Shown: one piece after another, positions 1 through 64,000 of the stretch
How the letters are laid out: every line of letters begins with the position of its first letter
Numbering within the stretch: position 1 is the first letter of the stretch
Origin: an uncultured Candidatus Saccharibacteria bacterium
GTDB lineage: Bacteria > Patescibacteriota > JABMPQ01 > JAQVVF01
Length of the DNA: 64,000 nucleotides
NCBI GenBank assembly: GCA_964574655.1
Contig: CAZNOH010000001.1
Location: forward strand, 400,247 to 464,246
Reading direction: 5' to 3'
Made by a program: the position numbers and the translations under genes
Notes under the pieces: model-generated
What the model was told of the DNA's origin: nothing
Databases searched by the model: none
The model's input: the letters and a program-made list of their open reading frames with translations, nothing else

Positions 1-267
1 TTAATTGTTGCTTATCATGGCTCTTGGAATCGAACTGAACCAACAGGATACAAATTAGTTAAATATGATATGGATAAAGATGGTAATTATATAGTTGATG
101 AAAAAGGTGAGCCCAAAAACACTGATTTTATTTCTGGCTGGCTGACTACTGAAAAAGAATCTTTGGGAAGGCCAACTGGAATTTTGATTAAAGATAATGG
201 AGTTATGTATATTGCTGATGATAAAGCTGGCGTGATTTATCGAGTATTTTATAAAAAAGCTAGTTAA
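1..267 (+). CDS. C-terminal fragment (the gene starts upstream of the window) of a PQQ-dependent glucose/sorbosone dehydrogenase-family beta-propeller protein
   Basis: Open frame from base 1 in frame with ORF 70..267. The C-terminal motif GRPTGILIKDNGVMYIADDKAGVIYRV is typical of the soluble GSDH family. Confidence 0.4.
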   Translation, partial: LIVAYHGSWNRTEPTGYKLVKYDMDKDGNYIVDEKGEPKNTDFISGWLTTEKESLGRPTGILIKDNGVMYIADDKAGVIYRVFYKKAS

Positions 268-305
268 ACTAGTTAGATAAGTTAGACTAGTTAGACTGGT
301 TAAGC
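268..305. repeat. 9-bp tandem repeat (TAGTTAGAC-like) x4
   Basis: ctagttaga taagttaga ctagttaga ctggttaag lies directly after a stop codon and upstream of the NUDIX gene. Confidence 0.6.
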
Positions 306-312
306 TAAAAAT

Positions 313-801
313 ATGGCTAAGAAAATTTATACGCAAGTGTTTTGCGTTGTTGGGACAATTGTTGTAAAAGACAGCAAAATTTTATTGATTAAAGAAGCAG
401 GAACAGTTGATAAAGGCAAATGGAATTTACCAGCTGGCTGGCTTGATGTGGGAGAAAATCCAATTGATGGCGCAAAAAGAGAGGCAAAAGAAGAGACAGG
501 TTTGGATATAGAAATAACTGATTTTTTAGGCATTTATTCATTAGTGAGGGCTGATTTGGAAACAGTTGATGGATTTATTCGTCATCCGATAAAATTAATA
601 TTTATTGGAAAAATTGGCGGAGGAAAAATTAATAATGAAAGCAATACAGAAGTTGCTGAAGTGAAATGGTTTAGTTTGGAAGAAGTTGAAGAGATGTCAA
701 AAAATGAATTGAGAGATATTGATATCAAAAATCAATTTAAAGAATACTTGGCTGGTAAAAAATATCCATTAGAGATAATCAACCATGCAATTAAAAAATA
801 A
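313..801 (+). CDS. NUDIX hydrolase
   Basis: Nudix box GWLDVGENPIDGAKREAKEETGL (GX5EX7REUXEEXGU). Confidence 0.8.
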   Translation: MAKKIYTQVFCVVGTIVVKDSKILLIKEAGTVDKGKWNLPAGWLDVGENPIDGAKREAKEETGLDIEITDFLGIYSLVRADLETVDGFIRHPIKLIFIGKIGGGKINNESNTEVAEVKWFSLEEVEEMSKNELRDIDIKNQFKEYLAGKKYPLEIINHAIKK

Positions 802-810
802 TTATAAATT

Positions 811-1632
811 GTGAAAAAAATAAAATTTTTGATTTTGTTATCATTATTTTTAGTTTTGCCAGTTTTTGCTAGTACTTATACAATAGGCGAAATAGCAAAA
901 CATAATATAAAAGCAGATTGTTGGATATTGATTTCAGGCAAAGTTTATGATGTTACTGCATTTTTTGGTTATCATCCAGCAGGTGATTTAACGTTATTGC
1001 CTAATTGCGGCAAAGATGCCACAGATGCTTTTCAAACACAAGGCGGGCAAGAAACAGATCATAGGCCAACGACTTATTCTTTATTAGAAAAATATTACAT
1101 AGGCGATCTGCAAGGAAATATTTCTGTAAATGATCCTGTTGTTAATGAAATAAAAAAAGATACAAAGACTGTTGAAAAAAAAGCTATTAATGAGATAACT
1201 GATGAAGCAAAAATTGAAATAAATCAAGCTAATGAATTAGGCACTACTGCTGTTTTGACAAAAAAAGAAGTTACTCAGGATGCGACAAATTTTAAATATC
1301 CTGGTGCAATTGTCTCTGCTTCAATTATTTCGTTGATTTATATTGTTTTTGGAATTCTTTATCTTTTGTCTTCAAACAGATATTTGTTTAGGTTAAAAAT
1401 AAAAAAATTTACTAGCATTGTCTTGTTTATAACTTTCATATTTTCTGGTTTGATTGGATTATATCTAGCTTTTTTTAATAATGTTTATTTTGGAGAACAA
1501 TTAGATTTAAAATCTATTCATGTTTCTTTTTCTGTTGTTTTTGCTATTTCATCAATTATTTATATTATTTTGCATTTAAAACAAATTTTGAATTATTTAG
1601 CCATATCAAAACAAAAAGACAGTAATTTATGA
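811..1632 (+). CDS. Secreted/membrane protein with an N-terminal cytochrome b5-like heme-binding domain and C-terminal TM helices
   Basis: Signal peptide, then IAKHNIKADCWILISGKVYDVTAFFGYHPAGD...DATDAF (b5-family HPGG-type motif). The hydrophobic C-terminal third suggests TM helices. GTG start. Confidence 0.55.
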   Translation: MKKIKFLILLSLFLVLPVFASTYTIGEIAKHNIKADCWILISGKVYDVTAFFGYHPAGDLTLLPNCGKDATDAFQTQGGQETDHRPTTYSLLEKYYIGDLQGNISVNDPVVNEIKKDTKTVEKKAINEITDEAKIEINQANELGTTAVLTKKEVTQDATNFKYPGAIVSASIISLIYIVFGILYLLSSNRYLFRLKIKKFTSIVLFITFIFSGLIGLYLAFFNNVYFGEQLDLKSIHVSFSVVFAISSIIYIILHLKQILNYLAISKQKDSNL

Positions 1633-1740
1633 CGTAATAAGATTTATTTCATACTTTTTTGTTGATAACATTTTTTAAACTCGTGTTATACTTGTGGTGA
1701 CTAGTAAAAGCTTCAAATATAAATTGTTAAAATAAAAATA

Positions 1741-1786
1741 AAATAGCTGTTAGGTAATGTTCAATTCCATTGTAGCTATTTTTTGT
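1741..1786 (+). terminator. Hairpin plus T-run downstream of the b5-like gene
   Basis: AAATAGCT...AGCTATTT stem followed by TTTTTG. Confidence 0.35.
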
Positions 1787-1885
1787 CCTCTAATTTTGGA
1801 GATTCGGTTGAAAATTTGTTTTCGCAGAGTGAATCAAGCATAAAGATAATAAATTTAAATATTATATAAAAAATAAAATTAAAAT

Positions 1886-3769
1886 ATGAAGGATCAAAAC
1901 ACACAAACAAAAAAAGAGATAAATGTCGATGTTCTGTCGACCATAGATGAGTATTTAGGAAAAATGGATTGGCGAGTTTCAGCAAACGCAAATCAAGGCT
2001 ATTCTTTAGGCGGTATGATTTTAAATACTGCAGGAAAGGTAGTGGCTAATTATTGGTTGCATAAAATTTATCCAAAAGAAGTTGGTGAAGCTCATATCCA
2101 TGGTGATTATCATATCCATGATTTGGATATGTTCACTGGTTATTGCGCTGGATGGAGCATTAGGCAACTTTTGGAAGAAGGCTTTAATGGAGTTTCTGGC
2201 AAGGTTGAATCTGGGCCAGCAAAGCATCTAGAAACTGCTTTGGGACAAATGGTAAATTTTTTAGGAACATTGCAAAATGAGTGGGCTGGCGCGCAAGCTT
2301 TTTCATCTTTTGACACTTATTTGGCCCCCTTTGTTAAGATTGATAATTTGGATTATGAAAGAGTAAAGCAGTGTGTCCAGCAATTTGTTTTTAATCTTAA
2401 TGTTCCATCTCGTTGGGGAACACAAACTCCTTTTACGAATGTTACTTTAGATTGGGTTTGCCCAGAAGATATGAGAACAAGGAAGCCGGTAATTGGCGGC
2501 AAGGTCGTTGATTTTACTTATGGAGATTGCCAAAAAGAAATGGATATTGTTAATAAAGCTTTTATTGAGACAATGATTACAGGCGATAATAAGAGCAGAA
2601 TTTTTACTTTTCCAATTCCAACATACAATATTACAAAAGATTTTGATTGGGAAAATGAAAATGTGAAATTATTATTTGAAATGACAGCTAAATATGGTAC
2701 TCCTTATTTTCAGAATTTTTTAAATTCAAGCTTGAAGCCTTCTGATGTTAGAAGTATGTGCTGTAGATTACAATTAGACTTGCGTGAATTAAAAGCAAAA
2801 GGCGGAGGCTTGTTTGGCTCTGCAGAAATGACAGGCAGTGTTGGAGTAGTAACTATTAATTTGCCAAGAATTGGCTATTTAGCTAAAACAAAAGAGGAAT
2901 TTTTACAAAGATTAGAAAAATTAATGAGCTTGGCTAAAACTTCTCTAGAAATGAAAAGAAGAGTAATAGAGGAAAACATGGATAAGGGCTTGTTGCCTTA
3001 TACAAAACGCTATCTTGGATCATTGCATAATCATTTTTCGACAATTGGCGTTAATGGATCTAATGAAGCTTGTTTGAATTTTTTGGATAAAGATATTTCT
3101 CATCCAGAATCCAAGCAATTCATTCTTGATGTTTTGGATTTTATGAGAAAGAAATTAGCTGATTATCAAGAAGAGACAAATAATTTCTATAATTTGGAAG
3201 CAACTCCAGCAGAAGGTACAACATATAGATTTGCAAAAGAAGATCAAAAGAGATATCCAGATATTATTCAGGCAGGAACAAAAGAAGCCCCTTATTATAC
3301 AAATTCAACTCATTTGCCTGTCAGCTATACTGATAATCCAATGGAGGCATTAGACCATCAAGATGATTTACAAACTAGATACACCGGCGGAACAGTTTTG
3401 CATATGTTTTTAGGCGAAAGAATTATGAATTGGAAAGTTTGCCGAGATTTAGTTAAGAGAATCGCTGAGAATTATAGACTGCCTTATTTTACAATGACTC
3501 CCACGTTTAGTATTTGTCCAACGCATGGTTATTTGAATGGCGAGCAAAAGAATTGCCCAATTTGTGAGAAAGAATGTGAAGTATGGTCAAGAGTGATGGG
3601 ATATTTTAGGCCTGTCTCACAATGGAATAAGGGCAAACAAAGTGAATATGCTGAACGCAAAGAATATGAAATTAAGAATTTAAAATATGAAAATAGCCGG
3701 GTTTCAGAAATTAAGCCTATTAGAATACCCAGACAAGATTTGTGCAATAGTGTTTCTGCAGGGATGTAA
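1886..3769 (+). CDS. nrdD: Anaerobic ribonucleoside-triphosphate reductase (class III), NrdD
   Basis: 627 aa. C-terminal Zn-ribbon CPTHGY..CPIC and glycyl-radical motif RVMGYFRPV..WNKGKQSEY. The read-through tail overlaps nrdG. Confidence 0.9.
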   Translation: MKDQNTQTKKEINVDVLSTIDEYLGKMDWRVSANANQGYSLGGMILNTAGKVVANYWLHKIYPKEVGEAHIHGDYHIHDLDMFTGYCAGWSIRQLLEEGFNGVSGKVESGPAKHLETALGQMVNFLGTLQNEWAGAQAFSSFDTYLAPFVKIDNLDYERVKQCVQQFVFNLNVPSRWGTQTPFTNVTLDWVCPEDMRTRKPVIGGKVVDFTYGDCQKEMDIVNKAFIETMITGDNKSRIFTFPIPTYNITKDFDWENENVKLLFEMTAKYGTPYFQNFLNSSLKPSDVRSMCCRLQLDLRELKAKGGGLFGSAEMTGSVGVVTINLPRIGYLAKTKEEFLQRLEKLMSLAKTSLEMKRRVIEENMDKGLLPYTKRYLGSLHNHFSTIGVNGSNEACLNFLDKDISHPESKQFILDVLDFMRKKLADYQEETNNFYNLEATPAEGTTYRFAKEDQKRYPDIIQAGTKEAPYYTNSTHLPVSYTDNPMEALDHQDDLQTRYTGGTVLHMFLGERIMNWKVCRDLVKRIAENYRLPYFTMTPTFSICPTHGYLNGEQKNCPICEKECEVWSRVMGYFRPVSQWNKGKQSEYAERKEYEIKNLKYENSRVSEIKPIRIPRQDLCNSVSAGM

Positions 3770-4412
3770 TTTTAGATGTCCATTTTGCCATAATCCAGAA
3801 TTGGTCGGTGATCCTCCTTCGTCCTGCGGGACTTCGGAGGACGAGGTCTTCGGTTATTTGGTCAAGAAGAAGAAAATGCTAGATGGTGTTTGTATTACTG
3901 GCGGAGAGCCGACTATTTGGAAAGACTTGCCGGAATTTATTGTTGAGTTAAAAAAGCTTGGTTATTTTGTTAAGCTTGATACAAATGGATCTAATCCTGC
4001 GATGCTTGAAAAGCTTTATAAAAATAAATTGCTTGATTATGTTGCAATGGATTTGAAGGCTCCGTGGACGAGATATTCGGAAATTGGAATATTCGGAGCT
4101 TCGGAGCTTCGGAGCTTCGGAGCTTCGGAGCTTATGAAATTGGTTGAGAATTGTCGGAAGTCTTTTGAATTGATTCAAAATTCAGGAGTAGATCATGAAT
4201 TCAGGACAACTGTTTTTCCACAAAAGCATGTTGAAAATGATTTTATGGAAATGGCAAGTTATTTGAAATCTGGTGAAAAATATTATTTGCAGAATATTAG
4301 ATATATCAAGAATTTAGATCCTGCTTTAGATCAGAGCAAAAAGATTAATGTTAGCTTGGTTGTAAAAAATTTAAAGCAAAAATATCCTGATTTAATTGTT
4401 GAAGAAAGATGA
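3687..4412 (+). CDS. nrdG: Anaerobic RNR activating enzyme (radical SAM), NrdG, with in-frame repeat insertions
   Basis: N-terminal SLLEYPDKICAIVFLQGCNFRCPFCHNP (CxxxCxxC radical SAM). GGEP motif. Confidence 0.8.
   Translation: MKIAGFQKLSLLEYPDKICAIVFLQGCNFRCPFCHNPELVGDPPSSCGTSEDEVFGYLVKKKKMLDGVCITGGEPTIWKDLPEFIVELKKLGYFVKLDTNGSNPAMLEKLYKNKLLDYVAMDLKAPWTRYSEIGIFGASELRSFGASELMKLVENCRKSFELIQNSGVDHEFRTTVFPQKHVENDFMEMASYLKSGEKYYLQNIRYIKNLDPALDQSKKINVSLVVKNLKQKYPDLIVEER
3812..3848. repeat. GC-rich CTTCGG hairpin mini-element, copy A, in-frame inside nrdG
   Basis: atcctccttcgtcctgcgggacttcggaggacgagg. Stem TCCTCC/GGAGGA. It shares the loop and the motif with the copies at 6897 and 11058. Confidence 0.6.
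4092..4131. repeat. 8-bp tandem repeat (TTCGGAGC)x5 inside the nrdG coding sequence
   Basis: ttcggagc x5, translated in-frame as FGASELRSFGASEL. Confidence 0.85.
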
Positions 4413-4438
4413 TATTTAACAGTGAATACTATTTTTTG

Positions 4439-4468
4439 AATACAGAGTTTCAAATTCTGTATTTTTTT
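4439..4468 (+). terminator. Rho-independent terminator after nrdG
   Basis: atacagag-tttcaaat-tctgtat followed by T7. Confidence 0.5.
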
Positions 4469-4618
4469 GTTATTATAGATATAATTGTTCTATTGTTAAA
4501 TTGCTGAATTGTTGTTTCATTCGAATGTTTTTTTGAATAGAACTCTAATCAATTTTCAAATTAAAATCAGTATTCGAGATAAGTATTAGAACAATTCGAA
4601 AGGTATTAGTGTGAGGCA

Positions 4619-4643
4619 ATAAAAAAACGCTAGGAATAGCGTT
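4619..4643 (-). terminator. Rho-independent terminator for the minus-strand gene 4646..5149
   Basis: aaaaaaACGCTAggaaTAGCGTt. On the minus strand this reads as a hairpin plus T-run. Confidence 0.5.
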
Positions 4644-4645
4644 AG

Positions 4646-5149
4646 TTACAAAGAGCCGTCAATGATTTCTGTACAGCCAAAGTGCTTGCAGGTTTCTTTT
4701 GCTCGTTGGCATGGAGTTTCAGTGAGAAAGAGCTTGATTACTGGATCGCTTTGAATATCTCGCAGTTTGAGATTGGCGCGATTGGCAATTCCTGGATGAC
4801 TGGATAAGTGAAGAATTCCGAGATCTTTTTCAGCCTGTGGAATTTCACGTTGAACCTTGCGATTGGTGGAGCAAACGATTCCTCGTTTTCCTTGATACCA
4901 ATCACGAGATTCATCGGTCGTGCCCCAGACTCCATCGTATCTGATCATGTATTCGAGATCTTGGTTTGCCATTTGAAGATCAATCCTTGTATTTTCAATC
5001 CTTTCATTGATCTTGCCGAGTTGCATATCTTGCAAGCAAGTTTCATCACCATTACAGATAACGCGATCAAGTTCAGAACTGTCAGCATAGGCGATCAAGC
5101 TTCCGAATGCAATCAAAGGAATTACAATTAGCATGTCTGTTTGGCGCAT
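4646..5149 (-). CDS. Hypothetical secreted Cys-rich protein with atypically high GC and a strong SD
   Basis: Start chosen at MRQTD, preceded by GGAGGAAAAAGG. Signal peptide MLIVIPLIAFGSLIAYA. No recognisable domain. GC is visibly above the genome background. Confidence 0.4.
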   Translation of the reverse strand: MRQTDMLIVIPLIAFGSLIAYADSSELDRVICNGDETCLQDMQLGKINERIENTRIDLQMANQDLEYMIRYDGVWGTTDESRDWYQGKRGIVCSTNRKVQREIPQAEKDLGILHLSSHPGIANRANLKLRDIQSDPVIKLFLTETPCQRAKETCKHFGCTEIIDGSL

Positions 5150-5272
5150 CCTTTTTCCTCCGTTTTTGCCCCGCAACCTTTTTGGGGGCCTCTCTTTGAG
5201 AGACATAGAACGAGTATATGATAGAATTAAATAATTGTCAATCGTTTTTGTTAATTAAAAATCATACATACT

Positions 5273-6547
5273 ATGAAAAAGAAGTTACTATTGATATTAG
5301 GTTTTTTGTTGTTATTGCCTAATTTTGGCTATTCTAAGGCACAAGATTGGGGTGTTGTTTATAATTTGACAGAGTCTGATTTAGCTGTTTCTCAGCAGAT
5401 TTTTAATAGATCAAAGAGAATTGAAATTAAAATACCAGCAAATTTAATAGATGCTGAACAAATAAACATTAAATTTAAAAAGCTTGCAAAAGATGAGCAT
5501 AAAATTCCAGAAGGATATGAAGCAATCAGCAATATTTATCGCTATGAAATTTCTAATGAGACTGATGATTTTGTTTTATTAGGAAAAGTAAAAATTTTAT
5601 TAAAATATAATTCAAAGACATTTAATAAAAAAGGCGCATTTTATTGGGATTTTGATGAAAATAGATGGAATGAATTAAGAAGTAAAATTAATGATAGCAA
5701 GGATTTGGCGATTATAAAAACTGATATTGAAGATTTAGATATTGTTGTTTTAGAAAAAAGCAGCAAATCAAGCATTATTGAACCAACTAAGAAAGCTGAT
5801 GTTTCTGATCCAGATGTTTATTCTCTGGGAGGAGTATTGATGGATATAAAATCTGGCAAGATAATGTACTGCAAAGATTGTGATCGAAAGTTGACTTTAG
5901 CTTCAATGACAAAAATGATGACAGCTAATATTGTTCTGGAGTCTGGTTTAGATTTAAATAAAATTTATACTTATCAGCCACGGGATGATGCTGAGGGCCA
6001 GAGTGTTTGGCTGACAGCAGGTGATAGAATAAAAGTTGAAGACTTGCTTTATACGTCTTTAGTAAAATCAGCCAATAATGCAACTAACGCTTTGGCTCAT
6101 GCAACAGGAATGAGCGATGCTGAATTCGCTGCTAAAATGAATGAAAAAGCAAAAAAGGTGGGAGCAAATTCATGTTCTTTTTATGAGCCTTCTGGTTTGG
6201 ATTGGCGAAATGCTTGTACTCCTAAAGATTATGCTAAAGTTGCGATTGATGCTTTGAAAAAATTTAAAATCATGCAAGCATCAACAACTAAGGTCTATTC
6301 TTATCAAACTTTGGGAGGCAAAACTATTAGCGTGACTAATACTAATGCTTTGCTGAATAGTAATTTGTATATTTTGGGTGGAAAAACGGGCTATTTGCCA
6401 GAAATTGGCATGAATTTGATGACTAAAGCGCGAGATAAAAACGGGCATGAATTAATCGGAGTTGCTATTGGTTCTGGATCTTATTATGGTGTAACAAATG
6501 ATGTTGAAAAGATGTTGAGATGGGGGTTTAATAATTGGACATGGTGA
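5273..6547 (+). CDS. Serine-type D-Ala-D-Ala carboxypeptidase (S11, PBP5/DacA-like) with an N-terminal extra domain
   Basis: Signal peptide. SxxK (SMTK), SxN (SAN) and KTG (GGKTGY) motifs. Confidence 0.7.
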   Translation: MKKKLLLILGFLLLLPNFGYSKAQDWGVVYNLTESDLAVSQQIFNRSKRIEIKIPANLIDAEQINIKFKKLAKDEHKIPEGYEAISNIYRYEISNETDDFVLLGKVKILLKYNSKTFNKKGAFYWDFDENRWNELRSKINDSKDLAIIKTDIEDLDIVVLEKSSKSSIIEPTKKADVSDPDVYSLGGVLMDIKSGKIMYCKDCDRKLTLASMTKMMTANIVLESGLDLNKIYTYQPRDDAEGQSVWLTAGDRIKVEDLLYTSLVKSANNATNALAHATGMSDAEFAAKMNEKAKKVGANSCSFYEPSGLDWRNACTPKDYAKVAIDALKKFKIMQASTTKVYSYQTLGGKTISVTNTNALLNSNLYILGGKTGYLPEIGMNLMTKARDKNGHELIGVAIGSGSYYGVTNDVEKMLRWGFNNWTW

Positions 6548-6566
6548 TTAGATATTCGGAAATTGG

Positions 6567-6595
6567 TTGTGAAATTAGGGTTTTTTTGGTATAAT
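6567..6595 (+). promoter_or_regulatory. Sigma70-like promoter TTGTGA-N17-TATAAT for the BON-domain gene
   Basis: ttgtga aattagggtttttttgg tataat. Confidence 0.5.
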
Positions 6596-6663
6596 CAAAT
6601 TAAGCTTAAAGTTAAAAGTCTAAAATTAAAAGTAAAATCTTAAATTAAAAATAATTAAAATTT

Positions 6664-6897
6664 ATGTCAGAATTTTCAAACAGATCAGATAAGGATATCT
6701 TTCAAGATATCGAAAAATCTTTATTAGAAAATGAAGACGTTATGACTGATAATGTAAACGTGCAAGTTACAGGCGGAAAAGTGATTTTATCAGGTCCTGT
6801 TGAGTCTTTGGAGGAAAAACAAGGAATTGAAGATACTATTTCTGATATTCCGGGAGTGGCTATCATTGATAATGATTTGCAAATAGAGAAAATTTAA
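6664..6897 (+). CDS. BON (OsmY-like) domain protein
   Basis: VQVTGGKVILSGPVESLEEKQ...IPGVAIIDNDLQI pattern. Confidence 0.5.
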   Translation: MSEFSNRSDKDIFQDIEKSLLENEDVMTDNVNVQVTGGKVILSGPVESLEEKQGIEDTISDIPGVAIIDNDLQIEKI

Positions 6898-6927
6898 TCC
6901 TCCTTCGTCTGTAGGACTTCGGAGGAT
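6897..6927. repeat. GC-rich CTTCGG hairpin mini-element, copy B
   Basis: ATCCTCC-ttcgtctgtaggacttc-GGAGGAT. It overlaps the BON stop codon. Confidence 0.6.
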
Positions 6928-7009
6928 AATTGATTGGACGAAGATTTAGCACGTACTTGTAAAGATGTATTATAGATTGTAAAAAGATATACATTATTTA
7001 AAAACAAAA

Positions 7010-7384
7010 ATGCAAATTTTTTTAGATTATATTGAATGGTGGTATTCTTATGGTTTAATCAGAATGCTTAAGTATTTAAAAGCATTTATTTTAGTTTTGG
7101 TTGATACTTTCTCTGTAAAAATTTGTTTTTCGACATTATTTGCGCCATGGAAAAGAGATGCTGTTTCAACAGAAGGAATGAGTTTGCAAGAGAGATTTGG
7201 AGTGTGGGGTGGAAATCTGATTGCAAGATTATTTGGTTTTTTTATTAAATTTATAACTTTATTAATATTTTTAATCTGTTTTATAATTTTGCTTTGTTTT
7301 GAAATTGCTATTATAGTTATTTGGTTATTACTTCCAATGTTGCTGGTGGAAGGAATTGTAGTAGGTGTTATGTATTTAAGATAA
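7010..7384 (+). CDS. Hypothetical small membrane protein
   Basis: ORF with hydrophobic helices. No motif. Confidence 0.3.
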   Translation: MQIFLDYIEWWYSYGLIRMLKYLKAFILVLVDTFSVKICFSTLFAPWKRDAVSTEGMSLQERFGVWGGNLIARLFGFFIKFITLLIFLICFIILLCFEIAIIVIWLLLPMLLVEGIVVGVMYLR

Positions 7385-7499
7385 TCGCTAATATTTTGCT
7401 AATGTTTGCGAATTATTTGCAAATAAAGTAAAAAGCCTGGTTGAATAGTAAATTTTATTAGCAAATAATTAGCAAATATTTGCAAATGATTAGCGAAAT
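7385..7499. promoter_or_regulatory. Two phased arrays (4+4) of the TTTGCTAAT/TTAGCAAAT/ATTTGCAAAT motif upstream of the Clp ATPase gene
   Basis: GC(T/A/G)AAT cores at 7388, 7398, 7408, 7419 and 7461, 7472, 7482, 7493 (10-11 bp period). ATTTGCAAAT itself is palindromic. Confidence 0.55.
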
Positions 7500-7514
7500 A
7501 ACAAATGTTTTTTT

Positions 7515-10079
7515 ATGATTACATTTAATACAGGAAAATCAAAAATATTTCGTTATGCAGGATTAGTCAGATTCTTGCGAGTTTTTATTTTTAAGATTTT
7601 GTCTTTTTTTGTTTATTTATTAGGTATTTGTTCTTTTGCCTTTGTAATTTTATATAATTTTTCAAGTTTATATAATTTGAATTTTAACAGCAGAATGTTG
7701 GGTTTTGCGGTTATCTGCTTGGCTTTTTCTTTGTTCTATTTGTCATTCCATGTTTTTTATGAATCAGGAGTCAGAAATGTAAAGCCATTAATTCCTTTGA
7801 AAGATGCTTTGGCGATTGCAAAAAAAGACGGAAATATTAATTTAGCTGATTTTGTCTCTATCAATTTAGCAATTGCAATATCAAATGCTTTGAAGAAGAG
7901 CAAAAATAAAAAGGATGCGATGATTAATTCTTCTGATCTGCTTTTGGAATTATTGAAAGTGAAATCAATAAAATTTATTGTTAATCGTATTGGTCTAAGT
8001 GTTTTGGATTTAGAAAAATATGTTGAAGAATATGCGTCAGCAAAATCAAAACAATATCTGGATTCACCGCAAACATTGAAAAAAGCTTTAGAGGTTGGCT
8101 ATCTGGAAGGACATGAAATAATAAGTTGCGGTGATATTTTTGTTGTTTTGTCAGCTCTTGATCCTTTGATGAAAAAGATTTTGTTTGATTTAAATTTAAA
8201 GATTGAAGATATTGCGAATATTGTTTATTGGGAAACTTCTTTTTATAAATTTAGAAAAGAGAAGAATTTTGATCCGGATAAAATCAAGAGAAAGGGCGGG
8301 ATTGGTAGAGAGTGGGCATATGGTTATACTAGAGCGTTAAGAACATTTGGTCATGATTTGACTGATGAAATATTAAGAGGCGCGCTTCCTTTTCATATTA
8401 TTGGACATGAAAAAAATATCAATCAGATAGAAGATGTCCTTGTTCGCGCGACACATCATAATGTGATTTTACAAGGCGCTCCTGGCGTTGGTAAAAGAAC
8501 AGTTGTTTTGGGTCTTGCAAAAAGAATTCTGGAAGGTACTGCTTATTCTAGCTTAGCTAATAAGAGATTAATTGAATTAGATGTTGATAGATTGTTAGCT
8601 GGAGCACAAACTCCAGGTGAGATTATTGAAAGATTGGAAGCAGTAATGTCTGATGCTGTTGTTGCAGGCAATATTGTGTTGTTTATTGATAATATTCAGA
8701 AATTATTTGGTAGCGGTGAGGGCAAGGTTGGATCAATTGATGCTTCTCAAGTGTTAGTGCCATTTTTAGAGAATCCAAATTTATATTTTGTATCAACTGC
8801 TAATTCTGACGATTTTCATCAATATATTGAAACAAGATCAGCAGTATCTGATAAGTTTGAAGTTTTGGAGATTACTGAGCCTAATGAAAATGTGACCTTA
8901 AGAATTTTAGAAGATATGGCTCCAAAGCTAGAATCTCAAGGAGGAGTAATAATGAGCTATCCGGCTTTGAAATCCATCTACAAATTAGCTGATCAATTTT
9001 TGTATTCAAAGCCTTTTCCTGAAAAGGCAATTGATTTTTTGAATGAAACAATTGTTTTTGCTTCTGCTTTTGGCAGAGGAACAATTGTTTTGCCAAAACA
9101 CATTGAAACTTTGATGAAGAAAAAAGTTAAGGCGCCGATAGGCGAGGCTGAAGGCGCAGAAAAACAATTGTTATTGCATTTGGAAGACTTTTTGCATAAG
9201 CGTGTTGTTGATCAAGAAGAAGCAATAAGGGTAGTTTCTGATGCTTTGAGGCGTGCAAGATCAGGCGTTGAAGCAGGAAATAAACCAGTGGGTAGTTTCT
9301 TATTTTTAGGACCAACTGGAGTTGGAAAGACTGAAACCACAAAAGCACTTGCAGAAGCTTATTTTGGTTCGGAGAAATCAATGATACGTTTTGATATGTC
9401 AGAATATCAGGATCAAGCCTCTGTTTATCGTTTGATTGGTCCTCCTCCTGGAACGACTGAGGCGAAAGCTGGCGGTGAATTAACAAATGCAATTAAAGAT
9501 AATCCTTTTACTGTTGTTTTGTTTGACGAAGTCGAAAAAGCGCACAAAGATATTTTGAATTTATTTTTACAAATGTTGGACGAGGGCTGGTTGACTGATT
9601 CTTTAGGAAGAAAAGTAAAGTTTAATAATGCCATGATTATTGCAACATCAAATGCTGGAGCTAACTTGATTCAAGATGGTATAAGACAACATCTCGATCC
9701 AGTAGTTTTAAAAGAGAGATTAATAAATTATTTACAGGCCGAGGGCATATTTAGGCCGGAATTTTTGAATAGATTCACTTCTGTCGTTTATTTCAAGCCT
9801 TTGGAAAAAGAGCATGTTTTACAAATTACGAAAATGTTATTAGGTAAACTAGTCAAAAGATTAGAACAAGAAAAGGGAATTTATTTGAGAATTGATGAGC
9901 CAGGAATTGAAAGATTGGCTGAGCTTGGTTTTGATCCTTTGATGGGTGCAAGGCCTATCATGAGGACAATTCAAAACTATGTTGAAAATATTTTGGCAAA
10001 GAAGATGTTAACTGGTGAAGTTAAAAGAGGAAGTCAGTTTGTGATTACTTTAGTTGATATCAATAATACAAAACAATAA
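7515..10079 (+). CDS. Membrane-anchored Clp/Hsp100-family double-AAA+ ATPase (ClpA/ClpC-like, no ClpB M-domain)
   Basis: N-terminal TM helices. D1 Walker A GAPGVGKRT with a degenerate Walker B LFIDN. D2 Walker A GPTGVGKTE and Walker B FDEVEKAH. Confidence 0.75.
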   Translation: MITFNTGKSKIFRYAGLVRFLRVFIFKILSFFVYLLGICSFAFVILYNFSSLYNLNFNSRMLGFAVICLAFSLFYLSFHVFYESGVRNVKPLIPLKDALAIAKKDGNINLADFVSINLAIAISNALKKSKNKKDAMINSSDLLLELLKVKSIKFIVNRIGLSVLDLEKYVEEYASAKSKQYLDSPQTLKKALEVGYLEGHEIISCGDIFVVLSALDPLMKKILFDLNLKIEDIANIVYWETSFYKFRKEKNFDPDKIKRKGGIGREWAYGYTRALRTFGHDLTDEILRGALPFHIIGHEKNINQIEDVLVRATHHNVILQGAPGVGKRTVVLGLAKRILEGTAYSSLANKRLIELDVDRLLAGAQTPGEIIERLEAVMSDAVVAGNIVLFIDNIQKLFGSGEGKVGSIDASQVLVPFLENPNLYFVSTANSDDFHQYIETRSAVSDKFEVLEITEPNENVTLRILEDMAPKLESQGGVIMSYPALKSIYKLADQFLYSKPFPEKAIDFLNETIVFASAFGRGTIVLPKHIETLMKKKVKAPIGEAEGAEKQLLLHLEDFLHKRVVDQEEAIRVVSDALRRARSGVEAGNKPVGSFLFLGPTGVGKTETTKALAEAYFGSEKSMIRFDMSEYQDQASVYRLIGPPPGTTEAKAGGELTNAIKDNPFTVVLFDEVEKAHKDILNLFLQMLDEGWLTDSLGRKVKFNNAMIIATSNAGANLIQDGIRQHLDPVVLKERLINYLQAEGIFRPEFLNRFTSVVYFKPLEKEHVLQITKMLLGKLVKRLEQEKGIYLRIDEPGIERLAELGFDPLMGARPIMRTIQNYVENILAKKMLTGEVKRGSQFVITLVDINNTKQ

Positions 10080-10087
10080 GAGATATT

Positions 10088-10600
10088 ATGAATAGTATTT
10101 ATATTTTGGAAGTCGGGAGGGTTGATGATCTGGATTGGCGAAAATTAGAAAACGGTTTAGTAAAAATTTTTAATTTTAAGATAAAAAAAATCGGGCCTGT
10201 TGATGTGCCTGATTTTGCTTTTAATTCAGAAAAAAATCAGTATGATGCAGAAAAAATTTTGCTAGATACTCAAAATATTAATTTTGATGATTTGGAAAAA
10301 ATATTGGTTGTTACGGAGAAAGATATATTTGCTTTAGAATACAATTATATTTTTGGACAAGGAGATTGCCCAGGCAGACAAAGTATTGTTTCAATATTTC
10401 GTTTGCTAGATAAAGACAAAAATTTATTTGAGGAGCGAGTTTTAAAAGAGGCAATTCATGAGTTGGGACATAATTTTGGACTTTCTCATTGTCCAATAAA
10501 AACTTGTCCAATGTATTTTTCTAATAATGCAGTAGATACAGATTTGAAAGAAATTGAGTTGTGTGAAAAATGTAATAATTTGTTAAAAATGGTAAAATAA
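10088..10600 (+). CDS. Archaemetzincin-like zinc metallopeptidase (M54)
   Basis: HELGHNFGLSHC (HExxHxxGxxH). C-terminal CPMYF...CEKC cysteine motif. Confidence 0.7.
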   Translation: MNSIYILEVGRVDDLDWRKLENGLVKIFNFKIKKIGPVDVPDFAFNSEKNQYDAEKILLDTQNINFDDLEKILVVTEKDIFALEYNYIFGQGDCPGRQSIVSIFRLLDKDKNLFEERVLKEAIHELGHNFGLSHCPIKTCPMYFSNNAVDTDLKEIELCEKCNNLLKMVK

Positions 10601-10660
10601 TGCGGAATTGCTAAAATTGTTATAATGTTTTATATTAAAAATGAAGTTAAGTAAAATTAT

Positions 10661-11025
10661 ATGGATAAACAAACTAAAAAAGAATTTACAACGCTCAAAA
10701 AAGGATTTACTACACTCAATAAAGAATTTACAGATCTGAAGAAAGTAATAAAAAATGGATTTAAGACGCAAGATGTTAAGTTTAATAATTTGCATGATAG
10801 AATTGATGATCTAGCTATGATGGTAAAAAAAAGTTTGATCAGAATAGTAAAGAGCATGAACAAAATAGAATAGAACATGAGCAAAATAGAAGAGAGCATG
10901 AAGAGATTTTAAACGAATTGGCAGAAGTTGATTTGAAATTAGGGGAAAAAGCAATGTGTGGTGATTATATTGATTTAGAGAGTCGTGTTGATGTTATCGA
11001 AAGAAAATTATTTCCGATTAGATAG
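10661..11025 (+). pseudogene. Small coiled-coil protein interrupted by a frameshift at an A8 homopolymer (10825-10832)
   Basis: Frame 1 MDKQ..MMVKK terminates at 10873. The +2 frame continues as KFDQNSKEHEQNRIEHEQNRREHEEILNELAEVDLKLGEKAMCGDYIDLESRVDVIERKLFPIR to about 11025. An A9 tract would fuse the two frames. Confidence 0.4.
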
Positions 11026-11057
11026 GCGTAATTTCCAGACAACAGTAAAAGCCTCCC

Positions 11058-11085
11058 ATCCGCCTTCGCTGTTGCTTCGGCGGAT
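11058..11085. repeat. GC-rich CTTCGG hairpin mini-element, copy C (diverged)
   Basis: ATCCGCC-ttcgctgttgcttc-GGCGGAT. Confidence 0.5.
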
Positions 11086-11095
11086 ACTTTGCATA

Positions 11096-11830
11096 CTATT
11101 TTTTTGGAATTATTTGTTGTTTAGAGTTTAGTTTTAATTTCCAGACAATCCAAAAAGCTTCGTAAAATATTTTCTTTGAAAATTTAGAAATACCATTTTT
11201 GCGATCAGCAAAGACAATCGGTATTTCTTTTATTTTAAAGCCTGCTAACTTTGTTTTGAAAGCCATTTCAATTTGAAAAGAATAACCATCAGATTGAATT
11301 TGATCAAGATTGATTTTTTCTAAAACTTGACGTTTATAGCAACGGAATCCAGAAGTTAAATCATTAATTTCAAGCCTTAAGATTGTTTTGGCATATAATG
11401 TTCCAAAGCGACTGATTAATTTTCGATATAGCTCCCAATTTTTTGTTGATCCACCATCAATATACCGTGAGCCGATAACTAGATCTGAATCTTGCATTGC
11501 CTTCAAAAAAGAGGGGATACTGTGCGGATTGTGCGAGAAATCAGCATCCATTTCAAAGATATAATCAGCGCCTAAAAAGAGCGCTTTTTTAAATCCAGCA
11601 ATATAAGCAGAGCCTAGTCCCATTTTAGCTTCTCTGTCGATGACATAGAGTTGTTTTGGGAGGTTTTCACTCAATCTTTGGGCCATAATGCCTGTTCCAT
11701 CAGGCGAATTGTCGTCAACAATGATAATATTGCCATCAATATTGTTATCTCTAAAGACAGTTAAGATTTCTCGAACGATTTTTTTGAAGTTATCTACTTC
11801 GTTGAATGTAGGTAAAACGATACTGATCAT
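11096..11830 (-). CDS. GT2 glycosyltransferase, Dpm1/polyprenol-phosphate glycosyltransferase-like
   Basis: MISIVLPTFNEVDN...IIVDDNSPDGT and GT2 fold motifs. Confidence 0.75.
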   Translation of the reverse strand: MISIVLPTFNEVDNFKKIVREILTVFRDNNIDGNIIIVDDNSPDGTGIMAQRLSENLPKQLYVIDREAKMGLGSAYIAGFKKALFLGADYIFEMDADFSHNPHSIPSFLKAMQDSDLVIGSRYIDGGSTKNWELYRKLISRFGTLYAKTILRLEINDLTSGFRCYKRQVLEKINLDQIQSDGYSFQIEMAFKTKLAGFKIKEIPIVFADRKNGISKFSKKIFYEAFWIVWKLKLNSKQQIIPKK

Positions 11831-11869
11831 AGTTTTTGGCTTTAAAAAGGTATTTACTAAGCACTAAGA

Positions 11870-13414
11870 ATGTTATATAATAATTTTAGCATAATTTTAT
11901 GCTTTTTCAAAGGATATTTTATGAATAAAAAGCCTGATTTTAGGCAATTATTGGCTAAAATTAAGAAAATTGATTGGTGGACAGAAGAGGCGCCTGGTGT
12001 TTATCAAAAGTTTTTGTATCCTGTTGCTTCGGCAATTGGTCAACGACGTTTTTTTCATCCTAAATATTTAGATTTTGTAATTTTTGTATTTGAAAACGAT
12101 TTTGTACATGAAGAAAGTCCAATTAATCAAAAGCAAGAGATTTATAAGTATATTTATAAAAAAGTAGAAAAAGACAAAAGTTATTTAAAAAAAAGGAGAA
12201 AAGAATCTTTGGAATCTGCGAGACGTTATATTTGCAAAGGCAATTTTTTCGAAAAAAATCAGAAGAAGCTGACAAATAAGCAAGTTTGGCAATTGTACAA
12301 AAAGTTTGTTCAGGGTGATTATTATGATTATGTTTGTTATGGATATATGCTTGAATGTGCTGATGTGGTAAATTTTCAAGGATTGGTAAAGAAAGAGAAA
12401 AAACAGTTGGATGATGAAAACATTGAAAAAATTTGTTTTGTGCTTGGAGTGCCAGCTATTTTGAGCTTTATGGAGAAAGCTAGAATTATTTTTTTGGAAG
12501 CTATATTATCGTCAGACCATGAGCAAAGAGAAAACAAAATTAAAGAGTTGGCAAAAAAATACTATTGGCTGGAAAATAATTATAAAAGAGCAAAAATTTT
12601 GGAAACTGGCGATTTTAATGAAAAAATTAAAGGCGAACTGAAAAAAGTTAAGAGAAATGATTTAAAGAAGGAACTATCAAGCTTAAAATCAAAAGTTGGC
12701 AAACTATTAAAAGAAAAACAAGCAATTAAAGAGAAATATAAATTTTCTCAAGATTTATTGTTAAATTTTGAAATTTTAGAATATATTGGTTCATGGAGCG
12801 ATGAGAGAAAGGCGAATATGATGCAAGCGAATCATTATCTTGAAGCTTTTTGTCAAGAAATAGCTAAAAGATTTGGAATTAAAGTTGAAGACATTAATTA
12901 TTATTTGGTTGAAGAAATCAAAGATTTATTATTGAAAGGCGTTAAAGTTAAAAAGGATATTTTAAAAAAACGCAGAGATTTTTCAGCGATTGTAATGACG
13001 CCTGGCAGAACAAAAAGAGATGTTAAAATGGAATTTTATTATGAAAAAAATGCTAAAAAGATTTATAATGCAATTTTTGAAAGGCAAGAATCTTTAGAAA
13101 TCAGAGGACAAGTTGCTTCAGCACCAGTTGAAAGGATTTATGGTCAAGTGCAGTTAGTTTTGGATCCTGATAATGTTGAATTTAAAAAAGGCAGAATACT
13201 GCTGACAACAATGACAAGGCCGGATTTTATTCCTATTGCAAGATTAGCGAGTGCAATAATTACTGATGAGGGCGGAATAACATGTCATGCTGCTATTTTG
13301 GCTCGGGAAATGGGCGTTCCTTGTATTATTGGTACAAAAAAGGTAACTAAAGTTTTGAAAGATGGAGATAACATAGAAATGGATCTAAAAACAGGAATAA
13401 TTAAATTAATTTAA
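11870..13414 (+). CDS. Protein with a C-terminal PEP-utilizer phosphohistidine (swivel) domain and a novel N-terminal domain. First of two paralogs.
   Basis: C-terminus ITDEGGITCHAAILAREMGVPCIIGT (PEP-utilizers domain, catalytic His). The N-terminal ~380 aa have no known motif. The true start may be the downstream MNKKPDF. Confidence 0.6.
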   Translation: MLYNNFSIILCFFKGYFMNKKPDFRQLLAKIKKIDWWTEEAPGVYQKFLYPVASAIGQRRFFHPKYLDFVIFVFENDFVHEESPINQKQEIYKYIYKKVEKDKSYLKKRRKESLESARRYICKGNFFEKNQKKLTNKQVWQLYKKFVQGDYYDYVCYGYMLECADVVNFQGLVKKEKKQLDDENIEKICFVLGVPAILSFMEKARIIFLEAILSSDHEQRENKIKELAKKYYWLENNYKRAKILETGDFNEKIKGELKKVKRNDLKKELSSLKSKVGKLLKEKQAIKEKYKFSQDLLLNFEILEYIGSWSDERKANMMQANHYLEAFCQEIAKRFGIKVEDINYYLVEEIKDLLLKGVKVKKDILKKRRDFSAIVMTPGRTKRDVKMEFYYEKNAKKIYNAIFERQESLEIRGQVASAPVERIYGQVQLVLDPDNVEFKKGRILLTTMTRPDFIPIARLASAIITDEGGITCHAAILAREMGVPCIIGTKKVTKVLKDGDNIEMDLKTGIIKLI

Positions 13415-13462
13415 AATTATATGGCAAAAACATTTGAACAAATAATTTAAATCAAATAATTT

Positions 13463-14890
13463 ATGAGGAATAAGTGGCTTATCTATACAAGAGGCGCTAT
13501 ACCATTATTTCGAATTGAATTGTTTATTCAAGGTTTGTTTGATTATCAAAAATTAAACAAAGATTTTGAAGTAAAGAATATTATTTTTTACAATAGTGGC
13601 AAGAAAGTTTGGTTTGGATGGAAAGATGGAGAAATAAAAAAGATCTGTCGGAAAATTGTGAAAAAATGTTATGACAGGAGCATCATTGAATATTTAGATG
13701 ATTGGCAAAAACAAGCAAAAGAAATTATTAATTTTTCTAATGAGTTCCTAAAAATTAATTTGAAGAAATCTAGCCAAAAAGATTTATTAATGCTATTTGA
13801 TAAGATATATGCGCAAAGTTTTGGTCCTTTGGCTGTTTTAAATACTTATATTGACGCAATCGATATTGTTTTTGAAAAAGAATTAATAAAATCATTAAAG
13901 AAAGAATTAGTAGGCAAGTTAGATGATAATGAATTTTTAAATTTTTATCGTCAGATTTCAAAGCCAATCTTTTTGTCTTACGTTGCATTGGAAGAAAAGG
14001 AATTGTTAAAAATAAAATTAGACTTGAACAATAAAAATGTTCAATGGTTGGCAATAAATTTTTGGTGGACAGCATTGGGATGGGAAGGTTTGGAAACTAA
14101 AGGTATAAAGTATTTTTCAGCTAAATTAAAAAAAATAGATAAGAAGCAAGCTAAAAAGAGACTTAATAAGATGGAAAAAGGTTTGTCCAAAACTAGGAAT
14201 TTAAGAGGGCAATTGATTGAAAAATATAAATTATCAAATAAGATAATGTTTTGGCTTGATTTATGTGATAAATTTGCAGTAGTTCATGATTTAAGAAAAG
14301 AAATACAGATGAGGACTGTCTATTGTTTTTTTATTATTTTGACAGAAACAGCAAAAAGGATGGGATACAATGTGCTTGATTTGGAATATTTGGCTTTTCA
14401 GGAAATAAGAATAATGCTTAAATCAGGAATAATAGAGAGGGATAAAATATTGGATAGAAAAAAGTCTTATGCGGTATTGTCTAGTTCGAGGCAAATTAAA
14501 TATTTTAATTCAAAACAATCAAAAGTTATTTTTAATCAGGAAATTAGTAGTCAAAGTGTGAAGACTAAAGAATTGTCAGGAATGAGCGCAGGCGCGCAGA
14601 GAAATGTGACAGGCAAAGTTAAAGTTTGTGCTGGATATAAAGAAGCAATTAGAAAAATTAAAAAAGGCGATATTCTTGTTTGTGGAATGACTTTGCCTGA
14701 TTATGTTCCTGCAATGAAATTAGCATCTGGTATAATAACTAATGAAGGCGGAATTACTTGTCATGCTGCAATTTTATCTAGAGAGTTGGATATTCCATGT
14801 ATTGTTGGAACAAAAATAGCGACTGAAGTGTTAAAAGATGGAATGTTTGTAGAAATGGATACAAAAAGAGGAATTGTAAAAATAATTTAA
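13463..14890 (+). CDS. Protein with a C-terminal PEP-utilizer phosphohistidine (swivel) domain. Second paralog.
   Basis: C-terminus ITNEGGITCHAAILSRELDIPCIVGT. Paralogous to the upstream ORF. Confidence 0.6.
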   Translation: MRNKWLIYTRGAIPLFRIELFIQGLFDYQKLNKDFEVKNIIFYNSGKKVWFGWKDGEIKKICRKIVKKCYDRSIIEYLDDWQKQAKEIINFSNEFLKINLKKSSQKDLLMLFDKIYAQSFGPLAVLNTYIDAIDIVFEKELIKSLKKELVGKLDDNEFLNFYRQISKPIFLSYVALEEKELLKIKLDLNNKNVQWLAINFWWTALGWEGLETKGIKYFSAKLKKIDKKQAKKRLNKMEKGLSKTRNLRGQLIEKYKLSNKIMFWLDLCDKFAVVHDLRKEIQMRTVYCFFIILTETAKRMGYNVLDLEYLAFQEIRIMLKSGIIERDKILDRKKSYAVLSSSRQIKYFNSKQSKVIFNQEISSQSVKTKELSGMSAGAQRNVTGKVKVCAGYKEAIRKIKKGDILVCGMTLPDYVPAMKLASGIITNEGGITCHAAILSRELDIPCIVGTKIATEVLKDGMFVEMDTKRGIVKII

Positions 14891-14893
14891 GTT

Positions 14894-15151
14894 ATGAAAT
14901 ATATTTCTTTATGGAAAAGAGAGTATACTCCTCAATATGTTGATAATTATATGAGAGCATTGGGAATAAATAATAGTCTTTATAATCTAAAGACAATTTT
15001 GTGTTATCCAAGTGATCATATGGAAGTAAATGTTTGCAAAGAAGATGATTTTGAAAGATATATTACTCATGTTTTTGATTTTTTTGGAAAAGATTTGAGT
15101 AAATTTAAAATTTTGGAAGATAATTTGAAAAAAAATGGTTTAAATATATGA
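14894..15151 (+). CDS. Hypothetical protein (operon member)
   Basis: ORF tightly packed in the operon. No motif. Confidence 0.3.
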   Translation: MKYISLWKREYTPQYVDNYMRALGINNSLYNLKTILCYPSDHMEVNVCKEDDFERYITHVFDFFGKDLSKFKILEDNLKKNGLNI

Positions 15152-15900
15152 AAAAAGTGTTTAAAATTTACAAAAAAATTGAAGAAACAAACTTATTAAA
15201 GTTGAGTTCTGTTTTTCTTGGTTTTGTAGTTGGAAAAAATAAGGATAAGCAAATAAAGCCATTTTTTAAAAATTCTTTTGTAGTTGCTAGAGAGAATGAA
15301 GGAATATTATATTGGCAAGAAGAAAGTTTTGAAAAAACGATAACAAAGTTAGATAGCTTACTTCAGAAAAAACCAAAATATAATCTTGAATTATTGAAAA
15401 AAATTGGCAAAAAGGCAAAAGAAATTAAAAAGATAACTGCTAAGATTTTGAAATCAAAGCTGAATAAAAAAAGTAATTCTGAAATGATAAAGTTGCTACA
15501 GCAATTGTATAATGTCGAAATGGAATGGGCGGATATGTTGGCTGTTCCGAATATTCTTATTTTGGGATTTAAAGAAACTTTAAGTCCAGAAAAAGAACTT
15601 ATTTTATCTAAAGTAAAACCAGGTGAATTTGTGAGTTTTGTAGTTGATACGGAGAATATGATGAATCAGGCTATGAATTTGGTGATTAAAGAAATATCTA
15701 GACGGACATTTTATTCTGTTAATCAATTGAATTATGCTTTGCCTATCGAAATAAAGGATATAATTAATAAAAAAGGATTGAAAAGATATGAATTAGAGGA
15801 AAGGCAAAAAATTTGTTTGGTGCAATGCAATAGAAATGGTAAATTAAAGATAATCGATGGTGATGAGGCAAGAAAATTTATAAAAAAGAATGCAAAATAA
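15148..15900 (+). CDS. Hypothetical protein (operon member)
   Basis: ATGA overlap with the upstream ORF. No motif. Confidence 0.35.
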   Translation: MKKVFKIYKKIEETNLLKLSSVFLGFVVGKNKDKQIKPFFKNSFVVARENEGILYWQEESFEKTITKLDSLLQKKPKYNLELLKKIGKKAKEIKKITAKILKSKLNKKSNSEMIKLLQQLYNVEMEWADMLAVPNILILGFKETLSPEKELILSKVKPGEFVSFVVDTENMMNQAMNLVIKEISRRTFYSVNQLNYALPIEIKDIINKKGLKRYELEERQKICLVQCNRNGKLKIIDGDEARKFIKKNAK

Positions 15901-16849
15901 TTACATCATTCCATTTGAAAAATTAAATAAGGATTCAATTTTTGAAGCTGGAGGCAAAGGCGCTTCTTTGGGGGAAATGTTGGAGCATGGTTTTCCTGTT
16001 CCTAGTGGTTTTGTGATTTCAGCAAAAGCTTTTGAGAAATATATAGATGATAATGATATTAATGTCGAGATTATAAAATATTTAGCTAAAGTAAATTTGA
16101 AAGATATGGAAAGCGTTGAAGAAGCTTCAGAAGTGATAATAAGTTTAGTTAGAGATGGCAAGATGGATGAAAATTTACAAAAATTGATACTTGCTGAATT
16201 TAAAAAACAGAAAATGGATTTAGTGGCTGTTAGATCAAGCGCAACTGCCGAAGATTCTAAAATTGATTCTTGGGCAGGAGAACTGGAATCTTATCTAGAC
16301 GTAAATAAGAAAGATTTGATTCAGAAAATAAAATTATGTTGGGCATCTCTATTTACTCCTAGAGCAATATTTTATCGCTTAGAGCGCAAATTAGGCGGAA
16401 AAAAAGTGATGGTAGCTGTAGTTGTTCAGAAGATGGTGCAGTCCGAAGTTTCAGGAGTTGCTTTCTCTGTTCACCCAGTAACAAGAGATAAAAATCAAAT
16501 GATAATTGAGGCAGGGTATGGATTAGGTGAGGCGATTGTTGCTGGATTGATTACGCCAGACGCATATATTATTGATAAGCGCAATTTTGAAATTATTGAT
16601 AAGAATATGTCTAAGCAGACTCTTATGATAATAAGAAACAAAAAAGCAAGAAAACAAAAAAACACTATTGATACTAGCGTGCCTAAATCAAAGATAGAAA
16701 GACAAAAATTAAGTAATAACAAAATTATTGAATTGGCTAAAATAGTTAAAAATATTGAGAAACATTATAAAAGGCCGATGGATATTGAATGGGCTTTGGA
16801 AAAGGGAAAATTATATGTTGTACAAGCAAGACCAATCACGACATTGTAA
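15890..16849 (+). CDS. Stand-alone PPDK_N / PEP-synthase-type ATP-grasp nucleotide-binding domain protein
   Basis: EAGGKGASLGEM...VAVRSSATAEDS...MVAVVVQKMV...IIEAGYGLGEAIV...VQARPIT is a complete pyruvate phosphate dikinase N-terminal-like domain. There is no swivel or TIM-barrel domain. Confidence 0.7.
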   Translation: MQNNYIIPFEKLNKDSIFEAGGKGASLGEMLEHGFPVPSGFVISAKAFEKYIDDNDINVEIIKYLAKVNLKDMESVEEASEVIISLVRDGKMDENLQKLILAEFKKQKMDLVAVRSSATAEDSKIDSWAGELESYLDVNKKDLIQKIKLCWASLFTPRAIFYRLERKLGGKKVMVAVVVQKMVQSEVSGVAFSVHPVTRDKNQMIIEAGYGLGEAIVAGLITPDAYIIDKRNFEIIDKNMSKQTLMIIRNKKARKQKNTIDTSVPKSKIERQKLSNNKIIELAKIVKNIEKHYKRPMDIEWALEKGKLYVVQARPITTL

Positions 16850-16911
16850 ATTTGTGGATATTATTAGTAGATAATATGTTATAATAATTTGAAAAATAAT
16901 TTTAAAACAAA

Positions 16912-17178
16912 ATGACAAAAGAAGATTTGGAGCAATTTCGCGATATAGTTTATAAGGTTTTTAGAGATAAATTTTCATCATACATTAGGAAAAATATTAA
17001 GAAAAATAAAAAAGCAAGAGTTTTAAAAGAGCGTAGAATGCATGTTTTATTTGAAAAAAGAGACGAAGTATTGAGATTATGCAGAGAAGTTAAGTATGGG
17101 GCAAGAAGAAATAGAATTAAAGCAGAAAAAATGTTGTTTAATACAAATAATTATCTTAAGAAACATAGAAATGCTTGA
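16912..17178 (+). CDS. Small basic hypothetical protein
   Basis: 88 aa, K/R-rich. No motif. Confidence 0.3.
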   Translation: MTKEDLEQFRDIVYKVFRDKFSSYIRKNIKKNKKARVLKERRMHVLFEKRDEVLRLCREVKYGARRNRIKAEKMLFNTNNYLKKHRNA

Positions 17179-17206
17179 TTTTGTGGATAAAAAGGGCTAA
17201 AATGAG

Positions 17207-17231
17207 CATGTAATATTTACATGTTTTTTTT
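17207..17231 (+). terminator. Hairpin CATGTAA-tat-TTACATG plus T8, abutting the pfkB start codon (terminator or attenuator)
   Basis: The stem-loop is followed by tttttttt and then ATG at 17232. Confidence 0.4.
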
Positions 17232-18170
17232 ATGCAAAAAGTTTTAGTTTGTGGATCTTTGGCTTTTGATTATATTATGAATTTTAATGACAAATTTAAA
17301 AACCATATTTTGCCAGATAAAATTCATGTTTTGAACGTTTGTTTTGGGGCAGAAAAATTATCAAAGGAATTTGGTGGAACTGCTGGCAATATTGCTTATA
17401 ATTTAAGATTGTTGGGCATTGATCCAATTATATTTGCTTCAGTAGGAAAAGATTTTGTAGATTATAAATCATGGTTAGCAAAGAATAAGATAAAGACGAA
17501 TTATATTAATTATACAAAAGAATATACAGCTTCTTGCCATATTATTACTGATTTGGATGATAATCAGATCACTTTTTTTCATGGAGGAGCAATGTTGCAC
17601 AATCATTTGTCTTTAAAAAAGATTATTAAAAAAGAAAAGATTAAATTAGCGATTTGTGCGCCTGATTGTCATAAAGGCATGTTATTGCACACAAAAGAAT
17701 TGCAGGATATGAAGATTCCTTACATTTTTGACCCAGGACAAGGAATTGGCGGGTATTCTGGATCTGAATTAATTAGAATGGCAAAAGGCTCGTTATGTAC
17801 AATTTTGAATGATTATGAATTCAGTGTTTTCCAAGAAAAGACAAAGCTAATAAAACAGGAAATCTTAGAGTTAACTAAATATTTAATAATCACATTAGGA
17901 CCTAAAGGTTCAGAAATCTATTTTGGTGGTAAGGTTTATAAAATTTTATGCGCTAAACCGAAGAAGATCCTGGATCCAACTGGAGCGGGGGACGCATATC
18001 GGGCTGGATTAATATTTGGCTTGTTAAATAATTTTAAAGTTGATAAAATTGGTAAAATAGGAGCGTGTGTATCGGCATATACTGTTGAAAAATATGGTAC
18101 ACAGACACACAAATTTGATTTAATTAATTTTAAGACAAGATTTAATAAAAATTTTAAAGAAAAAATATGA
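17232..18170 (+). CDS. PfkB-family carbohydrate/nucleoside kinase, probably adenosine kinase given its coupling to ahcY
   Basis: DPTGAGDAYRAG PfkB signature. 4-nt overlap with ahcY. Confidence 0.7.
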   Translation: MQKVLVCGSLAFDYIMNFNDKFKNHILPDKIHVLNVCFGAEKLSKEFGGTAGNIAYNLRLLGIDPIIFASVGKDFVDYKSWLAKNKIKTNYINYTKEYTASCHIITDLDDNQITFFHGGAMLHNHLSLKKIIKKEKIKLAICAPDCHKGMLLHTKELQDMKIPYIFDPGQGIGGYSGSELIRMAKGSLCTILNDYEFSVFQEKTKLIKQEILELTKYLIITLGPKGSEIYFGGKVYKILCAKPKKILDPTGAGDAYRAGLIFGLLNNFKVDKIGKIGACVSAYTVEKYGTQTHKFDLINFKTRFNKNFKEKI

Positions 18171-19423
18171 AATCTGATGTAAAAGATTTGGAACTAGCAA
18201 AAAATGGCAAGAGAAGAATAGAATGGGCAGAATCTCAAATGCCTGTTTTGAATTTGATTAAAGAAAGATTCAAAAGAGAAAAACCTTTTTCTGGAAAGAA
18301 AATTGGAGCATGCTTGCATGTAACTTGTGAAACTGCAAATTTAATGAGAGCCTTGAAAGCTGGTGGGGCAGAAATAGTATTATGTGCATCTAATCCACTA
18401 TCTACTCAAGATGATGTTGTAGCTAGTTTGGCAAAAGATTATGGAATTAATACTTTTGCAATTAAAGGTGAAGATAAAAAAACTTATTATAAACATTTGA
18501 ATGCTGTTTTGGATTTTAAGCCAGCTATTACTTTGGATGATGGAGCTGATTTGATTTCATTGCTGCATTCAAAGAGAAAAAACCAAATTAAAGATGTATT
18601 AGGAAGCATGGAAGAAACAACTACTGGCGTTATTAGATTGAGAGCAATGGAAAAAGATAAGGCTTTAATGATTCCTATTATTGCGGTTAATGATGCTTTG
18701 ACTAAGCATTTATTTGATAATAGATATGGAACAGGTCAAAGTACAATAGATGGAATCATCAGAGCAACTGGAGTTCTTTTTGCTGGGCAAACTGTTGTTG
18801 TAGTTGGTTATGGTTGGTGTGGAAGGGGATTTGCATCAAGATGCAAGGGGTTGGGAGCTAATGTGATTGTTTGCGAAGTTGATCCGATCAAAGCAATTGA
18901 AGCGAGCATGGATGGATTCATGGTAATGCCAATGCAAAAAGCTGCAAGTTTGGGAGATGTCTTTTGTACATTAACGGGAGATATAAATGTAATAAATTCG
19001 AACCATTTTAGGAAAATGAAAGACAATGCTATCGTATGCAATTCTGGACATTTTAATGCAGAGATTGATATTGATGGATTGAAAAAGATTTCTAAGAGCG
19101 TTAAATCAGTGAACACATTTGTTGAACAGTACATTTTAGAAAATGGAAACAAGATTAATTTATTAGCAGAAGGTAGATTGATTAATTTGTCTGCTGCCGA
19201 AGGTCATCCAGCAAGTGTCATGGATATGTCTTTTGCTAATCAAGCGCTCTGCGTTGAATATGTTGTTGAAAATTATAAATATTTAAGTCCGAAAGTTTAT
19301 TCAGTGCCAAAAGAGATTGATGAAAAGGTAGCTAAATTAAAGCTTGATTCAATGGGTATTAAGATTGATAAGTTATCTTCAGAACAAAAGAAGTATTTGA
19401 ATTCTTGGGAGATGGGAACATAA
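18167..19423 (+). CDS. ahcY: S-adenosyl-L-homocysteine hydrolase
   Basis: 418 aa. NAD-binding GYGWCGRG. Conserved AhcY blocks throughout. Confidence 0.9.
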   Translation: MKSDVKDLELAKNGKRRIEWAESQMPVLNLIKERFKREKPFSGKKIGACLHVTCETANLMRALKAGGAEIVLCASNPLSTQDDVVASLAKDYGINTFAIKGEDKKTYYKHLNAVLDFKPAITLDDGADLISLLHSKRKNQIKDVLGSMEETTTGVIRLRAMEKDKALMIPIIAVNDALTKHLFDNRYGTGQSTIDGIIRATGVLFAGQTVVVVGYGWCGRGFASRCKGLGANVIVCEVDPIKAIEASMDGFMVMPMQKAASLGDVFCTLTGDINVINSNHFRKMKDNAIVCNSGHFNAEIDIDGLKKISKSVKSVNTFVEQYILENGNKINLLAEGRLINLSAAEGHPASVMDMSFANQALCVEYVVENYKYLSPKVYSVPKEIDEKVAKLKLDSMGIKIDKLSSEQKKYLNSWEMGT

Positions 19424-19534
19424 AACTACAGATTTTACACAGATTTTTTACAGATTATTACAAATAACACAGATGAGATATCTGTGTTATTTGTGTAGAA
19501 TTTGTATTTAATTTGTGTAAAATTTGTAGTTTTC

Positions 19535-20344
19535 TTATTCAATTGGGTAGTCTTTGTTTTGCCATTCTGGATAGCCATTGATGAGGTTTATTGCTTGGGT
19601 AAACCCTTTTTTAGTTAGGCTTTCAACTATAAGTTTACTTCTGTTGCCAGTTTTATCATAAACAATCAATTCTTTATTTCTGGGCAATTCTTTTATTCTG
19701 TTAGCCACTTCTTCAAGAGGAATATTAATTGAATTTTTGATGTGTGTTTTGTCATAATCTTCTTTGTCGCGAATATCTAGGATAGCGATATCTTCTTTGT
19801 TATCAATTTTTTGTTTTAGTTGATCTATATCAATGCTTTTATAGATAGCTTCAAATCCAGAGATTATTGGATAATTTTGTTCTTCCCAGCCAGCTATGCC
19901 ATCTTTAAAGTCTTTAACATTTTTTAATCCTTTTGATGATAGCAATTCTGCGGCTTTTGTGGAAGTCTGGCAGGAGCTATTGTTGGTGCAAGTTGTAATT
20001 ATTTCTTTGTTATTAGGAATTTCTTTTATTCTTGCTTCTATTTGTTCGTATGGAATATTCATTGAGCTAGGAATATGCTTGGTCAAATAGTATTCTTCGC
20101 CTTGAACATCAAGTATGTAGATATTCTCTTGATTGTCTATCTTTTCTTTTAATTCTGATGCTGTTATAACAGGTATCGTTGATTTTGTGCTAGATTCATT
20201 TGCGGTTTGATTATTTTTTGAAGGCTTCATGTTTATTTTCCATTGCGGTTTGATAAAAATAGCTGCTATACCGCCAACGACAATTATGACAGCAAAAATA
20301 AGCATAAGTGTTTCTTTTTTGCTTGTTTTGTTTGTTTCAGACAT
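19535..20344 (-). CDS. Membrane-anchored tandem rhodanese-domain protein
   Basis: N-terminal TM. Two rhodanese-like repeats (YILDVQGEEYY..., ILDIRDKEDY...). Confidence 0.55.
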   Translation of the reverse strand: MSETNKTSKKETLMLIFAVIIVVGGIAAIFIKPQWKINMKPSKNNQTANESSTKSTIPVITASELKEKIDNQENIYILDVQGEEYYLTKHIPSSMNIPYEQIEARIKEIPNNKEIITTCTNNSSCQTSTKAAELLSSKGLKNVKDFKDGIAGWEEQNYPIISGFEAIYKSIDIDQLKQKIDNKEDIAILDIRDKEDYDKTHIKNSINIPLEEVANRIKELPRNKELIVYDKTGNRSKLIVESLTKKGFTQAINLINGYPEWQNKDYPIE

Positions 20345-21276
20345 TATTTTGCTATTTTATTTATAATGTTCTTGTTTCCGAGTAAATAATCTGATGTTGA
20401 AATTTCTTTTTTCCCTTCTGGTTGCCATTTTTCTATAATAAGAGAGCTTTTTGTGCAGGCAATTGCAATTTTATTCTCGTAAATAAATATTGAGCCATGC
20501 TTTTTTTTAGAATCATGGTCAACTGCTTGTGCCTTAGTTATTTTGAAGCGTTTTTGATCTATAAAGGTGTAGGCAGATGGCCAAGGAGTAAAAGCATTGA
20601 TTTGTTGTAGAATATCTTGGGCACTTTGTTGCCAATTAATTTTTCCGTCTTCTTTTTTAATAATTTTTGTGTAAGTGGCTAGTCTGTCATCTTGTGGTTT
20701 TGAAGCAATTTTTTTATTGATATAATCTGGTAATATTTTTAGGAGAGATTCTGCTCCAATTTTTGATAAACGATTATGTAAAGTTTCTGATGTATCATTA
20801 TTATATATTTTTTCAGTTGTTTGCGCAATTATGTCACCTTCATCCATTTTTTCATTCATAACTATAATTGTAATACCAGTTTTTTCTTCACCATTTAGTA
20901 TTGTTGTTTGAATCGGAGATGCACCTCGATATTTAGGCAATAGAGAAGCATGAATATTAATGCAGCCATATTTTGGTAAATCTAAAATTTCTTTTGGAAT
21001 TATTTTTCCGTAAGCGGTAACAACTATTAGGTCAGGATTTGATTGTTTGATTTGTCGTATAAATGCTTGATCTTTAATTTTATTTGGTTGAAGAATCGGA
21101 ACGTGGTTGCTTTGAGCAATTTTTTTTACAGGTGAAAAAATTACTTGTTGCTTTCGGCCGACTTTTTTATCTGGCTGAGTTATAACTGAAATAACTTGAG
21201 TATTCTTGATTAATAGCTCTAATGTCGGAACTGAAAAATCGGGTGTCCCAAAAAAAATTGTTTTTATTTTTAACAT
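20344..21276 (-). CDS. fmt: Methionyl-tRNA formyltransferase
   Basis: Formyl-transferase N-domain (IIFFGTPDFSVP...). Operon with def. Confidence 0.85.
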   Translation of the reverse strand: MLKIKTIFFGTPDFSVPTLELLIKNTQVISVITQPDKKVGRKQQVIFSPVKKIAQSNHVPILQPNKIKDQAFIRQIKQSNPDLIVVTAYGKIIPKEILDLPKYGCINIHASLLPKYRGASPIQTTILNGEEKTGITIIVMNEKMDEGDIIAQTTEKIYNNDTSETLHNRLSKIGAESLLKILPDYINKKIASKPQDDRLATYTKIIKKEDGKINWQQSAQDILQQINAFTPWPSAYTFIDQKRFKITKAQAVDHDSKKKHGSIFIYENKIAIACTKSSLIIEKWQPEGKKEISTSDYLLGNKNIINKIAK

Positions 21277-21708
21277 TTATTTTATAATTTTATCAATAAA
21301 AAGTATGCCTAGTAGATGATCAATTTCATGCTGGAGGACGCGAGCATAGAGTCCTGTTGCAGTTAATTTTTGTTTTAGGCCTTTTTCATTTTGAAATTTT
21401 ACAGTAATTTTGTATGATCTTTTTACTTTGCCAAAAATTTTTGGTAGCGATAAGCATCCTTCTTCGGCGATTTCTTTTTTGAAGGATTTTGAAGTTATCT
21501 TGGGATTAATAAAAATTTTAGAACCGTCTTTGGTTTGAATAGCAATAAGCTTAATAGATCTTCCAACTTGGGGTGCAGCTAAGCCTATTCCGTCATTTTC
21601 TTTCATAGTTTTTATGAATTCCGGAATAAAATTCTTAATTGCAGAAAAATCCTCAATTTCTTGAGCTTTTTTTCTTAGTATTTTGTTTGGATAGGTGATG
21701 ATTTTCAT
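21277..21708 (-). CDS. def: Peptide deformylase
   Basis: GIGLAAPQVG, EGCLSLP and QHEIDHL motifs. Confidence 0.85.
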   Translation of the reverse strand: MKIITYPNKILRKKAQEIEDFSAIKNFIPEFIKTMKENDGIGLAAPQVGRSIKLIAIQTKDGSKIFINPKITSKSFKKEIAEEGCLSLPKIFGKVKRSYKITVKFQNEKGLKQKLTATGLYARVLQHEIDHLLGILFIDKIIK

Positions 21709-21710
21709 AA

Positions 21711-23702
21711 TTAGAGTAGACTTTCCGGATCAATATCAATGATCCAGTCATTAGGAATTTGTCTTAAAATATTTTCTTTAAATTTTGAATCTTTTAACTT
21801 GATAATTATTTGCCAAATATATCGGCCTTGTATTTTTGTGAAAAATGATGGAGCGGGACCGAGCAAAGTTGTACGTTGTAAGTTGTTCGTCTTCGTTGAA
21901 ACTTCGGCGGATAAATAAGTTGTAAGCTTCGTGAATAATTTCTGTGCTTCGTATTGAGCTTTGTCTGGGTCAGAATTCTTGTAGATTAACTTAATTATTT
22001 TGACAAATGGGGGATAATCAAGCTCTTGGCGAGTTTTAATTTCATTTTTGTAAAAACTTACAAAATCATGCTTAGCTGCTGTTTTGATAACAAAGCTTTC
22101 TGGATTATAGGTTTGAAAAATTACTTTGCCTGGATTTTTGCCACGGCCAGTTCTTCCAGCAATTTGTGTTAGGAGTTGGAATGTTCTTTCTTGTGCCTTG
22201 TAGTCTGGAAGATTAAGGCCAACATCTGACGAAATGACACCAACTAAATCAACTCCTTCTAAATCCCAGCCCTTAGCAATCATTTGAGTGCCAATCAGTA
22301 TATTGGCTTTTTTTAGCCTAAAATCGTTATATATTTGCGCATGGGAGTGTTTGGTACGAGTCGTATCCGAATCCATCCTGAATATTCTAACATATTTGTA
22401 CATTTTTTGCAACTCCTGTTCTACTTTTTCTGTACCAGTGCCAAAATATTTTATAGCCGAGCTTTTACATTTGGGACATGAAATTGGGGTTGGCGTAGTG
22501 TAGCCACAATAGTGGCAACTCAAATTCTGTTTATATAGATGAAAAGTGAGTGGGACGTCACAATTTTTGCAGGTGGCAATATATCCGCAATCTCGGCAAT
22601 TAACAAAAGTGGCTACTCCTCGTCGATTAATATAGAGTAATGCTTGGCGATTGTTTTTAATGATAATTTCAAGCTCTTTTTGTAGGTTCTCTGAAAAAAT
22701 AGAAAAGTTCTTTTTTTTGAATTCTTCTCTCATGTCTACAATTTCTACTTTTGGCATTACAGAATTGGCAGTAAATCTTGTTGGTAAATTCAGTAGTGTA
22801 TAAATATTTTGTTCAGATAGATAATATGATTCGATGCTGGGAGTTGCTGATCCAAGGACTATTTTTGCGTTGTAGAGGCTAGCTAATTTTATTGCTGCCT
22901 GTCTTGCGTGATAGCGAGGATTTTGATCATATTGCTTGTAGGAAGAATCATGCTCTTCATCAATAATAATTATTCCGAGTTTTTGTATTGGTGCAAAGAT
23001 TGCTGATCTTGGACCGATAATTATTTTTGCTTTATTTGATTTGATTTTTTTCCATTGAGTAAACTTTTCGCCAGAAGATAATTTAGAATGTAGAATTGCA
23101 ATTTGGTCTTTACTAAAATGTTGAGAGAAGCGATTAATTGTTTGAGGCGTTAAAGATATTTCAGGAACCAAAACTATTGATTGCTTATCTAGTTTTATTT
23201 GTTGTTCGATTAGTTTTAAATAAATTTCTGTTTTGCCAGAGCCTGTTACTCCATGAATTAGGAAAACTCTAAAGTCTTTTGTTGAATTTATTTTTTCGTA
23301 TATTTTTTGTTGTTGTTCTGTTAGATCTGGATAGGGAATAGTTGTTGATGTCACACTTTTATCTTTCGTTCTTTGGTTGACTAATTGAGGCAGCATTAAT
23401 TTTATCACAGAGGCAACAGAAGTATGATAATATTCTGAGATCCATTTTGCTAATTCTATTTGTTTTTCTGTCAGACTAAGATTTTCTACTTGTCTAATAA
23501 TACCTTTTGGTTTGAAATCAAGCTCATGAATACTTTTATTGTTCAGCGAGTAAACTATGCCTTTTATATTTTTTCCACGAAAAGGAATTTCAACAACTTG
23601 GCCTAAAGATATATTTTCTTTTGATAAATAAGAAAAAACCTGATTTTTGTCAGGAGGTAATTTAATGGATGGAATAATATTAAATAACCAATTAGCTGGC
23701 AT
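21711..23702 (-). CDS. priA: Primosomal protein N' (replication restart helicase)
   Basis: Walker A GVTGSGKTE. DEEH box. CxxC...CxxC zinc-binding insertion. Confidence 0.85.
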   Translation of the reverse strand: MPANWLFNIIPSIKLPPDKNQVFSYLSKENISLGQVVEIPFRGKNIKGIVYSLNNKSIHELDFKPKGIIRQVENLSLTEKQIELAKWISEYYHTSVASVIKLMLPQLVNQRTKDKSVTSTTIPYPDLTEQQQKIYEKINSTKDFRVFLIHGVTGSGKTEIYLKLIEQQIKLDKQSIVLVPEISLTPQTINRFSQHFSKDQIAILHSKLSSGEKFTQWKKIKSNKAKIIIGPRSAIFAPIQKLGIIIIDEEHDSSYKQYDQNPRYHARQAAIKLASLYNAKIVLGSATPSIESYYLSEQNIYTLLNLPTRFTANSVMPKVEIVDMREEFKKKNFSIFSENLQKELEIIIKNNRQALLYINRRGVATFVNCRDCGYIATCKNCDVPLTFHLYKQNLSCHYCGYTTPTPISCPKCKSSAIKYFGTGTEKVEQELQKMYKYVRIFRMDSDTTRTKHSHAQIYNDFRLKKANILIGTQMIAKGWDLEGVDLVGVISSDVGLNLPDYKAQERTFQLLTQIAGRTGRGKNPGKVIFQTYNPESFVIKTAAKHDFVSFYKNEIKTRQELDYPPFVKIIKLIYKNSDPDKAQYEAQKLFTKLTTYLSAEVSTKTNNLQRTTLLGPAPSFFTKIQGRYIWQIIIKLKDSKFKENILRQIPNDWIIDIDPESLL

Positions 23703-24754
23703 TATTTTGTAAAGTAATTAATGACTTTCATTCTTCTGTTTTTACTTCTAAGATAATACGGGAGAATCCTATATAAAAGAGATATTATAGGTTTTATTCT
23801 ATAAAGGCTGATAAATTTTTCGCAGAATTTTTTTTGTTCTAAAAGTTTCTTAAATCTTTCGCTATGTTTATAATTTGGATTAATAATTTTTTTTGCAGCT
23901 TCCTGTCCTGATAGTAGCGCGTTGTAGATTCCTTCTCCTGTCAATCCATTTGTAAAACCGCCTGCTTCACCGACTAAAAAGAAATTATTAAATTGCATGC
24001 CTTTAAAATCATAGTTAATTGGAAATGATTCAATATCTTTTTCTGATATGTTGTATTTTTTTAACCATTGTAAAAAATTGTTTCTTAATTTTGGAATTGA
24101 AAAATATCTTTGGTCGGTTGCAGTGCCGAAACGAGTGTGATCTTTGTGTGGAAAGATCCAGGCATAGTGTGGTCCAAAAAGTTTGGTGTCAATTATGATT
24201 TCAAAGTCATTGAACAATTTGGTTGTTCGGACTTGCATTGTTATTGCTAGTTTGTCTGTTGAGATTTTTAGGGATTTTCGAACCAATGAATTTGCTCCAT
24301 CAGCGCCGATTAAATATTTAAATTGATAGCAATCTTTTATTGTATTGAGAGTATTTTTTTCTATAGAGGTGACTTGTGAGTCTGTAATTATGCTTGCACC
24401 AGCTTTTCTAGCTTTTTCTGCTAAGTATGTCCCAAGTTTTTCACGTTCGATCGTATATAAATAAGGTTCATCTTGGCTTAAGTTTATAACTTTATTGTAA
24501 ATAGTTATTTTTGCAGAATTAAAACTCTTGTCACAAATTGATATTGGAATGTTAAAGTAATTAATATCTTTTTGTGTTAATCCTCCAGCACAGACTTTTT
24601 TTCCAAATTCAGTATTTTTTTCTAAAACTAAAACTTTTCTATTCTGTTCGGCAAGTGTTTTAGCTGCTGATAATCCTGATGGCCCTGCACCAACAATGAT
24701 AGTTTCGAAATATTGCATTTGTTTTAAGTTTAGCATTTTTTTGTAATTCATCAA
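23702..24754 (-). CDS. FAD-dependent oxidoreductase, geranylgeranyl-reductase family
   Basis: IIVGAGPSGLSAA Rossmann motif. The true start is probably the internal MQYFET. Confidence 0.6.
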   Translation of the reverse strand: MMNYKKMLNLKQMQYFETIIVGAGPSGLSAAKTLAEQNRKVLVLEKNTEFGKKVCAGGLTQKDINYFNIPISICDKSFNSAKITIYNKVINLSQDEPYLYTIEREKLGTYLAEKARKAGASIITDSQVTSIEKNTLNTIKDCYQFKYLIGADGANSLVRKSLKISTDKLAITMQVRTTKLFNDFEIIIDTKLFGPHYAWIFPHKDHTRFGTATDQRYFSIPKLRNNFLQWLKKYNISEKDIESFPINYDFKGMQFNNFFLVGEAGGFTNGLTGEGIYNALLSGQEAAKKIINPNYKHSERFKKLLEQKKFCEKFISLYRIKPIISLLYRILPYYLRSKNRRMKVINYFTK

Positions 24755-24768
24755 ATATTTGATATACT

Positions 24769-25329
24769 ATGTATATGAAAAAGAAGCGTATATTTATTTC
24801 ATTGAATGTTTCCGAGAGTATAAAAAATAAAGTCGTTGTATTACAAAAATACTTTGTTGGCTTTAAGGGTGTGAAATGGGAACCGAGAAAAAAATTGCAT
24901 GTTACTCTTCATTTTTTAGGTTATCTAGATGATGATGAAATTGAAAAAGTTAAAAATGTTTTGTCAAAGATCAGGTTTGAAAGCTTCAAAGCAAAATTAG
25001 CTGATTATGATTTTTTTCCTAGCAAGAAGCAGACCAGAGTAGTTGTATTTGATATTTATAGTGAAAATAAAATTGAAAGTTTGCAAAAAATGGTTGGTGA
25101 CAAATTATGCAAGTATAATTTTTTTAAACCGGAAAAAAGAAAATACAAAGCGCATCTGACTTTTGGCAGAGTAAAAAATATTTCGCAAAAGGAAATTAGA
25201 TTGATTGAAAATGAAAAAATAATTGGAGGTTGGCGAGTGGATGAAATTGATTTGATGAAAAGTGTTCTAAGAGGAAAGCTAGGATCTAATTATGAAGTAT
25301 TGAATAAATTTGTTTTGACGGAATGCTAA
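24769..25329 (+). CDS. thpR: 2'-5' RNA ligase / 2H phosphoesterase (LigT/ThpR)
   Basis: Two HxT/S motifs: HVTLHFLG and HLTFGR. Confidence 0.7.
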   Translation: MYMKKKRIFISLNVSESIKNKVVVLQKYFVGFKGVKWEPRKKLHVTLHFLGYLDDDEIEKVKNVLSKIRFESFKAKLADYDFFPSKKQTRVVVFDIYSENKIESLQKMVGDKLCKYNFFKPEKRKYKAHLTFGRVKNISQKEIRLIENEKIIGGWRVDEIDLMKSVLRGKLGSNYEVLNKFVLTEC

Positions 25330-25357
25330 AGCATTCCGAACCCCAGCTAAAGCTGGG
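25319..25357. repeat. Two adjacent hairpins with an identical GCTAAAGC centre (cggaatGCTAAAGCattccg, cccaGCTAAAGCtggg). The ligT stop codon TAA sits in the first loop.
   Basis: Read directly. A third member, tcgGCTAAAGCcga, lies at about 50928-50943. Confidence 0.55.
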
Positions 25358-25375
25358 TAGAGAAAAATTAAAATT

Positions 25376-26224
25376 ATGGAAAAAGTAGATATCTTAGGAG
25401 TAAAAATAAGTAAACTGACTACTGATCAAGTTTTAGATGAGATTAATCATTTTTTAATTAGTGATGAAAAAAAATACATTTCAACTGTGAATCCTGAATT
25501 TGTTATGGCAGCTTTGAAGGACAGTGATTTTAAGCAAATATTGAATAATTCTAATCTAGCGATACCAGATGGTATCGGAATGCTTTGGGTGGCTAAATAT
25601 TTGAGTTGGCAGTCACGTATGAAAAATAGATTTTTGCTAATGATAAATGAAAGCTACAAAATAGTTGTTAGTGGTCTTAGTTTAATTTTTTATCCTAAAT
25701 TTTGTAGAAGTGTTTTGTCAGAGAGAATAAGTGGCGTTGATATGCTTTGGGAGATTGCAAAAATATGTGAACAAAAGAATTGTTCAGTGTTTTTCTTGGG
25801 AGGTTTTGATAAAGTAGATGAGATTACGGCTAAAAAAATTAAAGCTGTCTATTCGAATTTAGAAGTTGCTGGAGTTTATGAAGGATCATATAAAGAAGGC
25901 GATGATTATGTTATTCAAGGATTGGTTAACAAATCTAATGCAGATGTTATTTTTGTAGCTTTTGGACAAGTTAAACAGGAAAAATGGATTGTTCGAAACT
26001 TGCCAAATTTATCAAATATTAAATTGGCAATTGGTGTTGGCGGGTCATTTGATTTTATTGCTGGTAAAGTAAAAAGAGCCCCTAGATTTTTTCAGAAAAT
26101 TGGTTTAGAATGGTTGTGGCGGGTATTATTACAGCCGAGTCGCTTAGGCAGAATATTCACCGCAACTTTTAGATTTGTTAGAGCAGTTTATAAATATAAG
26201 ATGAATAATTATGGTCAGAACTAG
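25376..26224 (+). CDS. WecB/TagA/CpsF-family glycosyltransferase (GT26)
   Basis: ILGVKISKLTTDQVLDEI... family signature. Confidence 0.7.
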   Translation: MEKVDILGVKISKLTTDQVLDEINHFLISDEKKYISTVNPEFVMAALKDSDFKQILNNSNLAIPDGIGMLWVAKYLSWQSRMKNRFLLMINESYKIVVSGLSLIFYPKFCRSVLSERISGVDMLWEIAKICEQKNCSVFFLGGFDKVDEITAKKIKAVYSNLEVAGVYEGSYKEGDDYVIQGLVNKSNADVIFVAFGQVKQEKWIVRNLPNLSNIKLAIGVGGSFDFIAGKVKRAPRFFQKIGLEWLWRVLLQPSRLGRIFTATFRFVRAVYKYKMNNYGQN

Positions 26225-27716
26225 ATTTGCGCCATCTCCAACTGGATATATGCATATTGGAAATTTCAGAACAGCATTGTATGCCTATCTTTTTGCTAAG
26301 CAAAATAATGGAAAATTTATTTTAAGGATTGAAGATACAGACAAGAAAAGATACATACAAGATTCTTTAGAAAAATTAGTAAATGTTCTGGATTGGTCTG
26401 GTTTGATATATGAAGAGGGTGTTTTTATTGAAAATGGCCCCAGCCATGAAGGCGGGATAAAAAAAGTAATTCAAAAAGGAGACAAGGGTCCATATATTCA
26501 ATCAGAACGTTTAGATATTTACAAAAAATATGTAATGGAACTTGTTGAAAAAGAAAAAGCTTATTATTGTTTTTGTACCGAAGAGAGACTGGAAGAGATG
26601 AGAAAAACGCAAATTGAAAGTGGAAGAGCACCAATGTATGATCGAAAATGTTTAGATTTGTCTAAGGACGAATTAGAAAAGAAAATTGCAAATAAAGAAG
26701 AATATGTAATCAGACAAAAAATTGATACTGCTGGTTTTACTGAATATGAAGATGTGATTCGAGGCAAGATAACAATTAAAAATGATATGCTAGATGATCA
26801 GATATTATTAAAATCTGATGGCTATCCAACTTATAATTTTGCAAATGTCGTTGATGATCACTTGATGGAAATCACTCATGTGATTCGTGGAGAAGAATAT
26901 ATTTCAAGTACTCCCAAGTATATTCAGCTTTATAACAATTTTGGTTGGGATGTGCCTAAATTTGCACATTTGCCATTACTTTTGAATCTTGATAGGACAA
27001 AATTATCAAAAAGACAAGGAGATGTTTCTGTTGAAGATTATATTAAAAAAGGTTATTTGAAGGAAGCAATAATAAATTTTGTGGCATTTTTAGGTTGGAA
27101 TCCGGGACAGGGGAGTGAAGAAGAATTTTTTAATTTAGACCAATTAGTACAGAAATTTGATTTAAAGAAAGTTCATAAATCCGGTGCGATATTTGATTTA
27201 AAGAAATTAGATTGGATTAATAGTCATTACATTAAAAATTTATCTATTGATGAATTATATAAGTTAGCTTTTCCATATTTTGAACAAAAAGATTTTTATA
27301 AAAATGCAAAAGCAGAACAAAAAACTGAAGAATATTTGAAGAAAGTATTAAATATAGAAAAAGAAAGATTGAATAATTTATCAGAGGTTGGTGAAAATAA
27401 TAAATTCTTTTTTTCTGAAATTAAATATGAAAAAGAATTATTGTTTTGGAAAAAAATGACTGATGAGGAATTAAAGACATCATTAAGTATGTCAAAAGAA
27501 GCATTAAGCAATATTTCAGACCAAGATTGGACAAAAGATAATATTGAAAAGATTTTACTTGAAATTGCAAAAGATAAGAGGGGAGAGCTTTTGTGGCCTT
27601 TGAGGGCTTGTTTGACAGGTGAAAAAAAGTCTCCATCGCCTTTTGAAGTTGCCTATGTCTTAGGGAAACAAGAAGTTTTGAAACGGCTTGATCAAGCTTT
27701 GAATTTGTTAAAATAA
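26211..27716 (+). CDS. gltX: Glutamyl-tRNA synthetase
   Basis: HIGNFRTALYAY (HIGH) and KLSKR (KMSKS) motifs. Confidence 0.9.
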   Translation: MVRTRFAPSPTGYMHIGNFRTALYAYLFAKQNNGKFILRIEDTDKKRYIQDSLEKLVNVLDWSGLIYEEGVFIENGPSHEGGIKKVIQKGDKGPYIQSERLDIYKKYVMELVEKEKAYYCFCTEERLEEMRKTQIESGRAPMYDRKCLDLSKDELEKKIANKEEYVIRQKIDTAGFTEYEDVIRGKITIKNDMLDDQILLKSDGYPTYNFANVVDDHLMEITHVIRGEEYISSTPKYIQLYNNFGWDVPKFAHLPLLLNLDRTKLSKRQGDVSVEDYIKKGYLKEAIINFVAFLGWNPGQGSEEEFFNLDQLVQKFDLKKVHKSGAIFDLKKLDWINSHYIKNLSIDELYKLAFPYFEQKDFYKNAKAEQKTEEYLKKVLNIEKERLNNLSEVGENNKFFFSEIKYEKELLFWKKMTDEELKTSLSMSKEALSNISDQDWTKDNIEKILLEIAKDKRGELLWPLRACLTGEKKSPSPFEVAYVLGKQEVLKRLDQALNLLK

Positions 27717-27743
27717 TATAGAATTTAAAAATAAAATAAAATT

Positions 27744-28940
27744 ATGCTAAAAAAAATAATTTCATTATCGTTGGCGATATTTTTAGTCTTCTTTTTTGGC
27801 TATAAAGTTCTTGCAGCAAATTTGAATGATCAGTTGGATGTCAAGAAGGATAATATTCAACAAATTGATCAGAAAATTCAGGAATTGCAACAACAAATTG
27901 AGCAAAAACAAAATGAGCAAGTAACATTAAAAAATCAGATTACGATATTTGATACAGAAATAGAAAAAACAAAAGCGCAAATACAAAAGACTCAGGTTGA
28001 AACTGAGAGAACTAACTTAGAAATTGACAAACTAAAAATTGAAATTGATTTAAAGAAAAAAGAAATTGCCAATCAAAAAATTATATTAGGCGAGTATATT
28101 AGATTGATTTATGAGTATGATCAAGTAAGCGCAATTGAAATTTTGTTTGGTTATAATTCTTTTTCTGATTTTTTGGATCAAATGGAAAATGTGGAAACAT
28201 TGGAAAATAAAGGACAGCAGACATTAGATCAAGTTCAGAGAATTAAAATTGAAATGGATAGCAACAAGAAGGATTTAGATTCAAAGGCAAAAGATTTAGC
28301 TAATTTGGATGATCAGCTTAGCTTTGAGAAAGAAGAACTTAGTGGCAAGAAAATTGGCAAGGAAAATATTTTAGTACAAACAAAAGATAAAGAGGAAGAA
28401 TTTCAATCCTTATTAGTAAAGGCGAAAGAAGAACAAGATATTGCAAATAATGAAATCTATGCAATTGAACAGCAAATTAGAAGTCAGCAACAAGATGATC
28501 CTCAGCAAGATGATTGGCAAGATGTGGGTGGCGCAGAACTAGGTTGGCCGATAAATCCAGTGCAGGGAATTAGTGCTTATTTTATGGATCCTTCTTATTA
28601 TGCTTTTTGGGGACTTCAGCATTATGCGATTGATATTCCAGCTCCACAAGGAACTCCGATGCATGCACCAGCTGATGGATATGTCGCAAAATACAGTGAT
28701 GCTGGGCTAGGATATAGCTATATTCTTCTCTATCATGGCAATGGTCTTTCAACTGTTTTTGGTCATGCCTCAGCTTGTTATGTTGCTGAAGGATCAAATG
28801 TAAAGCGTGGTGATGTTATCGGTCTTTCTGGTGGTATGCCTGGCAGTCGTGGAGCTGGTTTTATGACTACTGGTCCACATTTACATTTTGAAGTTCGTAT
28901 TAATGGCAATCCAGTCGATCCAATGAAATACTTAAAATAG
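27744..28940 (+). CDS. M23 peptidase with an N-terminal coiled coil (EnvC-like)
   Basis: HYAIDI...D and HLHFEV metal motifs. Long Q/E/K coiled coil. Confidence 0.8.
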   Translation: MLKKIISLSLAIFLVFFFGYKVLAANLNDQLDVKKDNIQQIDQKIQELQQQIEQKQNEQVTLKNQITIFDTEIEKTKAQIQKTQVETERTNLEIDKLKIEIDLKKKEIANQKIILGEYIRLIYEYDQVSAIEILFGYNSFSDFLDQMENVETLENKGQQTLDQVQRIKIEMDSNKKDLDSKAKDLANLDDQLSFEKEELSGKKIGKENILVQTKDKEEEFQSLLVKAKEEQDIANNEIYAIEQQIRSQQQDDPQQDDWQDVGGAELGWPINPVQGISAYFMDPSYYAFWGLQHYAIDIPAPQGTPMHAPADGYVAKYSDAGLGYSYILLYHGNGLSTVFGHASACYVAEGSNVKRGDVIGLSGGMPGSRGAGFMTTGPHLHFEVRINGNPVDPMKYLK

Positions 28941-28942
28941 CA

Positions 28943-28985
28943 AGCGCTGATTTTACGCTGATTTCGAACGCTGATATACGCTGAT
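28943..28985 (+). repeat. ACGCTGAT x4 array, copy 1
   Basis: agcgctgatttt acgctgatttcga acgctgatat acgctgat. Located 3 nt after the M23 stop. Confidence 0.9.
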
Positions 28986-29030
28986 ATAAAATTTGTTAAA
29001 ATTTGACGATTCTAGCGTTTTATATATCTA

Positions 29031-29058
29031 ACCAGGTATCAATTCACCTGGTTTTTGT
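29031..29058 (+). terminator. Rho-independent terminator after the M23 peptidase gene
   Basis: ACCAGGT-atcaattc-ACCTGGT followed by TTTTTGTTG. Confidence 0.6.
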
Positions 29059-29631
29059 TGAGTTAGTTATAAGTTATCAGTTAAAAGTTATATATTTATA
29101 ATATTTATCAAAGACACTACTCTTTTCTTTTTTATTTTTTGAAGAAAGGCGAGATTGAACTTGGTTTAGGAACTTTGTAGAGAGTGAATCATTTATTTAT
29201 TTTTTAATTAATATAATAAATAAGTGAGAAGGCACGGAGGGATGGCACAGTGGTGGTTGGTTTGATTAATGATATATTAATTATTAAATAGGATATAATA
29301 ATTAATATAAAAAATAAAATAGGCTAAGGGGAGTCGTTCAGGATTGAATACGTCGCAAAAGATATATTGTGCGACGTGATGTCTCTTTGCGCTTTCTTTT
29401 GAACTGACTAACTTTTAACAAATTTTAATTAATCTTTTATATTATTTATTTAATTATTTTCATAAATAATTCGGAAATTCTTGGTGGCACTTCGTCTTCT
29501 GGTTGCCTGACTGTTGATTATTTTGTTAATTAATTATAAAAATAAATAATTAATTCGGGCTTCCCTGTTCTCTGTTGACTTTTTGGTCAAAAATGAAGCA
29601 AAGATTGGTTGAGTAGATTTATTAATGTATA

Positions 29632-29657
29632 AGAGCTATATAATGCTCTTTTTTTTG
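29632..29657 (+). terminator. Weak hairpin plus T8 (possible plus-strand terminator of an unannotated transcript)
   Basis: AGAGC-tatataat-GCTCT followed by tttttttt. Confidence 0.35.
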
Positions 29658-29659
29658 TT

Positions 29660-29689
29660 ATCAAAAAACGCTAGATTGTTTCTAGCGTT
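29660..29689 (-). terminator. Rho-independent terminator of the L,D-transpeptidase gene
   Basis: AACGCTAGA-ttgtt-TCTAGCGTT preceded by an A-run (a T-run on the minus strand). Confidence 0.55.
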
Positions 29690-29709
29690 CTAAAAGTTTT
29701 TATAATTCC

Positions 29710-31167
29710 CTATTCAACAACAACTGGCGTGTCAATTGGTGCCCAATTGTAAATCCATTCTGCATCTGGCGTGTACATATTAACGCAACCATGACTCATT
29801 TGATTGCCAAAATTGCTATGCCAGTATGTTCCATGAATTGTATATGGTCCATTAAAGGACAAGACAAATGGTACTCCAGGTAAATCATAGTTGTTAGGAT
29901 TACCAGGGCCATAGACATACGACATTCTGGTTGATCTGATTTTGCTGAAAACTTTGAAATCACCTGTTGGCGTTGGGAATGAATCAAGACCGGAAGAAAT
30001 AAGAAAAGAATCTAGCAATTCTCCATCTTCATACGCATATAAGGTTTGATTTGCTAAATTAACATGAATATATTTACCTTCTTTGTATTCTGGTTCCCAG
30101 GTTGGTTGTGGTGGATATTGATCAGTGTCTCTAGTTTTGAATGCATATTCTTTATCGCCTTCTAAAAAAGAAGCGTCTTGTGTACTTTTAATGCCACTAG
30201 CTATTTTAATTTTATATTCAGTGTTTTTAGCAAACTGATCTTCAGGAATAAAAGTCATAGTATTATCTTTCCATTCTATATTCCCTTTTGTTTCTGGAGC
30301 CAAAGTAAAATTGCTTTCTACTTGTTGATGATCAACTGGCTTGTTGAAAGCTAGAGATATCTTTCTTTTGACGTGGACATTTTGATCATTGTTTTCTGGC
30401 AATTCTTTTGTAATTTCAACAGGTGGTAATGTCGCAAAATGAAAAACTTGGGTGTCTATCGCCTTTTTATTTGGTGCATAGGTTTGTTTTACGGTAAAAG
30501 TGTAGTCAATTCCCTGTCCTAGCTGAGTAACTGGATCAATTATAAAAGCTGTTTGATTATTTTCTTCAATCTTATCTTTTACTTTTAACTCTGTTGTTGG
30601 CTCTAGTTTAAAATTAAAACTAAAATAATCACCAATTCCATCAACTGTAATTTTTAGTTCCGGTTTGATGTTAATATCTTTTTGATCATTTTTTGGATAA
30701 GTATCAACAATTTTAAAAGGTTTAACTGTGGAAAAAGCATAGGTGCGATTTTTAATTTTGGTACCAAAAACACTTTCTATGTCGCCTATTTCGATTGAGT
30801 AGTTTTTGTTTTCATCAAAGTATGTTTCTGGTGAGAAAACTAGTACTTTTGAATAGCCGAAAAGATAGTTTCTTTCCCAAGTAATTTTTCCTTTTGTTTG
30901 TGGATAAATGGAAAAAGAAGATTGAGCTTTTTTTTCGGAAATAGGAATATTGTATTTTATTCTTATTTTTTCATTCGGCTGGACTAGTTCCGTGCTATTA
31001 TTATTTCTTATTGTATAAACCTCATAAATTTGATAAAGATCTTGATAAGCTATAGCAAAAATAAAACCTAAGGCAATTAAAAAAAATAAAGTGAGAATGC
31101 AAAATGCGCTCTTATTAATTTTAAAATAAAAAAACTTTGATAATATACTTTTTTTGTTTGTTTTCAT
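29710..31167 (-). CDS. L,D-transpeptidase (YkuD domain) with N-terminal Ig-like repeats
   Basis: C-terminal TIHGTYWHSNFGNQMSHGCVNM catalytic His/Cys motif. TM anchor. Confidence 0.7.
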   Translation of the reverse strand: MKTNKKSILSKFFYFKINKSAFCILTLFFLIALGFIFAIAYQDLYQIYEVYTIRNNNSTELVQPNEKIRIKYNIPISEKKAQSSFSIYPQTKGKITWERNYLFGYSKVLVFSPETYFDENKNYSIEIGDIESVFGTKIKNRTYAFSTVKPFKIVDTYPKNDQKDINIKPELKITVDGIGDYFSFNFKLEPTTELKVKDKIEENNQTAFIIDPVTQLGQGIDYTFTVKQTYAPNKKAIDTQVFHFATLPPVEITKELPENNDQNVHVKRKISLAFNKPVDHQQVESNFTLAPETKGNIEWKDNTMTFIPEDQFAKNTEYKIKIASGIKSTQDASFLEGDKEYAFKTRDTDQYPPQPTWEPEYKEGKYIHVNLANQTLYAYEDGELLDSFLISSGLDSFPTPTGDFKVFSKIRSTRMSYVYGPGNPNNYDLPGVPFVLSFNGPYTIHGTYWHSNFGNQMSHGCVNMYTPDAEWIYNWAPIDTPVVVE

Positions 31168-31169
31168 GC

Positions 31170-31214
31170 AAGCGCTGATTATATGCTGATTTCCAACGCT
31201 GATTTGACGCTGAA
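31170..31214 (+). repeat. ACGCTGAT x4 array, copy 2
   Basis: aagcgctgattat atgctgatttcca acgctgatttg acgctgaa. It starts 3 nt from the ldt start codon. Confidence 0.85.
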
Positions 31215-31220
31215 AATTTG

Positions 31221-31592
31221 CTATTTATTTCGATTTTTATAATCTTGTATGGCTTTGTGTAAAGCATCGGCAGCTAAATTAGAGCAATGCTCTTTAATTG
31301 GTGGTAATTTTCCTAAAGCATCAGAAACGTCGCCTCTTGATATTTTTTCAGCTTGTTCTAGTGTTTTTCCTTTTGCTAGGTCTGTAATCATTGAAGAAGT
31401 TGCTATTGCTGCAGCACAACCTAAAGTTTGAAACTTTATATCTTCTATTTTATTATCTTTTACTTTTATGTAAAGCTTCATCATATCCCCACATAGAGGA
31501 TTTCCTACTTGACCCAGACCGTCTGGATTTTCTATCGCACCCATGTTGTGTGGATTTTTAAAATGATCTATTACTTTTTCTGTATATTGCAT
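31221..31592 (-). CDS. iscU: Fe-S cluster scaffold protein (IscU/NifU-like)
   Basis: GNPLCGDMM...LGCAAAIATSSM...HCSNLAA conserved Cys/His. Confidence 0.75.
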   Translation of the reverse strand: MQYTEKVIDHFKNPHNMGAIENPDGLGQVGNPLCGDMMKLYIKVKDNKIEDIKFQTLGCAAAIATSSMITDLAKGKTLEQAEKISRGDVSDALGKLPPIKEHCSNLAADALHKAIQDYKNRNK

Positions 31593-31636
31593 AATTTAAG
31601 TTCTTAAAGTTGTAAAGTTTTTAAAGTTATAAAGTC

Positions 31637-32803
31637 TTACTTGATTGGTGAAATCGTTCTTAATCTTGTAATGATCTTTTTCAATACTTCTACGGTTTTA
31701 TTTACGTCTTCCATCGTGTTTTCTTTACCAAAGCTAAAGCGAATACTGCCATGTGCTTGGAGATGGGATTTACCCAAAGCTAAAAGGACGTAAGATGGAC
31801 TTAAAGAGCCAGAAGCGCATGCTGATCCAGTTGAAACTTCAATGCCTTCAAAATCTAAGTTTAGCATTATACTTTCACCTTCGACTTTGTCGAAACTAAT
31901 ATTGGCATTATTTGGCAGGCGTTTGGTTTGGGAGCCATTTAGGTGCGAGCCTGTAATTTCTGTAAGTATCTTTTTTACTAATTTGTCTCTAAGAGACTGA
32001 ACTCTTTTGTTGTTCACTTCTCTATTCTTTTTTACAATTGATAATGCCTCGCCTATTCCTACAATGCCAGGAGTGTTTAAAGTTCCAGCTCTAAGATTAA
32101 ATTCTTGATGTCCGCCATGTTGAATTGGCTTTATCTTTGTTTTTTTTTTGATATATAGAATGCCCATTCCTTTTGGACCGCAGATTTTGTGTCCTGATAA
32201 GGATAATAAATCTGTTTTTAGTGCTTTTGTATTGCAATTTAGGTAGCCAGCTGCTTGCGTTGCATCAGTATGAAAGTAGATTTTGTTTTTTCTTTTCTTG
32301 TTAATTTTTTCAACTTGTTCGCCTATTTCTTTGATTGGTTGGATTGTGCCGATCTCATTATTTGCATACATAATTGAAATAAGAATTGTGTTTTCTTTGA
32401 TTGCTTTCTGAACAACATTTGTGTTCACTACTCCGTCATGAGTAACTGGCAATATCGTTACTTCTACCCCCCTACTCTTTAGATTTTTAACAACTTCTAA
32501 AATTGCTGGATGTTCAATATTTGTGGTTATAACGTGAGGCTTTTTAGTTTCTGTGGCGTCAATTATGCCTTTTAAGGCTAAATTGTTGCTTTCTGTTGCT
32601 CCTGATGTAAAGATAACCTCATTTGTTTCGCAATTCAAAAAATCAGCTACTTGCTGTCGCGCTTTATCTGTTCCTGCCAATGCTTCTTGGCCGGCAGTAT
32701 GAATTGAGCCTGAATTGCCAAAAATTTTATTAAAATATGGCTGCATAGCTTTTAGAACATCTGGATCTAAAGGCGTGGTTGCAGCATGGTCGAGATATAT
32801 CAT
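31637..32803 (-). CDS. iscS: Cysteine desulfurase (class V aminotransferase, IscS/NifS-like)
   Basis: PLP site SGHKICGPKG. IHTAGQEA motif. Active-site Cys loop SGSACASGS. Confidence 0.85.
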   Translation of the reverse strand: MIYLDHAATTPLDPDVLKAMQPYFNKIFGNSGSIHTAGQEALAGTDKARQQVADFLNCETNEVIFTSGATESNNLALKGIIDATETKKPHVITTNIEHPAILEVVKNLKSRGVEVTILPVTHDGVVNTNVVQKAIKENTILISIMYANNEIGTIQPIKEIGEQVEKINKKRKNKIYFHTDATQAAGYLNCNTKALKTDLLSLSGHKICGPKGMGILYIKKKTKIKPIQHGGHQEFNLRAGTLNTPGIVGIGEALSIVKKNREVNNKRVQSLRDKLVKKILTEITGSHLNGSQTKRLPNNANISFDKVEGESIMLNLDFEGIEVSTGSACASGSLSPSYVLLALGKSHLQAHGSIRFSFGKENTMEDVNKTVEVLKKIITRLRTISPIK

Positions 32804-32909
32804 AAAAAACTTGAAAAACTAAAAATATAATAAATTAACTAAAGATAATATAGCATAAACATGATTAGTTTGTAAAGTTCATAAAGTTTTAAAGTTATAA
32901 AGTAAATTT

Positions 32910-33425
32910 TTATTTTATACTCGCGCTTGGTTCATAGCCTGCTTTTTCGGCTGCTTTTGCATCAGGAAAACAGATTTTGTTTTGCTCGCTAAGACTTTTT
33001 GCTGATGATGAGTCTGCATTATAGTATTTATGTCCTCTGCTACTTGCAACAAATTCACATCCATCATTTTTTGTAGATGTTTTAGCATCTTTTTTGGGTT
33101 TTTCTGTATTTTCTTTTTGTTCCTTGATGCTTTTCGTGCTCGAGTTGTCTTGTTCTGGTGTTTTAGTTGTTTCTGTGTGAAAGGTGTTTATATTTTGCTG
33201 AGGTTGTTCAATCTTTGCTTCTAGTCGTGTATTTTCTTTTATTTCGATTGGTATTGTTTGTTTATTGACCGATATTCTGCCAGCAGCAAAGCTGCATGCA
33301 GTGATTAAAATTGCACCAACTGTTAATATTATTTTATCTTGATTGTTTTTAAAAAAATCCTTGATTTTTTGCATAAATTTTGTTATTTTTATTATAGTTC
33401 TTTTGATAAGAAGAAAAGGAGGCAA
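32910..33425 (-). CDS. Hypothetical membrane-anchored protein with a C-terminal Ada-Zn-binding-like YH..C...AxxAGY motif
   Basis: TM near the N-terminus. C-terminus DGCEFVASSRGHKYYNADSS...ICFPDAKAAEKAGYEP. Confidence 0.3.
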   Translation of the reverse strand: MPPFLLIKRTIIKITKFMQKIKDFFKNNQDKIILTVGAILITACSFAAGRISVNKQTIPIEIKENTRLEAKIEQPQQNINTFHTETTKTPEQDNSSTKSIKEQKENTEKPKKDAKTSTKNDGCEFVASSRGHKYYNADSSSAKSLSEQNKICFPDAKAAEKAGYEPSASIK

Positions 33426-33427
33426 GG

Positions 33428-33901
33428 ATGATTAGGCTGAATTTGTTAGAAACTCCAGAAGCCGAGGAATTGAGAAGGTGTAGTAAAAATTTTGTTATAA
33501 TTGGAGTTCCTCATGATACAGAATTTGATTTTCTTAGGCATTTGATCGATTTTAGAAGGATTGTGCCTGATAGAGATGACCAAAACTGGATTAGTCTTAT
33601 TGAACCTTGTCTTGAGCTTCCTAAAACAATTGAATTTTTAAGAAAAAGAAAGCCTGATTTAGTTCTTTTATCTACTATTTTTGATCACGGAATTTTTTAT
33701 TGCATAAGAGAAGCAATTGGAGACCAAGCTCTTCTTATTGCATTTTCGACATTTGGCGTTTCTGATCAGCATAGAGCTATCTTGCTAGAGTATGTAAATG
33801 GAATAATAGAACGTTCTAAACGACAAAATGCTTTATGCGAAATAAAGTCCGTAACTTCTTTGAGCTATTGGGATTGGTTGTACCAAAGAGCGAAGAGCTA
33901 A
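33428..33901 (+). CDS. Hypothetical protein in the position usually held by rplU; strong SD and higher GC
   Basis: AAAGGAGG at -8. No similarity to L21 or Prp. Confidence 0.35.
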   Translation: MIRLNLLETPEAEELRRCSKNFVIIGVPHDTEFDFLRHLIDFRRIVPDRDDQNWISLIEPCLELPKTIEFLRKRKPDLVLLSTIFDHGIFYCIREAIGDQALLIAFSTFGVSDQHRAILLEYVNGIIERSKRQNALCEIKSVTSLSYWDWLYQRAKS

Positions 33902-33916
33902 TGAGCTCTTTTTTTG
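33893..33916 (+). terminator. Rho-independent terminator
   Basis: AAGAGCT-aatg-AGCTCTT followed by TTTTTG. Confidence 0.5.
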
Positions 33917-33921
33917 TTTTA

Positions 33922-33950
33922 TTGACAATTTATTTTTTAAATGCTAATAT
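33922..33950 (+). promoter_or_regulatory. Sigma70-like promoter TTGACA-N17-TAATAT for rpmA
   Basis: ttgaca atttattttttaaatgc taatat. Confidence 0.55.
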
Positions 33951-33983
33951 ACTATATATATTAATCATTAATATCGTAAATAT

Positions 33984-34256
33984 ATGGCACATCGTAAAGC
34001 TGGCGGAAGTACCCAACTTGGGCGCGATTCTAAAGCGCAACGTCTTGGAGTTAAGAAATTTGCTGGTGAAAAAGTGAAGACTGGCAATATTATTGTACGT
34101 CAAAGAGGTACAGAATACTATCCTGGAAAAAATGTTAAGCAAGGTTGCGATGATACTATTTTTGCATTAAAAGAAGGAGTAGTTGAATTTAATTCTAAAA
34201 TGACAAAGAAATTTAACGGACGTTTAAAAAAGACTTGTTTTGTAAATGTCAAATAA
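33984..34256 (+). CDS. rpmA: 50S ribosomal protein L27
   Basis: [24 protein letters not shown]... Confidence 0.9.
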
Positions 34257-34258
34257 CA

Positions 34259-34302
34259 AGCGCTGATTTGACGCTGATTACTAACGCTGATCTAACGCTG
34301 AT
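34259..34302 (+). repeat. ACGCTGAT x4 array, copy 3
   Basis: agcgctgatttg acgctgattacta acgctgatcta acgctgat. It starts 3 nt after the rpmA stop. Confidence 0.9.
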
Positions 34303-34304
34303 AA

Positions 34305-34335
34305 TAAAAAATCGCTGATGAGGCGATTTTTTTGA
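34305..34335. terminator. Bidirectional rho-independent terminator between the convergent rpmA and pyrG
   Basis: AAAAAATCGC-tgatgag-GCGATTTTTTT. Confidence 0.7.
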
Positions 34336-34337
34336 GA

Positions 34338-35969
34338 TTATTTTTTGTTATCTATACAAGCTTTTATGAAGCTTTTGAATAGTGGATGTGGGTTTTCTAA
34401 CCTTGACTTAAATTCTGGATGAAATTGCGTACCAACAAACCATGGATGTTTATCTAGTTCAACAATTTCAGCAAGATCTAATTTTGGATTAATGCCAGTA
34501 ATTTTTAGACCATTTTTTTCTAATATTTCTTTGTATTTATTATTTATCTCATATCTATGACGATGGCGCTCTTGAATAATTTCTTTGCCATATGCTTTGA
34601 AGGCTTTTGTGTCTTTTTTAATTTTACATTCATATGCTCCTAATCTATTTGAAGCGCCATATTGTTTTTTAGCTAAAAGCTCTTTTTGTGCTTCCATAAC
34701 ATCAATGATGGGATTCCTTGTATTTGGGTCGTTCTCTGTTGTGTTAGCATCTTTTATTTTGCAGATGTTTCTGGCAAATTCTATGACTGCCATTTGTAAT
34801 CCGTAGCAAAGACCAAAATATGGTATTTTATTTTCGCGAGCGAATTTGACAGCATTTATTTTTCCTTCCACTCCCCTTTTTCCATAACCTCCAGGAACAA
34901 TGATACCATCATTGTTCTTTAATTCTTCAACTTTTTCAGGATTTTTTTCATAGGATTCTGCATCAAGCCAATTTATTATAGGGTTGACGTTGTTTGCCCA
35001 GCAGGCATGTTTTATTGCTTCTATCACAGAAATGTATGAATCTCCTTGCGAGAAATCTCCGGAAGTGAAATATTTACCGACAATTCCAATTTTTATTTCT
35101 TTTTTTACTTCCTTGATTGTTTTTACTAATTTTTTCCAATTGCTTAGACTTGCTTTTTTCTTTGGTTTAACGTCAAAGAATTTTAAAACGCATTCAGCTA
35201 CTTTTTGTTTTGCTAAAATTAGTGGAACTTCATAAATTGATTTGACATCTGGATTGGAAAAAATGTTTTCAATGGAAATATCTGTATTGCGTGAAAGAAC
35301 CTCCATACGATGTTTGTCCATGTATGTTGTAGAACGGCCGATGAATATATCTGGGACAATTCCAGCTGAAAATAGAGTTCTAACTGAGTATTGAGCTGGT
35401 TTTGATTTCATTTCTCCAATACTTGGAGGAATTGGAAGATATGCGATATGAATATTGAGGACATTTTTTTTAAGCTCATGTTTCATCATTCTATCTGCTT
35501 CTAAAAATAAAATTTGCTGATATTCGCCGACTGTACCGCCGAATTCAACAATTGCAAAGTCAGCTTTGTTTTTTTCGGCTGCTAATTTTATTCTTCTGAT
35601 TATTTCTTCTGGAACATGTGGTACAACCTCGACATCTTCGCCGTTATATTCTAGATTTCGTTCTCTTTTTATGACTTCTTGGTATATTTGGCCAGTTGTA
35701 AGAAAGCATTCTTTTCTTATGTCTTGATTAAGAAATCTTTCGTAAGTACCAAGATCTTGATCGCATTCCATTCCATCTTCAGTGACGTAAACTTCGCCGT
35801 GTTCGGTTGGTCTAATTGTTCCGGCATCAATATTAACATACATTTCGCACTTAATATTTACGACCTTAAAGCCTAAATCTTGCAGAAGCTTTCCAATTGA
35901 TGCAGATGTAATGCCTTTGCCCAAGGATGAAATAACACCTCCTGTTACGAAGATATATTTTGGTTGCAT
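34338..35969 (-). CDS. pyrG: CTP synthase
   Basis: 543 aa. N-terminal synthase domain VTGGVISSLGKGI. C-terminal glutamine amidotransferase GLCYGLQ. Confidence 0.9.
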   Translation of the reverse strand: MQPKYIFVTGGVISSLGKGITSASIGKLLQDLGFKVVNIKCEMYVNIDAGTIRPTEHGEVYVTEDGMECDQDLGTYERFLNQDIRKECFLTTGQIYQEVIKRERNLEYNGEDVEVVPHVPEEIIRRIKLAAEKNKADFAIVEFGGTVGEYQQILFLEADRMMKHELKKNVLNIHIAYLPIPPSIGEMKSKPAQYSVRTLFSAGIVPDIFIGRSTTYMDKHRMEVLSRNTDISIENIFSNPDVKSIYEVPLILAKQKVAECVLKFFDVKPKKKASLSNWKKLVKTIKEVKKEIKIGIVGKYFTSGDFSQGDSYISVIEAIKHACWANNVNPIINWLDAESYEKNPEKVEELKNNDGIIVPGGYGKRGVEGKINAVKFARENKIPYFGLCYGLQMAVIEFARNICKIKDANTTENDPNTRNPIIDVMEAQKELLAKKQYGASNRLGAYECKIKKDTKAFKAYGKEIIQERHRHRYEINNKYKEILEKNGLKITGINPKLDLAEIVELDKHPWFVGTQFHPEFKSRLENPHPLFKSFIKACIDNKK

Positions 35970-35979
35970 AAATTAAACT

Positions 35980-36023
35980 AGCGCTGATCTAACGCTGATT
36001 TTTAACGCTGATCTGACGCTGAT
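35980..36023 (+). repeat. ACGCTGAT x4 array, copy 4
   Basis: agcgctgatcta acgctgattttta acgctgatctg acgctgat. 10 nt upstream of the pyrG start codon. Confidence 0.9.
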
Positions 36024-36052
36024 GACAAAATTAATATTTAAAGATTTTTGTT

Positions 36053-36499
36053 TTATTTTTTGATGACAATGACTTTAATATCAGCTGAAATTTCAGGAGC
36101 AAATTTTAGTTTGACTTTGTACTCTCCTGTATTTTTAATTGCAGATGATAGAGCTACAACTTTTTCGTCAATATCTAGCTTCAATTGCTCTTTTATATTT
36201 TCGGAAATAACTTTTGCTGTTATTGAACCAAACAAAATTCCTTCTTCGTTTGCTTTAGAAGCAATTTTGATTTCTTTTTGATTTATTGTTTCAGCTAAAT
36301 CTTTTGCTTGCTTCAAAGCTTCTTCTTTTCTTTTCTTTATTTCAGTTTGCATTTGTTTTGCCAATTCAATCTCTTTTGTAGTTGCTAAGACAGCTAATTT
36401 TTTTGGCAAAAGAAAATTCTTACCAAAGCCCAAAGTTACTTCTTTGATTTCGCCTGTAAAACCTAATTTTTCGACATCCTTTTTTAAAACAACTTTCAT
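36053..36499 (-). CDS. rplI: 50S ribosomal protein L9
   Basis: MKVVLKKDVEKLGFTGEIKEV..GFGKNFLLP. Confidence 0.85.
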   Translation of the reverse strand: MKVVLKKDVEKLGFTGEIKEVTLGFGKNFLLPKKLAVLATTKEIELAKQMQTEIKKRKEEALKQAKDLAETINQKEIKIASKANEEGILFGSITAKVISENIKEQLKLDIDEKVVALSSAIKNTGEYKVKLKFAPEISADIKVIVIKK

Positions 36500-36550
36500 A
36501 AAAATATAAAAAATTAAATATAAAAAAATAAAAACACATATTAAAAATAG

Positions 36551-36826
36551 TTATAATTCTATCGTAAACTGATTGAACTGGCTTGTTGGTTTTGACCAGC
36601 TTATTTTTACATCTGTAACCAGTGCGAGCCTTGGGCCTGTTTTGGCGTGGTTTATAAGTTCTTGCAATTTATCATCTTCACCTTCAGCAACTGCTATCAA
36701 TGTGCCATTTGTTTCATTTTTGACATAGCCTTTAAGATTTAGCAAATCAGCCTTTTCTTTGATAAATTGCCTAAAAAAAATACCTTGAACTTTGCCAGAA
36801 ATAGCTAGTTCTAATCTTTTGAACAT
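36551..36826 (-). CDS. Acylphosphatase
   Basis: VQGIFFRQF and GYVKNETNGT motifs. Confidence 0.7.
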   Translation of the reverse strand: MFKRLELAISGKVQGIFFRQFIKEKADLLNLKGYVKNETNGTLIAVAEGEDDKLQELINHAKTGPRLALVTDVKISWSKPTSQFNQFTIEL

Positions 36827-36841
36827 TATATTAGAATATAC

Positions 36842-37072
36842 TTAATTTTTGTTTTTGGCAAGAGAATTAAAGATGCCGACAGATCCAGCTAGAATTGCAA
36901 GATCATCTAATTGGCCTAAAACAGGTATAAGATCAGTGATAAAGTCAAGCGGAAAAATAATATAAAATATTGCGCCTATTGGAATAAGCTTGTATATAAA
37001 GGGTGTTTCTTTCTTGAAAAATAATCTGCCTGCTTGTCTTACAGGCTTAAAAGTTTGATGAAATTTGCGCAT
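36842..37072 (-). CDS. DUF1232 (YkvA-like) small membrane protein
   Basis: IPLDFITDLIPVLGQLDD signature. Confidence 0.5.
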   Translation of the reverse strand: MRKFHQTFKPVRQAGRLFFKKETPFIYKLIPIGAIFYIIFPLDFITDLIPVLGQLDDLAILAGSVGIFNSLAKNKN

Positions 37073-37118
37073 ATTTTTATTGATTTATTTTTTTAGATAA
37101 CGATGTAAAAATTATGAG

Positions 37119-38342
37119 TTATTTTGTCAATTCTTCGATTGCTTTGTCTAATTGAGGATCTTTGTTTTCGTTATAATTTTTTTCGGTTAATTCTATATTT
37201 ATATCTGGTTCCAGACCCTTGCCATTAATGCTTGTGCCATTTGGAGTTAGCCATTCTGCGATACTTATTTTTACTGTTGAGCCGTCTTTTAAGTCTTCTA
37301 ATTGTTGGACCGTACCTTTGCCAAATGATTTTTCGCCAATTAATTTGCTTTGTCGTAAATCTCTTAATGCACCAGCAACTATTTCTGAAGCACTTGCCGA
37401 GCCGTTATTCATTAAGACTATTACCGGAATATTTTCAAAGGGGGCGTCTGATTTTGTTTTAAATTCTTCTTTTTTGCCGTCGCTAAAAGATTCAATTGCA
37501 GCGATTTTTCCTTTTGGAACGAAAAAATTGATAATATCAATTGAGCTATCTAAATATCCGCCGGAATTATTTCTCAAATCTAAAATAATACCTTTTGGAT
37601 TTCTAGGTAAAATTTGAGTTACTGCATTTTGGAATTCTGATGCCGTGTCTTTGCCAAAATAGCCGAGTTTTATGTAGGCAATATTATTATTTTTTAGAGC
37701 CCATTCAATGCTTTTAACTATAATTTTTTGTCTTGCTATTGTTATTTCTTTTGTTTCTTTGTCTCCTTCGTGAAAAATTGTTAATTTTACTTGAGTATTT
37801 TCCTTGCCTCTGATTTTTGATACTGCTTCAAGCAAAGTCATATTAGTAGCATCTTCATCATTTATTTTTAAGATGATGTCATTTGGTTTTAAGCCTGCTT
37901 TTTCAGCTGGAGAATCAGAAAGTGGTGAAATAACAGTTAGGGCGTCATTTTTTATTCCTAATTCTGCTCCAATGCCTTCTAGATTTCCTTCAATTTCATC
38001 TAAAAATTCTTTTGATTGTTCAGGATCTAAAAAAGCTGTATATGGATCATCTAATGATTTAACCATGCCAGAAATAGCGCCATAGACCATTTTTTTATAA
38101 TCAAGCGGTTGATGTATGAATTTTTGTTGCAATAGATCCCAAACATCCCAAAATATTTTAAAATCAACTTTTCCACCAGTTTGATTAGTGTATTTATTCT
38201 CTACTTGGTCAATTTGACGAGCGGTGTTTTGAGTAACTAGCCTGCTTCTGCCAGTAAATAAACCGATTGTAAAGCTTGCTAAAATAGCAAGTAGAATTAA
38301 ATATGTGCGAAGCGTTTTATTCTGTTTTGGTTGTTTGTACAC
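37119..38342 (-). CDS. C-terminal processing peptidase S41 (CtpA-like) with a PDZ domain
   Basis: PDZ GLKPNDIILKIND. Catalytic GSASASEIVAGAL and FGKGTVQ. Confidence 0.8.
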   Translation of the reverse strand: MYKQPKQNKTLRTYLILLAILASFTIGLFTGRSRLVTQNTARQIDQVENKYTNQTGGKVDFKIFWDVWDLLQQKFIHQPLDYKKMVYGAISGMVKSLDDPYTAFLDPEQSKEFLDEIEGNLEGIGAELGIKNDALTVISPLSDSPAEKAGLKPNDIILKINDEDATNMTLLEAVSKIRGKENTQVKLTIFHEGDKETKEITIARQKIIVKSIEWALKNNNIAYIKLGYFGKDTASEFQNAVTQILPRNPKGIILDLRNNSGGYLDSSIDIINFFVPKGKIAAIESFSDGKKEEFKTKSDAPFENIPVIVLMNNGSASASEIVAGALRDLRQSKLIGEKSFGKGTVQQLEDLKDGSTVKISIAEWLTPNGTSINGKGLEPDINIELTEKNYNENKDPQLDKAIEELTK

Positions 38343-38393
38343 GTTAAAAAAGTTAAAATTAAAAAGTAAAAAGGCAAAAGTTTTAACAAAAAA

Positions 38394-40328
38394 TTAATAT
38401 TTTATGATAAATTCTTTGTCACTTTGCAACTCTGTTGTAAAAATTGCTTTATTGTTTTCTATTTTGCCTATATCTTGAGGAGAAACACTTTTGATTGGAT
38501 TGGTGGAATTGTAATTTATGATTAAGTCTTGGTTAATGACGCCAGCTTGCTTCTGAACAATTATTCTATACTCCCCTTTTTTGATTTGATCCCTGACATA
38601 TTTTGGTAAAATAAAATTGTATGTGATTGTTTTTGTTTCTTGAGTTTCAATATTTATGAATGTGCCAAAAACAGATTTGTTTAAATCTTCTGATATTTCA
38701 TAACTTTGGTCTGAATTGTAAAGGTCTAATCCTTTCTCGTTATTTTCGACACTTAGAAATTCACTTCCTTTCGGTACATAAATTCTGGTCCAAGATCTAT
38801 ATCTTGTTGCCAATAAGGCAGGCACAGCGTTGTTTGTATAGGTAATAGCAACTTTTGCTTGGCCATTTGGTTCAATAGTATATGCTATGTTTCTTTCCAT
38901 GTAGGGATCTGTTTTTAAGCTAGCCATATTTGAATCCACAACCATGAGATAATCGCTATTTTTAGTATTCTGGTCTACTGCTCCAGCTAGATCATTTTTT
39001 TCTAGCATTTTTTCTTTGTTTTTGTCATCAAAGTAGACAAATACTTGTTTGTCTAGAAAGGCTTTTTGAACTGTTTTTAAAAGTTCTGGCCACTTGTCTT
39101 TTTTAAGTAAAAATATTTTTCCAAGTAAAGCTTTGGAAAGGTCGCCTATTATGCCTTTTCTTGTTTTTTGCTCTAGGATTACAATCTTGCCTTCGTATTG
39201 GCCTGTTGTATGTTGTTGGATTGTTTCGGTAATGTTTTCAGCTGTAAATTTTTCATCTCTAGCTTTAATTGGGCCGACAACTTCTAAAAGATATTCGATG
39301 AATGTTGGAGTAAGCGCGACTACGCCATTGATGTTTTTTTCTTCTCCGCCTTCTTCTTTGTAGAACCAGATTGCTTTTTTGGCGTTTGTTGGAAAGTCAG
39401 GAGACCAGTTTGAATCTCTAAGAAACCAAGATTGTATTTTTGGATCAACGTATTTTGCAAATTGCCATGGGGCTGTGACTTGTATTTTTGATGGGTAATC
39501 TAAATTGTAGACGTTTTCTGTTTTTAATTTTGTGAGTTCTCCGCCTTTTATTTTTATTATTCCATAAGTTCCAATAAAACCACCGCCTGGACGCAATTCA
39601 GAATTATTTTCAAGCAAGAATAAATAAGTTTGTTCATTTGGATAACCTAGAGCTTCAGGGAGTAATTTTGAACCTTGTGCAACTTGTTCCATGACATCGC
39701 TGATTAACGGTAAGTATTGATTAACTTGTTTTTTTGCATCAGTTATTTTCTGAAGTGTTAAGAATGTAGGCATTCGATTAATTTCAATTTCGGCCATTTT
39801 TATTTTGCTTGAGCTTTCGGCAAAATTTGGTGATGCATTATAAATATTTTTTATGATTTCGGTTTTTTGATTTTCCGACACTCCTCGAGCAGATTTTACG
39901 TTTTCTGCCTGAAGAGGTTTTATTATGTTTTCAATAGACAGTGTTGTTTCTTGAAGTCCAGAAGTGATATTGTAGGCTGCTTTGACAAGATGTTCAGCTG
40001 CACTATATTGAATTCCGACATAAGGTATGATTTTTAGCCAAACTAAAAAATACATATTATTTTTTGCTCTTCTAAAATTGTCGCTTGATTTTTTTAATGT
40101 TGTCGTAGCTTGAGCAAAATTTTGATCTTTGACAGCTTTTTCAGCTTCAACAAGATCTTGTTTTCCTTGCATTGCAGATTTGTAGGCGTTCAAGCCTGGA
40201 TAAATGCTACCTAAAACAAGTAAAATAAATAACCCGATAATGATCAATACAATACGGCTAGGTTTTAGTTTATTTTTTGTTGTTTCGTTATTTGCTGGCT
40301 GATTGATATTGCTCATCTTTTTGTCCAA
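38394..40328 (-). CDS. Large membrane-anchored extracytoplasmic protein (DUF4012-like), linked to the glycan locus
   Basis: Single N-terminal TM, then about 600 aa. Its context with GT genes resembles DUF4012 proteins. Confidence 0.35.
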   Translation of the reverse strand: MDKKMSNINQPANNETTKNKLKPSRIVLIIIGLFILLVLGSIYPGLNAYKSAMQGKQDLVEAEKAVKDQNFAQATTTLKKSSDNFRRAKNNMYFLVWLKIIPYVGIQYSAAEHLVKAAYNITSGLQETTLSIENIIKPLQAENVKSARGVSENQKTEIIKNIYNASPNFAESSSKIKMAEIEINRMPTFLTLQKITDAKKQVNQYLPLISDVMEQVAQGSKLLPEALGYPNEQTYLFLLENNSELRPGGGFIGTYGIIKIKGGELTKLKTENVYNLDYPSKIQVTAPWQFAKYVDPKIQSWFLRDSNWSPDFPTNAKKAIWFYKEEGGEEKNINGVVALTPTFIEYLLEVVGPIKARDEKFTAENITETIQQHTTGQYEGKIVILEQKTRKGIIGDLSKALLGKIFLLKKDKWPELLKTVQKAFLDKQVFVYFDDKNKEKMLEKNDLAGAVDQNTKNSDYLMVVDSNMASLKTDPYMERNIAYTIEPNGQAKVAITYTNNAVPALLATRYRSWTRIYVPKGSEFLSVENNEKGLDLYNSDQSYEISEDLNKSVFGTFINIETQETKTITYNFILPKYVRDQIKKGEYRIIVQKQAGVINQDLIINYNSTNPIKSVSPQDIGKIENNKAIFTTELQSDKEFIIKY

Positions 40329-41151
40329 AATATTTTAGAAAAAATTTTAGGGCTGATGTAATATGAGTTCTGGTTTGTTTTTTAAGCATTGCTTTTACTA
40401 GGCCTGATTCTGATGATGATGCTCTGGCATAGTAATGAACCATTTTGACTTCAGGATAATATCTGACCTTGTATCCGGCTTTCCAGAATCTTCTGCACCA
40501 ATCAACGTCTTCCATGTACATAAAAAATCTTTCATCCATAATGCCAACTTCGTCAATTGCTTTTTTGCTAATTAACATACAGGAACCTAGAATCCAGGCG
40601 ACATTTTTTTCGGTAAGATGGTCCCATGATTTCATTGTAAAATCATCAAGCATTTTTCTAGCGTGATTTAGTCTTCCGAATGAAGTTCTTCTATATAAAA
40701 CTAATTCTGGCGATGTGAATTTGTTGAAACAAGAAAGTTGGATGGAACCATTTGGATTAATTAATTTTGGTCCTAAAACAGCAACTTCGGGATGTTGTTT
40801 CAAGTAGGCCATCATTTTTTCAAGAGAATCTTCCAGAATAGTTATGTCAGGATTAAGCAGTAAGATATATTTTCCTGTCGCCATTTTAACGCCTTGATTA
40901 ACAGCTTTTGGAAAGCCAAGATTTTTTTTGTTAGCAATCAATTCGACATTGCTGATTTTTTGGTTTTTGTAATTGTACATGAAATCATCTTCAACCATTT
41001 GAACGGTCAAGTCTTGAGAATTATTGTCAACAACAATAATCTCATATTCCATTTTAGGAGCATGTTTCTTGATGGATTTGATGCACTGTCTTAGATGTGA
41101 AGCGGTCTTATAATTAATTATAATGATTGAGAGATCTTTTGTTGGTGTCAT
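40288..41151 (-). CDS. GT2 glycosyltransferase
   Basis: SIIIINYKT...IIVVDNNSQD and a DxD-type core. Confidence 0.75.
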   Translation of the reverse strand: MTPTKDLSIIIINYKTASHLRQCIKSIKKHAPKMEYEIIVVDNNSQDLTVQMVEDDFMYNYKNQKISNVELIANKKNLGFPKAVNQGVKMATGKYILLLNPDITILEDSLEKMMAYLKQHPEVAVLGPKLINPNGSIQLSCFNKFTSPELVLYRRTSFGRLNHARKMLDDFTMKSWDHLTEKNVAWILGSCMLISKKAIDEVGIMDERFFMYMEDVDWCRRFWKAGYKVRYYPEVKMVHYYARASSSESGLVKAMLKKQTRTHITSALKFFLKYFGQKDEQYQSASK

Positions 41152-41246
41152 ATCTCTAGTCTAAAAAATTATATAAACAAATTTATAAATTTGATTTTTG
41201 TATTAGTAGCCGTATTTTTATATCTTCAGTCCTAGTCTCGTTGTTT

Positions 41247-41900
41247 TTATTGTAGCATTTTTTTAGTTACTTCTCCGTAAAAAGCAAAATGTTTTCCGCT
41301 TTTTAATGCCCACATTTGATTGCCCCAGTCGAAATGCCACCATTCATCTTCGTCAAGAGTGAAATCTTCATTAATCATTGCCTCACGAATAATTTGGCGG
41401 TTTTTGGCTATTTTTTTATCTTTATATATTTCAAAATAAAATGGTTGCGCCTTAGGACCAAAGAAGTCAAATTCAGTTCCCATGTCTAACTCATTGTCAT
41501 TCTTGTCTACTAAAGTTAAATCTACTGTTCCACCAGTTGTGTGAGGAGGAATTCGATTTTTTTGATATGCAGGTGAAACAAATTTTCCAATTTCTAATTT
41601 TAATTCTTCTTCATTCAAATTAGGATGTGATATCTTAATCTCTTCCCAATATTTTTGATAAATATTATTTTGTGTGTCTCTTGAACGGAAAGCATCCCAT
41701 ATTTTTAAACGGAATGGTCCTAGGTTTTTTTGCACTTGTGTAAGTTTTTTAGCTGTTTGCTCTCTTAGGAAAAATCTGGATTCAGTAGATAATTTTTGTT
41801 GAAAATATTTAGGATCAAGTATGAAATTATACTTACTTAAATCAGCCATAGGTTCGTTATTTTCTTGAATTTTAATGGAAGTATATTTTGCTAATGACAT
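41247..41900 (-). CDS. D-Ala-D-Ala dipeptidase (M15D, VanX/DdpX-like)
   Basis: PPHTTGGTVDL (SxHxxGxAxD) and DEWWHFDW (EWWH) motifs. Confidence 0.65.
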   Translation of the reverse strand: MSLAKYTSIKIQENNEPMADLSKYNFILDPKYFQQKLSTESRFFLREQTAKKLTQVQKNLGPFRLKIWDAFRSRDTQNNIYQKYWEEIKISHPNLNEEELKLEIGKFVSPAYQKNRIPPHTTGGTVDLTLVDKNDNELDMGTEFDFFGPKAQPFYFEIYKDKKIAKNRQIIREAMINEDFTLDEDEWWHFDWGNQMWALKSGKHFAFYGEVTKKMLQ

Positions 41901-41916
41901 AAAAAATTCTTATCTG

Positions 41917-42972
41917 TTAGTAGATGTATTTTCTAATATCTTTTGGCTTGATCTTACTATTTTTTAATATAGCATTTCTTTTTGCTTTGGTCAATTTGCA
42001 TAATTTAAGCAAATCAATGATTGCAGTGATATTTCTAGTCTCAAAAAATAATAAATATATAAATTTTCCCATTTCATAAAAGAAAATCCAAAAAAAGTAA
42101 ATAAATAGATTTGATGCAAATTCATTTTTGTAGAGCAATAATAAATGATTTCGGTAAGAAAGTTTATTAATAAAATCTGTTTTTTTGCTTCTTTGCTTGA
42201 TTGTTTTTTGGGTGCTGTTGCTTGTGCCTGTTTCCCAGCGATCATGCCATGCGTGTGATTTGTGGTCAAACCAAATTTCCCAGCCAGCATGAAGCAATCG
42301 CCAAGATAAATCGATATCTTCTTTGTAAGCAAAAAATGATTCATCAAAATATTGCCTCACACTAATATCGTTCGAATTATCGCTAATAATTCTTGAATCT
42401 TTTTCTTGAAAAGAAATTGATTCTAATGCTGTTCTGCGATATATTGGTGCAGTGCCAGAAACGCTAAATATTTTTTTCAATGTTTCAAATTCTTGTGAAT
42501 TTTTTTGATTGCTTCCCCATTCTATGATTCGATGAGTTTTTAGAATTCTGTGTCCGCAGGAATCAATAATGTTGGTTTTTTTGTTTTGAGCAAAATCCCA
42601 TTTGAAGAGTTTTCCAGTTATGGCGCCCATTTTTGGATTTTGTTTTAGAATTTGCAAGCAATTTTTTATATAGTTTTTGTCTAAAATAATATCTGGATTT
42701 AGGCAAAGAATAAATTCGTTGGTAGATTTTTTTATGATTTCATTATGTGCGACTGAATAGCCAGAATTATCTTTATTTCTAATGAAATTAATTTTAGCTA
42801 GCGGATATTTGTGTTCTGCATAGCTTTTTAGGTAATCAAAAGAGCCGTCTTTTGATGCATTGTCAACAAAAAATATTTCGAAATCCTGATGAGATTGTTG
42901 TAAAATTGAATCTAAACAATAAATAAGATATTTTTTTTTGTTAAAGTTTAGAAGTGAAATAGTGACTTTCAT
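41917..42972 (-). CDS. GT2 glycosyltransferase
   Basis: VTISLLNFNKKKYL...FFVDNASKDGS. Confidence 0.75.
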   Translation of the reverse strand: MKVTISLLNFNKKKYLIYCLDSILQQSHQDFEIFFVDNASKDGSFDYLKSYAEHKYPLAKINFIRNKDNSGYSVAHNEIIKKSTNEFILCLNPDIILDKNYIKNCLQILKQNPKMGAITGKLFKWDFAQNKKTNIIDSCGHRILKTHRIIEWGSNQKNSQEFETLKKIFSVSGTAPIYRRTALESISFQEKDSRIISDNSNDISVRQYFDESFFAYKEDIDLSWRLLHAGWEIWFDHKSHAWHDRWETGTSNSTQKTIKQRSKKTDFINKLSYRNHLLLLYKNEFASNLFIYFFWIFFYEMGKFIYLLFFETRNITAIIDLLKLCKLTKAKRNAILKNSKIKPKDIRKYIY

Positions 42973-43015
42973 AGCATAATTAATTAAAAATCTTGTATTC
43001 TAAAATTTTTAATTG

Positions 43016-44617
43016 TTAAAAGTTGTTTACCGTGTTTATTGTGCTTGTTTTTATTTTTTCTAAGGCAAAGATTATTGCTGCAGTAATTAAAACAAAACCA
43101 ATGCCAAGAGGATGATTCAGAAACGGAGTTGTGATATTAGTAAATAATATTAAAACAATGCCGGCTAAAAAACAAGTGACTAGATTTTTATTGTCTTTGT
43201 CTCGTGTTTTGTATCCTTCTCTGAATATTGAGTATAAAAACCATAAATATGATATTAGCCCCAAAATACCTATTTCGATAATTGTATCTAAATAAGCCCA
43301 TTCGAATGAGAACACTCTGATTGTTCCGTATTTTTCATAGGCAACACTAACGTATTCAATCGTTGTTCCGAATCCTGATCCCAATACTGGATGTTCTTTA
43401 ATTTTTTGGAAAGCAGGAGTTAAAACATTATAGCGATTTGAAGCGGCTGCTTCTGTTTTTGGCTGAAAAATACTTGAGACTCTGTTCCCTACCAGATCGT
43501 AAACTTGTGGTAGTAATGTGCCAAAAATTATAATGATTAAAAAAATTATTCCTATTGAATATAATGCAATTTTTGTAGCTCTTTTTTTAGGAAGATTAAA
43601 AAGCAGAAATATCAAAGCAAATACAAGGCCTATCCAGAGACTTCTAGAAAAACCAACGAAAACCGCTAGTCCGCAGAAGGCAGATGATGAAAGTGGAAAG
43701 GCATTATTTTTTAAGGAAAGTTTTTGATCTTGCAGAAATTTTGCTAATAAAACTATGCAAATCAGTGCTGAATATAATTGTCCAGCTGAGAAGAAACGAA
43801 AGAATGGACCAGTTAAGTATGATATTTCGCCCATTCCTGTATCTTGTGTCCAACGATAAATATATGGTTTTGGAGTGTCCAGATTTCTAAAAAATGCGCG
43901 AGACATCAATTCTTCTTTGGCGAAAATTGAATGAGATATCATAAATTCGCCTGCTTCTTCGGACTCTAAAGTTTGTTCTGTAGATTTTACTCCTGCCATT
44001 CCTGGCCTTGCTTCTTGATGCATTATTGTGAAGCCGATAGAAACGTAAAGAGTTAAAATTGATATTGCTAAACTTCCGGCGACTAAGTATTGAATCAATT
44101 TTCGAACTTTTAATTTATTATGGATAATATCAAAAATTGGAAAGACAAAAGCTAAGTAGAGATATCCATTAGCATCAAAGAATATATTTTTTGCAAAATT
44201 ACCGTTGATTAGTCCGGTTGAGAAACCAATTAAAATAAAAATTGTTAAAACTGCGAAAGGTATAAAAAATTTTGAGTGTAAAAAATTATATTTGTTTGCT
44301 TCGAAAGTCTTTGCTTTTTTAAATAACCAGATTAAAAAAACCATGGCAAATAGTGCAATTCTGATTGATAAGACGAATCTACCGCCAAAATCGAATGAGA
44401 ATAAATAGCCTTTGACGCCAATAAATAATTCTATGAGAACTATGAATACGCCGTACTCTAATTTTTTTATAGTCAAAGCAAAAGTTCCGATGACAATTAG
44501 CCAAAAAATTACACTATTTAGAATTGGAAATAGATATGCAAAAAATGATAAAATATAAAATAAGATGCAAACTGCTGTTATTTTTAATATAAATTTTGGT
44601 TGTAAGAAATTTGGCAT
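43016..44617 (-). CDS. Polytopic membrane protein, O-antigen ligase/polymerase-like (Wzy_C-like)
   Basis: About 12 TM helices with a large loop. No soluble domain. Confidence 0.4.
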   Translation of the reverse strand: MPNFLQPKFILKITAVCILFYILSFFAYLFPILNSVIFWLIVIGTFALTIKKLEYGVFIVLIELFIGVKGYLFSFDFGGRFVLSIRIALFAMVFLIWLFKKAKTFEANKYNFLHSKFFIPFAVLTIFILIGFSTGLINGNFAKNIFFDANGYLYLAFVFPIFDIIHNKLKVRKLIQYLVAGSLAISILTLYVSIGFTIMHQEARPGMAGVKSTEQTLESEEAGEFMISHSIFAKEELMSRAFFRNLDTPKPYIYRWTQDTGMGEISYLTGPFFRFFSAGQLYSALICIVLLAKFLQDQKLSLKNNAFPLSSSAFCGLAVFVGFSRSLWIGLVFALIFLLFNLPKKRATKIALYSIGIIFLIIIIFGTLLPQVYDLVGNRVSSIFQPKTEAAASNRYNVLTPAFQKIKEHPVLGSGFGTTIEYVSVAYEKYGTIRVFSFEWAYLDTIIEIGILGLISYLWFLYSIFREGYKTRDKDNKNLVTCFLAGIVLILFTNITTPFLNHPLGIGFVLITAAIIFALEKIKTSTINTVNNF

Positions 44618-44647
44618 TATGTTTGTTTTGTTATTTTGCTAATTGTG

Positions 44648-44676
44648 TTGACAAAAATTGCTAATTATTATATATT
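44648..44676 (+). promoter_or_regulatory. Sigma70-like promoter TTGACA-N17-TATATT with two TTGCTAAT motifs
   Basis: ttgaca aaaattgctaattatta tatatt, upstream of the HAD gene. Confidence 0.45.
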
Positions 44677-44724
44677 TTACTGGTCAGTTTATGAGTGCTC
44701 GTTGCAAAAAAGAAGGAGGAGAGA

Positions 44725-45474
44725 ATGTTGGAATGGCTGGGTACTCAATTCGCTGGATTTACGCGCAGTCATGCATTTAGGGCGCTGGCTTTGTTTGATA
44801 TGGATGGGACTATGTTGCCGTTGTCTTCGTTGAAAAGCGGAAATAATGGTCATGCACGTGCAATTTTTGGAGCCTTGGATAAAGTATGTGGCATTAAAGA
44901 TGCTTCATTGGACGGAATCAATTATCATGGATTTACTGATACTCAGATAGTGTATGCGTTGCTTGAAAAATATGGTATTGAGAAAAATGTAAATCAGGAA
45001 ACGTTGTTTGCGATTTTTGCTGAAATGGCGAGATTCCATAGGGCAGAAACTGCCAATATTGATATTTGTCCTTTGCCTGGAGTGAAAGAACTGTTGTCAA
45101 CATTACTTCGTAATGGCGTTGTGCTTGGTGTTGTTACTGGCGCTATCAAGGAAATTGCTAGACTGAAATTGCGTAAGGCAGGGTTGACTGGATATTTTAA
45201 AATTAGAGTATTTGGTGATCAGGCTTTGCTTCGTTCTGACTTGGTCAGACTGGCATTGCGACAGAATGAAGAAAATAATTGGGCGCCAGAAAATAGAGTT
45301 TTCTTGTTTGGGGATACTCCAAAAGATATTGAAGCTGGCAAGGTTTGTAGAGTGAAAACGATTGGAGTTGCAACTGGCTTGGTTTCAAGAGAAGAATTGG
45401 CTAAGACATTACCGGATTATTTGTTTGACGATTTGACGGATACAGCTCTTTTACTAAAAACAATTTTGGGCTAA
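44725..45474 (+). CDS. HAD-superfamily hydrolase
   Basis: LALFDMDGTMLP (DxDGT) motif. Start at the ATG preceded by AAGGAGGAG. GC above background. Confidence 0.7.
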   Translation: MLEWLGTQFAGFTRSHAFRALALFDMDGTMLPLSSLKSGNNGHARAIFGALDKVCGIKDASLDGINYHGFTDTQIVYALLEKYGIEKNVNQETLFAIFAEMARFHRAETANIDICPLPGVKELLSTLLRNGVVLGVVTGAIKEIARLKLRKAGLTGYFKIRVFGDQALLRSDLVRLALRQNEENNWAPENRVFLFGDTPKDIEAGKVCRVKTIGVATGLVSREELAKTLPDYLFDDLTDTALLLKTILG

Positions 45475-45547
45475 GACTATTTATTAGTCTTTTTTTTTGT
45501 GGCTCACACTAATACTTTTTCGAATTACACTAATATAACACTTATAA

Positions 45548-46735
45548 CTATTTTATTGTTGAAATTCTAGAGTAATCACCATTAGTTGAAAGTCGAAATT
45601 CTTTATCATTTACAATAAGTATCCCACCATAATTTTTAATTGTAAACCTTTTATCTTGATAAAATGAATTTTTTAAATTTAATGTTTTTGTTGTTTTGTT
45701 AAATTTTGTTTTTGCAATATATTTATCAATTTTGGAAATTTCAGCGACTAGGCTGAATCCAATATCGTCATGGTAATTTGGTTTCGATCCTTCCATTGTT
45801 GAGTGGAACTCTAATTTATTAGGAAACATTTTGTCGTTAAAAAAACGATTTTTGGCATAGTTTAGATAAACGCTGTAATCTTTATGATTAAATCTTTTGT
45901 TTAATGCTCCTAGCATCAGATAAGTTTGAGCACCTAGACCGATTGGTCTTGCGCCTATTTTTGCTTCAATGAAACCATTTTTAAAAGTCATTTTTCGAAT
46001 ATTGGAGGTCATTTTTTTAGCTAAGCTAAGGTATCCTTTGTCATTAAAATAATCTCCATAAAACATTAAAAGGTATGCTGATAAAACGTGATAGTGCGTT
46101 GAAAAATATTTTTGATCGCCTTCAAAGTACCAGCCATCTTCGTTAATGCATTGCGTAACACTTTTAGAAATTTTTTGTTTGTTTTTATTAATTAAGCGTT
46201 CATATGCAAGCTTGTCAATCCGTTTGTTTTCGTAAAGTTTGTCAGCTAAATAAGAATCTAAAATGCCGGCAATGATTCCCCTATTCTCAGTGTCATTGAT
46301 ATTTATTCTTGCAAAAAGTGATTCTGTTAATTGAGAATTGTAATTCTGTTTTTCAGATTTGTTAAGCAGATCTTTTTGTTGATAAATCAAAAAATGAGCA
46401 ATAGAATCGTTGAAGGATTGTGTCATGGTTGGTCGAGCTTGAATTTCTGATATTGCGTTATTTAAAGCAGAGATAACAAGGTTTTTTGTTTTTTCATTGT
46501 CAGTTCTATTAAAATAATATGAAGCAAACATTGACCATTCGCGGGCATTGTTAGGATGCTTATTAATTATGGAATAATTTGGTTGATTATATTGCCAGCC
46601 ATTTTTGTCAAAGTTTTTTGAATATCGGCTATAGGTGTTATTAATATAATCTTGAATATTTTGGGCATAAGAAAACAGCGGAGCAAACATGATTGCTAGG
46701 CTTAAAATTGTAATTAATTGTTTTTTGATTTTCAT
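45548..46735 (-). CDS. Hypothetical secreted protein (possible polysaccharide lyase/hydrolase-like alpha-helical fold)
   Basis: Signal peptide. No diagnostic motif recognised. Confidence 0.3.
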   Translation of the reverse strand: MKIKKQLITILSLAIMFAPLFSYAQNIQDYINNTYSRYSKNFDKNGWQYNQPNYSIINKHPNNAREWSMFASYYFNRTDNEKTKNLVISALNNAISEIQARPTMTQSFNDSIAHFLIYQQKDLLNKSEKQNYNSQLTESLFARININDTENRGIIAGILDSYLADKLYENKRIDKLAYERLINKNKQKISKSVTQCINEDGWYFEGDQKYFSTHYHVLSAYLLMFYGDYFNDKGYLSLAKKMTSNIRKMTFKNGFIEAKIGARPIGLGAQTYLMLGALNKRFNHKDYSVYLNYAKNRFFNDKMFPNKLEFHSTMEGSKPNYHDDIGFSLVAEISKIDKYIAKTKFNKTTKTLNLKNSFYQDKRFTIKNYGGILIVNDKEFRLSTNGDYSRISTIK

Positions 46736-46849
46736 GAAATTGATAGGTGTTATTGTCTTTGATAAGCCAAAATATTGTTAAATAATTGACTTTTTTGCTT
46801 ATGTATGATATGCTAATATATCGGTTACGAGCCTGAAAGGAGGAGAGAG

Positions 46850-47197
46850 ATGAATACATTTTGGGATGAGTTTGCTAAGTATGCGATTGCAAACATGGAT
46901 GGACTTTTAGCTGCTTTGTCTCTTTTTGTACTCTTGTTGGGACTTTTTGTTGTAGTAGGTTTGATTGCAAGATCTGAAAGTAGGAAAAAAATTCGTGAAC
47001 AAGAGTTCAATTTACGTGAACGACAGATGAAACTAGATGAGACGAAGGCTAGCAATGTTGCAAAACTTGTTGCAAAAATGGATTCTTTAGAAAGAAGATT
47101 GTCTGATGCTAGGCTGAGTCAAGAGATTATTAATGCAAGCGAACGAGCTTTAGTGGTTGCTACTGAAGTGATTGAAGAAGAACAGCGACAACGTTAA
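46850..47197 (+). CDS. Hypothetical membrane-anchored coiled-coil protein with a strong SD
   Basis: GAAAGGAGGAGAGAG precedes the ATG. One TM, then a charged helix. Confidence 0.35.
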   Translation: MNTFWDEFAKYAIANMDGLLAALSLFVLLLGLFVVVGLIARSESRKKIREQEFNLRERQMKLDETKASNVAKLVAKMDSLERRLSDARLSQEIINASERALVVATEVIEEEQRQR

Positions 47198-47255
47198 AAA
47201 ATGTACTTTGATCTATCAATTCGTTGATAGATTTTTTTTATCTTTTTTTATGAAA

Positions 47256-47953
47256 CCCCTCCCATGGGGAGGGTAGAAGATTTCTACCTTGGCCATGCCA
47301 AGGGTAGCGTGGTTTGAGGTAAGTTCTTTGTTTTTAATGATTTAAGTTGTTTAAGATCAAGTGTTCCTTCATTATCTTCGTCAATATTTATTACATTTCT
47401 AATTAACTCTCGCATTGCATTATCTCCATATTTTTTAGCATAATATCCGTAGCTTGAAAAAGGATTTTCTTTTAGATCTTCAAATCTGCTTACTTCTCTG
47501 TGTTTTAGTAAATTGCCGTTGATATATCCGATAATTTGCCAGTACATTTTTTCGTCTTTAATAAAAAATGTTTTTGTTGTTTGCCAGAAGTTTTTGCATT
47601 TGACTCGGTAAATTTTTTTATATTCTCTAGATATTCCGCTATGTAATATGTTCCTTAGTTGAGACATTGTTTTTCCTGATTTTAAGTAAAGCATAATATG
47701 GAAATGATTCATTGAGATACTGAATGATTGAAAAGGAACGTACAAGACTTCTTTGATTTGTTTGAATTTATTTAGAACAATTTGTTTCTGTTCAGATTCC
47801 TTAAAATACGGATAATGAAGGAAAGTTGAGGTTGTGAGGAAGAAAAAAGAGTTATCTGGCCAAATTATTTTTTGATTTGGCGGAAGTGGTTTTTGCATTG
47901 CTTTTTTGAACTTAACGACCCCTGCCATGGGTAGGGTAGAAGCTAAAGATCTT
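47256..47953 (-). mobile_element. RAYT/IS200-like (Y1 HUH) transposase gene flanked by REP-like GC-rich hairpins
   Basis: Left end: CCCCTCCCATGGGGAGGG, GGTAGAA-gat-TTCTACC and CCTTGG-ccatg-CCAAGG. Right end: CCCCTGCCATGGGTAGGG plus AAGATCTT. Both ends share the block CCATGGG(G/T)AGGGTAGAAG. Confidence 0.55.
47284..47928 (-). CDS. IS200/IS605-family Y1 transposase, REP-associated (RAYT-like)
   Basis: HuH motif NHFHIML. Catalytic-Tyr region GYINGNLLKH resembles IS200 YIHNNPVKAG. Confidence 0.5.
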   Translation of the reverse strand: MAGVVKFKKAMQKPLPPNQKIIWPDNSFFFLTTSTFLHYPYFKESEQKQIVLNKFKQIKEVLYVPFQSFSISMNHFHIMLYLKSGKTMSQLRNILHSGISREYKKIYRVKCKNFWQTTKTFFIKDEKMYWQIIGYINGNLLKHREVSRFEDLKENPFSSYGYYAKKYGDNAMRELIRNVINIDEDNEGTLDLKQLKSLKTKNLPQTTLPLAWPR

Positions 47954-48857
47954 TTTCTTTTTTAATAGGAACAAACAATTTTACAAAATCAACGAGTAAA
48001 GCTAACAGCAAGCTAATTGGATATAAAATCAAAATTATCAAAAAACTGAATATCGAATGAAATTTTTTGAAATAATGCAAAAGTGAATTATTCAAATAAA
48101 CTTGTTTTTTTATTCCTAAAACTTGATTAAAACTTTGAGCTTTGGCATGAATTGTTTGAGCATCTTTGAAATAGTAAATTTTGAAGTTAGCATTTTTTGC
48201 TTGTTTACAATAATCAACTTCTTCAAACCAGATCCAATATTTTTCATCTAGTAGGCCAATTTTGTTTATAACTTTGCGATTAATTAGAAAATACGCGCCC
48301 ATGACTTGATCAACGAATTGGCTTTTTTGGTAATCAAAATCAGTCATGTGATATTTTTTTAAAGTTGTTTGATTTGGGAAGAGATTGTGAAGTTTGAAAA
48401 GTATCAGAATTTGAGATGAAAGAGTCGGAAATGTTCGAATCGATGCTTGAACTGTTTTATCTGGATTTAAAAGTTGACAGCCTAAAATGCCAATGTCTTG
48501 ATGTTCTCGCATATAGTTAACTGTTCTTTGCAAGCAATTATGTTGGACTTCAGTATCTGGATTTAATAATAAGATATACTCGCCTTTCGCTCTTTTTATT
48601 CCTTGATTATTTGCTTTTGCGAATCCTAGATTTTGTTCATTAATAATGACGTGAGCATTTGTAACAGAATCAAAACGATCCAAATATTGATCTTTGGCAA
48701 GCTCATATTTTAGCATATCAGCCGAGCCATCTGATGATGCATTATCAATGACAATAACTTCATAATCAAAACTAGGCGCATTGGACATAATTGATTGAAT
48801 GCATTTGCGCAATAATTCTTTGGTGTTCCAGTTGACGATAATTATGGATAGTAACAT
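47943..48857 (-). CDS. GT2 glycosyltransferase
   Basis: LSIIIVNWNTKELL...VIVIDNASSDGS. Confidence 0.75.
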   Translation of the reverse strand: MLLSIIIVNWNTKELLRKCIQSIMSNAPSFDYEVIVIDNASSDGSADMLKYELAKDQYLDRFDSVTNAHVIINEQNLGFAKANNQGIKRAKGEYILLLNPDTEVQHNCLQRTVNYMREHQDIGILGCQLLNPDKTVQASIRTFPTLSSQILILFKLHNLFPNQTTLKKYHMTDFDYQKSQFVDQVMGAYFLINRKVINKIGLLDEKYWIWFEEVDYCKQAKNANFKIYYFKDAQTIHAKAQSFNQVLGIKKQVYLNNSLLHYFKKFHSIFSFLIILILYPISLLLALLVDFVKLFVPIKKEKDL

Positions 48858-48864
48858 GTTTATT

Positions 48865-50808
48865 TTATTTTAATTCTATATTTTCTATTTTAATCTTTTG
48901 CTTTTTTTCGGTTGGAATCAATTCAAATTGATTGATATCATCAGATGTAAACCAAGCTGGGCATTTTGTTAAATCAATTTTGTATTCATTATCCCCTGCT
49001 TTAATAGGCAGCAAAATATTATTTTTATTTTTATCAAGAGTGTTGTTATTTGTTGACCAAAAGAAATTGGCAATAGAATTTTTTTCAGCTGTCATTTTGA
49101 AGTTGATTTCATCTATTATTTGGGGTGGAAAATTTACTTTTGAGCTCCCTGGATTTGTTGGACTTGTGTTGGCGAGAGGATGTTGAGTTTCAGCCCAGCC
49201 TTTATAAATTGATTTTTCATCATCAATTATTTGAATAACAGTATTAAACTGTTGCTTTATTGTTTTTTTGTTTTCTTGTTTTCTTGCGATGTCTTGTTGT
49301 TCGATGAATCTGTTCTGTTGGTCATTCCAGTTAAAAACTTGAATGCCAGTTGTTTGAGGGTTTTTTTTGTAGTTGCAAAGTGATGTTATTGCATCTTTGT
49401 TTCCTTTGACAACCCAAACTATTTTTTCTTTTGGATTAACAAATATTTTTTTATTATTAAATTTAATTCTTAAAGCTTCTGGAAATCCATTTCGATATAC
49501 AAAAGCGCCGTAAATATTGTCTGGCAGATTTTTGAAAAAGAGTTCTTTATCATAGGTTGCATAACTAATTTTAGAAAATTCTGGATGTAATTGTTGAATA
49601 TCATCCAGAATAATTTTTGCTTTGGCTTGGGCTTTGTGCCATGGCATATAGTTAAAGAAAAATCCGATGCTGAAAGTTAGACAAATTATTGACGCAAAAG
49701 CGATTTTAATTTTTTTCTTGTTGTTTAAATCATTAAAAATCAAATAAGAAATTAAAATAGCAATCGGAATTGAGGCAATAAATAAGACTCGAGTATTCAT
49801 TAAATTTAGTTTCAAGGCTGGTAGTATGGAAAAGTTTGGAATTGAAACAAAATAAATTATGAAAACTAGGAAAACAATGTTTTTCCAAAAATTTAGATCT
49901 TTAAGTCTTTTTAAATTTAATAAAAATACAGAAATTAAAAAGATAAACATTCCAGATAAAGCAACTAGATTGGCTGAAAAATTGCTGGCTAATTTTGGAA
50001 TAAATGATCCTAAATATTCAAAATTAAATAAATATTTAACAAAGTAAAATGGTAGCAGAATTGCTTTGGGCGAAAATTGTGTTGAAGATACTTCTCCAAA
50101 TAATCTATAACCTCCAATCCAACTGCCTACTATTTGTTTTCTGATTACAAAATAAATTATTAGCAAAACAAGATATGGAAGCCATAATAAAAATATTTTT
50201 TTAAAACTTAGTTTTGATTCTTTTCTTAAATAAAAAAGATAAATTAATGCAAGAACAAATGGCAAGGTCATGGAGATTTCTTTGCTGAAAAAAGCAGGAA
50301 TTGCTGATAAATAGGATAAAATGAGCCATGAACTTTTTTGTGTTAAAGAATATTTGATGAATAAATAGATAGTCAGTAAATAAAAAAAGCAAGCAAGAAG
50401 ATCAGTTCGACCGCCAATCCAAACCGTTGTTTCAAAATGATTTGGAATGACGATAAAAATCAAGCTGGCGAAAAAAGCCATTAAGTTATTTTTTGATATT
50501 TTTTTGACGATTGCGTAGATTAAAAGTGCGGATGATATAAATAGTAGTAAGCTAGTGAAGTGAAAACCTGTTGGATGGTAATGATAAATTAAATAATCAA
50601 TAACAATTGATAAATTCATGACTGGTCGGTACATATCGCCTGGAATTTTGAAGATGCCTGGAATCATTTCGACATTATCAACTGATCTGGCGAACATTAA
50701 GTGATCATAATCGTCTGACAAGAAATTGTCATTTAAACTTGGAAAATAAAAAAGAAACGCTATCGCGATGATGATAATTGGAAATATAAATTTTTTAAAT
50801 TGGTTCAT
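48865..50808 (-). CDS. GT-C fold membrane glycosyltransferase (ArnT/PMT/GT39-83-like)
   Basis: More than 10 TM helices. N-terminal loop motif SDDYDHLMFAR. Soluble C-terminal domain. Confidence 0.5.
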   Translation of the reverse strand: MNQFKKFIFPIIIIAIAFLFYFPSLNDNFLSDDYDHLMFARSVDNVEMIPGIFKIPGDMYRPVMNLSIVIDYLIYHYHPTGFHFTSLLLFISSALLIYAIVKKISKNNLMAFFASLIFIVIPNHFETTVWIGGRTDLLACFFYLLTIYLFIKYSLTQKSSWLILSYLSAIPAFFSKEISMTLPFVLALIYLFYLRKESKLSFKKIFLLWLPYLVLLIIYFVIRKQIVGSWIGGYRLFGEVSSTQFSPKAILLPFYFVKYLFNFEYLGSFIPKLASNFSANLVALSGMFIFLISVFLLNLKRLKDLNFWKNIVFLVFIIYFVSIPNFSILPALKLNLMNTRVLFIASIPIAILISYLIFNDLNNKKKIKIAFASIICLTFSIGFFFNYMPWHKAQAKAKIILDDIQQLHPEFSKISYATYDKELFFKNLPDNIYGAFVYRNGFPEALRIKFNNKKIFVNPKEKIVWVVKGNKDAITSLCNYKKNPQTTGIQVFNWNDQQNRFIEQQDIARKQENKKTIKQQFNTVIQIIDDEKSIYKGWAETQHPLANTSPTNPGSSKVNFPPQIIDEINFKMTAEKNSIANFFWSTNNNTLDKNKNNILLPIKAGDNEYKIDLTKCPAWFTSDDINQFELIPTEKKQKIKIENIELK

Positions 50809-50938
50809 TGTTTGATTGCTAATTTGTTCATAATTTCTACCTGCCTTTAGGCAAGGGGATTAAAAATTTTGCAATCCAAAATTTTTAATGAACTTTAGTT
50901 CTGGAGTCGACTAAAGCTAAAGCATTACGACCCTTCGG

Positions 50939-52111
50939 CTAAAGCCGAGTAGAAACTAGCTCAAGCATCTGATTAACTCTGTTCTTCCAGTTTTCATTTT
51001 GAACTGATTCTTTTCTTTTGATTTCTAGCTCTCTATTATTCTCCTTCAAAGCTTGATTAATTTTTTCGTTGAATTCCTCCTTTGTTTTGGCGGTATAGAT
51101 AAGTTCCTGAAATTTTTCAATTCCTGCAATTTGAGTGGTGACAATTGGCTTTCCACAAGCTAGATATTCATACAATTTTAAAGGATTCATTGATTTTGTA
51201 TACTTATCAATTTTGTGAGGAATAATGCTGACATCAAATTCATTCATATAATAAGGAAGTTCTAAATATGATTTTCGGCCAAGAAAATGCACATTGTCTT
51301 GTGATTTTAATTCATTGACTTCAGTATTTTTCCAGACTGGACCAATTAAGACAATCGATTTTTCAGGATTTTTTAGGCTTAAATATTTTATTAATTCTAT
51401 ATCAAGCCTTTTTTCAATTGTGCCGACATAGCCAATGATTGGATGTCCGACGTGAATTATTTTCTTGTCTGCTTTTTTTTCAAAATGATTAATGTCTACG
51501 CCATTCGGTATCCATGTTTTGTTTTTGGTATCTGGAAAAAGATTTAATAAATCTTTTGAAACTGTAAAGATGTAATCTGCTTTTTTGGAAATTATATCGT
51601 AATTATTTTTAAGTCTTTCTGTATAATTAACAAAATTAGGATGTTCCATCCAATTATCAACAGTATCAAAAATATTTATTGTTTTAGATACTGAAAAATT
51701 TTTGAAATAATCGAAATAACCAGAAAACATTGGAAAATATGACCAAATTAAAATTGGATATTTTTCTTTAAAAATGTTTTTCTTTTTGATTATTTTATTT
51801 ATTTTTTTATAGACTTTTTGTTCACTAAATATCGAGTCAATCGTTGAGTAAGCGTAAATTTTGTCGCTGTATTCTACTAATTTTGAAGTTAAGTCCATGT
51901 AGATTCTTTTGCCTCCATTTGATTTTAGAATTGATTGCGTGTAAATTCGCAAAGCTCTTTTTTTTGTGTAGGGTAAAAAATCAACAGCAAATATTTTGTT
52001 GATTTGATCCTTCTCCGATAAATTGTGCAAAATGTGATAATTTCTATTAACAATGCCAGATTTCCATTCTCGGAATTCTGACATGTTGAACATTATTACA
52101 TTATATTTCAT
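50939..52111 (-). CDS. GT1/GT4-like glycosyltransferase
   Basis: The C-terminal half, YEYLACGKPIVTT, fits a GT-B nucleotide-sugar-binding domain. Confidence 0.6.
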   Translation of the reverse strand: MKYNVIMFNMSEFREWKSGIVNRNYHILHNLSEKDQINKIFAVDFLPYTKKRALRIYTQSILKSNGGKRIYMDLTSKLVEYSDKIYAYSTIDSIFSEQKVYKKINKIIKKKNIFKEKYPILIWSYFPMFSGYFDYFKNFSVSKTINIFDTVDNWMEHPNFVNYTERLKNNYDIISKKADYIFTVSKDLLNLFPDTKNKTWIPNGVDINHFEKKADKKIIHVGHPIIGYVGTIEKRLDIELIKYLSLKNPEKSIVLIGPVWKNTEVNELKSQDNVHFLGRKSYLELPYYMNEFDVSIIPHKIDKYTKSMNPLKLYEYLACGKPIVTTQIAGIEKFQELIYTAKTKEEFNEKINQALKENNRELEIKRKESVQNENWKNRVNQMLELVSTRL

Positions 52112-52115
52112 AAAT

Positions 52116-52156
52116 ATCGCTAATCATTTGCTAATTTTTGCAAATTATTTGCTAAT
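52116..52156. promoter_or_regulatory. Phased array of four TTTGCTAAT/TTTGCAAAT motifs filling the NHL-GT1 intergenic region
   Basis: atcgctaat, tttgctaat, tttgcaaat, tttgctaat at about 10-bp period. Same family and same ATCGCTAAT leading unit as the array at 7385. Confidence 0.55.
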
Positions 52157-52163
52157 AAAAATA

Positions 52164-54446
52164 TTATTCTATAATAAATGCGGCTTTTTTGACATATTCT
52201 TGACCGTCAATATTTACAACTTTGACATCATAGGTTCCGCCTGGCATTTTACCAAATGGAATTACAGCTGTTAATGCATTGGGGTTTTTAAAATATGTTT
52301 TGTTAGCTTTATAATTTCCAAAATAAACAGTTGCTGCTGACATAAAATTATAGCCAGTTATATCAAGAAATTTTGTTTCATTCGGATTGCCTGAATATGG
52401 ATAGTGATTTGTTGGTAAAACTCCAGTGACAATTGGTGCTTTTTCGTAAAATTTATGAGAGCCAGTAATATCTACTTTTCTAATTAGATCATTCCAAGTA
52501 TCGGCGACAAGGAGTCTGCCTTTTTTATGATCTGGAAGAATTCCTGAGGGATTATTGAATTCAGTATGATATCTGTCGCCATTTTGAAAACCTCTGGTAT
52601 CTGTGCCAGTAATTGTTTTTACTAAGCCATTATTAGGATTGATAACTCTGATAGTATGAGTGCCTGCTTCGGAGGTATACAAAAAATTGTCATTGTCCAT
52701 TATCACAAAATTAGGCGTAGAAAAAGATGCATCATCGCCATAGCCATCACGATAGCCACGGACATCATTGCCAGCAAAAGTCGTTACTTTTTTGGTGCGT
52801 ATATCAATTTCTCTAATTCGATTGTTGTAGGAATCAGCAACATATAATTTAGTGCCTGTTTTGTTGATTGTAAGACCATACGGACGGCTAAATTTTGCTT
52901 TATTTCCTGTGCCATCTGCAAATCCTGTCTGGCCTGATCCAGCAATTAAAGATGTTTTTCCAGTAGAGATTTTTATTTTGCGAATTCTTTCATTTGCTGT
53001 ATCTGCGACATAAAGATATTTTTGATTTGGGGAAATTGCGAGACCTAATGGATTGCTGAAGTGGGCTGATTTTTTTGTGCCTTCTTTATAACCATTGCAA
53101 GAACGGCCTGTACAATTAGTTCTGCCTCCGCCAGAAACAAGCTCTGTTTGCAAGGTATCTAGATCTAAGCGTCTGATTTTGTTATTCCATTGATCTGAAA
53201 GAAATATTGTCTGTCCATCTTTGGATAAGACAAGAGAGCCAATATGACTAAAACGCGCGACTGCACCAATTCCTTCTACATATGAATCGACAACATCGCC
53301 AGTAACCAGACTTGTTTTTCTAGTGGCAACTTTTATTTTTCTAATTAAATTGTTTTCTGCTAAATAGATTGATTTTTTGTTTTTAGAATAAATAGGATAA
53401 GTTGGCCAGCCGACTAGAGATTTTTTTTTGCTTCCGAAATCATTTTGAAATCTTTTTTTGCCGGCAACAAGTTCACCCTTGTCTCTAATAATGCCAGTAT
53501 ATCGATTAAAGCGATAGATATTTCCCAGCCCCATATTGCAGATATAGACATGATTATTTTTTATATCAATACCTTTTGGATAATTAATACCAATCATATC
53601 GGAATCCCAGGCAACAAGACTAGTTTCTTTTGTTGCTAAATCTATTTTTCTGACACGGTCGGTATAGCCATTCCCGTCTGTCACAAAAAGTGCATTTTGC
53701 CCTTCGTCAATTACTACGCCAGCTGAATTTTGAAAAACTGCGTTTGCGCCAATACCTTCTTTGTAGCCACTCTTGCCACTTCCAGCAATTAATTCAATAT
53801 TTCCGTTGCTAATAGTTATTTTGAATATCTTGTGGGCTTTGTAGTCTGCTACATATAGATATTGTCCTGAAGAATCAACTTTTAATTTTTCTGGCTCAAT
53901 CAGACCAAGGCCTTTCTGAATTGTTGTGACTTTACCGCCATTAATGGACACTTTTTTTATTGCGCCATTTAGGCTATCTGAAATGTATACAGTTGAGCCA
54001 TAAATAGCTACGCCTTTTGGAAAATTCAAGTCTTCGTCAACAATTGTAGTAACTCGATTGCCAGATATTTTTCTGATTTTTTGATTCCAAGTATCAGCAA
54101 CAATTATCGTTGATCCAGATACAGCCAAGCCACGAGGTTGACCAAATTTTGCTGAAGAAGCATCACCATCTCGATAGCCATACGATCCTGTTCCAGCAAC
54201 AGTTGATGTGATGTTATTAGTATTAACTTTGCGAATTACGTTATTATAAGTGTCAGCAATAAACATATTGCCTTGATCATCAAACATGACGTCTTCAGGA
54301 AAATCAAAATAAGCGCCTAAAGGATTGCCTCCATCTCCCGCATAGATTCTGCTGAGCCAAGTCGTTACATCTCCATAGGATGCATTGCAATTTTGGATAG
54401 TAAATAATGCCAAGATAATTGTTACGACAATGATTACTTTTTTCAT
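52164..54446 (-). CDS. Secreted NHL-repeat beta-propeller protein with a C-terminal IPT/TIG-like domain
   Basis: Signal peptide. Repeated YNNVIRKV, WNQKIRKI, NNKIRRL, ANERIRKI, YNNRIREI NHL signatures. Confidence 0.7.
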   Translation of the reverse strand: MKKVIIVVTIILALFTIQNCNASYGDVTTWLSRIYAGDGGNPLGAYFDFPEDVMFDDQGNMFIADTYNNVIRKVNTNNITSTVAGTGSYGYRDGDASSAKFGQPRGLAVSGSTIIVADTWNQKIRKISGNRVTTIVDEDLNFPKGVAIYGSTVYISDSLNGAIKKVSINGGKVTTIQKGLGLIEPEKLKVDSSGQYLYVADYKAHKIFKITISNGNIELIAGSGKSGYKEGIGANAVFQNSAGVVIDEGQNALFVTDGNGYTDRVRKIDLATKETSLVAWDSDMIGINYPKGIDIKNNHVYICNMGLGNIYRFNRYTGIIRDKGELVAGKKRFQNDFGSKKKSLVGWPTYPIYSKNKKSIYLAENNLIRKIKVATRKTSLVTGDVVDSYVEGIGAVARFSHIGSLVLSKDGQTIFLSDQWNNKIRRLDLDTLQTELVSGGGRTNCTGRSCNGYKEGTKKSAHFSNPLGLAISPNQKYLYVADTANERIRKIKISTGKTSLIAGSGQTGFADGTGNKAKFSRPYGLTINKTGTKLYVADSYNNRIREIDIRTKKVTTFAGNDVRGYRDGYGDDASFSTPNFVIMDNDNFLYTSEAGTHTIRVINPNNGLVKTITGTDTRGFQNGDRYHTEFNNPSGILPDHKKGRLLVADTWNDLIRKVDITGSHKFYEKAPIVTGVLPTNHYPYSGNPNETKFLDITGYNFMSAATVYFGNYKANKTYFKNPNALTAVIPFGKMPGGTYDVKVVNIDGQEYVKKAAFIIE

Positions 54447-54531
54447 TTTGTTTTAATTAAATTGATTTTATAATTTATATTAACATATTTTTGAAATTCA
54501 CAAAATCTTATTTTGGTGTTATTATATTGAT

Positions 54532-55995
54532 ATGTTAGATCAATTTAAAAGACTATTTAAACATTCTTTTATTTATGCAATTGGATCTTTAGCCCAAGGA
54601 ATTGTTGGGTTTATTTTGATTCCAATGTATACGAGGTATTTATCCCCTGCTGACTATGGCCAGTTGGAGATTTTGAATACTTTGATTTTAATTTTATCAA
54701 TGCTTTTGTCTTTTGGGTTTGCTTCAGCTCTTTTTAAATGTTATGAGCGAGACTGCAAGACAGATATCGAGCAAAAACAATTGGTTGGTACGGCATTTTT
54801 ATTTATAATTCCGCTTGCAACTTTATCAACATTAATTTTGTGGTTTTTTAGAGATTTTTTGGCAAATGCTTTCTTAGGTGGCACCCAATATGCTGATTTA
54901 GTTAATTTGTTATTAATAACAAATTTATTTGCTGTTTTTTTAGCGCTCGCTTTTTCTGTTTTTCGCGCCGAAGAAAAATCTGTAAAATATATTATTTTTT
55001 CTTTATTAAAATTTTCATTAGTTTTGGGTCTTAATATTTATTTTGTTGCGTATGCAGAAATGGGTGTTTTCGGCATAATGCTTGGAAATTTTATTGCCCA
55101 AGTTTTTATTAGTGTGCCTTTTATTTTTAATTTGATTCCGTATTTTAAATTAAGTTTTTCTAGAGATTTATTGAGAAAATTGTTTGCGTTTGGAATTCCA
55201 ATCATTCCGGCATCTTTAGCAATGTGGGTCATGGATTTGTCTGATAGATATTTTTTGAAAGTTTATGATTCTTTGACGGAAGTTGGTCTTTATTCTCTTG
55301 GCTATAAAATTGGCTTTATCGTCTCAATTTTGCTTGTTATTCCTTTTCAATTAGCTTGGCCGACTATTTCTTTTTCTGTAGCTAAAAGAAATGATACTAA
55401 GCAAATTTATGCTAGGACTTTGACTTATTGGTTGTTATTATCAAGCTTCGTAGCATTAGCTATTTCGATTTTTGCTAAACAAATTGTGGAAGTGGTCTCA
55501 TCTCCGGAATATTTTGAAGCTTATAGAATTATTCCATTGATCTGTTTTTCTTATGTTTTGTATGGAATGCATTTCGTTATTGTTCCTGGGTTGCATTTGG
55601 AAGAAAAAACAAAATATTATCCCTTGCTTGTTGGCATTCCAGCTGTTTTGAATATAGTTTTGAATATTATTTTTATTCCAAAATATGGAATGATGGCTGC
55701 TGCTTGGTCAACTTTTGTTTGTTTTGTATTAATGGTTGTCTTGACTTATCTGGTTTCAAATTATTATTATAAGGTTGTTTATGAATGGTCAAGAATAATT
55801 AAATTGGTTTTGATTAGTGGCTGTTTACTAGCATTAAGTTATTTATTTCAGAATTTTGAATTTTATACTTCAATATTATTGAATCTTGGTTTATTGTTGC
55901 TGTTCTTTATTTTGCTTTTTGCGACTGGATTTTTCAGAAATGGCGAGCTGAGTCAACTCAAAGTTTTGTTTAGCAAAAAGCAAGGCTTAAAGTGA
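54532..55995 (+). CDS. Polysaccharide biosynthesis flippase (Wzx / MOP superfamily)
   Basis: 487 aa. About 14 TM helices. Typical Wzx N-terminus. Confidence 0.65.
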   Translation: MLDQFKRLFKHSFIYAIGSLAQGIVGFILIPMYTRYLSPADYGQLEILNTLILILSMLLSFGFASALFKCYERDCKTDIEQKQLVGTAFLFIIPLATLSTLILWFFRDFLANAFLGGTQYADLVNLLLITNLFAVFLALAFSVFRAEEKSVKYIIFSLLKFSLVLGLNIYFVAYAEMGVFGIMLGNFIAQVFISVPFIFNLIPYFKLSFSRDLLRKLFAFGIPIIPASLAMWVMDLSDRYFLKVYDSLTEVGLYSLGYKIGFIVSILLVIPFQLAWPTISFSVAKRNDTKQIYARTLTYWLLLSSFVALAISIFAKQIVEVVSSPEYFEAYRIIPLICFSYVLYGMHFVIVPGLHLEEKTKYYPLLVGIPAVLNIVLNIIFIPKYGMMAAAWSTFVCFVLMVVLTYLVSNYYYKVVYEWSRIIKLVLISGCLLALSYLFQNFEFYTSILLNLGLLLLFFILLFATGFFRNGELSQLKVLFSKKQGLK

Positions 55996-56084
55996 TATTT
56001 CAGAGAAATAATATTAATTCTTAGGATTCCTTAAGGATTGATTTTTTTTTATTATAGAGTAAAATATAAGATAGTATATGAAAT

Positions 56085-56129
56085 AAGCGCTGATTTTACG
56101 CTGATTTCTAACGCTGATATAACGCTGAG
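56085..56129 (+). repeat. ACGCTGAT x4 array, copy 5
   Basis: aagcgctgatttt acgctgatttcta acgctgatata acgctgag. It ends 18 nt before the GT2 start codon. Confidence 0.9.
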
Positions 56130-56147
56130 ATTAGACTAAAAAATTTT

Positions 56148-57092
56148 ATGAAGCTAATAATAACAATTCCTGCATATAATGAGGAAGCAAATATAGCTGA
56201 GGTAATTAGAGAAATTCCTAGGCAGATTTTTGGTATAAAAAAGGTAGAAGTATTAGTCTTGGATGATGGATCTGTTGATAATACAGCAACAAAAGCAAAG
56301 GAAGCTGGAGCTGATTATGTAATTTCTCATAAAAAAAACAAGGGGTTGGCAATCAGTTTTAAAGATGCTGTAACCTCCGCTCTTTGGTTTGGCGCTGACA
56401 TTATTGTAAACACGGATGCTGATAATCATTATGATCAGTCAAGAATTCCAGACTTGATTGATCCGATATTGAAAAATAAGGCTGATATTGTTATTGCTAA
56501 CAGATGTGTTAGAGACTTAGATTTCATGCCAAAATTTAATAAATATGGAAATATGTTTGGCAATTATGTTGTTTATAAAATCGTTGATTTGCCGAGAAAA
56601 TATGATGTGTCCTCTGGATTCAGAGCGTATACAAAAGAGGCTGCGATGAAAATAAATATTTTGTCAAAGCATACTTATACTCATGAATCGATTATACAAG
56701 CCTTAGATCATGACCTGCTGATTGCAGAAGTGCCAATTCGTGCTCGAAAAGTAAACAGAAAATCAAGATTGATCAAGAGCATTCCTTCTCATATTGCAAA
56801 ATCGTTGATGGTTATTGTTAGGACTTTTACAATCTATAAGCCGTTGAGAGTAATGAGTATATTGGGCTCTGTTTTGTTTGGCACTGGCTTGCTGTTTGTT
56901 GTTAGATTTTTATATTATTTTTTGAACAGCAATGGCCAAGGACATATTCAATCTTTAATTCTAGCTGGCGCTTTGATGATGATTGGTTTTCAAGTCTTAG
57001 TAATCGGTCTTTTAGGTTCGGCTATTGGCTGGAATAGAAAGCTTTTAGAGGAAATATTATACAAGATAAAACGAATGGAGTTTAGAAAATAG
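56148..57092 (+). CDS. GT2 polyprenol-phosphate glycosyltransferase (GtrB/ArnC/DPM-like, C-terminal TM pair)
   Basis: ITIPAYNEEANI...VLDDGSVDNT. Two C-terminal TM helices. Confidence 0.75.
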   Translation: MKLIITIPAYNEEANIAEVIREIPRQIFGIKKVEVLVLDDGSVDNTATKAKEAGADYVISHKKNKGLAISFKDAVTSALWFGADIIVNTDADNHYDQSRIPDLIDPILKNKADIVIANRCVRDLDFMPKFNKYGNMFGNYVVYKIVDLPRKYDVSSGFRAYTKEAAMKINILSKHTYTHESIIQALDHDLLIAEVPIRARKVNRKSRLIKSIPSHIAKSLMVIVRTFTIYKPLRVMSILGSVLFGTGLLFVVRFLYYFLNSNGQGHIQSLILAGALMMIGFQVLVIGLLGSAIGWNRKLLEEILYKIKRMEFRK

Positions 57093-57197
57093 GAGCGGGT
57101 AGATAAGATGCTAAATGTTAAATTGTTCAATTGTTAAATTGTTAGGCGTTGAAAATCGTTTAACAATTGAGCATTTAGCAATTGAGCAATTAAAGCT

Positions 57198-64000: not shown

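Follow-up and report, generated by a model that had tools for sequence, protein, structure and literature searches.

Hairpin repeats in the 64 kb window

The window, i.e. the whole 64 kb stretch of DNA analysed here (about 10 % of a source genome of roughly 654 kb), contains four copies of a short GC-rich hairpin repeat, three intact and one decayed, all located on the + strand (Table 1). Three hairpins had been picked out previously in a sequence-only reading, and all of them were recovered at essentially the same positions. One is found inside nrdG, while a second shares a single base with the BON-domain gene, whose TAA stop codon (6895–6897) ends on the first A of the hairpin, confirming an overlap that the same reading had described. 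A third lies between convergent genes, a + strand ORF ending near 11025 and a − strand GT2 gene (11096–11830). A related motif remarked on within priA (21902–21913) proved to be the 3′ half of a fourth, decayed copy. The repeat does occur at both coding and non-coding positions, as had been proposed.

Table 1. Hairpin copies and associated genes in the 64 kb window
Feature	Position	Strand	Sequence (+ strand)	Evidence
nrdG, anaerobic ribonucleotide reductase activase (radical SAM)	3687–4412	+		ORF, homologues, alignment, structure model (mean pLDDT 89)
Hairpin inside nrdG	3811–3842 (hairpin 3811–3841; C at 3842 is an add-on)	+	ATCCTCC TTC GTCC TGCG GGAC TTC GGAGGA C	Model R1, 35.3 bits, E=1.7e-10
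BON-domain gene	6664–6897	+		ORF; syntenic genes in L001–L006 carry Pfam BON
Hairpin abutting the BON-domain gene stop	6897–6927	+	ATCCTCC TTC GTC TGTAG GAC TTC GGAGGAT	Model R1, 35.5 bits, E=1.5e-10
Intergenic hairpin, GT2 side	11058–11085	+	ATCCGCC TTC GC TGTT GC TTC GGCGGAT	Model R1, 39.9 bits, E=3.5e-12 (top match in the window)
priA, primosomal protein N′	21711–23702	−		ORF, homologues, alignment
Decayed copy in priA	21885–21914	+ (host gene on −)	GTTCGTC TTC GTT GA AAC TTC GGCGGAT AA	Model R1, 18.4 bits, E=3e-4

Scores were obtained with a covariance model (R1) built from 63 sequences of other phyla only, with E-values calculated over the 64 kb window. The bit scores of the three intact copies (E-values from 3.5e-12 to 1.7e-10) bear out their membership of one related family, and the window copies are far beyond chance. 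The CTTCGG motif itself was observed 21 times, compared with an expectation of 8.8±2.6; other occurrences at 12027, 21462, 40785, 43957, 50933 and 52667 were checked and are not copies of the repeat. The intact copies fold as predicted on both strands, with z-scores of −2.7 to −4.7 (−3.7/−4.3 for the BON copy and −2.7/−4.7 for the 11058–11085 copy) except for the + strand of the nrdG copy (−1.7), where the flanking coding sequence offers an alternative fold. Folds were more stable on the strand carrying GAA in place of TTC, while the priA copy no longer folds. The apical parts differ between the window copies, and thus a recent burst is not indicated.

Architecture and covariation of the hairpin family

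Family members, about 27–37 nt in length, share a 6–7 bp stem (TCCNCC/GGN′GGA), a conserved 3×3 internal loop (TTC/TTC, reading GAA/GAA on the opposite strand) and a variable apical mini-hairpin. The sequence-only reading had described a loop beginning with TTCG and ending with CTTCGG; this sequence is present, but it comprises the conserved internal loop together with the variable apical stem-loop. The unpaired positions are conserved in sequence, the non-complementary TTC/TTC being the same in every copy, and the element as a whole contains both an inverted repeat and a direct repeat, the latter of CTTCG.

Scanning species-representative genomes for the exact pattern identified at least 120 loci with at least 124 usable matches. 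The free stem position is Watson–Crick paired in 95 of 124 matches, with all four pair types occurring, and the first two central pairs are complementary in 99 of 125, compared with 6 % by chance. The covariation score was 0.20 as opposed to 0.07 in shuffled alignments, with none of 500 shuffles reaching 0.20, and covarying pairing extends to a 2-nt apical loop. Conservation is greater in the 3′ arm than in the 5′ arm, mismatched pairs almost always retaining GGCGGA. On the GAA strand, 87 of 124 members begin with GTC-C, mostly after T or C, and 70 % start with (C/T)GTC-CGCC. Within the window, the terminal motif is CGTC in the nrdG copy only and TATC in the others, and it overlaps the stem.

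Copies within coding sequences

The nrdG hairpin encodes residues D42–D52 (DPPSSCGTSED), with the reading frame shifting from F3 to F2 along the element. It had been interpreted as an in-frame insertion; the frame is indeed maintained, but a simple insertion does not apply because no net length has been added in comparison with relatives lacking the hairpin. In the alignment, these relatives have an AT-rich linker of identical length, such that a 31-nt element replaces 31 nt, and the 3′ arm overlaps conserved (S/T)-E-(D/E) codons. The AlphaFold model places the encoded residues in a coil of low confidence (residues 41–50), suggesting that this segment is a disordered surface linker; no solved NrdG homologue was found at E<1e-5. 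An orthologous copy was detected in a single relative among those compared (L001), and it differs from the window copy by a compensatory stem change, T-A to G-C. The change may point to selection for base pairing, something not required of a purely selfish relic. In addition, nrdG contains a slippage array, a perfect (TTCGGAGC)x5, grown from ancestral TATTCGGAA codons.

The priA copy is a clean in-frame insertion of 30 nt (10 codons, frame R2), translated as (Y)LSAEVSTKT; the three closest PriA genes (87 % protein identity) show a clean gap of 30 nt at this point. This is the sole clean comparison of a filled and an empty site, and no convincing target-site duplication or defined target was detected in it.

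In other genomes, in-frame copies were found in PheT (two species), Tgt, GlyRS, LeuRS and KdsB, with the Tgt copy located in a stretch of 18 residues that solved Tgt lacks. Frames F2 or R2 are used by 11 of the 13 ORF-embedded matches tabulated in other genomes, and the peptides from these two favoured frames are SAFAKASAD or SAEALAKAD. Stop codons are absent from F3 and R1 in all 124 copies and are few in F2 and R2.

Gain and loss among relatives

The BON, GT2-side (11058–11085) and priA copies are absent from syntenic relatives, the BON copy being absent from L001–L006. Conversely, an additional copy, missing from the window, is located upstream of nrdD in L001, and no copies were found in about 80 kb of three related lineages. 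Such presence/absence differences among syntenic relatives are as expected of a mobile repeat. Copies are gained and decay. The description of the hairpins as a miniature mobile element agrees with these differences, but movement itself is deduced; neither a mobilising enzyme nor a target-site duplication was found.

Distribution across bacteria

The element is not confined to this genome, and its spread across many bacterial lineages had escaped the sequence-only reading. Record titles name about 15–20 bacterial lineages among the scan matches listed, and carriers include the cultivable Bradyrhizobium and Niastella as well as reduced Patescibacteria genomes. Viral contigs contained 36 loci compared with four for a composition-matched control, and a plasmid collection yielded weak partial matches only. 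Most copies are singletons; multi-copy loci (L052, three copies; L067, four; L010, four) reach up to four copies in 8 kb, and both tandem and inverted pairs are present, with occasional inverted doublets (L053, L040 and L046). In low-GC loci, about two thirds of copies are intergenic, many of them 4–15 nt beyond the end of an ORF, and some directly follow tRNA genes.

Comparison with known repeats

Literature on the DNA core, the encoded peptides and REPs in CPR/Patescibacteria provided no description of the hairpin sequence, and the family appears to be undescribed so far. The closest in concept is the CGTC-tagged REP superfamily (Di Nocera, De Gregorio and Rocco 2013, BMC Genomics 14:522; PMC3733652). 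CGTC-type REPs have no dedicated transposase, and REPs of two superfamilies occur in frame within genes, including aminoacyl-tRNA synthetase and DNA replication/repair genes (PMC3733652). The described CGTC families have uninterrupted 8–9 bp stems starting with A-T, loops of 4–5 nt and a CCA tail; their encoded peptides include VIPAKAGI, SFPRKRES and DTVVKPRYD, and RPE-4 and RPE-6 have been equated with CGTC REPs (PMC3733652).

The hairpin family similarly consists of multi-copy, 20–40-nt GC-rich stem-loops in several phyla. Most follow an ORF closely or separate two convergent ORFs, and in some cases the stop codon is contacted or provided by the repeat. A smaller number are in frame within tRNA synthetase, DNA replication/repair and other genes, no linked transposase was found within 2.5 kb of the hairpins, and the predominant start of the GAA strand resembles the CGTC/TGTC tag. 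However, the hairpin family differs in having a 6–7 bp foot, a 3×3 internal loop, a second apical stem of 2–4 bp and no CCA tail, and its ‘tag’ overlaps the stem and is present in only one window copy. The SAFAKASAD and SAEALAKAD peptides match none of the REP-encoded peptides in PMC3733652, which also separates the family from RPE-4 and RPE-6. In size, palindromic form and location downstream of or between ORFs, the family conforms to REPs in general.

Rickettsia palindromic elements (RPEs), reportedly described by Ogata et al. in 2000, yield additional surface segments on translation while leaving the protein intact, and classical RPE-1 elements are 100–150 bp long and restricted to Rickettsia. 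In-frame insertion into protein-coding genes, as in priA, nrdG and the genes listed above, is shared with RPEs. In contrast to RPE-1, the hairpin element is only 27–37 nt long, is unrelated in sequence and occurs in many phyla, with the inserted peptides being predicted translations.

HUH Y1 transposases recognise, on single-stranded DNA, hairpins in which the foot and its mismatched bases are conserved and the tip varies. The hairpin family shares these features, as well as the lack of target-site duplications and the occasional inverted doublets, with REPIN/RAYT and IS200/IS605 hairpins. Unlike in REPIN/RAYT systems, neither the window copies nor the family consensus is flanked by GTAG, copies are mostly singletons rather than doublets, and near-identity across phyla contrasts with the host-specific populations of REPINs. 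The family is also unlike MITEs in that the whole element is a single hairpin and no duplication was seen at the priA site. GC-rich sequence and proximity to gene 3′ ends are shared with terminators and mRNA-stabilising 3′ hairpins, and in one copy (L018, which follows a tRNA gene) a T-run comes next. Differences from this class are the lack of a T-run at the window copies, random orientation, the intragenic copies and loop conservation across phyla.

Origin and maintenance of the repeat

The four sites are probably copies of a very short (27–37 nt) non-autonomous palindromic repeat of the REP or RPE kind, which we infer to be selfish, mobilised in trans and restricted by selection to the ends of genes and to surface loops. 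Copying of the element to new sites would involve DNA, the most plausible form being a single-stranded hairpin whose foot and internal loop are recognised by an enzyme supplied in trans; candidates are a RAYT-like or IS200/IS605-like HUH transposase or some host function. Insertion may be roughly indiscriminate with survival decided by selection, so that the copies that persist would be those immediately after stop codons, between convergent genes or, if the frame is kept and the peptide is harmless, inside genes. Most frames of the element are open, and intragenic copies would use two of them, giving Ser/Ala/Lys/Asp/Glu-rich peptides. Once fixed, copies would be expected to decay under AT-biased mutation, as in priA.

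All-against-all BLASTP of 2,814 ORFs within 2.5 kb of hairpins at about 150 loci detected no linked transposase or parent element, with only generic ABC ATPases recurring, and no RAYT or TnpA gene adjoined any copy in these flanks. Nothing suggestive was encoded between paired copies, L031 having housekeeping genes only. L057 is a palindromic contig and probably an assembly artefact.

An alternative is that the hairpins are functional RNA elements (mRNA 3′-end stabilisers, processing sites, weak terminators or translation pause sites), recruited repeatedly via a widely conserved RNA-binding factor acting on the stem and GAA/GAA loop, with intragenic copies being functional or tolerated by-products. 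Two of the four window copies are at gene 3′ ends (the BON stop and between convergent genes), and this reading would also account for the many copies just past ORF ends or after tRNA genes, the T-run following the L018 copy, the stable folds, more so on the GAA strand, the sequence-conserved unpaired positions and the compensatory change between the orthologous nrdG copies. However, orientation to transcription is random, with eight copies in the same and nine in the opposite direction in tandem gene pairs, and intragenic copies are found on both strands. No Rfam family was matched in the window at the gathering threshold, at which only tRNAs were detected in 18 loci, and relaxed scans of two copies gave a sub-threshold best hit of 15 bits to P26, compared with the 36 required. 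Covariation extends into pairs closing an apical loop of only 2 nt, a size disfavoured in RNA, and copies are present or absent at non-orthologous sites in close relatives. These observations make an RNA function unlikely. An intrinsic terminator in particular is ruled out by the lack of a T-run after the window copies, a terminator scan that was silent at 6897 and 11058, and the random orientation across the family.

Still less likely is that the hairpins primarily serve the host as sites on double-stranded or extruded DNA, bound by a nucleoid, gyrase, recombination or replication-associated protein in the manner of BIME/REP sequences, with spread being secondary. The combination of inverted and direct repeats with conserved non-complementary positions and the better-conserved 3′ arm, in which GGCGGA is almost always kept, would suit a binding site. 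GC skew is positive almost throughout the window and all four copies are on the G-rich (+) strand, but orientation to the GC skew of the flanks was not significant across the family (63 vs 51, P=0.3). A low and irregular density (four copies in 64 kb and none in the related lineages), the visible decay of the priA copy and the lack of any known candidate binding protein also argue against this function.

Independent formation of GC-rich quasi-palindromes by slippage or template switching at existing CTTCGG or GAGGA codons has some appeal for nrdG, where ancestral CGAGGA codons are re-used in the 3′ arm with no length added and a slippage array is present, but it is effectively refuted for the four copies, being possible only for the tandem TTCGGAGC array, and is highly improbable given the scores from a model of unrelated phyla, the TTC/TTC positions common to every copy, an insertion centre in priA (TTCGTTGAAACTTCGG) identical to those of copies in L064 and L103, and at least 120 loci elsewhere with the same architecture. 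The refuting condition named in the sequence-only reading, with all nrdG relatives sharing the segment at the protein level through different DNA and no further copies existing, does not apply; only one of the relatives compared shares the segment, as DNA with the compensatory stem change, and many more copies exist.

REPs normally diverge with their host, and the near-identity of unpaired positions across phyla could instead reflect a conserved cellular function. Starting from the preferred reading of a mobile repeat, a broader and rather doubtful proposal is that the hairpins form a pan-bacterial family of ultra-short mobile elements, with a GAA/GAA internal loop and a YGTC-proximal arm, that widespread trans-acting machinery keeps nearly identical over about 15 or more phyla and phage-like contigs. 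Such a family would have no linked transposase and would repeatedly colonise essential genes (aminoacyl-tRNA synthetases, Tgt, PriA and NrdG) in frame with a stereotyped nine-residue Ser/Ala/Lys/Asp peptide.

Few components of bacterial genomes are as poorly understood as small palindromic repeats such as REPs and RPEs, and CGTC-type REPs have no known mobilising enzyme. The hairpin family is easily recognised, is present in both cultivable bacteria and reduced genomes, and has recognition features (foot, internal loop and one better-conserved arm) that can be read from the alignment. These three properties make two questions testable, namely who moves such elements and how tiny genomes tolerate selfish DNA in essential genes. 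A practical effect is the appearance of lineage-specific inserts of 9–11 residues in conserved proteins derived from hairpin repeats. The repeats may also disturb gene calling in the window, as at the NrdG start, where the deposited protein begins just before the hairpin and the radical-SAM cysteine motif is missing from it.

Hairpin copies in the window

Three related hairpins had been proposed from the sequence alone, and their positions were borne out (see table). The region described as a loop running from TTCG to CTTCGG has that sequence but is not a single loop. It consists of a 6–7-bp foot, a symmetric 3×3 internal loop (TTC/TTC, or GAA/GAA on the opposite strand) and a small apical stem-loop whose length varies. 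For all three intact copies the predicted fold was recovered on both strands with ViennaRNA, with somewhat greater stability on the GAA strand and z-scores down to -4.7. The related motif noted inside priA proved to be the 3' half of a fourth copy, in which the 5' arm has decayed and the fold is lost. A covariance model built from 63 hairpin sequences of other phyla (R1) detected the intact copies with 39.9, 35.5 and 35.3 bits (E 3.5e-12 to 1.7e-10); for the decayed priA copy the score was 18.4 bits (E 3e-4), and beyond these four everything in the 64-kb window had E>1. The window is AT-rich (28–36 % GC), and CTTCGG is over-represented in it (21 occurrences versus 8.8 +/- 2.6 expected). Its source group is the Patescibacteria (CPR), and the closest named relatives of its NrdG are Patescibacteria MAGs.

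Positions of hairpin copies, host genes and other repeats (L-numbers denote loci retrieved from other genomes)
Feature	Record	Position	Strand	Form (foot, loop, apical stem-loop, loop, foot) or note
nrdD	window	1886-3769		
nrdG	window	3687-4412		
Hairpin, nrdG	window	3811-3842	+	ATCCTCC TTC GTCC TGCG GGAC TTC GGAGGA C
nrdG tandem array	window	4092-4133		
BON-domain gene	window	6664-6897		
Hairpin, BON	window	6897-6927	+	ATCCTCC TTC GTC TGTAG GAC TTC GGAGGA T
Periodic boxes, first set	window	7387-7501		
Hairpin, GT2-side	window	11058-11085	+	ATCCGCC TTC GC TGTT GC TTC GGCGGA T
GT2 glycosyltransferase	window	11096-11830	-	
priA	window	21711-23702	-	
Hairpin, priA	window	21885-21914	+	GTTCGTC TTC GTT GA AAC TTC GGCGGAT
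(A/G)CGCTGAT arrays	window	28945-28985, 34261-34302, 35982-36023, 56088-56118, 63011-63052	+	
Periodic boxes, second set	window	52119-52156		
Hairpin upstream of nrdD	L001	7977-8013		
G-tracts in nrdG	L001	10355-10390		
nrdD-upstream inverted repeat	L001	7908-7951	-	
nrdD-upstream inverted repeat	L002, L004	8019-8061	-	
nrdD-upstream inverted repeat	L005	1258-1300	-	
Hairpin adjoining tRNA gene	L018	5013-5123		
Hairpin adjoining tRNA gene	L026	793-1069		
Hairpins adjoining tRNA gene	L093	1-150		
Hairpin adjoining tRNA gene	L057			
Large palindrome	L057	3316-7943		
Nested copies	L071	2601-2636		
Nested copies	L102	5891-5926		
Composite repeat	L011, L034, L054, L060, L083, L084, L105, L108			about 120 nt

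Distribution in other genomes

One genome per species (GTDB) was scanned with the pattern ATCCNCCTTCG-N(2-16)-CTTCGGNGGA, and at least 120 loci matched; about 65 hits would be expected by chance in the whole 596-Gb collection, by our own estimate assuming equal base frequencies. According to record titles, the matches listed include isolates of Bradyrhizobium and Niastella and MAGs labelled as Bacteroidales, Flavobacteriales, Verrucomicrobiota/Opitutales, Kiritimatiellia, Planctomycetes, Acidobacteriota, Omnitrophota, Armatimonadetes, Bdellovibrionota, Marinimicrobia, Thermoleophilia, Saccharibacteria and several other CPR groups. Among them the flanking DNA has a GC content between 32 % and 74 %, and the commonest form is of 27 nt, ATCCGCC TTC GC(C/T) AA (G/A)GC TTC GGCGGA C. 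The pattern fixes nineteen positions, so their invariance in the listed set is by construction, and the family is certainly more diverse than the set retrieved; the nrdG copy of the syntenic relative L001, with internal loop TAC/TTT, is a form that the pattern would miss.

The positions left free by the pattern act as a hairpin. Among the matches listed, the fifth stem pair is Watson–Crick in 95 of 124 (G-C 63, T-A 17, C-G 8, A-T 7), and mismatched pairs nearly always retain GGCGGA, with the variation in the 5' arm (T/C 11, A/C 8, C/C 3; G/A 0). Bases of the first two central pairs complement each other in 99 of 125 matches listed, versus 6 % by chance, and the central hexamer covaries (CCAAGG, CTAAAG, CTGAAG, CCGAGG, TTAAAA). 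In the 63-sequence alignment the covariation score was 0.20 versus 0.07 +/- 0.01 for shuffles, none of 500 of which reached 0.20, and slid registers gave at most 0.06. IMG/VR viral contigs contained 36 loci with the pattern; a control of equal composition with a mirrored 3' half found four, one of them overlapping a real element.

Several copies lie within 8 kb in L052 (three), L067 (four) and L010 (four), tandem arrays occur in L093 and L029, and inverted doublets in L053 and L040. In 91 of the 124 matches listed the element length is divisible by three, though the 27- and 33-nt subfamilies dominate this count.

Some copies occur in larger arrangements. A composite repeat of Bacteroidales and Flavobacteriales, TTTTA-hairpin-CGAGAAG...GGTTTAATTCCCCGG-hairpin-...GTCCAGAGCTTGCTCTGGGGTTCATACCATTT, has the hairpin as its 5' module; Rfam gave no match for it. 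Copies directly adjoin tRNA genes at four loci; in L018 the tRNA is followed by the hairpin and then a T-run, and in L093 at least three whole elements stand in tandem with a 31-nt period. In Kerfeldbacteria-type genomes, nested copies consist of a TCCGCC/GGCGGA element whose apical stem is TCCTCC...GGAGGA, the other common foot variant. The L057 contig is a perfect large palindrome, both arms carrying an identical 447-aa ORF, a tRNA and a hairpin; it is probably an assembly artefact, and its two hairpin matches therefore count once.

Gain and decay among relatives

Syntenic loci were compared for several related Patescibacteria lineages (L001–L006 and L127–L129). The copies at the BON stop codon and the GT2-side intergenic site, and the decayed priA copy, are present in the window and absent from the L001 lineage and the other relatives. 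The reverse holds upstream of nrdD, where the L001 lineage has a copy that the window and the other relatives lack. The nrdG linker copy is found in the window and the L001 lineage and is absent from the rest. Three of the relatives have no hairpin copies in about 80 kb.

Relative to its three closest homologues (87 % protein identity), the window priA has 10 extra codons. In the DNA alignment this is a single clean 30-nt block, TTATCCGCCGAAGTTTCAACGAAGACGAAC on the coding strand, translated (Y)LSAEVSTKT, with no other nearby indel and no convincing target-site duplication visible at the insertion.

The nrdG copy, previously read as an in-frame insertion, does lie in frame within the coding sequence but is not a simple insertion. 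A 31-nt element stands in place of 31 nt of AT-rich linker, and from the CX3CX2C motif to the GGEP strand the linker is as long in the window (GDPPSSCGTSEDE) as in L002, L004 and L006 (FDNKNKTQITE-E/D-E). Its 3' arm TCGGAGGAC occupies the site of conserved ACCGAGGA(A/T) codons. L001 has the same element with an identical apical part (GTCC TGCG GGAC), so this copy is common to two lineages; the L001 foot is TCCGCC/GGCGGA versus TCCTCC/GGAGGA in the window, and there are 18 further nucleotides. The double change preserves pairing (CCT/CCG synonymous, GAG/GCG non-synonymous), and in-frame indels have remodelled the copy further. Selection on pairing could account for this single case; so could conversion from another copy, or a deletion by which native GAGGA codons became a new arm. 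The AlphaFold model of the window NrdG (mean pLDDT 89.4) is weak in two regions only: residues 41–50, a coil with mean pLDDT 67 that corresponds to the hairpin-encoded segment D42–D52, and residues 137–143 (pLDDT <50), in a hypervariable loop that is modelled as disordered and holds the nrdG tandem array.

For the window genome, the deposited NrdG protein (P0001, 203 aa) begins at a TTG closely upstream of the hairpin, and the CX3CX2C radical-SAM motif is consequently missing from it; gene calls in relatives begin at an internal GTG. Taken from the ATG at 3687, the full ORF shares 83 nt with nrdD and has an N-terminus as in more distant homologues.

Copies inside genes

In low-GC loci, where long ORFs are trustworthy, about one third of the matches fall within long ORFs. 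These copies translate in frame within recognisable housekeeping proteins: SAEALAKAD in PheT (two species, same position) and Tgt, SSEASAKED in GlyRS, SAFAKASAD in LeuRS, SSFAKASGD in KdsB, SAFARASAD in an ABC ATPase and SAEVLTKAD in a glycosyltransferase. Compared with solved Tgt structures, the Tgt copy lies inside an 18-residue insertion between conserved blocks. Stop codons interrupt none of the 124 matches listed in frames F3 and R1, seven in F2, five in R2, 41 in F1 and 24 in R3. Of 13 tabulated ORF-embedded matches in other genomes, 11 are read in F2 or R2; these two frames give Ser/Ala/Lys/Asp/Glu-rich rather than Arg-rich peptides, and this frame use points to filtering by selection. 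The window priA copy reads in R2, and the nrdG copy has a centre of 10 nt, which shifts it from F3 to F2.

Comparison with known repeats and possible origin

The family is best placed with REP/RPE-like palindromic repeats that have intragenic copies; its breadth of distribution and conserved internal loop are unusual. Two REP superfamilies, tagged GTAG and CGTC, were distinguished by Di Nocera et al. (2013; PMC3733652), who found REPs concentrated just downstream of ORFs, able to provide stop codons and in a minority of cases in frame within genes, notably those for DNA replication/repair and tRNA synthetases. Their conclusion was that no transposase is dedicated to CGTC REPs, with which they equated RPE-4 and RPE-6 of Rickettsia. 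The hairpin family behaves likewise, and its GAA strand usually starts (C/T)GTC, resembling the CGTC/TGTC tag. However, it does not fit the structural definitions of the four CGTC families (a continuous 8–9-bp stem starting with A-T pairs, a 4–5-nt loop and a CCA tail), and its peptides differ from those of every intragenic REP in that paper. Unlike GTAG REP/RAYT systems, it has no GTAG tag, and no RAYT was found adjoining a copy. A literature search on the core sequence, the encoded peptides and REPs in CPR found no description, with coverage incomplete enough that an earlier one is possible.

The family unites a conserved foot and internal loop with a variable tip, covariation at free positions, multiple copies, gain and decay among relatives and in-frame tolerance in coding sequence. 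The last three agree with the mobile element suggested by the sequence-only reading; the copying itself we infer. It is reasonably likely that the family is a REP-like selfish repeat, non-autonomous and copied as DNA. Copying would probably involve a single-stranded hairpin, with a trans-supplied enzyme reading its foot and mismatched bases, and selection would retain only harmless landings. No recurrent protein family was found within 2.5 kb of hairpins, and no transposase-like gene between paired copies.

A function at the RNA level is unlikely. Apical pairing is kept down to a 2-nt loop, the non-complementary TTC/TTC positions are conserved and one arm is better conserved than the other, all of which fit a protein-read DNA hairpin better than an RNA role. 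Neither the window nor 18 foreign loci yielded an Rfam family at threshold, and relaxed scans gave only P26 (15 bits versus a gathering score of 36), so the hairpin core is not a recognisable piece of known structured RNA. Intrinsic termination was rejected for the window copies, which have no following T-runs and are not called by a terminator scan. Across the family, orientation is random relative to flanking genes (eight same, nine opposite for co-directional gene pairs, by our reading of the table), and intragenic copies are found on either strand.

A host function at the DNA level appears more doubtful still. All four window copies lie on the G-rich strand; across the family, orientation is at most weakly biased relative to GC skew (63/51, p 0.3). 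Coincidental resemblance is hardly credible.

Other repeats in the window and its relatives

The nrdG tandem array is a perfect, in-frame 42-nt repeat, (TTCGGAGC)x5.25, reading ...GASELRSFGASEL..., and has GCTTCGGAG in common with the hairpin element's 3' half. R1 does not recognise the array, which appears to have grown by slippage or duplication of ancestral TATTCGGAA codons; a link with the hairpin family is possible. At the same position, the L001 nrdG carries five G-tracts (GGGTTTAGGGCATAGGGCACAGGGCTTGGG), which may be a G-quadruplex motif; like the window, the L001 genome is apparently AT-rich. This variable loop gathers unusual GC-rich DNA in different lineages.

The AT-rich inverted repeat AAAATCCTC-N27-GAGGACAA is conserved upstream of nrdD in several relatives; it gave only weak R1 matches (E about 0.07) and is probably a separate regulatory hairpin or an nrd operon operator. 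Directly upstream of a ClpB-like gene (start 7515) are periodic boxes TTTGCTAAT / TTAGCAAAT / TTTGCAAAT (10–11 nt), partly palindromic and found again in a second set; both sets may be operator sites. Five near-identical (A/G)CGCTGAT arrays, each of three or four boxes spaced by about 11, 13 and 10–11 nt, resemble a recurring regulatory or protein-binding module and have no relation to the hairpin family.

Follow-up and report, generated by a model that had tools for sequence, protein, structure and literature searches.

The window, the whole 64,000-nt stretch of DNA from an uncultured Candidatus Saccharibacteria bacterium that was analysed, carried a gene for a Clp/Hsp100-type double-AAA+ ATPase (7515-10079). 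Its product matched the AAA_2, ClpB_D2-small and AAA domains and had a hydrophobic stretch at the N-terminus, and an exact look-up of the protein returned no match. The 130-bp spacer between this gene and an upstream ORF for a conserved 124-aa membrane protein (7010-7384) contained two arrays of short repeats. Array A (7385-7424, + strand) read TCGCTAAT-ATT-TTGCTAAT-GT-TTGCGAAT-TAT-TTGCAAAT, with unit 1 directly 3′ of the TAA stop codon (7382-7384) of the membrane ORF. Array B (7457-7496, - strand) was an inverted copy of A, with TCGCTAAT on the - strand as unit 1; an 18-nt gap separated the end of this unit from the Clp-type gene's ATG. Common to both was a 40-bp element, F1, in which TCGCTAAT was followed by three units of TTGCNAAT with spacings of 11, 10 and 11 bp. 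The TYGCNAAT cores started at 7385, 7396, 7406 and 7417 on the + strand and occupied 7457-7464, 7468-7475, 7478-7485 and 7489-7496 on the - strand. The sequence-only reading had described eight phased units in front of the Clp ATPase gene; all of them were recovered, and the starts it had given were the GC cores of the same units. The second group was the reverse complement of the first, with about 34 of 40 positions agreeing by hand count, so that the 115 bp formed an imperfect palindrome, which as RNA gave a 45-bp imperfect hairpin (-41.5 kcal/mol, z = -6.7). The 32-bp spacer between A and B (7425-7456) contained AAAGTAAAAAG, which is reminiscent of the GTAAAA repeats found in L117, a relative, together with a weak TTGAAT hexamer resembling a -35 element. 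A TTGAAT-N17-AATAAT promoter had been proposed for this gap; the match was present (9 of 12 positions), but its frequency was that of shuffled sequence, with 2 such sites against 2.1 expected. The operators CtsR and CIRCE/HrcA, which classically control clp and chaperone genes, likewise stand upstream of Clp/Hsp100-type genes, and the CtsR box consists of direct heptads with a 10-bp period. Allowing up to three mismatches, the CtsR box RGTCAAA-NAN-RGTCAAA did not occur at 7385-7514 and was found 17 times in the window against 17.3 expected, while CIRCE (TTAGCACTC-N9-GAGTGCTAA) had no match in the window, in agreement with the earlier statement that the motif was neither of the two.

A third F1 array, C (52117-52156, + strand), filled the 52-bp spacer between the NHL and GT1 genes (52112-52163). 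The array left 5 nt between unit 1 and the start codon of GT1 (52111, - strand), and 7 nt between unit 4 and the NHL stop. The four phased copies previously noted in this region thus proved to be an array of architecture identical to A and B, 91% complementary to arm B over 47 nt. Two copies of TTGCTAAT in the HAD promoter (44636-44665, + strand; starts at 44636 and 44658, 22 bp apart) had been assigned to the same motif family. These copies were present and surrounded the -35 element of the promoter TTGACA (44648-44653)-N17-TATATT, but pairs of this type were as frequent as expected by chance in the shuffle comparison, and the orthologous promoter in L143 kept TTGACA-N17-TATATT and had neither motif copy. 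The HAD pair is therefore probably a chance occurrence outside the F1 family. Whether the motif merely reflected background frequency had a two-sided answer: the single 8-mer TTGCWAAT was at background in the window (32 copies against 24.6 expected), whereas clusters of at least three heptamers were far beyond it: the window had 5, and 200 shuffles gave 0.015 on average and never more than 1.

F1 proved to be one family in a system of intergenic four-octamer arrays dispersed through this Patescibacteria lineage. A sister family with the same architecture, F3, was built of KCGCTGAT four times, as GCGCTGAT followed by three units of ACGCTGAT with spacings of 11, 13 and 11, and was present in six copies in the window, all on the + strand. 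Units were 96-100% identical among the copies and spacers 40-65%; outside the arrays, CGCTGAT occurred once on the + strand and twice on the - strand of the window. Two of the six arrays were preceded by a stop codon and followed by an intrinsic terminator: one at 28944-28985 (spacing 11-13-10), 3 nt past the stop of the M23 peptidase gene, and one at 34260-34302, 3 nt past the rpmA (L27) stop and between convergent genes. The array at 31172-31214 filled the 53-bp NifU-Ldt spacer, with unit 1 located 4 nt from the L,D-transpeptidase start codon, and that at 35981-36023 had unit 1 positioned 11 nt from the pyrG start codon and also adjoined rplI. The remaining two were associated with GT2 genes. 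At 63010-63052, unit 1 was 5 nt from the TTG start of the gene at 62033-63004 (- strand), and at 56087-56129, upstream of the other gene, unit 4 was gene-proximal, 18 nt from the ATG at 56148. The window also held a palindromic TACGAAT array (F2, 58294-58400) and, between convergent genes, a palindromic ACAGATTTT array (F4, 19428-19527), at the place of which L117 had a plain terminator. Many other intergenic spacers of the window carried lineage-specific short-period repeats. Upstream of nifU, the relatives differed in the repeat, which was ACTTTA, TTTTACA or CAATTAA.

The cluster of BON, 124-aa ORF, Clp and M54-peptidase genes was syntenic in relatives. Conservation of the arrays upstream of clp orthologues had been put forward as a check on the operator proposal, and it failed: F1 was absent upstream of clp at the closest orthologous loci read. 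The clp spacer was 48 bp in L117 (Clp 91% identical) and contained GTAAAA repeats; it was 147 bp in L132 (90%), with AGAAATT repeats and inverted AATTTCT, 19 bp in L118 (69%) and 51 bp in L119 (70%). L132 and L138 came from one sample and therefore probably belong to one organism. Since L138 had F1 and F3 elsewhere, the clp site is empty in a lineage that bears the system.

An exact-pattern scan of metagenomes yielded 12 matches, eight of which were TTGCTAATGTG satellites of another organism. The other four were true F1 arrays, all from sample Ga0172379 (contigs L122, L124, L126 and L129), with 90-96% identity to the window arrays over 40-48 bp. Apart from the arrays, these contigs shared with the window only one 79-bp repeat of the F2 type, with 81% identity. 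The GT1 orthologue of the same sample (L144) encoded a protein 77% identical to that of the window, which indicates that the arrays were far better conserved than coding DNA. In seven arrays from the two organisms, seven of the eight positions of the F1 units were invariant and the fifth base varied, and the spacers were 67-73% identical. In Ga0172379, an F1 array extended up to the ATG in dprA-topA (L129), and another overlapped the stop codon of a ROK kinase gene. A third lay 6 nt past the stop of a gene for an Ig-like/FG-GAP protein, ahead of an intrinsic terminator, and the type IV pilin-PilD operon (L124) was preceded by an inverted F1 pair whose degenerate arm was 18 nt from the ATG. Genome contigs, scanned with a loose three-unit pattern, gave nothing beyond perfect tandem repeats of 10-11 bp in unrelated taxa. 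In viral sequences, the scans picked up uniform iteron-like repeats of 11 bp and a single unrelated match, and nothing else.

These comparisons bear on whether the arrays could be functionless by-products, namely slippage repeats of AT-rich intergenic DNA. Such an origin would agree with the lineage-specific short-period repeats in many other spacers of the window and with the differences among relatives at the same spots (AGAAATT in L132, GTAAAA in L117, and the three repeats before nifU). However, slippage cannot put the same four-unit element with the same distinct first unit at unlinked loci, nor can it yield the same element in an organism whose GT1 is only 77% identical, and the conserved units beside free spacers and the uniform strand orientation described below would stay unexplained. 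A by-product is thus already largely refuted, and we give it hardly any credence.

The fate of individual arrays was followed at the F3 sites in the relatives L135, L138 and L139, in which PyrG was 85-91% identical. At the NifU-Ldt site, F3 was found in the window, in L135 and in L138, where a hairpin lay between the unit pairs; the L139 contig ended before the site. At the L27 stop site, F3 was present in the window, L138 and L139 and there was none in L135. At the M23 stop site, it was present in the window and L138, and the L135 and L139 contigs ended before. Upstream of pyrG, the window had F3, L138 had F1, L139 had F1 split by a hairpin between the unit pairs, and L135 had no array. Upstream of GT1, where the window had F1, L140 and L143/L144 had a three-unit ATTCGAAAAT array and L142 had none. 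The orthologous arrays that were retained kept their units and changed their spacers, and hairpins of about 20-36 bp were accommodated at precisely one place, the gap separating the two pairs of units. Within a pair, the spacing was 11 bp in every canonical F1 or F3 array measured. An array at a given spot was often maintained while the family that occupied it changed, which is unlike the behaviour of a gene-specific operator.

The arrays are most unusual in their strict strand polarity. The G-rich strand of each contig was assigned by GC skew at third codon positions, which in the window was +0.42 for + genes and -0.34 for - genes. In all solo arrays, the sense units were on the G-rich (leading) strand, and the neighbouring genes pointed either way. 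The set comprised the six F3 arrays and C of the window, the arrays of L122, L126 and L129, three arrays of L143, five of L138, and those of L135, L139 and L140. By our own tally of about 22 solo F1, F3 and ATTCGAAAAT arrays at no fewer than 13 non-orthologous sites, the two-sided binomial p was about 2e-4, a value to be read with 9 of the 13 sites lying in one syntenic 64-kb segment. The link to replication was carried by three independent contigs only (L122, L126 and L129), with GC3 skew taken on few contigs. Polar arrays were observed on contigs of both orientations, and the data included neither origin nor terminus. The only arrays with an arm against the rule were the inverted pairs (A/B and that of L124). 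The G/T-richness of the strand does not account for the polarity, because the F3 units were balanced in base composition. For TTGCTAAT, the strand skew of 10:1 was within the general skew of G/T words in the window.

Elements of the IS200/IS605 type, which insert into the template of the lagging strand, also leave strand polarity as their mark (PMC6006769, PMC5027513), and this raises the question of a selfish or mobile repeat. The arrays would then be non-autonomous elements or single ends, spread by an HUH/Y1, RAYT-like or other transposase, with the inverted pairs as the mobile unit in the manner of REPINs or MITEs. The outward-facing unit-1 ends of the pairs do resemble REPINs (PMC3116915), and a RAYT-like gene was present in the window (47284-47928; NF047646, E = 1.4e-11, below the curated cutoff). 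The presence of arrays varied among close relatives, and the window clp spacer after removal of its two 40-bp arrays measured 50 bp, close to the 48 bp of L117. Against these points, the arrays had no hairpin, which a Y1 enzyme requires, and the RAYT-like gene was flanked by different repeats of its own, CCCCTSCCATGGGKAGGGTAGAAG GC-rich hairpins followed by GTAGAAG, so that F1 and F3 were rejected as its cognate repeat. Neither a target-site duplication nor a constant target sequence was seen, and solo arrays far outnumbered pairs. The intact units and diverged spacers, both among copies and at orthologous sites, indicate selection at each locus and not recent copying. HUH transposition is disfavoured by this selection together with the lack of hairpins, and we regard a mobile repeat as improbable.

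REP, BIME and REPIN sequences offered a related comparison, as they too are dispersed, lineage-specific intergenic families of 35-45 bp that occur solo or in inverted pairs, turn over rapidly and often lie just past stop codons or between cistrons. However, REPs are hairpins bearing GTAG, whereas the arrays consisted of four direct repeats, and no hairpin with a GTAG-type tetranucleotide was found in the solo arrays. In addition, conserved units beside free spacers are unlike the decay of copies.

The arrays were tied to the ends of ORFs. Unit 1 was always KCGCT[AG]AT, usually with AA before it, and in most arrays it was 0-12 nt from an ORF start or stop. The side of unit 4 faced terminators and probable promoter regions. 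Seven arrays were directly upstream of start codons, a placement that would suit an operator or a leader element as well. Orientation was mixed relative to the neighbouring genes and fixed relative to the strand. Since the arrays lay between a probable promoter region and an ATG or between a stop and a terminator, they are probably transcribed. They could accordingly be considered as elements of 5′ or 3′ UTRs acting at the RNA level, as an unstructured leader or translation enhancer, as a processing or stability signal, or by sense-antisense pairing of a 3′ UTR with a 5′ UTR, with a long hairpin at clp. Almost no gene of the window had a Shine-Dalgarno sequence, and the fold of the A-B segment was strong (z = -6.7, as given above). 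However, arrays pointing along the direction of transcription and arrays pointing against it were about equally numerous, so that a single RNA motif cannot be the functional form, and the constant 11-bp spacing and the strand polarity indicate DNA. The solo arrays gave no significant fold as RNA, and a scan of the window with Rfam and for tRNAs gave no match. An RNA-level function is thus very unlikely. The narrower proposal of a substitute for the Shine-Dalgarno sequence was rejected, since the whole genome hardly uses Shine-Dalgarno sequences and the array-linked genes are not special in this respect.

The sequence-only reading had interpreted the repeats as the operator of a dimeric or tetrameric regulator governing an envelope- or stress-linked regulon of the Clp chaperone, a glycosyltransferase and HAD. 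In the form considered here, a dimeric or tetrameric factor on F1 would co-regulate clp, GT1, dprA, pilin and other genes, and a paralogous regulator would use F3 as its operator. F1 was indeed 0-18 nt upstream of the starts of clp, GT1, dprA (L129) and the type IV pilin-PilD operon (L124), in each of the two inverted pairs a distance of exactly 18 nt separated the ATG from the head of the gene-proximal arm, and units were conserved and spacers variable. Direct repeats of 7-8 bp with an 11-bp period are the layout of OmpR/PhoB-type boxes. The Pho box of E. coli PhoB likewise has direct 7-8-bp repeats with 3-4 AT-rich bases between them and an 11-bp period, and the four-repeat sites of B. subtilis PhoP, two tandem boxes, imply head-to-tail dimers on one DNA face. 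The comparison covered the geometry, and the 10-11-bp centre-to-centre direct repeats of OmpR/PhoB-type sites were found in the arrays. Pho boxes sit at a set place and in a set orientation with respect to the -10 element of the promoter they regulate, and they define a functional regulon. The arrays, in contrast, followed the chromosome strand, were in many cases off promoters and had unrelated neighbour genes, and neither a fixed promoter orientation nor a coherent regulon was seen. No response regulator, nor any other gene for a transcription factor or DNA-binding protein, was found among the window ORFs scanned, so that the earlier advice to look for a nearby regulator gene led to none there.

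Further observations weighed against an operator. The closest relatives had no arrays upstream of clp, including L132, whose sample-mate L138 carries F1, and families were swapped at the same gene. Arrays also lay between stop codon and terminator and between convergent genes, their orientation was fixed by the strand and mixed relative to the neighbouring gene, and the neighbours of F3 were unrelated housekeeping genes. The mixed gene orientation, the positions at which a promoter is not to be expected, the unrelated neighbours and the family swaps together speak against a regulon for Clp, the envelope or stress as well as a classical operator, which we consider unlikely. What stands of the earlier proposal is that the arrays look like cooperative binding sites; a regulon of Clp, glycosyltransferase and HAD found no support, given the clp orthologues without arrays, the family swaps, the housekeeping neighbours, the strand-tied orientation and the chance-level HAD pair. 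A competence regulon (dprA, pilin and clp) met the same objections as any regulon. The clp repeats are not a Clp-specific operator; they represent a dispersed, conserved element of four units, present here as two inverted copies. Any effect on clp would be local and secondary, given that array B is within 60 nt of the ATG and that an A-B hairpin is possible.

Short motifs oriented by replication on each chromosome arm were the next systems compared, namely KOPS/SRS (FtsK/SpoIIIE), Chi (RecBCD/AddAB) and Ter (Tus/RTP); selection by direction-dependent machines of this kind is one known cause of strand polarity. KOPS are 8-mers like the units, and the density of arrays in the window, about 1 per 10 kb, was close to that of KOPS. 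However, KOPS, Chi and Ter act as single sites (two overlapping ones in Ter) and lie mostly inside genes, whereas the units occurred almost only in helically phased four-unit intergenic arrays of several families. Skewed single copies over-represented in the window, including inside genes, were not found. We know of no polar signal among KOPS, Chi and Ter that is built of four helically phased units. The parC site of plasmid R1, in which two blocks of 11-bp repeats bound by ParR surround a promoter, resembles the A and B blocks around the 32-bp core, and the operator arrays of ribbon-helix-helix proteins (omega, MetJ) and MraZ are likewise short cooperative repeats with an 11-bp period. Unlike parC and iterons, the arrays were chromosomal, dispersed and mostly solo, and the clp blocks were inverted and not direct; no partition, ribbon-helix-helix or MraZ gene was found nearby.

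TIGR arrays of TIGR-Tas systems, which are common in CPR, are also short-period arrays missed by standard repeat finders, and the CUGA and UGAU of F3 resemble box D and part of box C. TIGR arrays have units of about 36 nt with two spacers each and box C/D motifs, and lie beside a tas gene with a Nop domain. This reading was rejected, as the arrays were dispersed and had four units of 8 bp with spacers of 2-5 nt, and Pfam scans of the window ORFs revealed no Nop-domain gene. Several other candidates were discarded. TATAAT or TAAAAT was sometimes present between units 2 and 1 of F3, but as a sigma-70 promoter it had no -35 element and was inconsistent from copy to copy, and in roughly half of the arrays transcription from it would run antisense into a gene. 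A sigma-54 promoter of the -24/-12 type, suggested by two GC 11 bp apart, lacked the -24 GG and was inconsistent in orientation. DNA uptake sequences were rejected because the units were almost absent outside arrays, and primase-site tiling (CTA or CTG every 11 nt) because the units GCAAAT, GCGAAT and TTCGAAT had no such trinucleotide.

The reading we prefer, although tentatively and at somewhat less than even confidence, is that the arrays are cooperative protein-binding arrays with a direction-dependent role at the level of the chromosome. Invariant 8-mers with free spacers, the constant 11-bp spacing within pairs and the tolerance of insertions between pairs suggest that a protein reads the double-stranded DNA. 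The binding, the stoichiometry and the connection with replication set out next are inferred. An oligomeric sequence-specific protein would bind with one subunit per 8-mer, and each pair of units, with its 11-bp spacing, would be occupied by a head-to-tail dimer lying on one helix face. Each array would take two such pairs at a flexible distance. The arrays would serve as strand-polar punctuation elements with unit 1 close to the end of an ORF, whether start or stop. Probably, either they are read by a directional mover such as a replication fork, a translocase or a recombination helicase, by analogy with Ter, KOPS and Chi, or the bound complex is tolerable only when it is oriented so that replication forks can get past it. 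In addition, A and B may form the 45-bp hairpin in a read-through transcript. The sequences of F1, F3 and the ATTCGAAAAT arrays differ and would call for several proteins to read them, or for a single, tolerant one.

The building blocks are familiar ones, iteron-like or pho-box-like direct repeats and REP-like intergenic dispersal. Literature searches returned no system that combined four-unit 11-bp arrays, interchangeable families, a position at ORF ends and leading-strand orientation. Members of the CPR/Patescibacteria have tiny genomes and few recognisable regulators, and to our knowledge almost nothing is known of their cis-acting DNA signals. The arrays might represent an undescribed class of replication-oriented signals in this group, read one-way by the replisome, a translocase or a helicase, a possibility that we advance with considerable reserve. 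Such signals would share the logic of Ter, KOPS or Chi while being built in a completely different way. The results also carry a warning for such genomes: where phased repeats precede a gene, they should be taken for its operator only after relatives have been compared. A 40-bp element that is both near-identical across about 23% protein divergence and strictly polar points to an abundant DNA-binding factor, and perhaps to an undescribed direction-dependent chromosomal process.

The arrays of F3, the sister four-unit family, were built from one GCGCTGAT followed by three ACGCTGAT units with a spacing of 11-13-11, and all six four-unit copies in the window (28944-28985, 31172-31214, 34260-34302, 35981-36023, 56087-56129, and 63010-63052) lay on the + strand. 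Across these six copies the units were near-invariant, whereas the spacers were free. Housekeeping genes adjoined the F3 arrays, which were kept at orthologous sites in relatives. Several of the IMG/VR viral contigs L145-L154 carried uniform 11-bp tandem repeats with 3-5 copies of the unit CGCTGATnnnn. These phage repeats looked iteron-like and were not homologues of the F3 arrays. A loose pattern scan also found an element recurring in Bacteroidales MAGs, in which CTG-TTGCAAATGG x3 was followed by GAAAAT.CATTTGCAAC; the contigs with the CTG-TTGCAAATGG x3 element (L001, L004, L026, L042, L044, L093, and L104) came from unrelated Bacteroidales genomes.

Two other arrays of the window were palindromic. 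The F2 array at 58294-58400, which preceded a gene for a type I phosphodiesterase, consisted of the heptamers TACGAAT, TGCGAAT, and TGCAAAT in two inverted arms with a heptamer spacing of 7-11 bp. A related array with 81% identity over 79 bp was located at 1546-1620 of L124, a contig of the Ga0172379 relative, where the downstream gene encoded a surface protein. The long F4 array at 19428-19527, with ACAGATTTT units opposed to ATTTGT units, was flanked by the AdoHcyase and rhodanese genes in convergent orientation, and its counterpart in the 91%-related genome (L117, 16936-17012) was an ordinary intrinsic terminator hairpin.

The short repeats in orthologous spacers differed by lineage. Upstream of clp, AGAAATT repeats were found in L132 (5256-5402). 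Upstream of nifU, the repeats were AACTTTA in the window (31593-31636), TTTTACA in L135 (5006-5045), and CAATTAA in L138 (4763-4814). The AACTTTA units of the window looked similar to the “epsilon” enhancer TTAACTTTA of T7 gene 10. Analysis of the starts of 56 ORFs showed that Shine-Dalgarno sequences were nearly absent across the window genes. Clear cases were limited to positions 33428 and 46850 and to the HAD gene, where AAGGAGGAGAGA lay upstream of the ATG at 44726; the leaders at 46850 and at the HAD gene were alike.

Repeats were also observed elsewhere in the window. At 4092-4133, the 8-bp unit TTCGGAGC formed a perfect tandem repeat of 5.2 copies inside the radical-SAM (NrdG-like) ORF at 3687-4412, an ORF that exceeded its L117 orthologue by 26 aa. 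Two blocks of 21-bp repeats with about three copies each (10669-10732 and 10836-10902) were both inside a region of about 500 bp without a long ORF (10601-11095). Another stretch of about 720 bp (28986-29709) had no ORF of at least 90 aa, showed GC-richer patches and two terminator-like hairpins, and gave no match in an Rfam search; at this site the relatives had small ORFs or far shorter DNA.

A RAYT-like Y1 transposase gene was located on the - strand at 47284-47928, although this assignment came from a below-cutoff match to NF047646 (E = 1.4e-11) and a weak Pfam Y1_Tnp match. Both flanks of the gene (47246-47275 and 47921-47950) carried the CCCCTSCCATGGGKAGGG hairpin followed by TAGAAG. Similar elements, with a hairpin and TWAGAA, were found at 50840-50957 of the window and in L133, L119, L135, L138, and L139, and those of L138 and L139 sat precisely between array unit pairs.

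Follow-up and report, generated by a model that had tools for sequence, protein, structure and literature searches.

Rifampin phosphotransferase (RPH) loses all rifampin inactivation in the mutants R666A and E667A (PMC4844700), and Stogios et al. (2016) placed it in a large unexplored enzyme group (PMC4844700). In the characterised two-component dikinases PpsAB (phenylphosphate synthase), CreHI and HpeHI/AcvAB, both proteins are required, and a dikinase reaction proceeding via a conserved His phosphorylates a small molecule directly (Dexter et al., 2025; PMC12167813). These enzymes are 1:1 pairs, ∼45% identical among one another, and are encoded in aromatic-catabolism clusters of free-living bacteria (PMC12167813). 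A split dikinase is therefore already known from PpsAB, CreHI and HpeHI, and the new part of the locus described here is its array context. The locus comprises five ORFs, g1 to g5 (Table 1), within the window, the whole 64-kb stretch of DNA that was analysed, and its product is likely a water dikinase of RPH type that is modular, has two components and serves more than one acceptor.

Organisation of the operon and its ATP-grasp subunit

All five ORFs appear in the ORF list and are co-directional on the + strand, exactly where the original prediction had put them. That prediction spoke of six genes while listing five, and five is the number found: the only ORF that could serve as a sixth is an 88-aa orphan that has no Pfam family above threshold, finds no match in related loci and forms a singleton cluster, so that its membership of the system is doubtful. 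The junctions, said to be overlaps or 4-nt gaps, are tight between g2 and g3 (3-nt gap), g3 and g4 (4-nt overlap, ATGA) and g4 and g5 (11-nt overlap), but the 48-nt gap between g1 and g2 means that this junction is not. The resulting order is two proteins that each carry a substrate domain followed by a swivel, then remnants, then the ATP-grasp gene. Comparison of sequences indicates that the true start of g1 is probably Met18 (nt 11921), giving a protein of 497 aa; Met18 is the start site in g1 orthologs, and the 514-aa form is missing from the protein collection. The promoter-like site listed in Table 1 is weak evidence, because such sites are barely commoner here than in shuffled sequence and the DNA is AT-rich.

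Table 1. Features of the locus, with positions in the window.
Feature	Positions	Strand	Basis or remarks
Promoter-like site, TTTACT-17 nt-TATAAT (10/12 matches)	11853–11881	+	Consensus match only; just upstream of g1 Met18
g1, subfamily D: helical RPH-like substrate domain and phospho-His swivel	11870–13414	+	Pfam, N-domain HMM
g1 phosphotransfer-site motif S-D-E-R-K, equivalent of RPH R666-E667-Y-P-K670	12797–12811	+	g1/g2 pairwise alignment, RPH profile alignment, translation
g1 swivel (PEP-utilizers mobile)	13181–13396	+	Pfam; catalytic His codon 13286–13288 inside GGITCHAAIL
g2, subfamily A: helical RPH-like substrate domain and phospho-His swivel	13463–14890	+	
g2 phosphotransfer-site motif H275-D276-L-R278-K279, on RPH R666-E667-Y-P-K670	14285–14299	+	Profile-to-PDB alignment
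g2 swivel	14657–14872	+	Pfam; catalytic His434 codon 14762–14764 inside GGITCHAAIL
g3, orphan ORF of 85 aa, in translational coupling with g2 and g4	14894–15151	+	
g4, degenerate swivel-less paralog of the substrate domain	15148–15900	+	hhalign against the unit family, probabilities 96.9% and 95.3%
g5, stand-alone PPDK_N ATP-grasp	15890–16849	+	PF01326, E 2e-95, profile positions 4–311 of 328
88-aa orphan ORF	16912–17178	+	ORF list; downstream of g5; sole candidate for a sixth gene

The last gene, g5, is the complete, free-standing PPDK_N domain that had been predicted. Among NCBIfam models it matches the N-terminal region of PEP synthase (E 2e-101), RPH (E 9e-77) and, far below the family cut-offs, PigC and RedH (E 5e-70). 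It aligns end-to-end with 5hv6, an ATP-grasp-only construct of RPH, and its nucleotide-binding motifs (GGKGASLGE, VAVRSSATAED, DIEWA and VVQARPITT) are intact. This alignment, together with natural fusions that join PPDK_N to proteins of the g1/g2 kind, supports the proposal that one enzyme is here split over separate polypeptides. We infer from the same fusions and from gene linkage that g5 interacts with g1 and g2, and it is presumed to be their shared phosphoryl donor. No further swivel or PPDK_N ORF was found elsewhere within the 64-kb window using purpose-built HMMs.

The carrier subunits and the remnants between them and g5

The products of g1 and g2, hereafter units, both end in a swivel matched by PF00391 (g1, aa 438–509, E 4e-23; g2, aa 399–470, E 1e-24) with the catalytic His in GGITCHAAIL, as predicted for this pair of paralogs; this His is invariant in 22/22 unit subfamilies and aligns with RPH His825. 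Their N-terminal parts had been called unrelated and devoid of known motifs. It holds that neither contains a Pfam family, but the two are homologous to each other and to the substrate-binding domain of RPH: g1 and g2 share 30% identity over 400 aa with the swivel included; identity is ∼20% for the N-domains alone and 64% for the swivels. A profile alignment of the units to RPH residues 651–866 gives E 4e-30, and the N-domain profile by itself finds no match in the PDB by sequence. Beyond the swivel, RPH is the sole match to the AlphaFold model of g2 (pLDDT 92.5), and the N-domain, N-terminal to the swivel, has the helical, RPH-like fold of a RIF-binding domain, in agreement with the earlier preference for RPH over PEP synthase. 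With more than 1500 full-length homologs, g2 is not a chance ORF.

The phosphotransfer motif of RPH also appears to be retained, in altered form. The columns of RPH Arg666, Glu667 and Lys670 hold H275, D276 and K279 in g2 and S310, D311 and K314 in g1, so that both the acidic position and the Lys are preserved, and an Arg appears two residues later (R278 in g2, R313 in g1). Across the subfamilies D276 is conserved in 18/22 and R278 in 21/22, and R278 may or may not have taken over the role of RPH R666. The two units fall in different ancient subfamilies, D for g1 and A for g2; the best relative of g1, in another locus (L064), is 36.5% identical and scores 242 bits, as against only 49 bits for g2. 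The low identity of the N-domains relative to the swivels, combined with this ancient separation, suggests that the units most likely share one donor and act on two different acceptors, which is what the original prediction proposed for two swivel paralogs with a single ATP-grasp partner.

The same data bear on whether the genes are pseudogenised fragments of ppsA, or a true PEP synthase acting on pyruvate that has merely been split. Genuine PEP synthase does give the best scores (NF005057, E 2e-101 for g5 and 9e-36 for g2; 8a8e, E 2e-44), and the regulatory-Thr position (GGxT-S/C-H) is conserved. However, these matches extend over the ATP-grasp or the swivel alone, with scores that fall far short of family cut-offs; the Pfam search detected no PF02896 TIM barrel in g1–g5 or the flanking genes, as predicted; the domain order is wrong for PEP synthase, the substrate domain preceding the swivel and the ATP-grasp coming last; and a ∼475-aa architecture with a helical, RPH-like N-domain is kept in more than 1500 proteins. 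A broken PEP synthase or PPDK, already contradicted by the missing barrel, the domain order and the RPH-like N-domain, is scarcely credible. The N-domains are not PEP synthase or PPDK fragments, the barrel is absent and the catalytic His is in place; the opposite findings would have told against the original prediction.

Between the carriers and g5 lie two genes of a different character. A search of 5.8 billion proteins with the g3 product returns that sequence alone, and nothing in any related locus matches it; it has a weak match (7.8 bits) to positions 22–108 of the N-domain profile and no relationship by hhalign, and may be what survives of the N-terminus of a unit since lost, or else a small protein peculiar to the lineage. 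The g4 product covers only positions 14–149 and 290–369 of the same profile, the middle being deleted. V-S-F-V-V occupies the place of the catalytic motif, and the protein is predicted to lack catalytic activity. It is 61–65% identical to its orthologs, compared with 76–92% for neighbouring genes.

These remnants raise the question of whether the whole operon has lost its function and represents the residue of a larger array that is being deleted. In the nearest relatives g1–g3 have been lost; three loci (L005, L006 and L088) keep only g4, and a fourth (L087) keeps only a collapsed g5 of 94 aa in which residues 1–68 are joined to the last ∼26. Loss of the operon in such close relatives indicates that the system is not essential, and in the organism of the window it may have ceased to work already. 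The orphan status of g3, the absence of swivel and catalytic motif from g4 and the faster evolution of g4 point the same way. Against a decaying relic, g1, g2 and g5 are full-length and keep every conserved catalytic and nucleotide-binding motif, g4 is still an intact ORF in 8 related genomes, and tight coupling with neighbours persists in a genome of ∼0.65 Mb, where dead genes normally go quickly. Decay of the entire operon is accordingly regarded as unlikely, and the modular dikinase remains the favoured reading.

Arrays in CPR bacteria and DPANN archaea and a proposed mechanism

Among CPR bacteria and DPANN archaea, 62 related loci that span 15 kb or more contain a median of 6 units and a maximum of 12. 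An ATP-grasp gene is present in 24 of the 62, never more than one per locus, and the division into an ATP-grasp protein and proteins with substrate domain and swivel likewise recurs in 24 related loci. The units form at least 22 subfamilies, none of which is represented more than once in a locus, and for 360/368 units the nearest N-domain relative comes from another genome. When different subfamilies are compared, N-domain identity is 16% and swivel identity 57%, which fits different substrates combined with one shared docking partner. PPDK_N is naturally fused to units in several cases (P0166, P0222, L022, L065 and L083), and the fusion in L083 has the order found in RPH, namely PPDK_N, N-domain, swivel. 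A further fusion, P0150, joins an F unit, PTA_PTB, a D unit and an A unit; its D–A order is that of g1 and g2 in the window. Interspersed in the larger arrays are genes for HAD and histidine-phosphatase-fold proteins, as well as an HD protein, an MtxX/phosphotransacetylase-like protein, a SerK/SbnI-like kinase and a small nucleotidyltransferase, which point to cytoplasmic small-molecule phospho-metabolism; none of these accessory genes is present in the window, and no carboxylase was detected in the 80 loci. Arrays of up to 12 units for a single ATP-grasp gene are apparently undescribed, and the locus in the window is a minimal, partly eroded version, with subfamilies D and A, of a widespread CPR/DPANN system.

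By homology with known dikinases, g5 would bind ATP and move its beta-phosphate to the swivel His of either unit, His473 of g1 (514-aa numbering) or His434 of g2, with AMP and Pi as products. The swivel would then return to the helical N-domain in the same chain, where the D-x-R-K motif is expected to position the phosphoryl group for transfer to the small molecule that this domain binds. In this scheme g1 and g2 would share one donor subunit and phosphorylate two different substrates.

An alternative destination for the phosphate is suggested by the accessory genes. The units might hand it not directly to small molecules but to partner proteins (histidine-phosphatase fold, HAD, LMW-PTP fold or receiver domains), in an ATP-driven relay resembling the PTS. 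Particular units are indeed paired with particular phosphatase-fold genes ('I-HAD-HisPhos' in about 7–8 loci and 'G-HD' in 5 loci), one array includes an LMWPc-fold gene, the fusion P0207 has a response-regulator receiver between two units, and the swivel has a homolog in PTS Enzyme I. Yet the window has two intact units and no such partner gene, the N-domain appears to keep the motif, and keeps the fold, of small-molecule phosphotransfer in RPH, and all characterised relatives phosphorylate small molecules directly, which makes a relay very unlikely.

The nature of the small molecules brings in a further reading, related to the antibiotic phosphotransferase that the original prediction entertained and for which no specific support emerged: that each unit, like RPH, inactivates a toxic compound of hosts or competitors by phosphorylating it. 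The sole solved structure sharing the overall fold is that of an antibiotic-resistance kinase, RPH belongs to a large unexplored enzyme group according to Stogios et al. (PMC4844700), and many different specificities would fit resistance. The subfamilies, however, are of ancient origin, never exceed one copy per locus and show synteny across CPR and DPANN, being neither patchy nor recently expanded. The neighbours are metabolic phospho-enzymes, and no efflux, regulator or mobile-element genes were found nearby in the ORF list or by Pfam. PADLOC, which covers a phage-defence library only, gave no match for g1, g2, g3, g5 or the 88-aa ORF and two sub-significant ones for g4 (E 0.002–0.005). A battery of inactivating enzymes is thus decidedly improbable, and metabolic phosphorylation by a modular dikinase is preferred.

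A wider proposal is offered tentatively, as a possibility to which we give rather less than even credence: that CPR and DPANN hold a modular, ATP-driven system for distributing phosphoryl groups, with a single charging ATP-grasp, up to a dozen anciently diverged phospho-His subunits that are drawn from at least 22 subfamilies and each act on a different metabolite, and dedicated phosphatase-fold, PTA/MtxX-like and nucleotidyltransferase partners. If so, these subunits and partners would replace many conventional kinases in ultra-small symbionts or, alternatively, make high-energy enol, aryl or acyl phosphates from scavenged compounds, and g1, g2 and g5 would be all that is left of it, branches D and A, in a lineage where the system is disappearing.

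Comparison with described systems

The resemblance to the PTS, with Enzyme I and sugar-specific Enzymes II, is an analogy of logic only, in that one general donor feeds several specific components via phospho-His. The swivels are homologous, but the PTS donor is PEP, acting via a TIM barrel, whereas ATP is the predicted donor here, via the ATP-grasp; unlike the PTS, the system has no HPr and no membrane permeases, and specificity resides on the swivel's own polypeptide. The prodigiosin-type condensing enzymes PigC, RedH and HapC share this RPH-like architecture and rely on phosphorylation to prime a substrate for a subsequent step, and residues 249–474 of g2 match the pre-swivel and swivel region of PigC (647–881; E 7e-18), far below the family cut-off. 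They are, however, single-chain enzymes of pigment biosynthesis clusters, and pyrrole pathway genes are lacking here.

PEP synthase (PDB 8A8E, 2OLS) is the best match by sequence (ATP-grasp, E 7e-70 to 8a8e; swivel profile, E 2e-44) and shares the GGxT(S/C)HAAI motif with its regulatory-Thr position; this best match for both ATP-grasp and swivel makes water-dikinase chemistry likely. PEP synthase and PPDK are nevertheless single chains in the order ATP-grasp, swivel, TIM barrel, whereas the system described here has separate polypeptides, another domain order and a helical RPH-type substrate domain in place of the PEP/pyruvate barrel.

RPH-Lm (PDB 5FBS/5FBT/5FBU/5HV1) has the same parts as the present system, an ATP-grasp, a helical substrate-binding domain and a C-terminal phospho-His swivel. 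In RPH they form one chain of 867 aa, while here a separate ATP-grasp gene serves two acceptor proteins. Overall identity is ∼15%, N-domain similarity being undetectable by sequence except in the last ∼110 residues; R666 is not conserved (His in g2, Ser in g1); in the ATP-grasp and swivel the resemblance to PEP synthase exceeds that to RPH; and the present system has no link to rifamycins.

PpsAB, CreHI and HpeHI share with this locus the placement of an RPH-like substrate domain and swivel in one protein and of the ATP-grasp in another. The NCBIfam models of the PRK08296 group match only the linker and swivel of g1 and g2, at 40–79 bits against cut-offs of 578–730, the PRK08296 hits covering aa 363–475, and by this measure the large subunits appear to lie outside the HpeH/CreH/PpsA sequence family. 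Carboxylase and aromatic-pathway genes do not accompany the system; in the window its neighbours encode a GT2 glycosyltransferase, a PfkB kinase, an AdoHcy hydrolase and a ClpB-like protein. Its hosts are CPR/DPANN symbionts, and in contrast to the 1:1 ratio of the described pairs, one ATP-grasp gene stands to two units here and to a median of six in related loci.

Operon layout and module identities

The original prediction described a six-gene operon, but only five ORFs (g1 to g5) are found in 11870-16849, its own list does not give six, and the sole further gene candidate is an 88-aa orphan ORF. A gap of 48 nt separates g1 from g2 and one of 3 nt g2 from g3, while g3-g4 overlap by 4 nt and g4-g5 by 11 nt, so that the tight coupling claimed for the whole operon holds only from g2 onward. 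The true start of g1 is most likely Met18: this is where orthologs begin, the upstream ATG is overlapped by a promoter-like site, and the protein collection that includes g2-g5 has no 514-aa form. A window-wide ARAGORN scan (64 kb) indicates no tRNA or tmRNA gene, an Rfam search of 9-20 kb gives no match to RNA genes or riboswitches, and terminator-like sites occur no more often than they do after shuffling of the sequence. GC skew is positive through most of the window (1-64000).

Features of the operon and its surroundings in window positions; g1 to g5 are as given in the ORF listing.
Feature	Position (nt)	Strand	Length
ClpB/ClpC-like double-AAA+ protein	7515-10079	+	854 aa
Peptidase_M54 (archaemetzincin-type)	10088-10600	+	
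Tandem-repeat ORF	10661-10873	+	70 aa
Repeat block in that ORF	10676-10745		
Second 21-nt repeat block, just downstream	10836-10917		
g1	11870-13414	+	514 aa
g1 Met18	11921		
g1 swivel 3' end	13210-13414		
g1 catalytic His codon	13286-13288		
g2	13463-14890	+	475 aa
g2 swivel 3' end	14686-14890		
g2 catalytic His codon	14762-14764		
g3	14894-15151	+	85 aa
g4	15148-15900	+	250 aa
g5	15890-16849	+	319 aa
Segment downstream of g5 matched in L087	16853-16926		
Orphan ORF	16912-17178		88 aa
PfkB kinase and AdoHcy hydrolase	17232-19423	+	
x280-like match	36053-36499		

Pfam places a phosphohistidine swivel (PF00391) at the C-terminus of both g1 and g2, and the translations agree, GGITCHAAIL being present in both of these ~500-aa paralogs as predicted. 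The profile of the family to which these units (substrate N-domain plus swivel) belong aligns with residues 651-866 of rifampin phosphotransferase (RPH; E 4e-30), with the swivel His on RPH His825, versus a match to PEP synthase (PEPS, 8a8e) at E 2e-44. The regulatory-Thr position of PEPS, GGxT-S/C-H (PMC12167813), is kept in the swivels. In the DNA, a 157-nt stretch at the swivel 3' ends of g1 and g2 shows 73% identity, the last 41 nt show 83%, and the two genes have no DNA similarity outside these ends; the likeness could come from gene conversion between the paralogs or from purifying selection that is strong here.

The N-terminal ~350 aa, originally described as unrelated and without known motif, in fact align with each other (g1 and g2 share 30% identity over ~400 residues with the swivel included, E 9e-45) and have the fold of an RPH-like substrate domain. 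NCBIfam models for RPH, PigC/RedH and the PRK06241 group match the swivel and 100-150 residues upstream (for example, g2 249-474 against PigC 647-881). The AlphaFold model of g2 (pLDDT 92.5, pTM 0.90; alignment input of 45 homologs) retrieves RPH-Lm as all of its best six Foldseek matches, with E values down to 3e-15 and a query-normalised TM of 0.57, and every other match has a TM of at most 0.21. The N-domain-only profile has no match among PDB sequences, RPH being reached only by the full-length profile, and thus kinship with RPH over most of the domain is structural only. In the family profile, g2 H275-D276-L-R278-K279 aligns on RPH R666-E667-Y-P-K670, and the phosphotransfer site of g1 reads S-D-E-R-K. 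In RPH the phosphate is bound by a network of R666, E667 and K670, and the variants R666A and E667A no longer inactivate rifampin (PMC4844700).

The last gene, g5, was predicted to be a complete stand-alone PPDK_N ATP-grasp domain, and this is borne out by a full PF01326 match and by end-to-end alignment with 5hv6, an ATP-grasp-only RPH construct (residues 15-327). The protein ends exactly at the domain boundary (RPITTL), contains the motifs GGKGASLGE, VAVRSSATAED, DIEWA and VVQARPITT, and also aligns with the N-terminal domain of PEP synthases; it scores 341 bits against the PEPS model NF005057 versus 259 bits for RPH. The profile check put forward in the original prediction finds the swivels and PPDK_N, and no PF02896 in g1-g5 by Pfam, in agreement with the stated absence of a PEP/pyruvate TIM barrel. 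A pseudogenised ppsA was considered and rejected, there being no TIM barrel, the domain order being wrong and the 475-aa architecture being conserved. The assignment to an RPH-like dikinase rather than PEPS stands on N-domain fold, module order and the missing barrel. Since g5 and the swivels are closer to genuine PEPS than to RPH, the system is, as judged from sequence, a chimera in character, with PEPS-like donor and carrier modules and an RPH-like acceptor module and module order.

The third and fourth genes and erosion of the locus

Pfam identifies no domain in g3 or g4. Residues 156-249 of g4 are homologous to g2 269-361 (hhalign 96.9%, E 2e-10), and g4 also matches the N-domain-only alignment (hhalign 95.3%). 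N-domain HMMs cover it only at profile positions 14-149 and 290-369, so g4 is an N-domain without its middle and without its swivel, and it has V-S-F-V-V at the place of the catalytic H-D-L-R-K. It is an intact, conserved ORF in 8 genomes (51-74% identity) and diverges faster than its neighbours (61-65% versus 76-92% identity); its AlphaFold model, having a pLDDT of 50, was excluded from the fold search. No homolog of g3 is found among 5.8 billion proteins or in any related locus, and its 7.8-bit match to N-domain profile positions 22-108 is a hint only; g3 is an orphan and possibly a remnant. That g3 and g4 form one frameshifted unit was rejected, as g4 orthologs share the start Met and stand alone in relatives, and as g3 has no significant similarity to units beyond that hint.

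The flanks are kept in syntenic relatives, with ClpB-like, M54 peptidase and GT2 genes on one side and PfkB and AdoHcy hydrolase on the other. Between them, three related loci (L005, L006 and L088) hold only the g4 ortholog, and the closest relative, L087, holds g4 and a 94-aa ORF that joins g5 residues 1-68 in frame to the last ~26. These remnants imply that the ancestor had at least g4-g5. The window holds the most complete surviving version of the operon in the clade, in which the system is dispensable. The segment downstream of g5 is 82% identical to L087 sequence just downstream of g4, and comparison of L087 1270-1957 with window 15900-17230 shows a collapsed g5 remnant after a 94-aa ORF in L087; the match past g5 and g4 indicates a local rearrangement accompanying decay.

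Several features of the upstream flank were also recorded. The ClpB/ClpC-like protein is 89-91% identical in L005 and L006, and its unusually hydrophobic N-terminal ~90 residues suggest a putative membrane anchor. The Peptidase_M54 gene, here in a CPR bacterium, is kept in syntenic relatives, and its Pfam assignment is taken from the orthologs in L005 and L006. The repeat ORF is made of 21-nt (7-aa) tandem repeats (KKEFTTLKKGFTTLNKEFTDLKK...) and may encode a heptad-repeat small protein or be a variable repeat region.

Unit arrays in CPR and DPANN genomes

Homologs of g2 number more than 1500, at ~475 aa; they come from Patescibacteria, Woesearchaeota and lineages like these, under public names of the type 'PEP synthase / PEP-utilizing enzyme', and the matches of a deep N-domain profile search form 3362 clusters at 50% identity. 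Scanning species-representative genomes yielded 80 loci, all in CPR- or DPANN-type MAGs, and array loci with their genomic context were analysed with in-house ORF calls and HMMs. Across the 62 loci that span 15 kb or more, the number of units has a median of 6 and reaches 12 at most, and 46 loci have at least four; a PPDK_N gene lies within the fetched stretch in 24/62, and none has more than one. Arrays extend up to about 15.6 kb in genomes of <1 Mb, and the operon described here is a reduced member of these large arrays. Natural fusions join PPDK_N to 2-4 units (P0166, P0222 and L022), or place PPDK_N, N-domain and swivel in the RPH order (L083), a PTA_PTB domain after the first of three units (P0150), or a receiver domain between two units (P0207). 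In P0150 a D-type unit precedes an A-type unit, the order of g1-g2. Array-bearing MAG contigs labelled Margulisiibacteriota, 'uncultured Gammaproteobacteria' or 'Methanosarcinales' (L001, L016, L026, L028, L035, L048 and others) are probably mislabelled, because their synteny and gene content are common to Patescibacteria or DPANN loci. The window itself is placed in CPR by the taxonomy of its homologs and their synteny.

Of 368 units, 360 have their nearest N-domain relative in another genome and not in the same array. The units cluster into at least 22 subfamilies, never with more than one member of a subfamily per locus, g2 belonging to subfamily A and g1 to D. The N-domains of g1 and g2 are ~20% identical versus 64% for their swivels, and mean identities across subfamilies are 16% and 57%; beyond a few structural residues the N-domains have only D276, R278, E314 and R332 in common, whereas the swivel is nearly invariant. 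By these comparisons the paralogous units are ancient and differentiated, and the divergence is the pattern expected if a common ATP-grasp docking surface and one chemistry were combined with different substrates. Because of this pattern we infer that g1 and g2 would act on different substrates.

Accessory genes embedded in or flanking the arrays include a HAD hydrolase (14 loci), four histidine-phosphatase-fold families (5-11 loci each), an HD-domain protein (6), an MtxX/phosphotransacetylase-like protein (12; TIGR03270, E 1e-15), an SbnI/SerK-like free serine kinase homolog (6), a 138-aa cytidylyl/adenylyltransferase (9), flanking MetK (8), an OTCase/ATCase-like protein (5), an EamA-riboflavin kinase fusion (6) and a hexapeptide acyltransferase (8). 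Fixed pairings are unit I with HAD and HisPhos (~7-8 loci), unit G with HD (5 loci), and MetK with the nucleotidyltransferase and unit A. This context points to cytoplasmic small-molecule phospho-metabolism and identifies no substrate. None of the array accessory genes is found in the window; an x280-like match to one accessory family was discarded, as it covers 53 residues only and reads by eye like ribosomal protein L9. Anti-phage defence was likewise set aside, PADLOC giving no match for g1, g2, g3, g5 or the 88-aa ORF and two weak ones for g4 (E 0.002-0.005).

SAM-cycle genes recur beside subfamily-A units (L016, L025, L033, L034, L037, L038 and L040), with the order MetK, small nucleotidyltransferase, unit A in several genomes, and the window has PfkB kinase and AdoHcy hydrolase genes; such neighbours may point to the kind of substrate that subfamily A uses, or be plain synteny. 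The SbnI/SerK homolog (x257; NF033589, E 2e-24) is paired with a HAD-like gene beside arrays (L059, L071, L074 and L081), a pairing suggestive of a CPR side pathway of phosphoserine type.

Proposed mechanism and relation to known dikinases

Domain and fold identities, catalytic motifs, linkage, fusions and a one-to-many stoichiometry at the gene level are established by the data, and homologs suggest how the parts would work. By analogy with RPH and with the two-component dikinases HpeHI and PpsAB, g5 would bind ATP and phosphorylate the swivel His, which would keep the beta-phosphate, with release of AMP and of the gamma-phosphate as Pi. The charged swivel would then move back onto the N-domain of the same chain, and the D-x-R-K site there would position the phosphate for transfer to the bound substrate.

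Three features appear to be new: one donor is organised with many acceptors, the ancient subfamilies number at least 22, and occurrence is confined to CPR and DPANN; a literature search covering open-access papers and preprints, which is not proof of absence, found no description of such arrays in these hosts. The main interest is the family-wide picture more than this eroded locus. In CPR metabolic reconstructions PEPS matches are hand-curated, and PEPS has been proposed as a pyruvate kinase stand-in (PMC7304191); proteins of the present family are without a pyruvate/PEP domain and should not count as PEPS. Conservation of at least 22 subfamilies across bacteria and archaea implies important unexplored phosphorylation reactions in supposedly minimal metabolisms, and if one ATP-grasp serves many acceptors the arrays would be a natural plug-and-play kinase platform. 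If the scheme is true, the recently recognised two-component dikinase subfamily would extend well beyond aromatic catabolism.

The operon is not a PEPS. Split RPH-type dikinases are established in PpsAB, CreHI and HpeHI, and the split itself is therefore not new. On sequence and context the operon falls outside the PpsAB/CreHI/HpeHI subfamily, although it is predicted to work alike.

Follow-up and report, generated by a model that had tools for sequence, protein, structure and literature searches.

The closest analogue of the element analysed here is, judged by resemblance, the set of TAACTGA heptamer repeats of Beggiatoaceae. These direct repeats occur in marine Beggiatoaceae, some Cyanobacteria and Bacteroidetes as 2-6 copies at many intergenic sites and occasionally inside ORFs, mostly a few nt from the start codons of unrelated genes (ribosomal protein genes included), and a post-transcriptional regulator has been proposed as their reader (MacGregor 2015, PMC4679880). 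The cyanobacterial STRR heptamer repeats are a broader analogue. In RNA, TRAP recognizes 11 spaced triplets and CsrA several GGA sites overlapping the start region, and Bacillus subtilis PhoP has core sites of four repeats. The pyrG attenuator of B. subtilis combines a GGGC initiation sequence with a leader terminator whose 5' arm pairs with added poly-G. Effects of REPs close to stop codons were reportedly described by Liang, Rudd and Deutscher in 2015. ArcA sites consist of 2-5 direct repeats with 11-bp spacing (PMC3798270). TIGR arrays, which have also been found in Parcubacteria, are long and regular, lie beside tas, a gene with a Nop domain, and give rise to processed RNAs of 36 nt; each 36-nt unit has two guide spacers of 8-9 nt between edge and loop repeats (PMC12045711). 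In the literature on Patescibacteria/Parcubacteria repeats, no description of the arrays reported below was found, and the element appears to be undescribed so far.

In the window (the whole stretch of 64,000 nucleotides that was analysed), pyrG is bracketed by two arrays of ACGCTGAT, as the initial annotation had claimed, and we confirmed both sequence and coordinates. The features of this locus are:

33984..34256, + strand: rpmA (ribosomal protein L27), stop codon at 34254-34256
34259..34302, + strand: CGCTGAT array no. 3, first base 2-4 nt past the rpmA stop, 5' of the terminator hairpin
34306..34334, both strands: bidirectional intrinsic terminator (A-run, stem AATCGC/GCGATT, T-run)
34338..35969, - strand: pyrG (CTP synthase; Pfam CTP_synth_N and GATase), start at 35969
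35980..36023, + strand: CGCTGAT array no. 4, four units, spacing 11-13-11
36053..36499, - strand: rplI (ribosomal protein L9), same strand as pyrG and upstream of it

Array no. 4 (35980-36023) reads AGCGCTGAT-CTA-ACGCTGAT-TTTTA-ACGCTGAT-CTG-ACGCTGAT, which on the pyrG/rplI strand becomes AUCAGCG(U) x4. It lies 29 nt past the rplI stop, and no terminator is predicted between rplI and pyrG; re-measuring also confirmed its reported distance of 10 nt from the pyrG ATG. On the other side, rpmA has a canonical promoter (TTGACA-17-TAATAT, 33922-33950), and the terminator at 34306-34334, 3 nt from the pyrG stop, is common to the convergent rpmA and pyrG genes. Array no. 3 was correctly placed between the rpmA stop and this terminator, whose hairpin, AATCGC-TGATGAG-GCGATT, folds on either strand (-9.3 kcal/mol on the minus strand, z = -5.0). 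Array no. 3 stops just short of this hairpin. The CGCTGAT word within the hairpin, a candidate 'fifth copy' fused to the terminator, is a coincidence: in relatives the stem AATCGC..GCGATT is retained, with a C-G/T-A change that is compensatory, and the loops differ. The initial annotation was right that pyrG has no Shine-Dalgarno sequence, but this is not specific to pyrG; an SD-like sequence was found at only 3 of the 54 ORF starts in the window, so its lack is a genome-wide trait. A small ORF or leader peptide across array no. 4 was rejected, the open frame upstream of pyrG lacking a start codon. On the minus strand, the 90 nt that precede the pyrG ATG include no G-run (GGGC) start. The leader has no terminator, just a weak 6-bp hairpin formed from two units, and the whole leader folds at -15.4 kcal/mol (z = -2.2).

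The other arrays in the window and one adjacent promoter element are placed as follows:

28943..28985, + strand: CGCTGAT array no. 1, 2-4 nt past the stop of an M23-peptidase gene
31171..31214, + strand: CGCTGAT array no. 2, filling the spacer between NifU (31221-31592, minus) and an L,D-transpeptidase gene (29710-31167, minus)
56086..56129, + strand: CGCTGAT array no. 5, part of the 5' leader preceding a GT2 glycosyltransferase ORF (ATG 56148)
62992..63000, + strand: extended -10 element TGTTATAAT, conserved in relatives
63009..63052, + strand: CGCTGAT array no. 6, part of the 5' leader preceding a PMT_2-like ORF (ATG 63071)

All six window arrays lie on the + strand, whatever the strand of the adjacent gene, and have one architecture of four (A)CGCTGAT units spaced 11-13-11 nt. 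The four heptamers form two pairs, with 11 nt within a pair and ~24 nt between pairs, and are separated by spacers of 2-6 nt. Exact ACGCTGAT occurs 15 times in the window, always on the + strand, against 0.90 expected (0 of 100 shuffles reach 15), and CGCTGAT occurs 25 times against 3.6 expected. Identity among the six copies is 96% in the units and 55% in the spacers, with a random expectation of 28%; the spacers show a partial family resemblance between copies. Array no. 2 has two variant units, TGCTGAT as unit 2 and CGCTGAA as the last unit. The arrays are clustered (four in one 7-kb stretch and two in another, ~1 array per 10 kb overall), and the genes beside them, at least 10, are unrelated, encoding M23 peptidase, L,D-transpeptidase, L27, CTP synthase and glycosyltransferases. 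The fold of single arrays is not significant, being no better than shuffles beyond z ~ -2. No Rfam match was obtained for the whole window at gathering thresholds or for 28900-29750 at E <= 1, and ARAGORN found no tRNA or tmRNA in the window. In five window arrays the first two units yield a minus-strand hairpin, AGCGU..AGCGCU, with a T-rich tail; we rejected it as a conserved attenuator because it needs a clade-specific AAG before unit 1 and is absent in L037 and L039.

With respect to genes and transcripts, the arrays take three placements: some open a 5' leader, some stand between two cistrons just ahead of a start codon, and some directly follow a stop codon and precede a terminator. The first is seen for arrays no. 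5 and no. 6, which lie directly 3' of promoter elements conserved in relatives without that array. Array no. 5 directly follows a promoter-like region, while array no. 6, missing in the relatives L043 and L044, lies 8 nt 3' of the conserved extended -10, so that transcription is predicted to start at about its first unit. The order stop codon, array, intrinsic terminator is found for arrays no. 1 (terminator at 29030-29053) and no. 3 and at L001, L008 and L012. Relative to transcription, both orientations occur at about the same frequency, and they are associated with position: arrays in the AUCAGCG sense stand next to start codons, 5-16 nt ahead of them, and those in the CGCUGAU sense next to stop codons (Fisher p = 0.02), with nos. 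5 and 6, L005, L025, L031 and L035 as exceptions.

The CGCTGAT module was also found in ~29 metagenome contigs and one Patescibacteria MAG. A scan of GTDB genomes with a strict three-unit pattern gave one match, a Patescibacteria MAG, but the pattern, with its leading G and A, is too specific to this clade. The 11-13-11 layout is retained in the ~29 independent contigs, which range from 28 to 51% GC; unit number elsewhere is 3-6, and L008 alternates an 11/13 period. Neighbours in other genomes include ribosomal, pilus, chaperone, redox and other genes, and the L003 array lies between rplR and rpsE within a ribosomal operon. A regulon of cell-envelope genes (WalR/PhoB-like), suggested by the neighbours in the window, was rejected on account of this diversity. 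Inverted pairs of the form [X4][rcX4] are frequent (L003, L004, L007, L020, L025 and L030) and fold with z = -8 to -10; inverted CGCTGAT doublets are common elsewhere (L004, L007, L020, L025 and L030) and absent from the window. In six diverged contigs an array is embedded in ksgA, with 86% invariant columns compared with 55-64% in the flanking coding sequence, and brings no protein insertion. An in-frame mobile insertion in ksgA was ruled out by its length, which is the same as that of E. coli KsgA. No array was found in 2.9 million viral contigs, and hence there is no evidence of a phage or plasmid iteron origin. Among the genes scanned we found no binding factor and no DNA- or RNA-binding gene recurrently linked to the arrays; the ~70 proteins scanned include no Trans_reg_C protein.

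The window also contains other families of spaced repeats, of which two examples are:

7387..7501, + strand: GCTAAT x4 followed by inverted ATTAGC x4, spacing 11-10-11, together one long hairpin
52119..52156, + strand: single GCTAAT array, filling an intercistronic spacer

In the first of these, GCTAAT x4 begins 3 nt past a stop codon and ATTAGC x4 ends 14 nt before the next ATG. The second reads as AUUAGC x4, 7 nt before a minus-strand ATG at 52111. Sister families comprise GCTAAT, TACGAAT, ACAGAT, TAAAGTT and others; in all, the ~0.65-Mb genome has at least five or six repeat families. The AGTT-type arrays at 260, 29065, 31598 and 32867 all have one orientation.

Comparison with syntenic relatives whose PyrG is 85-91% identical revealed that the rplI-pyrG spacer differs. 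L037 and L038 carry a GCTAAT-family array there instead of CGCTGAT, and L039 has no array but a terminator and a TATAAT promoter; the rpmA-side array is also absent from L039. Arrays are lost or swapped among relatives with flanking proteins 85-91% identical. In addition, two independent arrays (L037 CGCTGAT and L038 GCTAAT) have a GC-rich hairpin exactly between units 2 and 3, an arrangement that leaves the units close together if the strand is single, though not if the target is duplex DNA.

Taken together, these data show that the array next to pyrG is a single instance of a modular repeat element that is dispersed and not tied to pyrG. The element occupies untranslated stretches of transcription units in the source genome and its relatives, and close relatives differ in whether a given site has gained it, lost it or exchanged it for another family. 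Selection acts on the heptamers and on their spacing, and far less on the spacer sequences.

Our preferred reading, to which we give a probability of roughly 40%, is that the arrays are modular transcribed UTR elements read by a putative sequence-specific oligomeric factor. Each array would be a multivalent landing pad, the simplest factor being a dimer of dimers in which each subunit takes one heptamer, and the sister families (GCTAAT, TACGAAT, ACAGAT, TAAAGTT and others) would be read by related factors. In favour of this reading are the constraint on units and layout, the siting of arrays within predicted transcripts, the hairpins tolerated between units 2 and 3, and the insignificant folding of single arrays. 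Recognition in the transcript is favoured, with binding to double-stranded DNA (as an operator or roadblock) nearly as likely; binding of the array by an RNA-binding protein, the other suggestion of the initial annotation, is possible. The bound factor might modulate translation initiation on the neighbouring gene, or the fate of its mRNA, in a genome with little Shine-Dalgarno use. Since the neighbouring genes are functionally diverse, the module would be a general-purpose one, and control of pyrG would be of a generic type common to array-bearing genes rather than CTP sensing. Several observations weigh against this reading, among them that no binder was found among the genes scanned. As the two orientations are about equally common, an RNA reader would need two specificities, or else only half of the arrays would be functional. 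The presence of five or six families in ~0.65 Mb would require several readers, which counts against such a factor, and the loss and swapping of arrays among relatives mean that any function is dispensable at a given gene. For a reader of duplex DNA, equal orientations pose no problem. A separate observation, the same-strand orientation of all six window arrays, is not accounted for by a factor of this kind.

An alternative that we consider unlikely dispenses with a dedicated protein. Under a complementary-array RNA code, CGCUGAU x4 in 3' UTRs or leaders would pair with AUCAGCG x4 before start codons, either in cis (long hairpins are seen at many loci) or in trans between mRNAs, and each family would be an orthogonal pairing code. 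Start regions would be occluded or exposed, neighbouring cistrons coupled, or RNase III substrates formed. Window transcripts with opposite arrays are predicted to pair at -36 to -56 kcal/mol, compared with -3 to -7 kcal/mol for shuffled partners and -1 to -13 kcal/mol for cross-family pairs. The symmetric spacing (11-13-11, 11-10-11) is required for antiparallel alignment of all units, and a CGCUGAU-sense array followed by a terminator resembles 3'-UTR-derived small RNAs. The position of AUCAGCG-sense arrays just ahead of start codons and the frequent, strongly folding inverted pairs are also consistent with such a code, which would suit a regulator-poor genome. For inverted pairs of other families, the transcribed strand has the more stable fold, by 8-14 kcal/mol, but the + strand gain is mostly compositional, the shuffled means differing by 5-8 kcal/mol with similar z-scores; on the same ground a G:U versus A:C asymmetry is weak evidence, not proof, of RNA structure. 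Moreover, such networks have little precedent, the spacers in CGCTGAT hairpins are not complementary, the six exceptions violate the position rule, and one heptamer kept across genomes of 28-51% GC fits a conserved protein more easily. We hold as quite improbable the wider claim that in reduced Patescibacteria genomes the orthogonal spaced-heptamer families constitute a base-pairing code between untranslated regions. If it were true, a post-stop array, often followed by a terminator, would be complementary to arrays ahead of the start codons of other genes or of the following cistron. Sets of mRNAs would regulate each other or couple translation via multivalent 4 x 8-bp duplexes, these duplexes would replace protein regulators or Shine-Dalgarno pairing, and the array in the pyrG leader would have the one in the 3' UTR of rpmA as its partner, at a predicted -49 kcal/mol.

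It also seems unlikely that the arrays are selfish or near-neutral dispersed repeats of the REP/REPIN or MITE type, with no sequence-specific function for adjacent genes. They would then be the ends or half-elements of a small non-autonomous element spreading locally in intergenic gaps. The variation among close relatives, which at identical sites have the array, lack it or carry another family, agrees with this, and unrelated hairpin elements likewise come and go at those spacers. Further points in its favour are the clustering and co-orientation of the window copies, the partial resemblance of their spacers, the existence of both singlets and inverted doublets, and a lineage-specific abundance (six arrays in 64 kb here versus none in 13 kb of L043). 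The window also encodes a RAYT-like HUH transposase at 47284-47928, with a sub-cutoff match to NCBIfam REP_Tyr_transpos (E = 1.4e-11), but its gene has CTTCTACCCT..-type repeats and a GC hairpin on its flanks and no CGCTGAT arrays there. Selfish spread also fails to explain why in situ conservation is far higher in units than in spacers and why synonymous sites are constrained in the ksgA-embedded copy. Unlike REPs, the array is no palindrome, target-site duplications are not evident, and the viral contigs are devoid of arrays.

We regard as very unlikely a chromosome-polar DNA motif (Chi-, KOPS- or primase-site-like) with orientation tied to replication direction, clustered between genes since a GC-rich 8-mer would be costly within AT-rich genes. 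The strand bias of the window, a stretch that contains neither origin nor terminus, is in line with it (15 of 15 exact 8-mers and 6 of 6 arrays on the + strand). GC skew is positive across nearly the whole window, placing all six arrays on the G-rich strand; the density of ~1 array per 10 kb and the co-orientation of the AGTT-type arrays point the same way. However, inverted and divergent pairs are common in other genomes, L026 and L003 show the opposite relation to skew and gene strand, a fixed four-unit architecture and multiple families are unexpected, and local copying could also give co-orientation.

A pyrG-specific device analogous to the CTP-sensing reiterative-transcription attenuator of Firmicutes, which the initial annotation had proposed, is hardly credible: only the position 10 nt upstream of the ATG speaks for it, in front of pyrG as in the B. 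subtilis attenuator, but the GGGC start and leader terminator of that system are absent here, just 10 nt lie between array and ATG, and the reading is unsupported because the module also occurs at unrelated genes, is swapped or missing at pyrG in relatives, and the Shine-Dalgarno lack is genome-wide.

Patescibacteria (CPR) have very small genomes with few recognisable regulators, and this lineage is almost without Shine-Dalgarno sequences. The arrays described here are selected, modular and quickly exchangeable repeats that fill scarce non-coding bases at the 5' ends of mRNAs, within ribosomal operons between cistrons, and in front of terminators, and they offer a concrete handle on expression control in Patescibacteria. 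Once found, their reader, whether a protein or complementary arrays, would represent a general control layer in a major, mostly uncultivated bacterial group. For annotation, such arrays should not be taken as gene-specific leaders, and adjacency to pyrG says nothing on pyrimidine control.

Among known systems, TIGR arrays resemble these elements in alternating short conserved and variable segments, in CUGA/UGAU-like letters (box C/D-like) and in their occurrence in parasitic bacteria. Here, however, the units are 11-13 nt and the spacers 2-6 nt, with four units in each of many dispersed copies. Identity as a TIGR array is ruled out by unit and spacer size, and no tas-like (Nop) gene lies beside the six window arrays, whose flanking genes have other Pfam domains. 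TRAP and CsrA targets share several short identical motifs with short variable spacers in a leader near the start codon, read by an oligomer (putative in our case). In contrast, their motifs are 3-5 nt, in one orientation and confined to specific operons or sponge RNAs, and a homologous binder was not identified here. OmpR/PhoB operators (pho boxes) have a 7-nt core and a 4-nt A/T-rich spacer, giving the same 11-bp period, with repeats in pairs and four repeats accommodating two dimers. Unlike the present arrays, which lie past the -10, between cistrons or after stop codons beside unrelated genes, those operators are upstream of or over promoters (-35) of a defined regulon. Moreover, pairs here are 24 rather than 22 bp apart, sister families have periods of 8-9 nt, and no cognate regulator was seen among the ~70 proteins scanned.

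REP/BIME and REPIN-RAYT elements (PMC3116915, PMC3337134) are likewise dispersed and extragenic yet transcribed, sited between cistrons or between stop codon and terminator, and found as singlets and inverted doublets. They also show family- or lineage-specific abundance and presence/absence polymorphism, and a RAYT-like gene is present in the window, though without CGCTGAT arrays at its flanks. A REP is an imperfect palindrome of ~20-40 nt, whereas the CGCTGAT array is a direct repeat without its own fold, and its conserved positions lie mainly in the heptamers instead of being distributed along the element. The TAACTGA and STRR repeats share with our arrays the dispersal of short heptamer sets near unrelated start codons in genomes with few canonical ribosome-binding sites. 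Theirs are contiguous (period 7), while those described here are spaced (period 10-13; 11-13-11) and contain four units. Compared with TAACTGA, the present element further stands out by several orthogonal families, by frequent inverted pairs, by post-stop arrays that are as numerous as pre-start arrays, and by its host, the Patescibacteria.

The initial annotation described the arrays at pyrG accurately: one CGCTGAT array begins just 10 nt upstream of the pyrG ATG, and a second (34259-34302) lies directly 3' of the stop codon of rpmA (33984-34256). The hairpin shared by rpmA and pyrG, whose end is 3 nt away from the pyrG stop codon, can form on either strand (-9.3 kcal/mol and z = -5.0 for the minus strand).

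Features of the pyrG locus
34306-34334, folding on both strands, terminator hairpin (A-run, AATCGC, loop, GCGATT, T-run), 3' of array 3
34338-35969, minus strand, pyrG, CTP synthase (Pfam CTP_synth_N, 6.9e-95; GATase)
35980-36023, plus strand, array 4, reading AGCGCTGAT-CTA-ACGCTGAT-TTTTA-ACGCTGAT-CTG-ACGCTGAT

The pyrG start at 35969 is secure because the protein begins with MQPKYIFVTGG. Array 4 lies downstream of rplI (36053-36499), 29 nt from its stop codon. The window is AT-rich (~32% GC), with positive GC skew over nearly its full length; it contains 15 exact copies of ACGCTGAT (0.90 expected), all on the plus strand, and 25 of CGCTGAT (3.6 expected), and the motif is therefore far beyond chance. 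A supposed fifth copy in the terminator loop proved to be a coincidence: relatives keep the stem, including a compensatory C-G to T-A change, and their loops differ. The pyrG start indeed has no Shine-Dalgarno sequence, but this is not a pyrG feature, as only three of the 54 window ORFs checked (33428, 46850, and 58441) carry an SD-like sequence no more than 20 nt away from their start; the genome is essentially devoid of Shine-Dalgarno sequences. Extremely short spacers are common in the window: the divergent starts at 24754 and 24769, for instance, have 14 nt between them.

All six CGCTGAT arrays of the window share the architecture (A)AGCGCTGAT-N3-ACGCTGAT-N5-ACGCTGAT-N2/3-ACGCTGA(T/A/G), with 11-13-11 spacing.

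CGCTGAT arrays in the window
28943-28985, plus strand, array 1, 3' of an M23 peptidase gene and 5' of a terminator
31171-31214, plus strand, array 2, between NifU and L,D-transpeptidase genes
34259-34302, plus strand, array 3, 3' of rpmA
35980-36023, plus strand, array 4, between rplI and pyrG
56086-56129, plus strand, array 5, 5' of a GT2 glycosyltransferase gene
63009-63052, plus strand, array 6, 5' of a PMT_2-like gene

Column identity across these copies is 96% in the units and 55% in the spacers (random expectation 28%); the heptamers and their spacing are the conserved part of the module. Separately, the stretch at 28986-29709 (720 nt without an ORF of at least 90 aa) has GC-rich patches set apart by strongly AT-rich runs; it includes a promoter-like sequence, TTATCA-17-TATAAT (29074-29102), and a hairpin resembling a terminator (29631-29650). 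An Rfam search of this region at E <= 1 gave zero matches, the corresponding place in the relative's contig L037 holds other genes, and the stretch may be an RNA of a new kind or a decayed gene.

When any 6-mer recurring at least three times at 7-14 nt spacing was counted, the window yielded 18 arrays versus 0-4 in shuffled sequence. Its intergenic gaps are also filled by arrays of 3-5 short units that belong to six or more other families, several of these with motifs fitting R-C-N-R-A-T.

Sister array families in the window
7387 (7387-7501 with its inverted partner at 7457) and 52119-52156, GCTAAT/GCGAAT/GCAAAT, spacing 11-10-11
31598-31639 and 32867-32903, TAAAGTT
260-307, CTAGTTAGA
19428-19527, ACAGAT/ACAAAT, inverted pair
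29060-29101, AGTTA
57112-57191, AATTGT, inverted pair
58305-58400, TACGAAT, inverted pair

The inverted pairs form long hairpins (z = -4.5 to -12.6), with the transcribed plus strand favoured by 8-14 kcal/mol, a largely compositional difference. In the sense strand, the TAAAGTT family reads AACUUUA, similar to the 'epsilon' enhancer UUAACUUUA of T7 gene 10. Two other repeats were seen: a perfect TTCGGAGC x5 of period 8 (4092-4133) just 3' of the radical-SAM domain in ORF 3687-4412, whose end may be miscalled because period 8 is odd for coding sequence, and two sets of ~21-nt repeats, each present three times, at 10669-10902, where there is no long ORF; these resemble a short repetitive coding sequence of coiled-coil type.

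Among GTDB species representatives, the three-unit pattern was present in a single genome, the Patescibacteria MAG L001; it also matched 35 metagenome contigs, ~29 of them true arrays, in DNA of 28-51% GC. A search of 2.9 million viral contigs found no such arrays. The 11-13-11 four-unit layout recurs among the metagenome arrays, and L008 carries six units with alternating 11/13 spacing. An inverted partner stands directly behind the first array in L003, L004, L007, L020, L025, and L030, and L031 and L035 have divergent pairs. The 1.3-kb contig L025 holds five arrays, with two consecutive modules at 975-1245, each of the form [X4][rcX4]-GC hairpin-ACAAAGGTCGAAAT (CGCTGAT x4, ATCAGCG x4); one gene's stop codon there (CGC TGA) forms part of the first unit. 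Flanking genes elsewhere are diverse (rplR/rpsE, rpsB, rplT, nusB, greA, PBP, pilB/pilC, GT2, CofD, Hsp20, DsbA-like, NUDIX, and a PD-(D/E)XK protein).

PyrG homologues with 91%, 91%, and 85% identity led to the syntenic contigs L037, L039-L041, and L038. The place of array 4 is taken by a GCTAAT-family array in L037 and, interrupted by a GC-rich hairpin, in L038; L039 lacks an array there and shows a TATAAT promoter and a hairpin resembling a terminator. The rpmA-pyrG spacer contains an array in L037, where the first unit overlaps the rpmA end, and in L038, and only a terminator in L039. L039 retains the NifU-transpeptidase array, whose units 2 and 3 are split apart in L037 by the hairpin CCTGCCTGCCGTAGGCAGG, of the same type and relative position as that in L038. 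These GC-rich hairpins (L037 5209-5227, L038 9053-9086) start with CCTGCCTGCC, end with GGCAGG, and separate unit 2 precisely from unit 3 in two arrays of two families in two relatives; they occur nowhere else in these contigs or the window, and may be a small element targeting array centres or an optional module part.

Relatives reached via a GT4 gene (87% and 85% identity) show the same array dynamics. Upstream of the GT2 gene, a conserved promoter-like region is followed by a CGCTGAT array in the window and L045 and by a CGAAT/TTCGAA-type array in L043/L044. Near 63 kb, the spacer between divergent genes contains a conserved extended -10, TGTTATAAT (62992-63000), of the gene opposite ORF 62033-63004; only the window has an array, ~8 nt downstream of it and therefore at about +1 of the leader. 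The called TTG start (63004) of that minus-strand ORF is probably wrong, as comparison with L043 points to ATG 62986 (MENQKV...). No CGCTGAT array occurs in 13 kb of L043, and in L045 an array fills a 59-nt convergent spacer without a terminator. The TACGAAT hairpin is missing from L043/L044 and replaced by an unrelated one in L045. In this spacer (window 58307-58441; array hairpin in one of three relatives), the others carry a perfect inverted repeat of 28 bp enclosing a GC-rich core (L045 3717-3843) or nothing (27 nt; L043 5509-5536); small structured inserts turn over rapidly right behind stop codons. From these swaps and losses, the arrays are modular, transcribed, exchangeable inserts and not a conserved pyrG leader. 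The pyrG-specific regulation proposed initially is therefore not supported: the six-array module stands at unrelated genes, and relatives do not keep it in their pyrG leaders.

Six diverged contigs, L006, L009 (11139-11180), L013, L014, L021, and L032, have a four-unit array inside ksgA (rRNA adenine dimethylase), with ATCAGCG on the sense strand, encoding ..ISA(F/L)NQRRKSAFNQR.. with zero insertion relative to E. coli KsgA. Invariant columns make up 86% of this array versus 55-64% of the surrounding coding sequence, third codon positions included. Together with the unit/spacer contrast, this constraint argues for a putative sequence-specific reader rather than pure drift of a dead repeat.

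The arrays are flush with gene ends. In the CGCTGAT direction, the first unit lies 3-6 nt past a stop codon if the adjacent gene is co-oriented, or 5-16 nt ahead of the start codon if that gene is on the opposite strand. AUCAGCG-sense arrays stand directly 5' of start codons (pyrG and transpeptidase leaders, L003, L020, L026, L030, and L004), and CGCUGAU-sense arrays mostly directly 3' of stop codons, often before an intrinsic terminator (arrays 1 and 3, L001, L008, L011, L012, and L019). Orientation was associated with the nearer codon in a 2x2 table (p = 0.02, with some cases orthologous and short-contig ORF calls heuristic); arrays 5 and 6, L005, L025, L031, and L035 are exceptions. This rule could reflect function in the transcript or, alternatively, derive from palindromic [X4][rcX4] ancestors that lost one arm.

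The data establish a dispersed, labile four-heptamer module, one of several families, which is under selection in untranslated parts of transcription units. We give a probability of about 40% to a module read by a protein, as RNA or as DNA, with RNA slightly ahead. The two-pair unit geometry suggests a dimer of dimers, and the putative factor would act in the transcript, tuning initiation or mRNA fate in a genome hardly using Shine-Dalgarno pairing. Action on the transcript is favoured because arrays sit between -10 and ATG, between ribosomal-operon cistrons, and between stop and terminator, because orientation follows position, and because a self-contained hairpin is tolerated between unit pairs. 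A duplex-DNA reader, with the array as operator or roadblock, would naturally handle both orientations, whose nearly equal frequency counts against an RNA reader, and operators classically occupy positions such as +1 to +45. Complementary arrays could also form an RNA code between transcripts, given predicted duplexes of -36 to -56 kcal/mol and families orthogonal in predicted pairing. For a REP/MITE-like repeat, the window offers a RAYT-like gene (ORF 47284-47928, minus strand), but CGCTGAT arrays do not flank it. This ORF has an HUH motif (HFHIML), a nearly full-model match to the NCBIfam 'REP-associated tyrosine transposase' (44.5 bits against a cutoff of 80 bits, so below it; E = 1.4e-11), and a weak Pfam Y1_Tnp match; its flanks (47240-47290, 47929-47960) carry CTTCTACCCT(A/C)CCC-type repeats and the GC-rich hairpins CCCCTCCCATGGGGAGGG and GGTAGAAGATTTCTACC, and the ORF may represent a domesticated, RAYT-like transposase of a CPR organism. 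A replication-polar DNA motif would explain the single strand of all six window arrays, but is contradicted by the inverted pairs in other genomes.

Our literature search found no description of CGCTGAT arrays; they appear to be an undescribed Patescibacteria variant of the short-repeat elements that are dispersed through intergenic regions. The element is under selection and turns over fast, and the interest lies in the whole repeat family rather than in pyrG. With the B. subtilis pyrG attenuator, array 4 shares only the gene. TIGR arrays, known from Parcubacteria, differ: their units are 36 nt long, their guide spacers measure 8-9 nt, and a tas gene lies next to them. The 7+4 = 11 periodicity is also found in OmpR/PhoB/ArcA operators, whose position and regulon logic are different, and REP/REPIN elements share the genomic ecology but have a palindromic unit. 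The nearest published counterpart is the set of TAACTGA heptamer repeats that closely precede start codons in Beggiatoaceae and in some Cyanobacteria and Bacteroidetes (PMC4679880); those are contiguous heptamers of one family, whereas the CGCTGAT arrays have spaced units and belong to several families.
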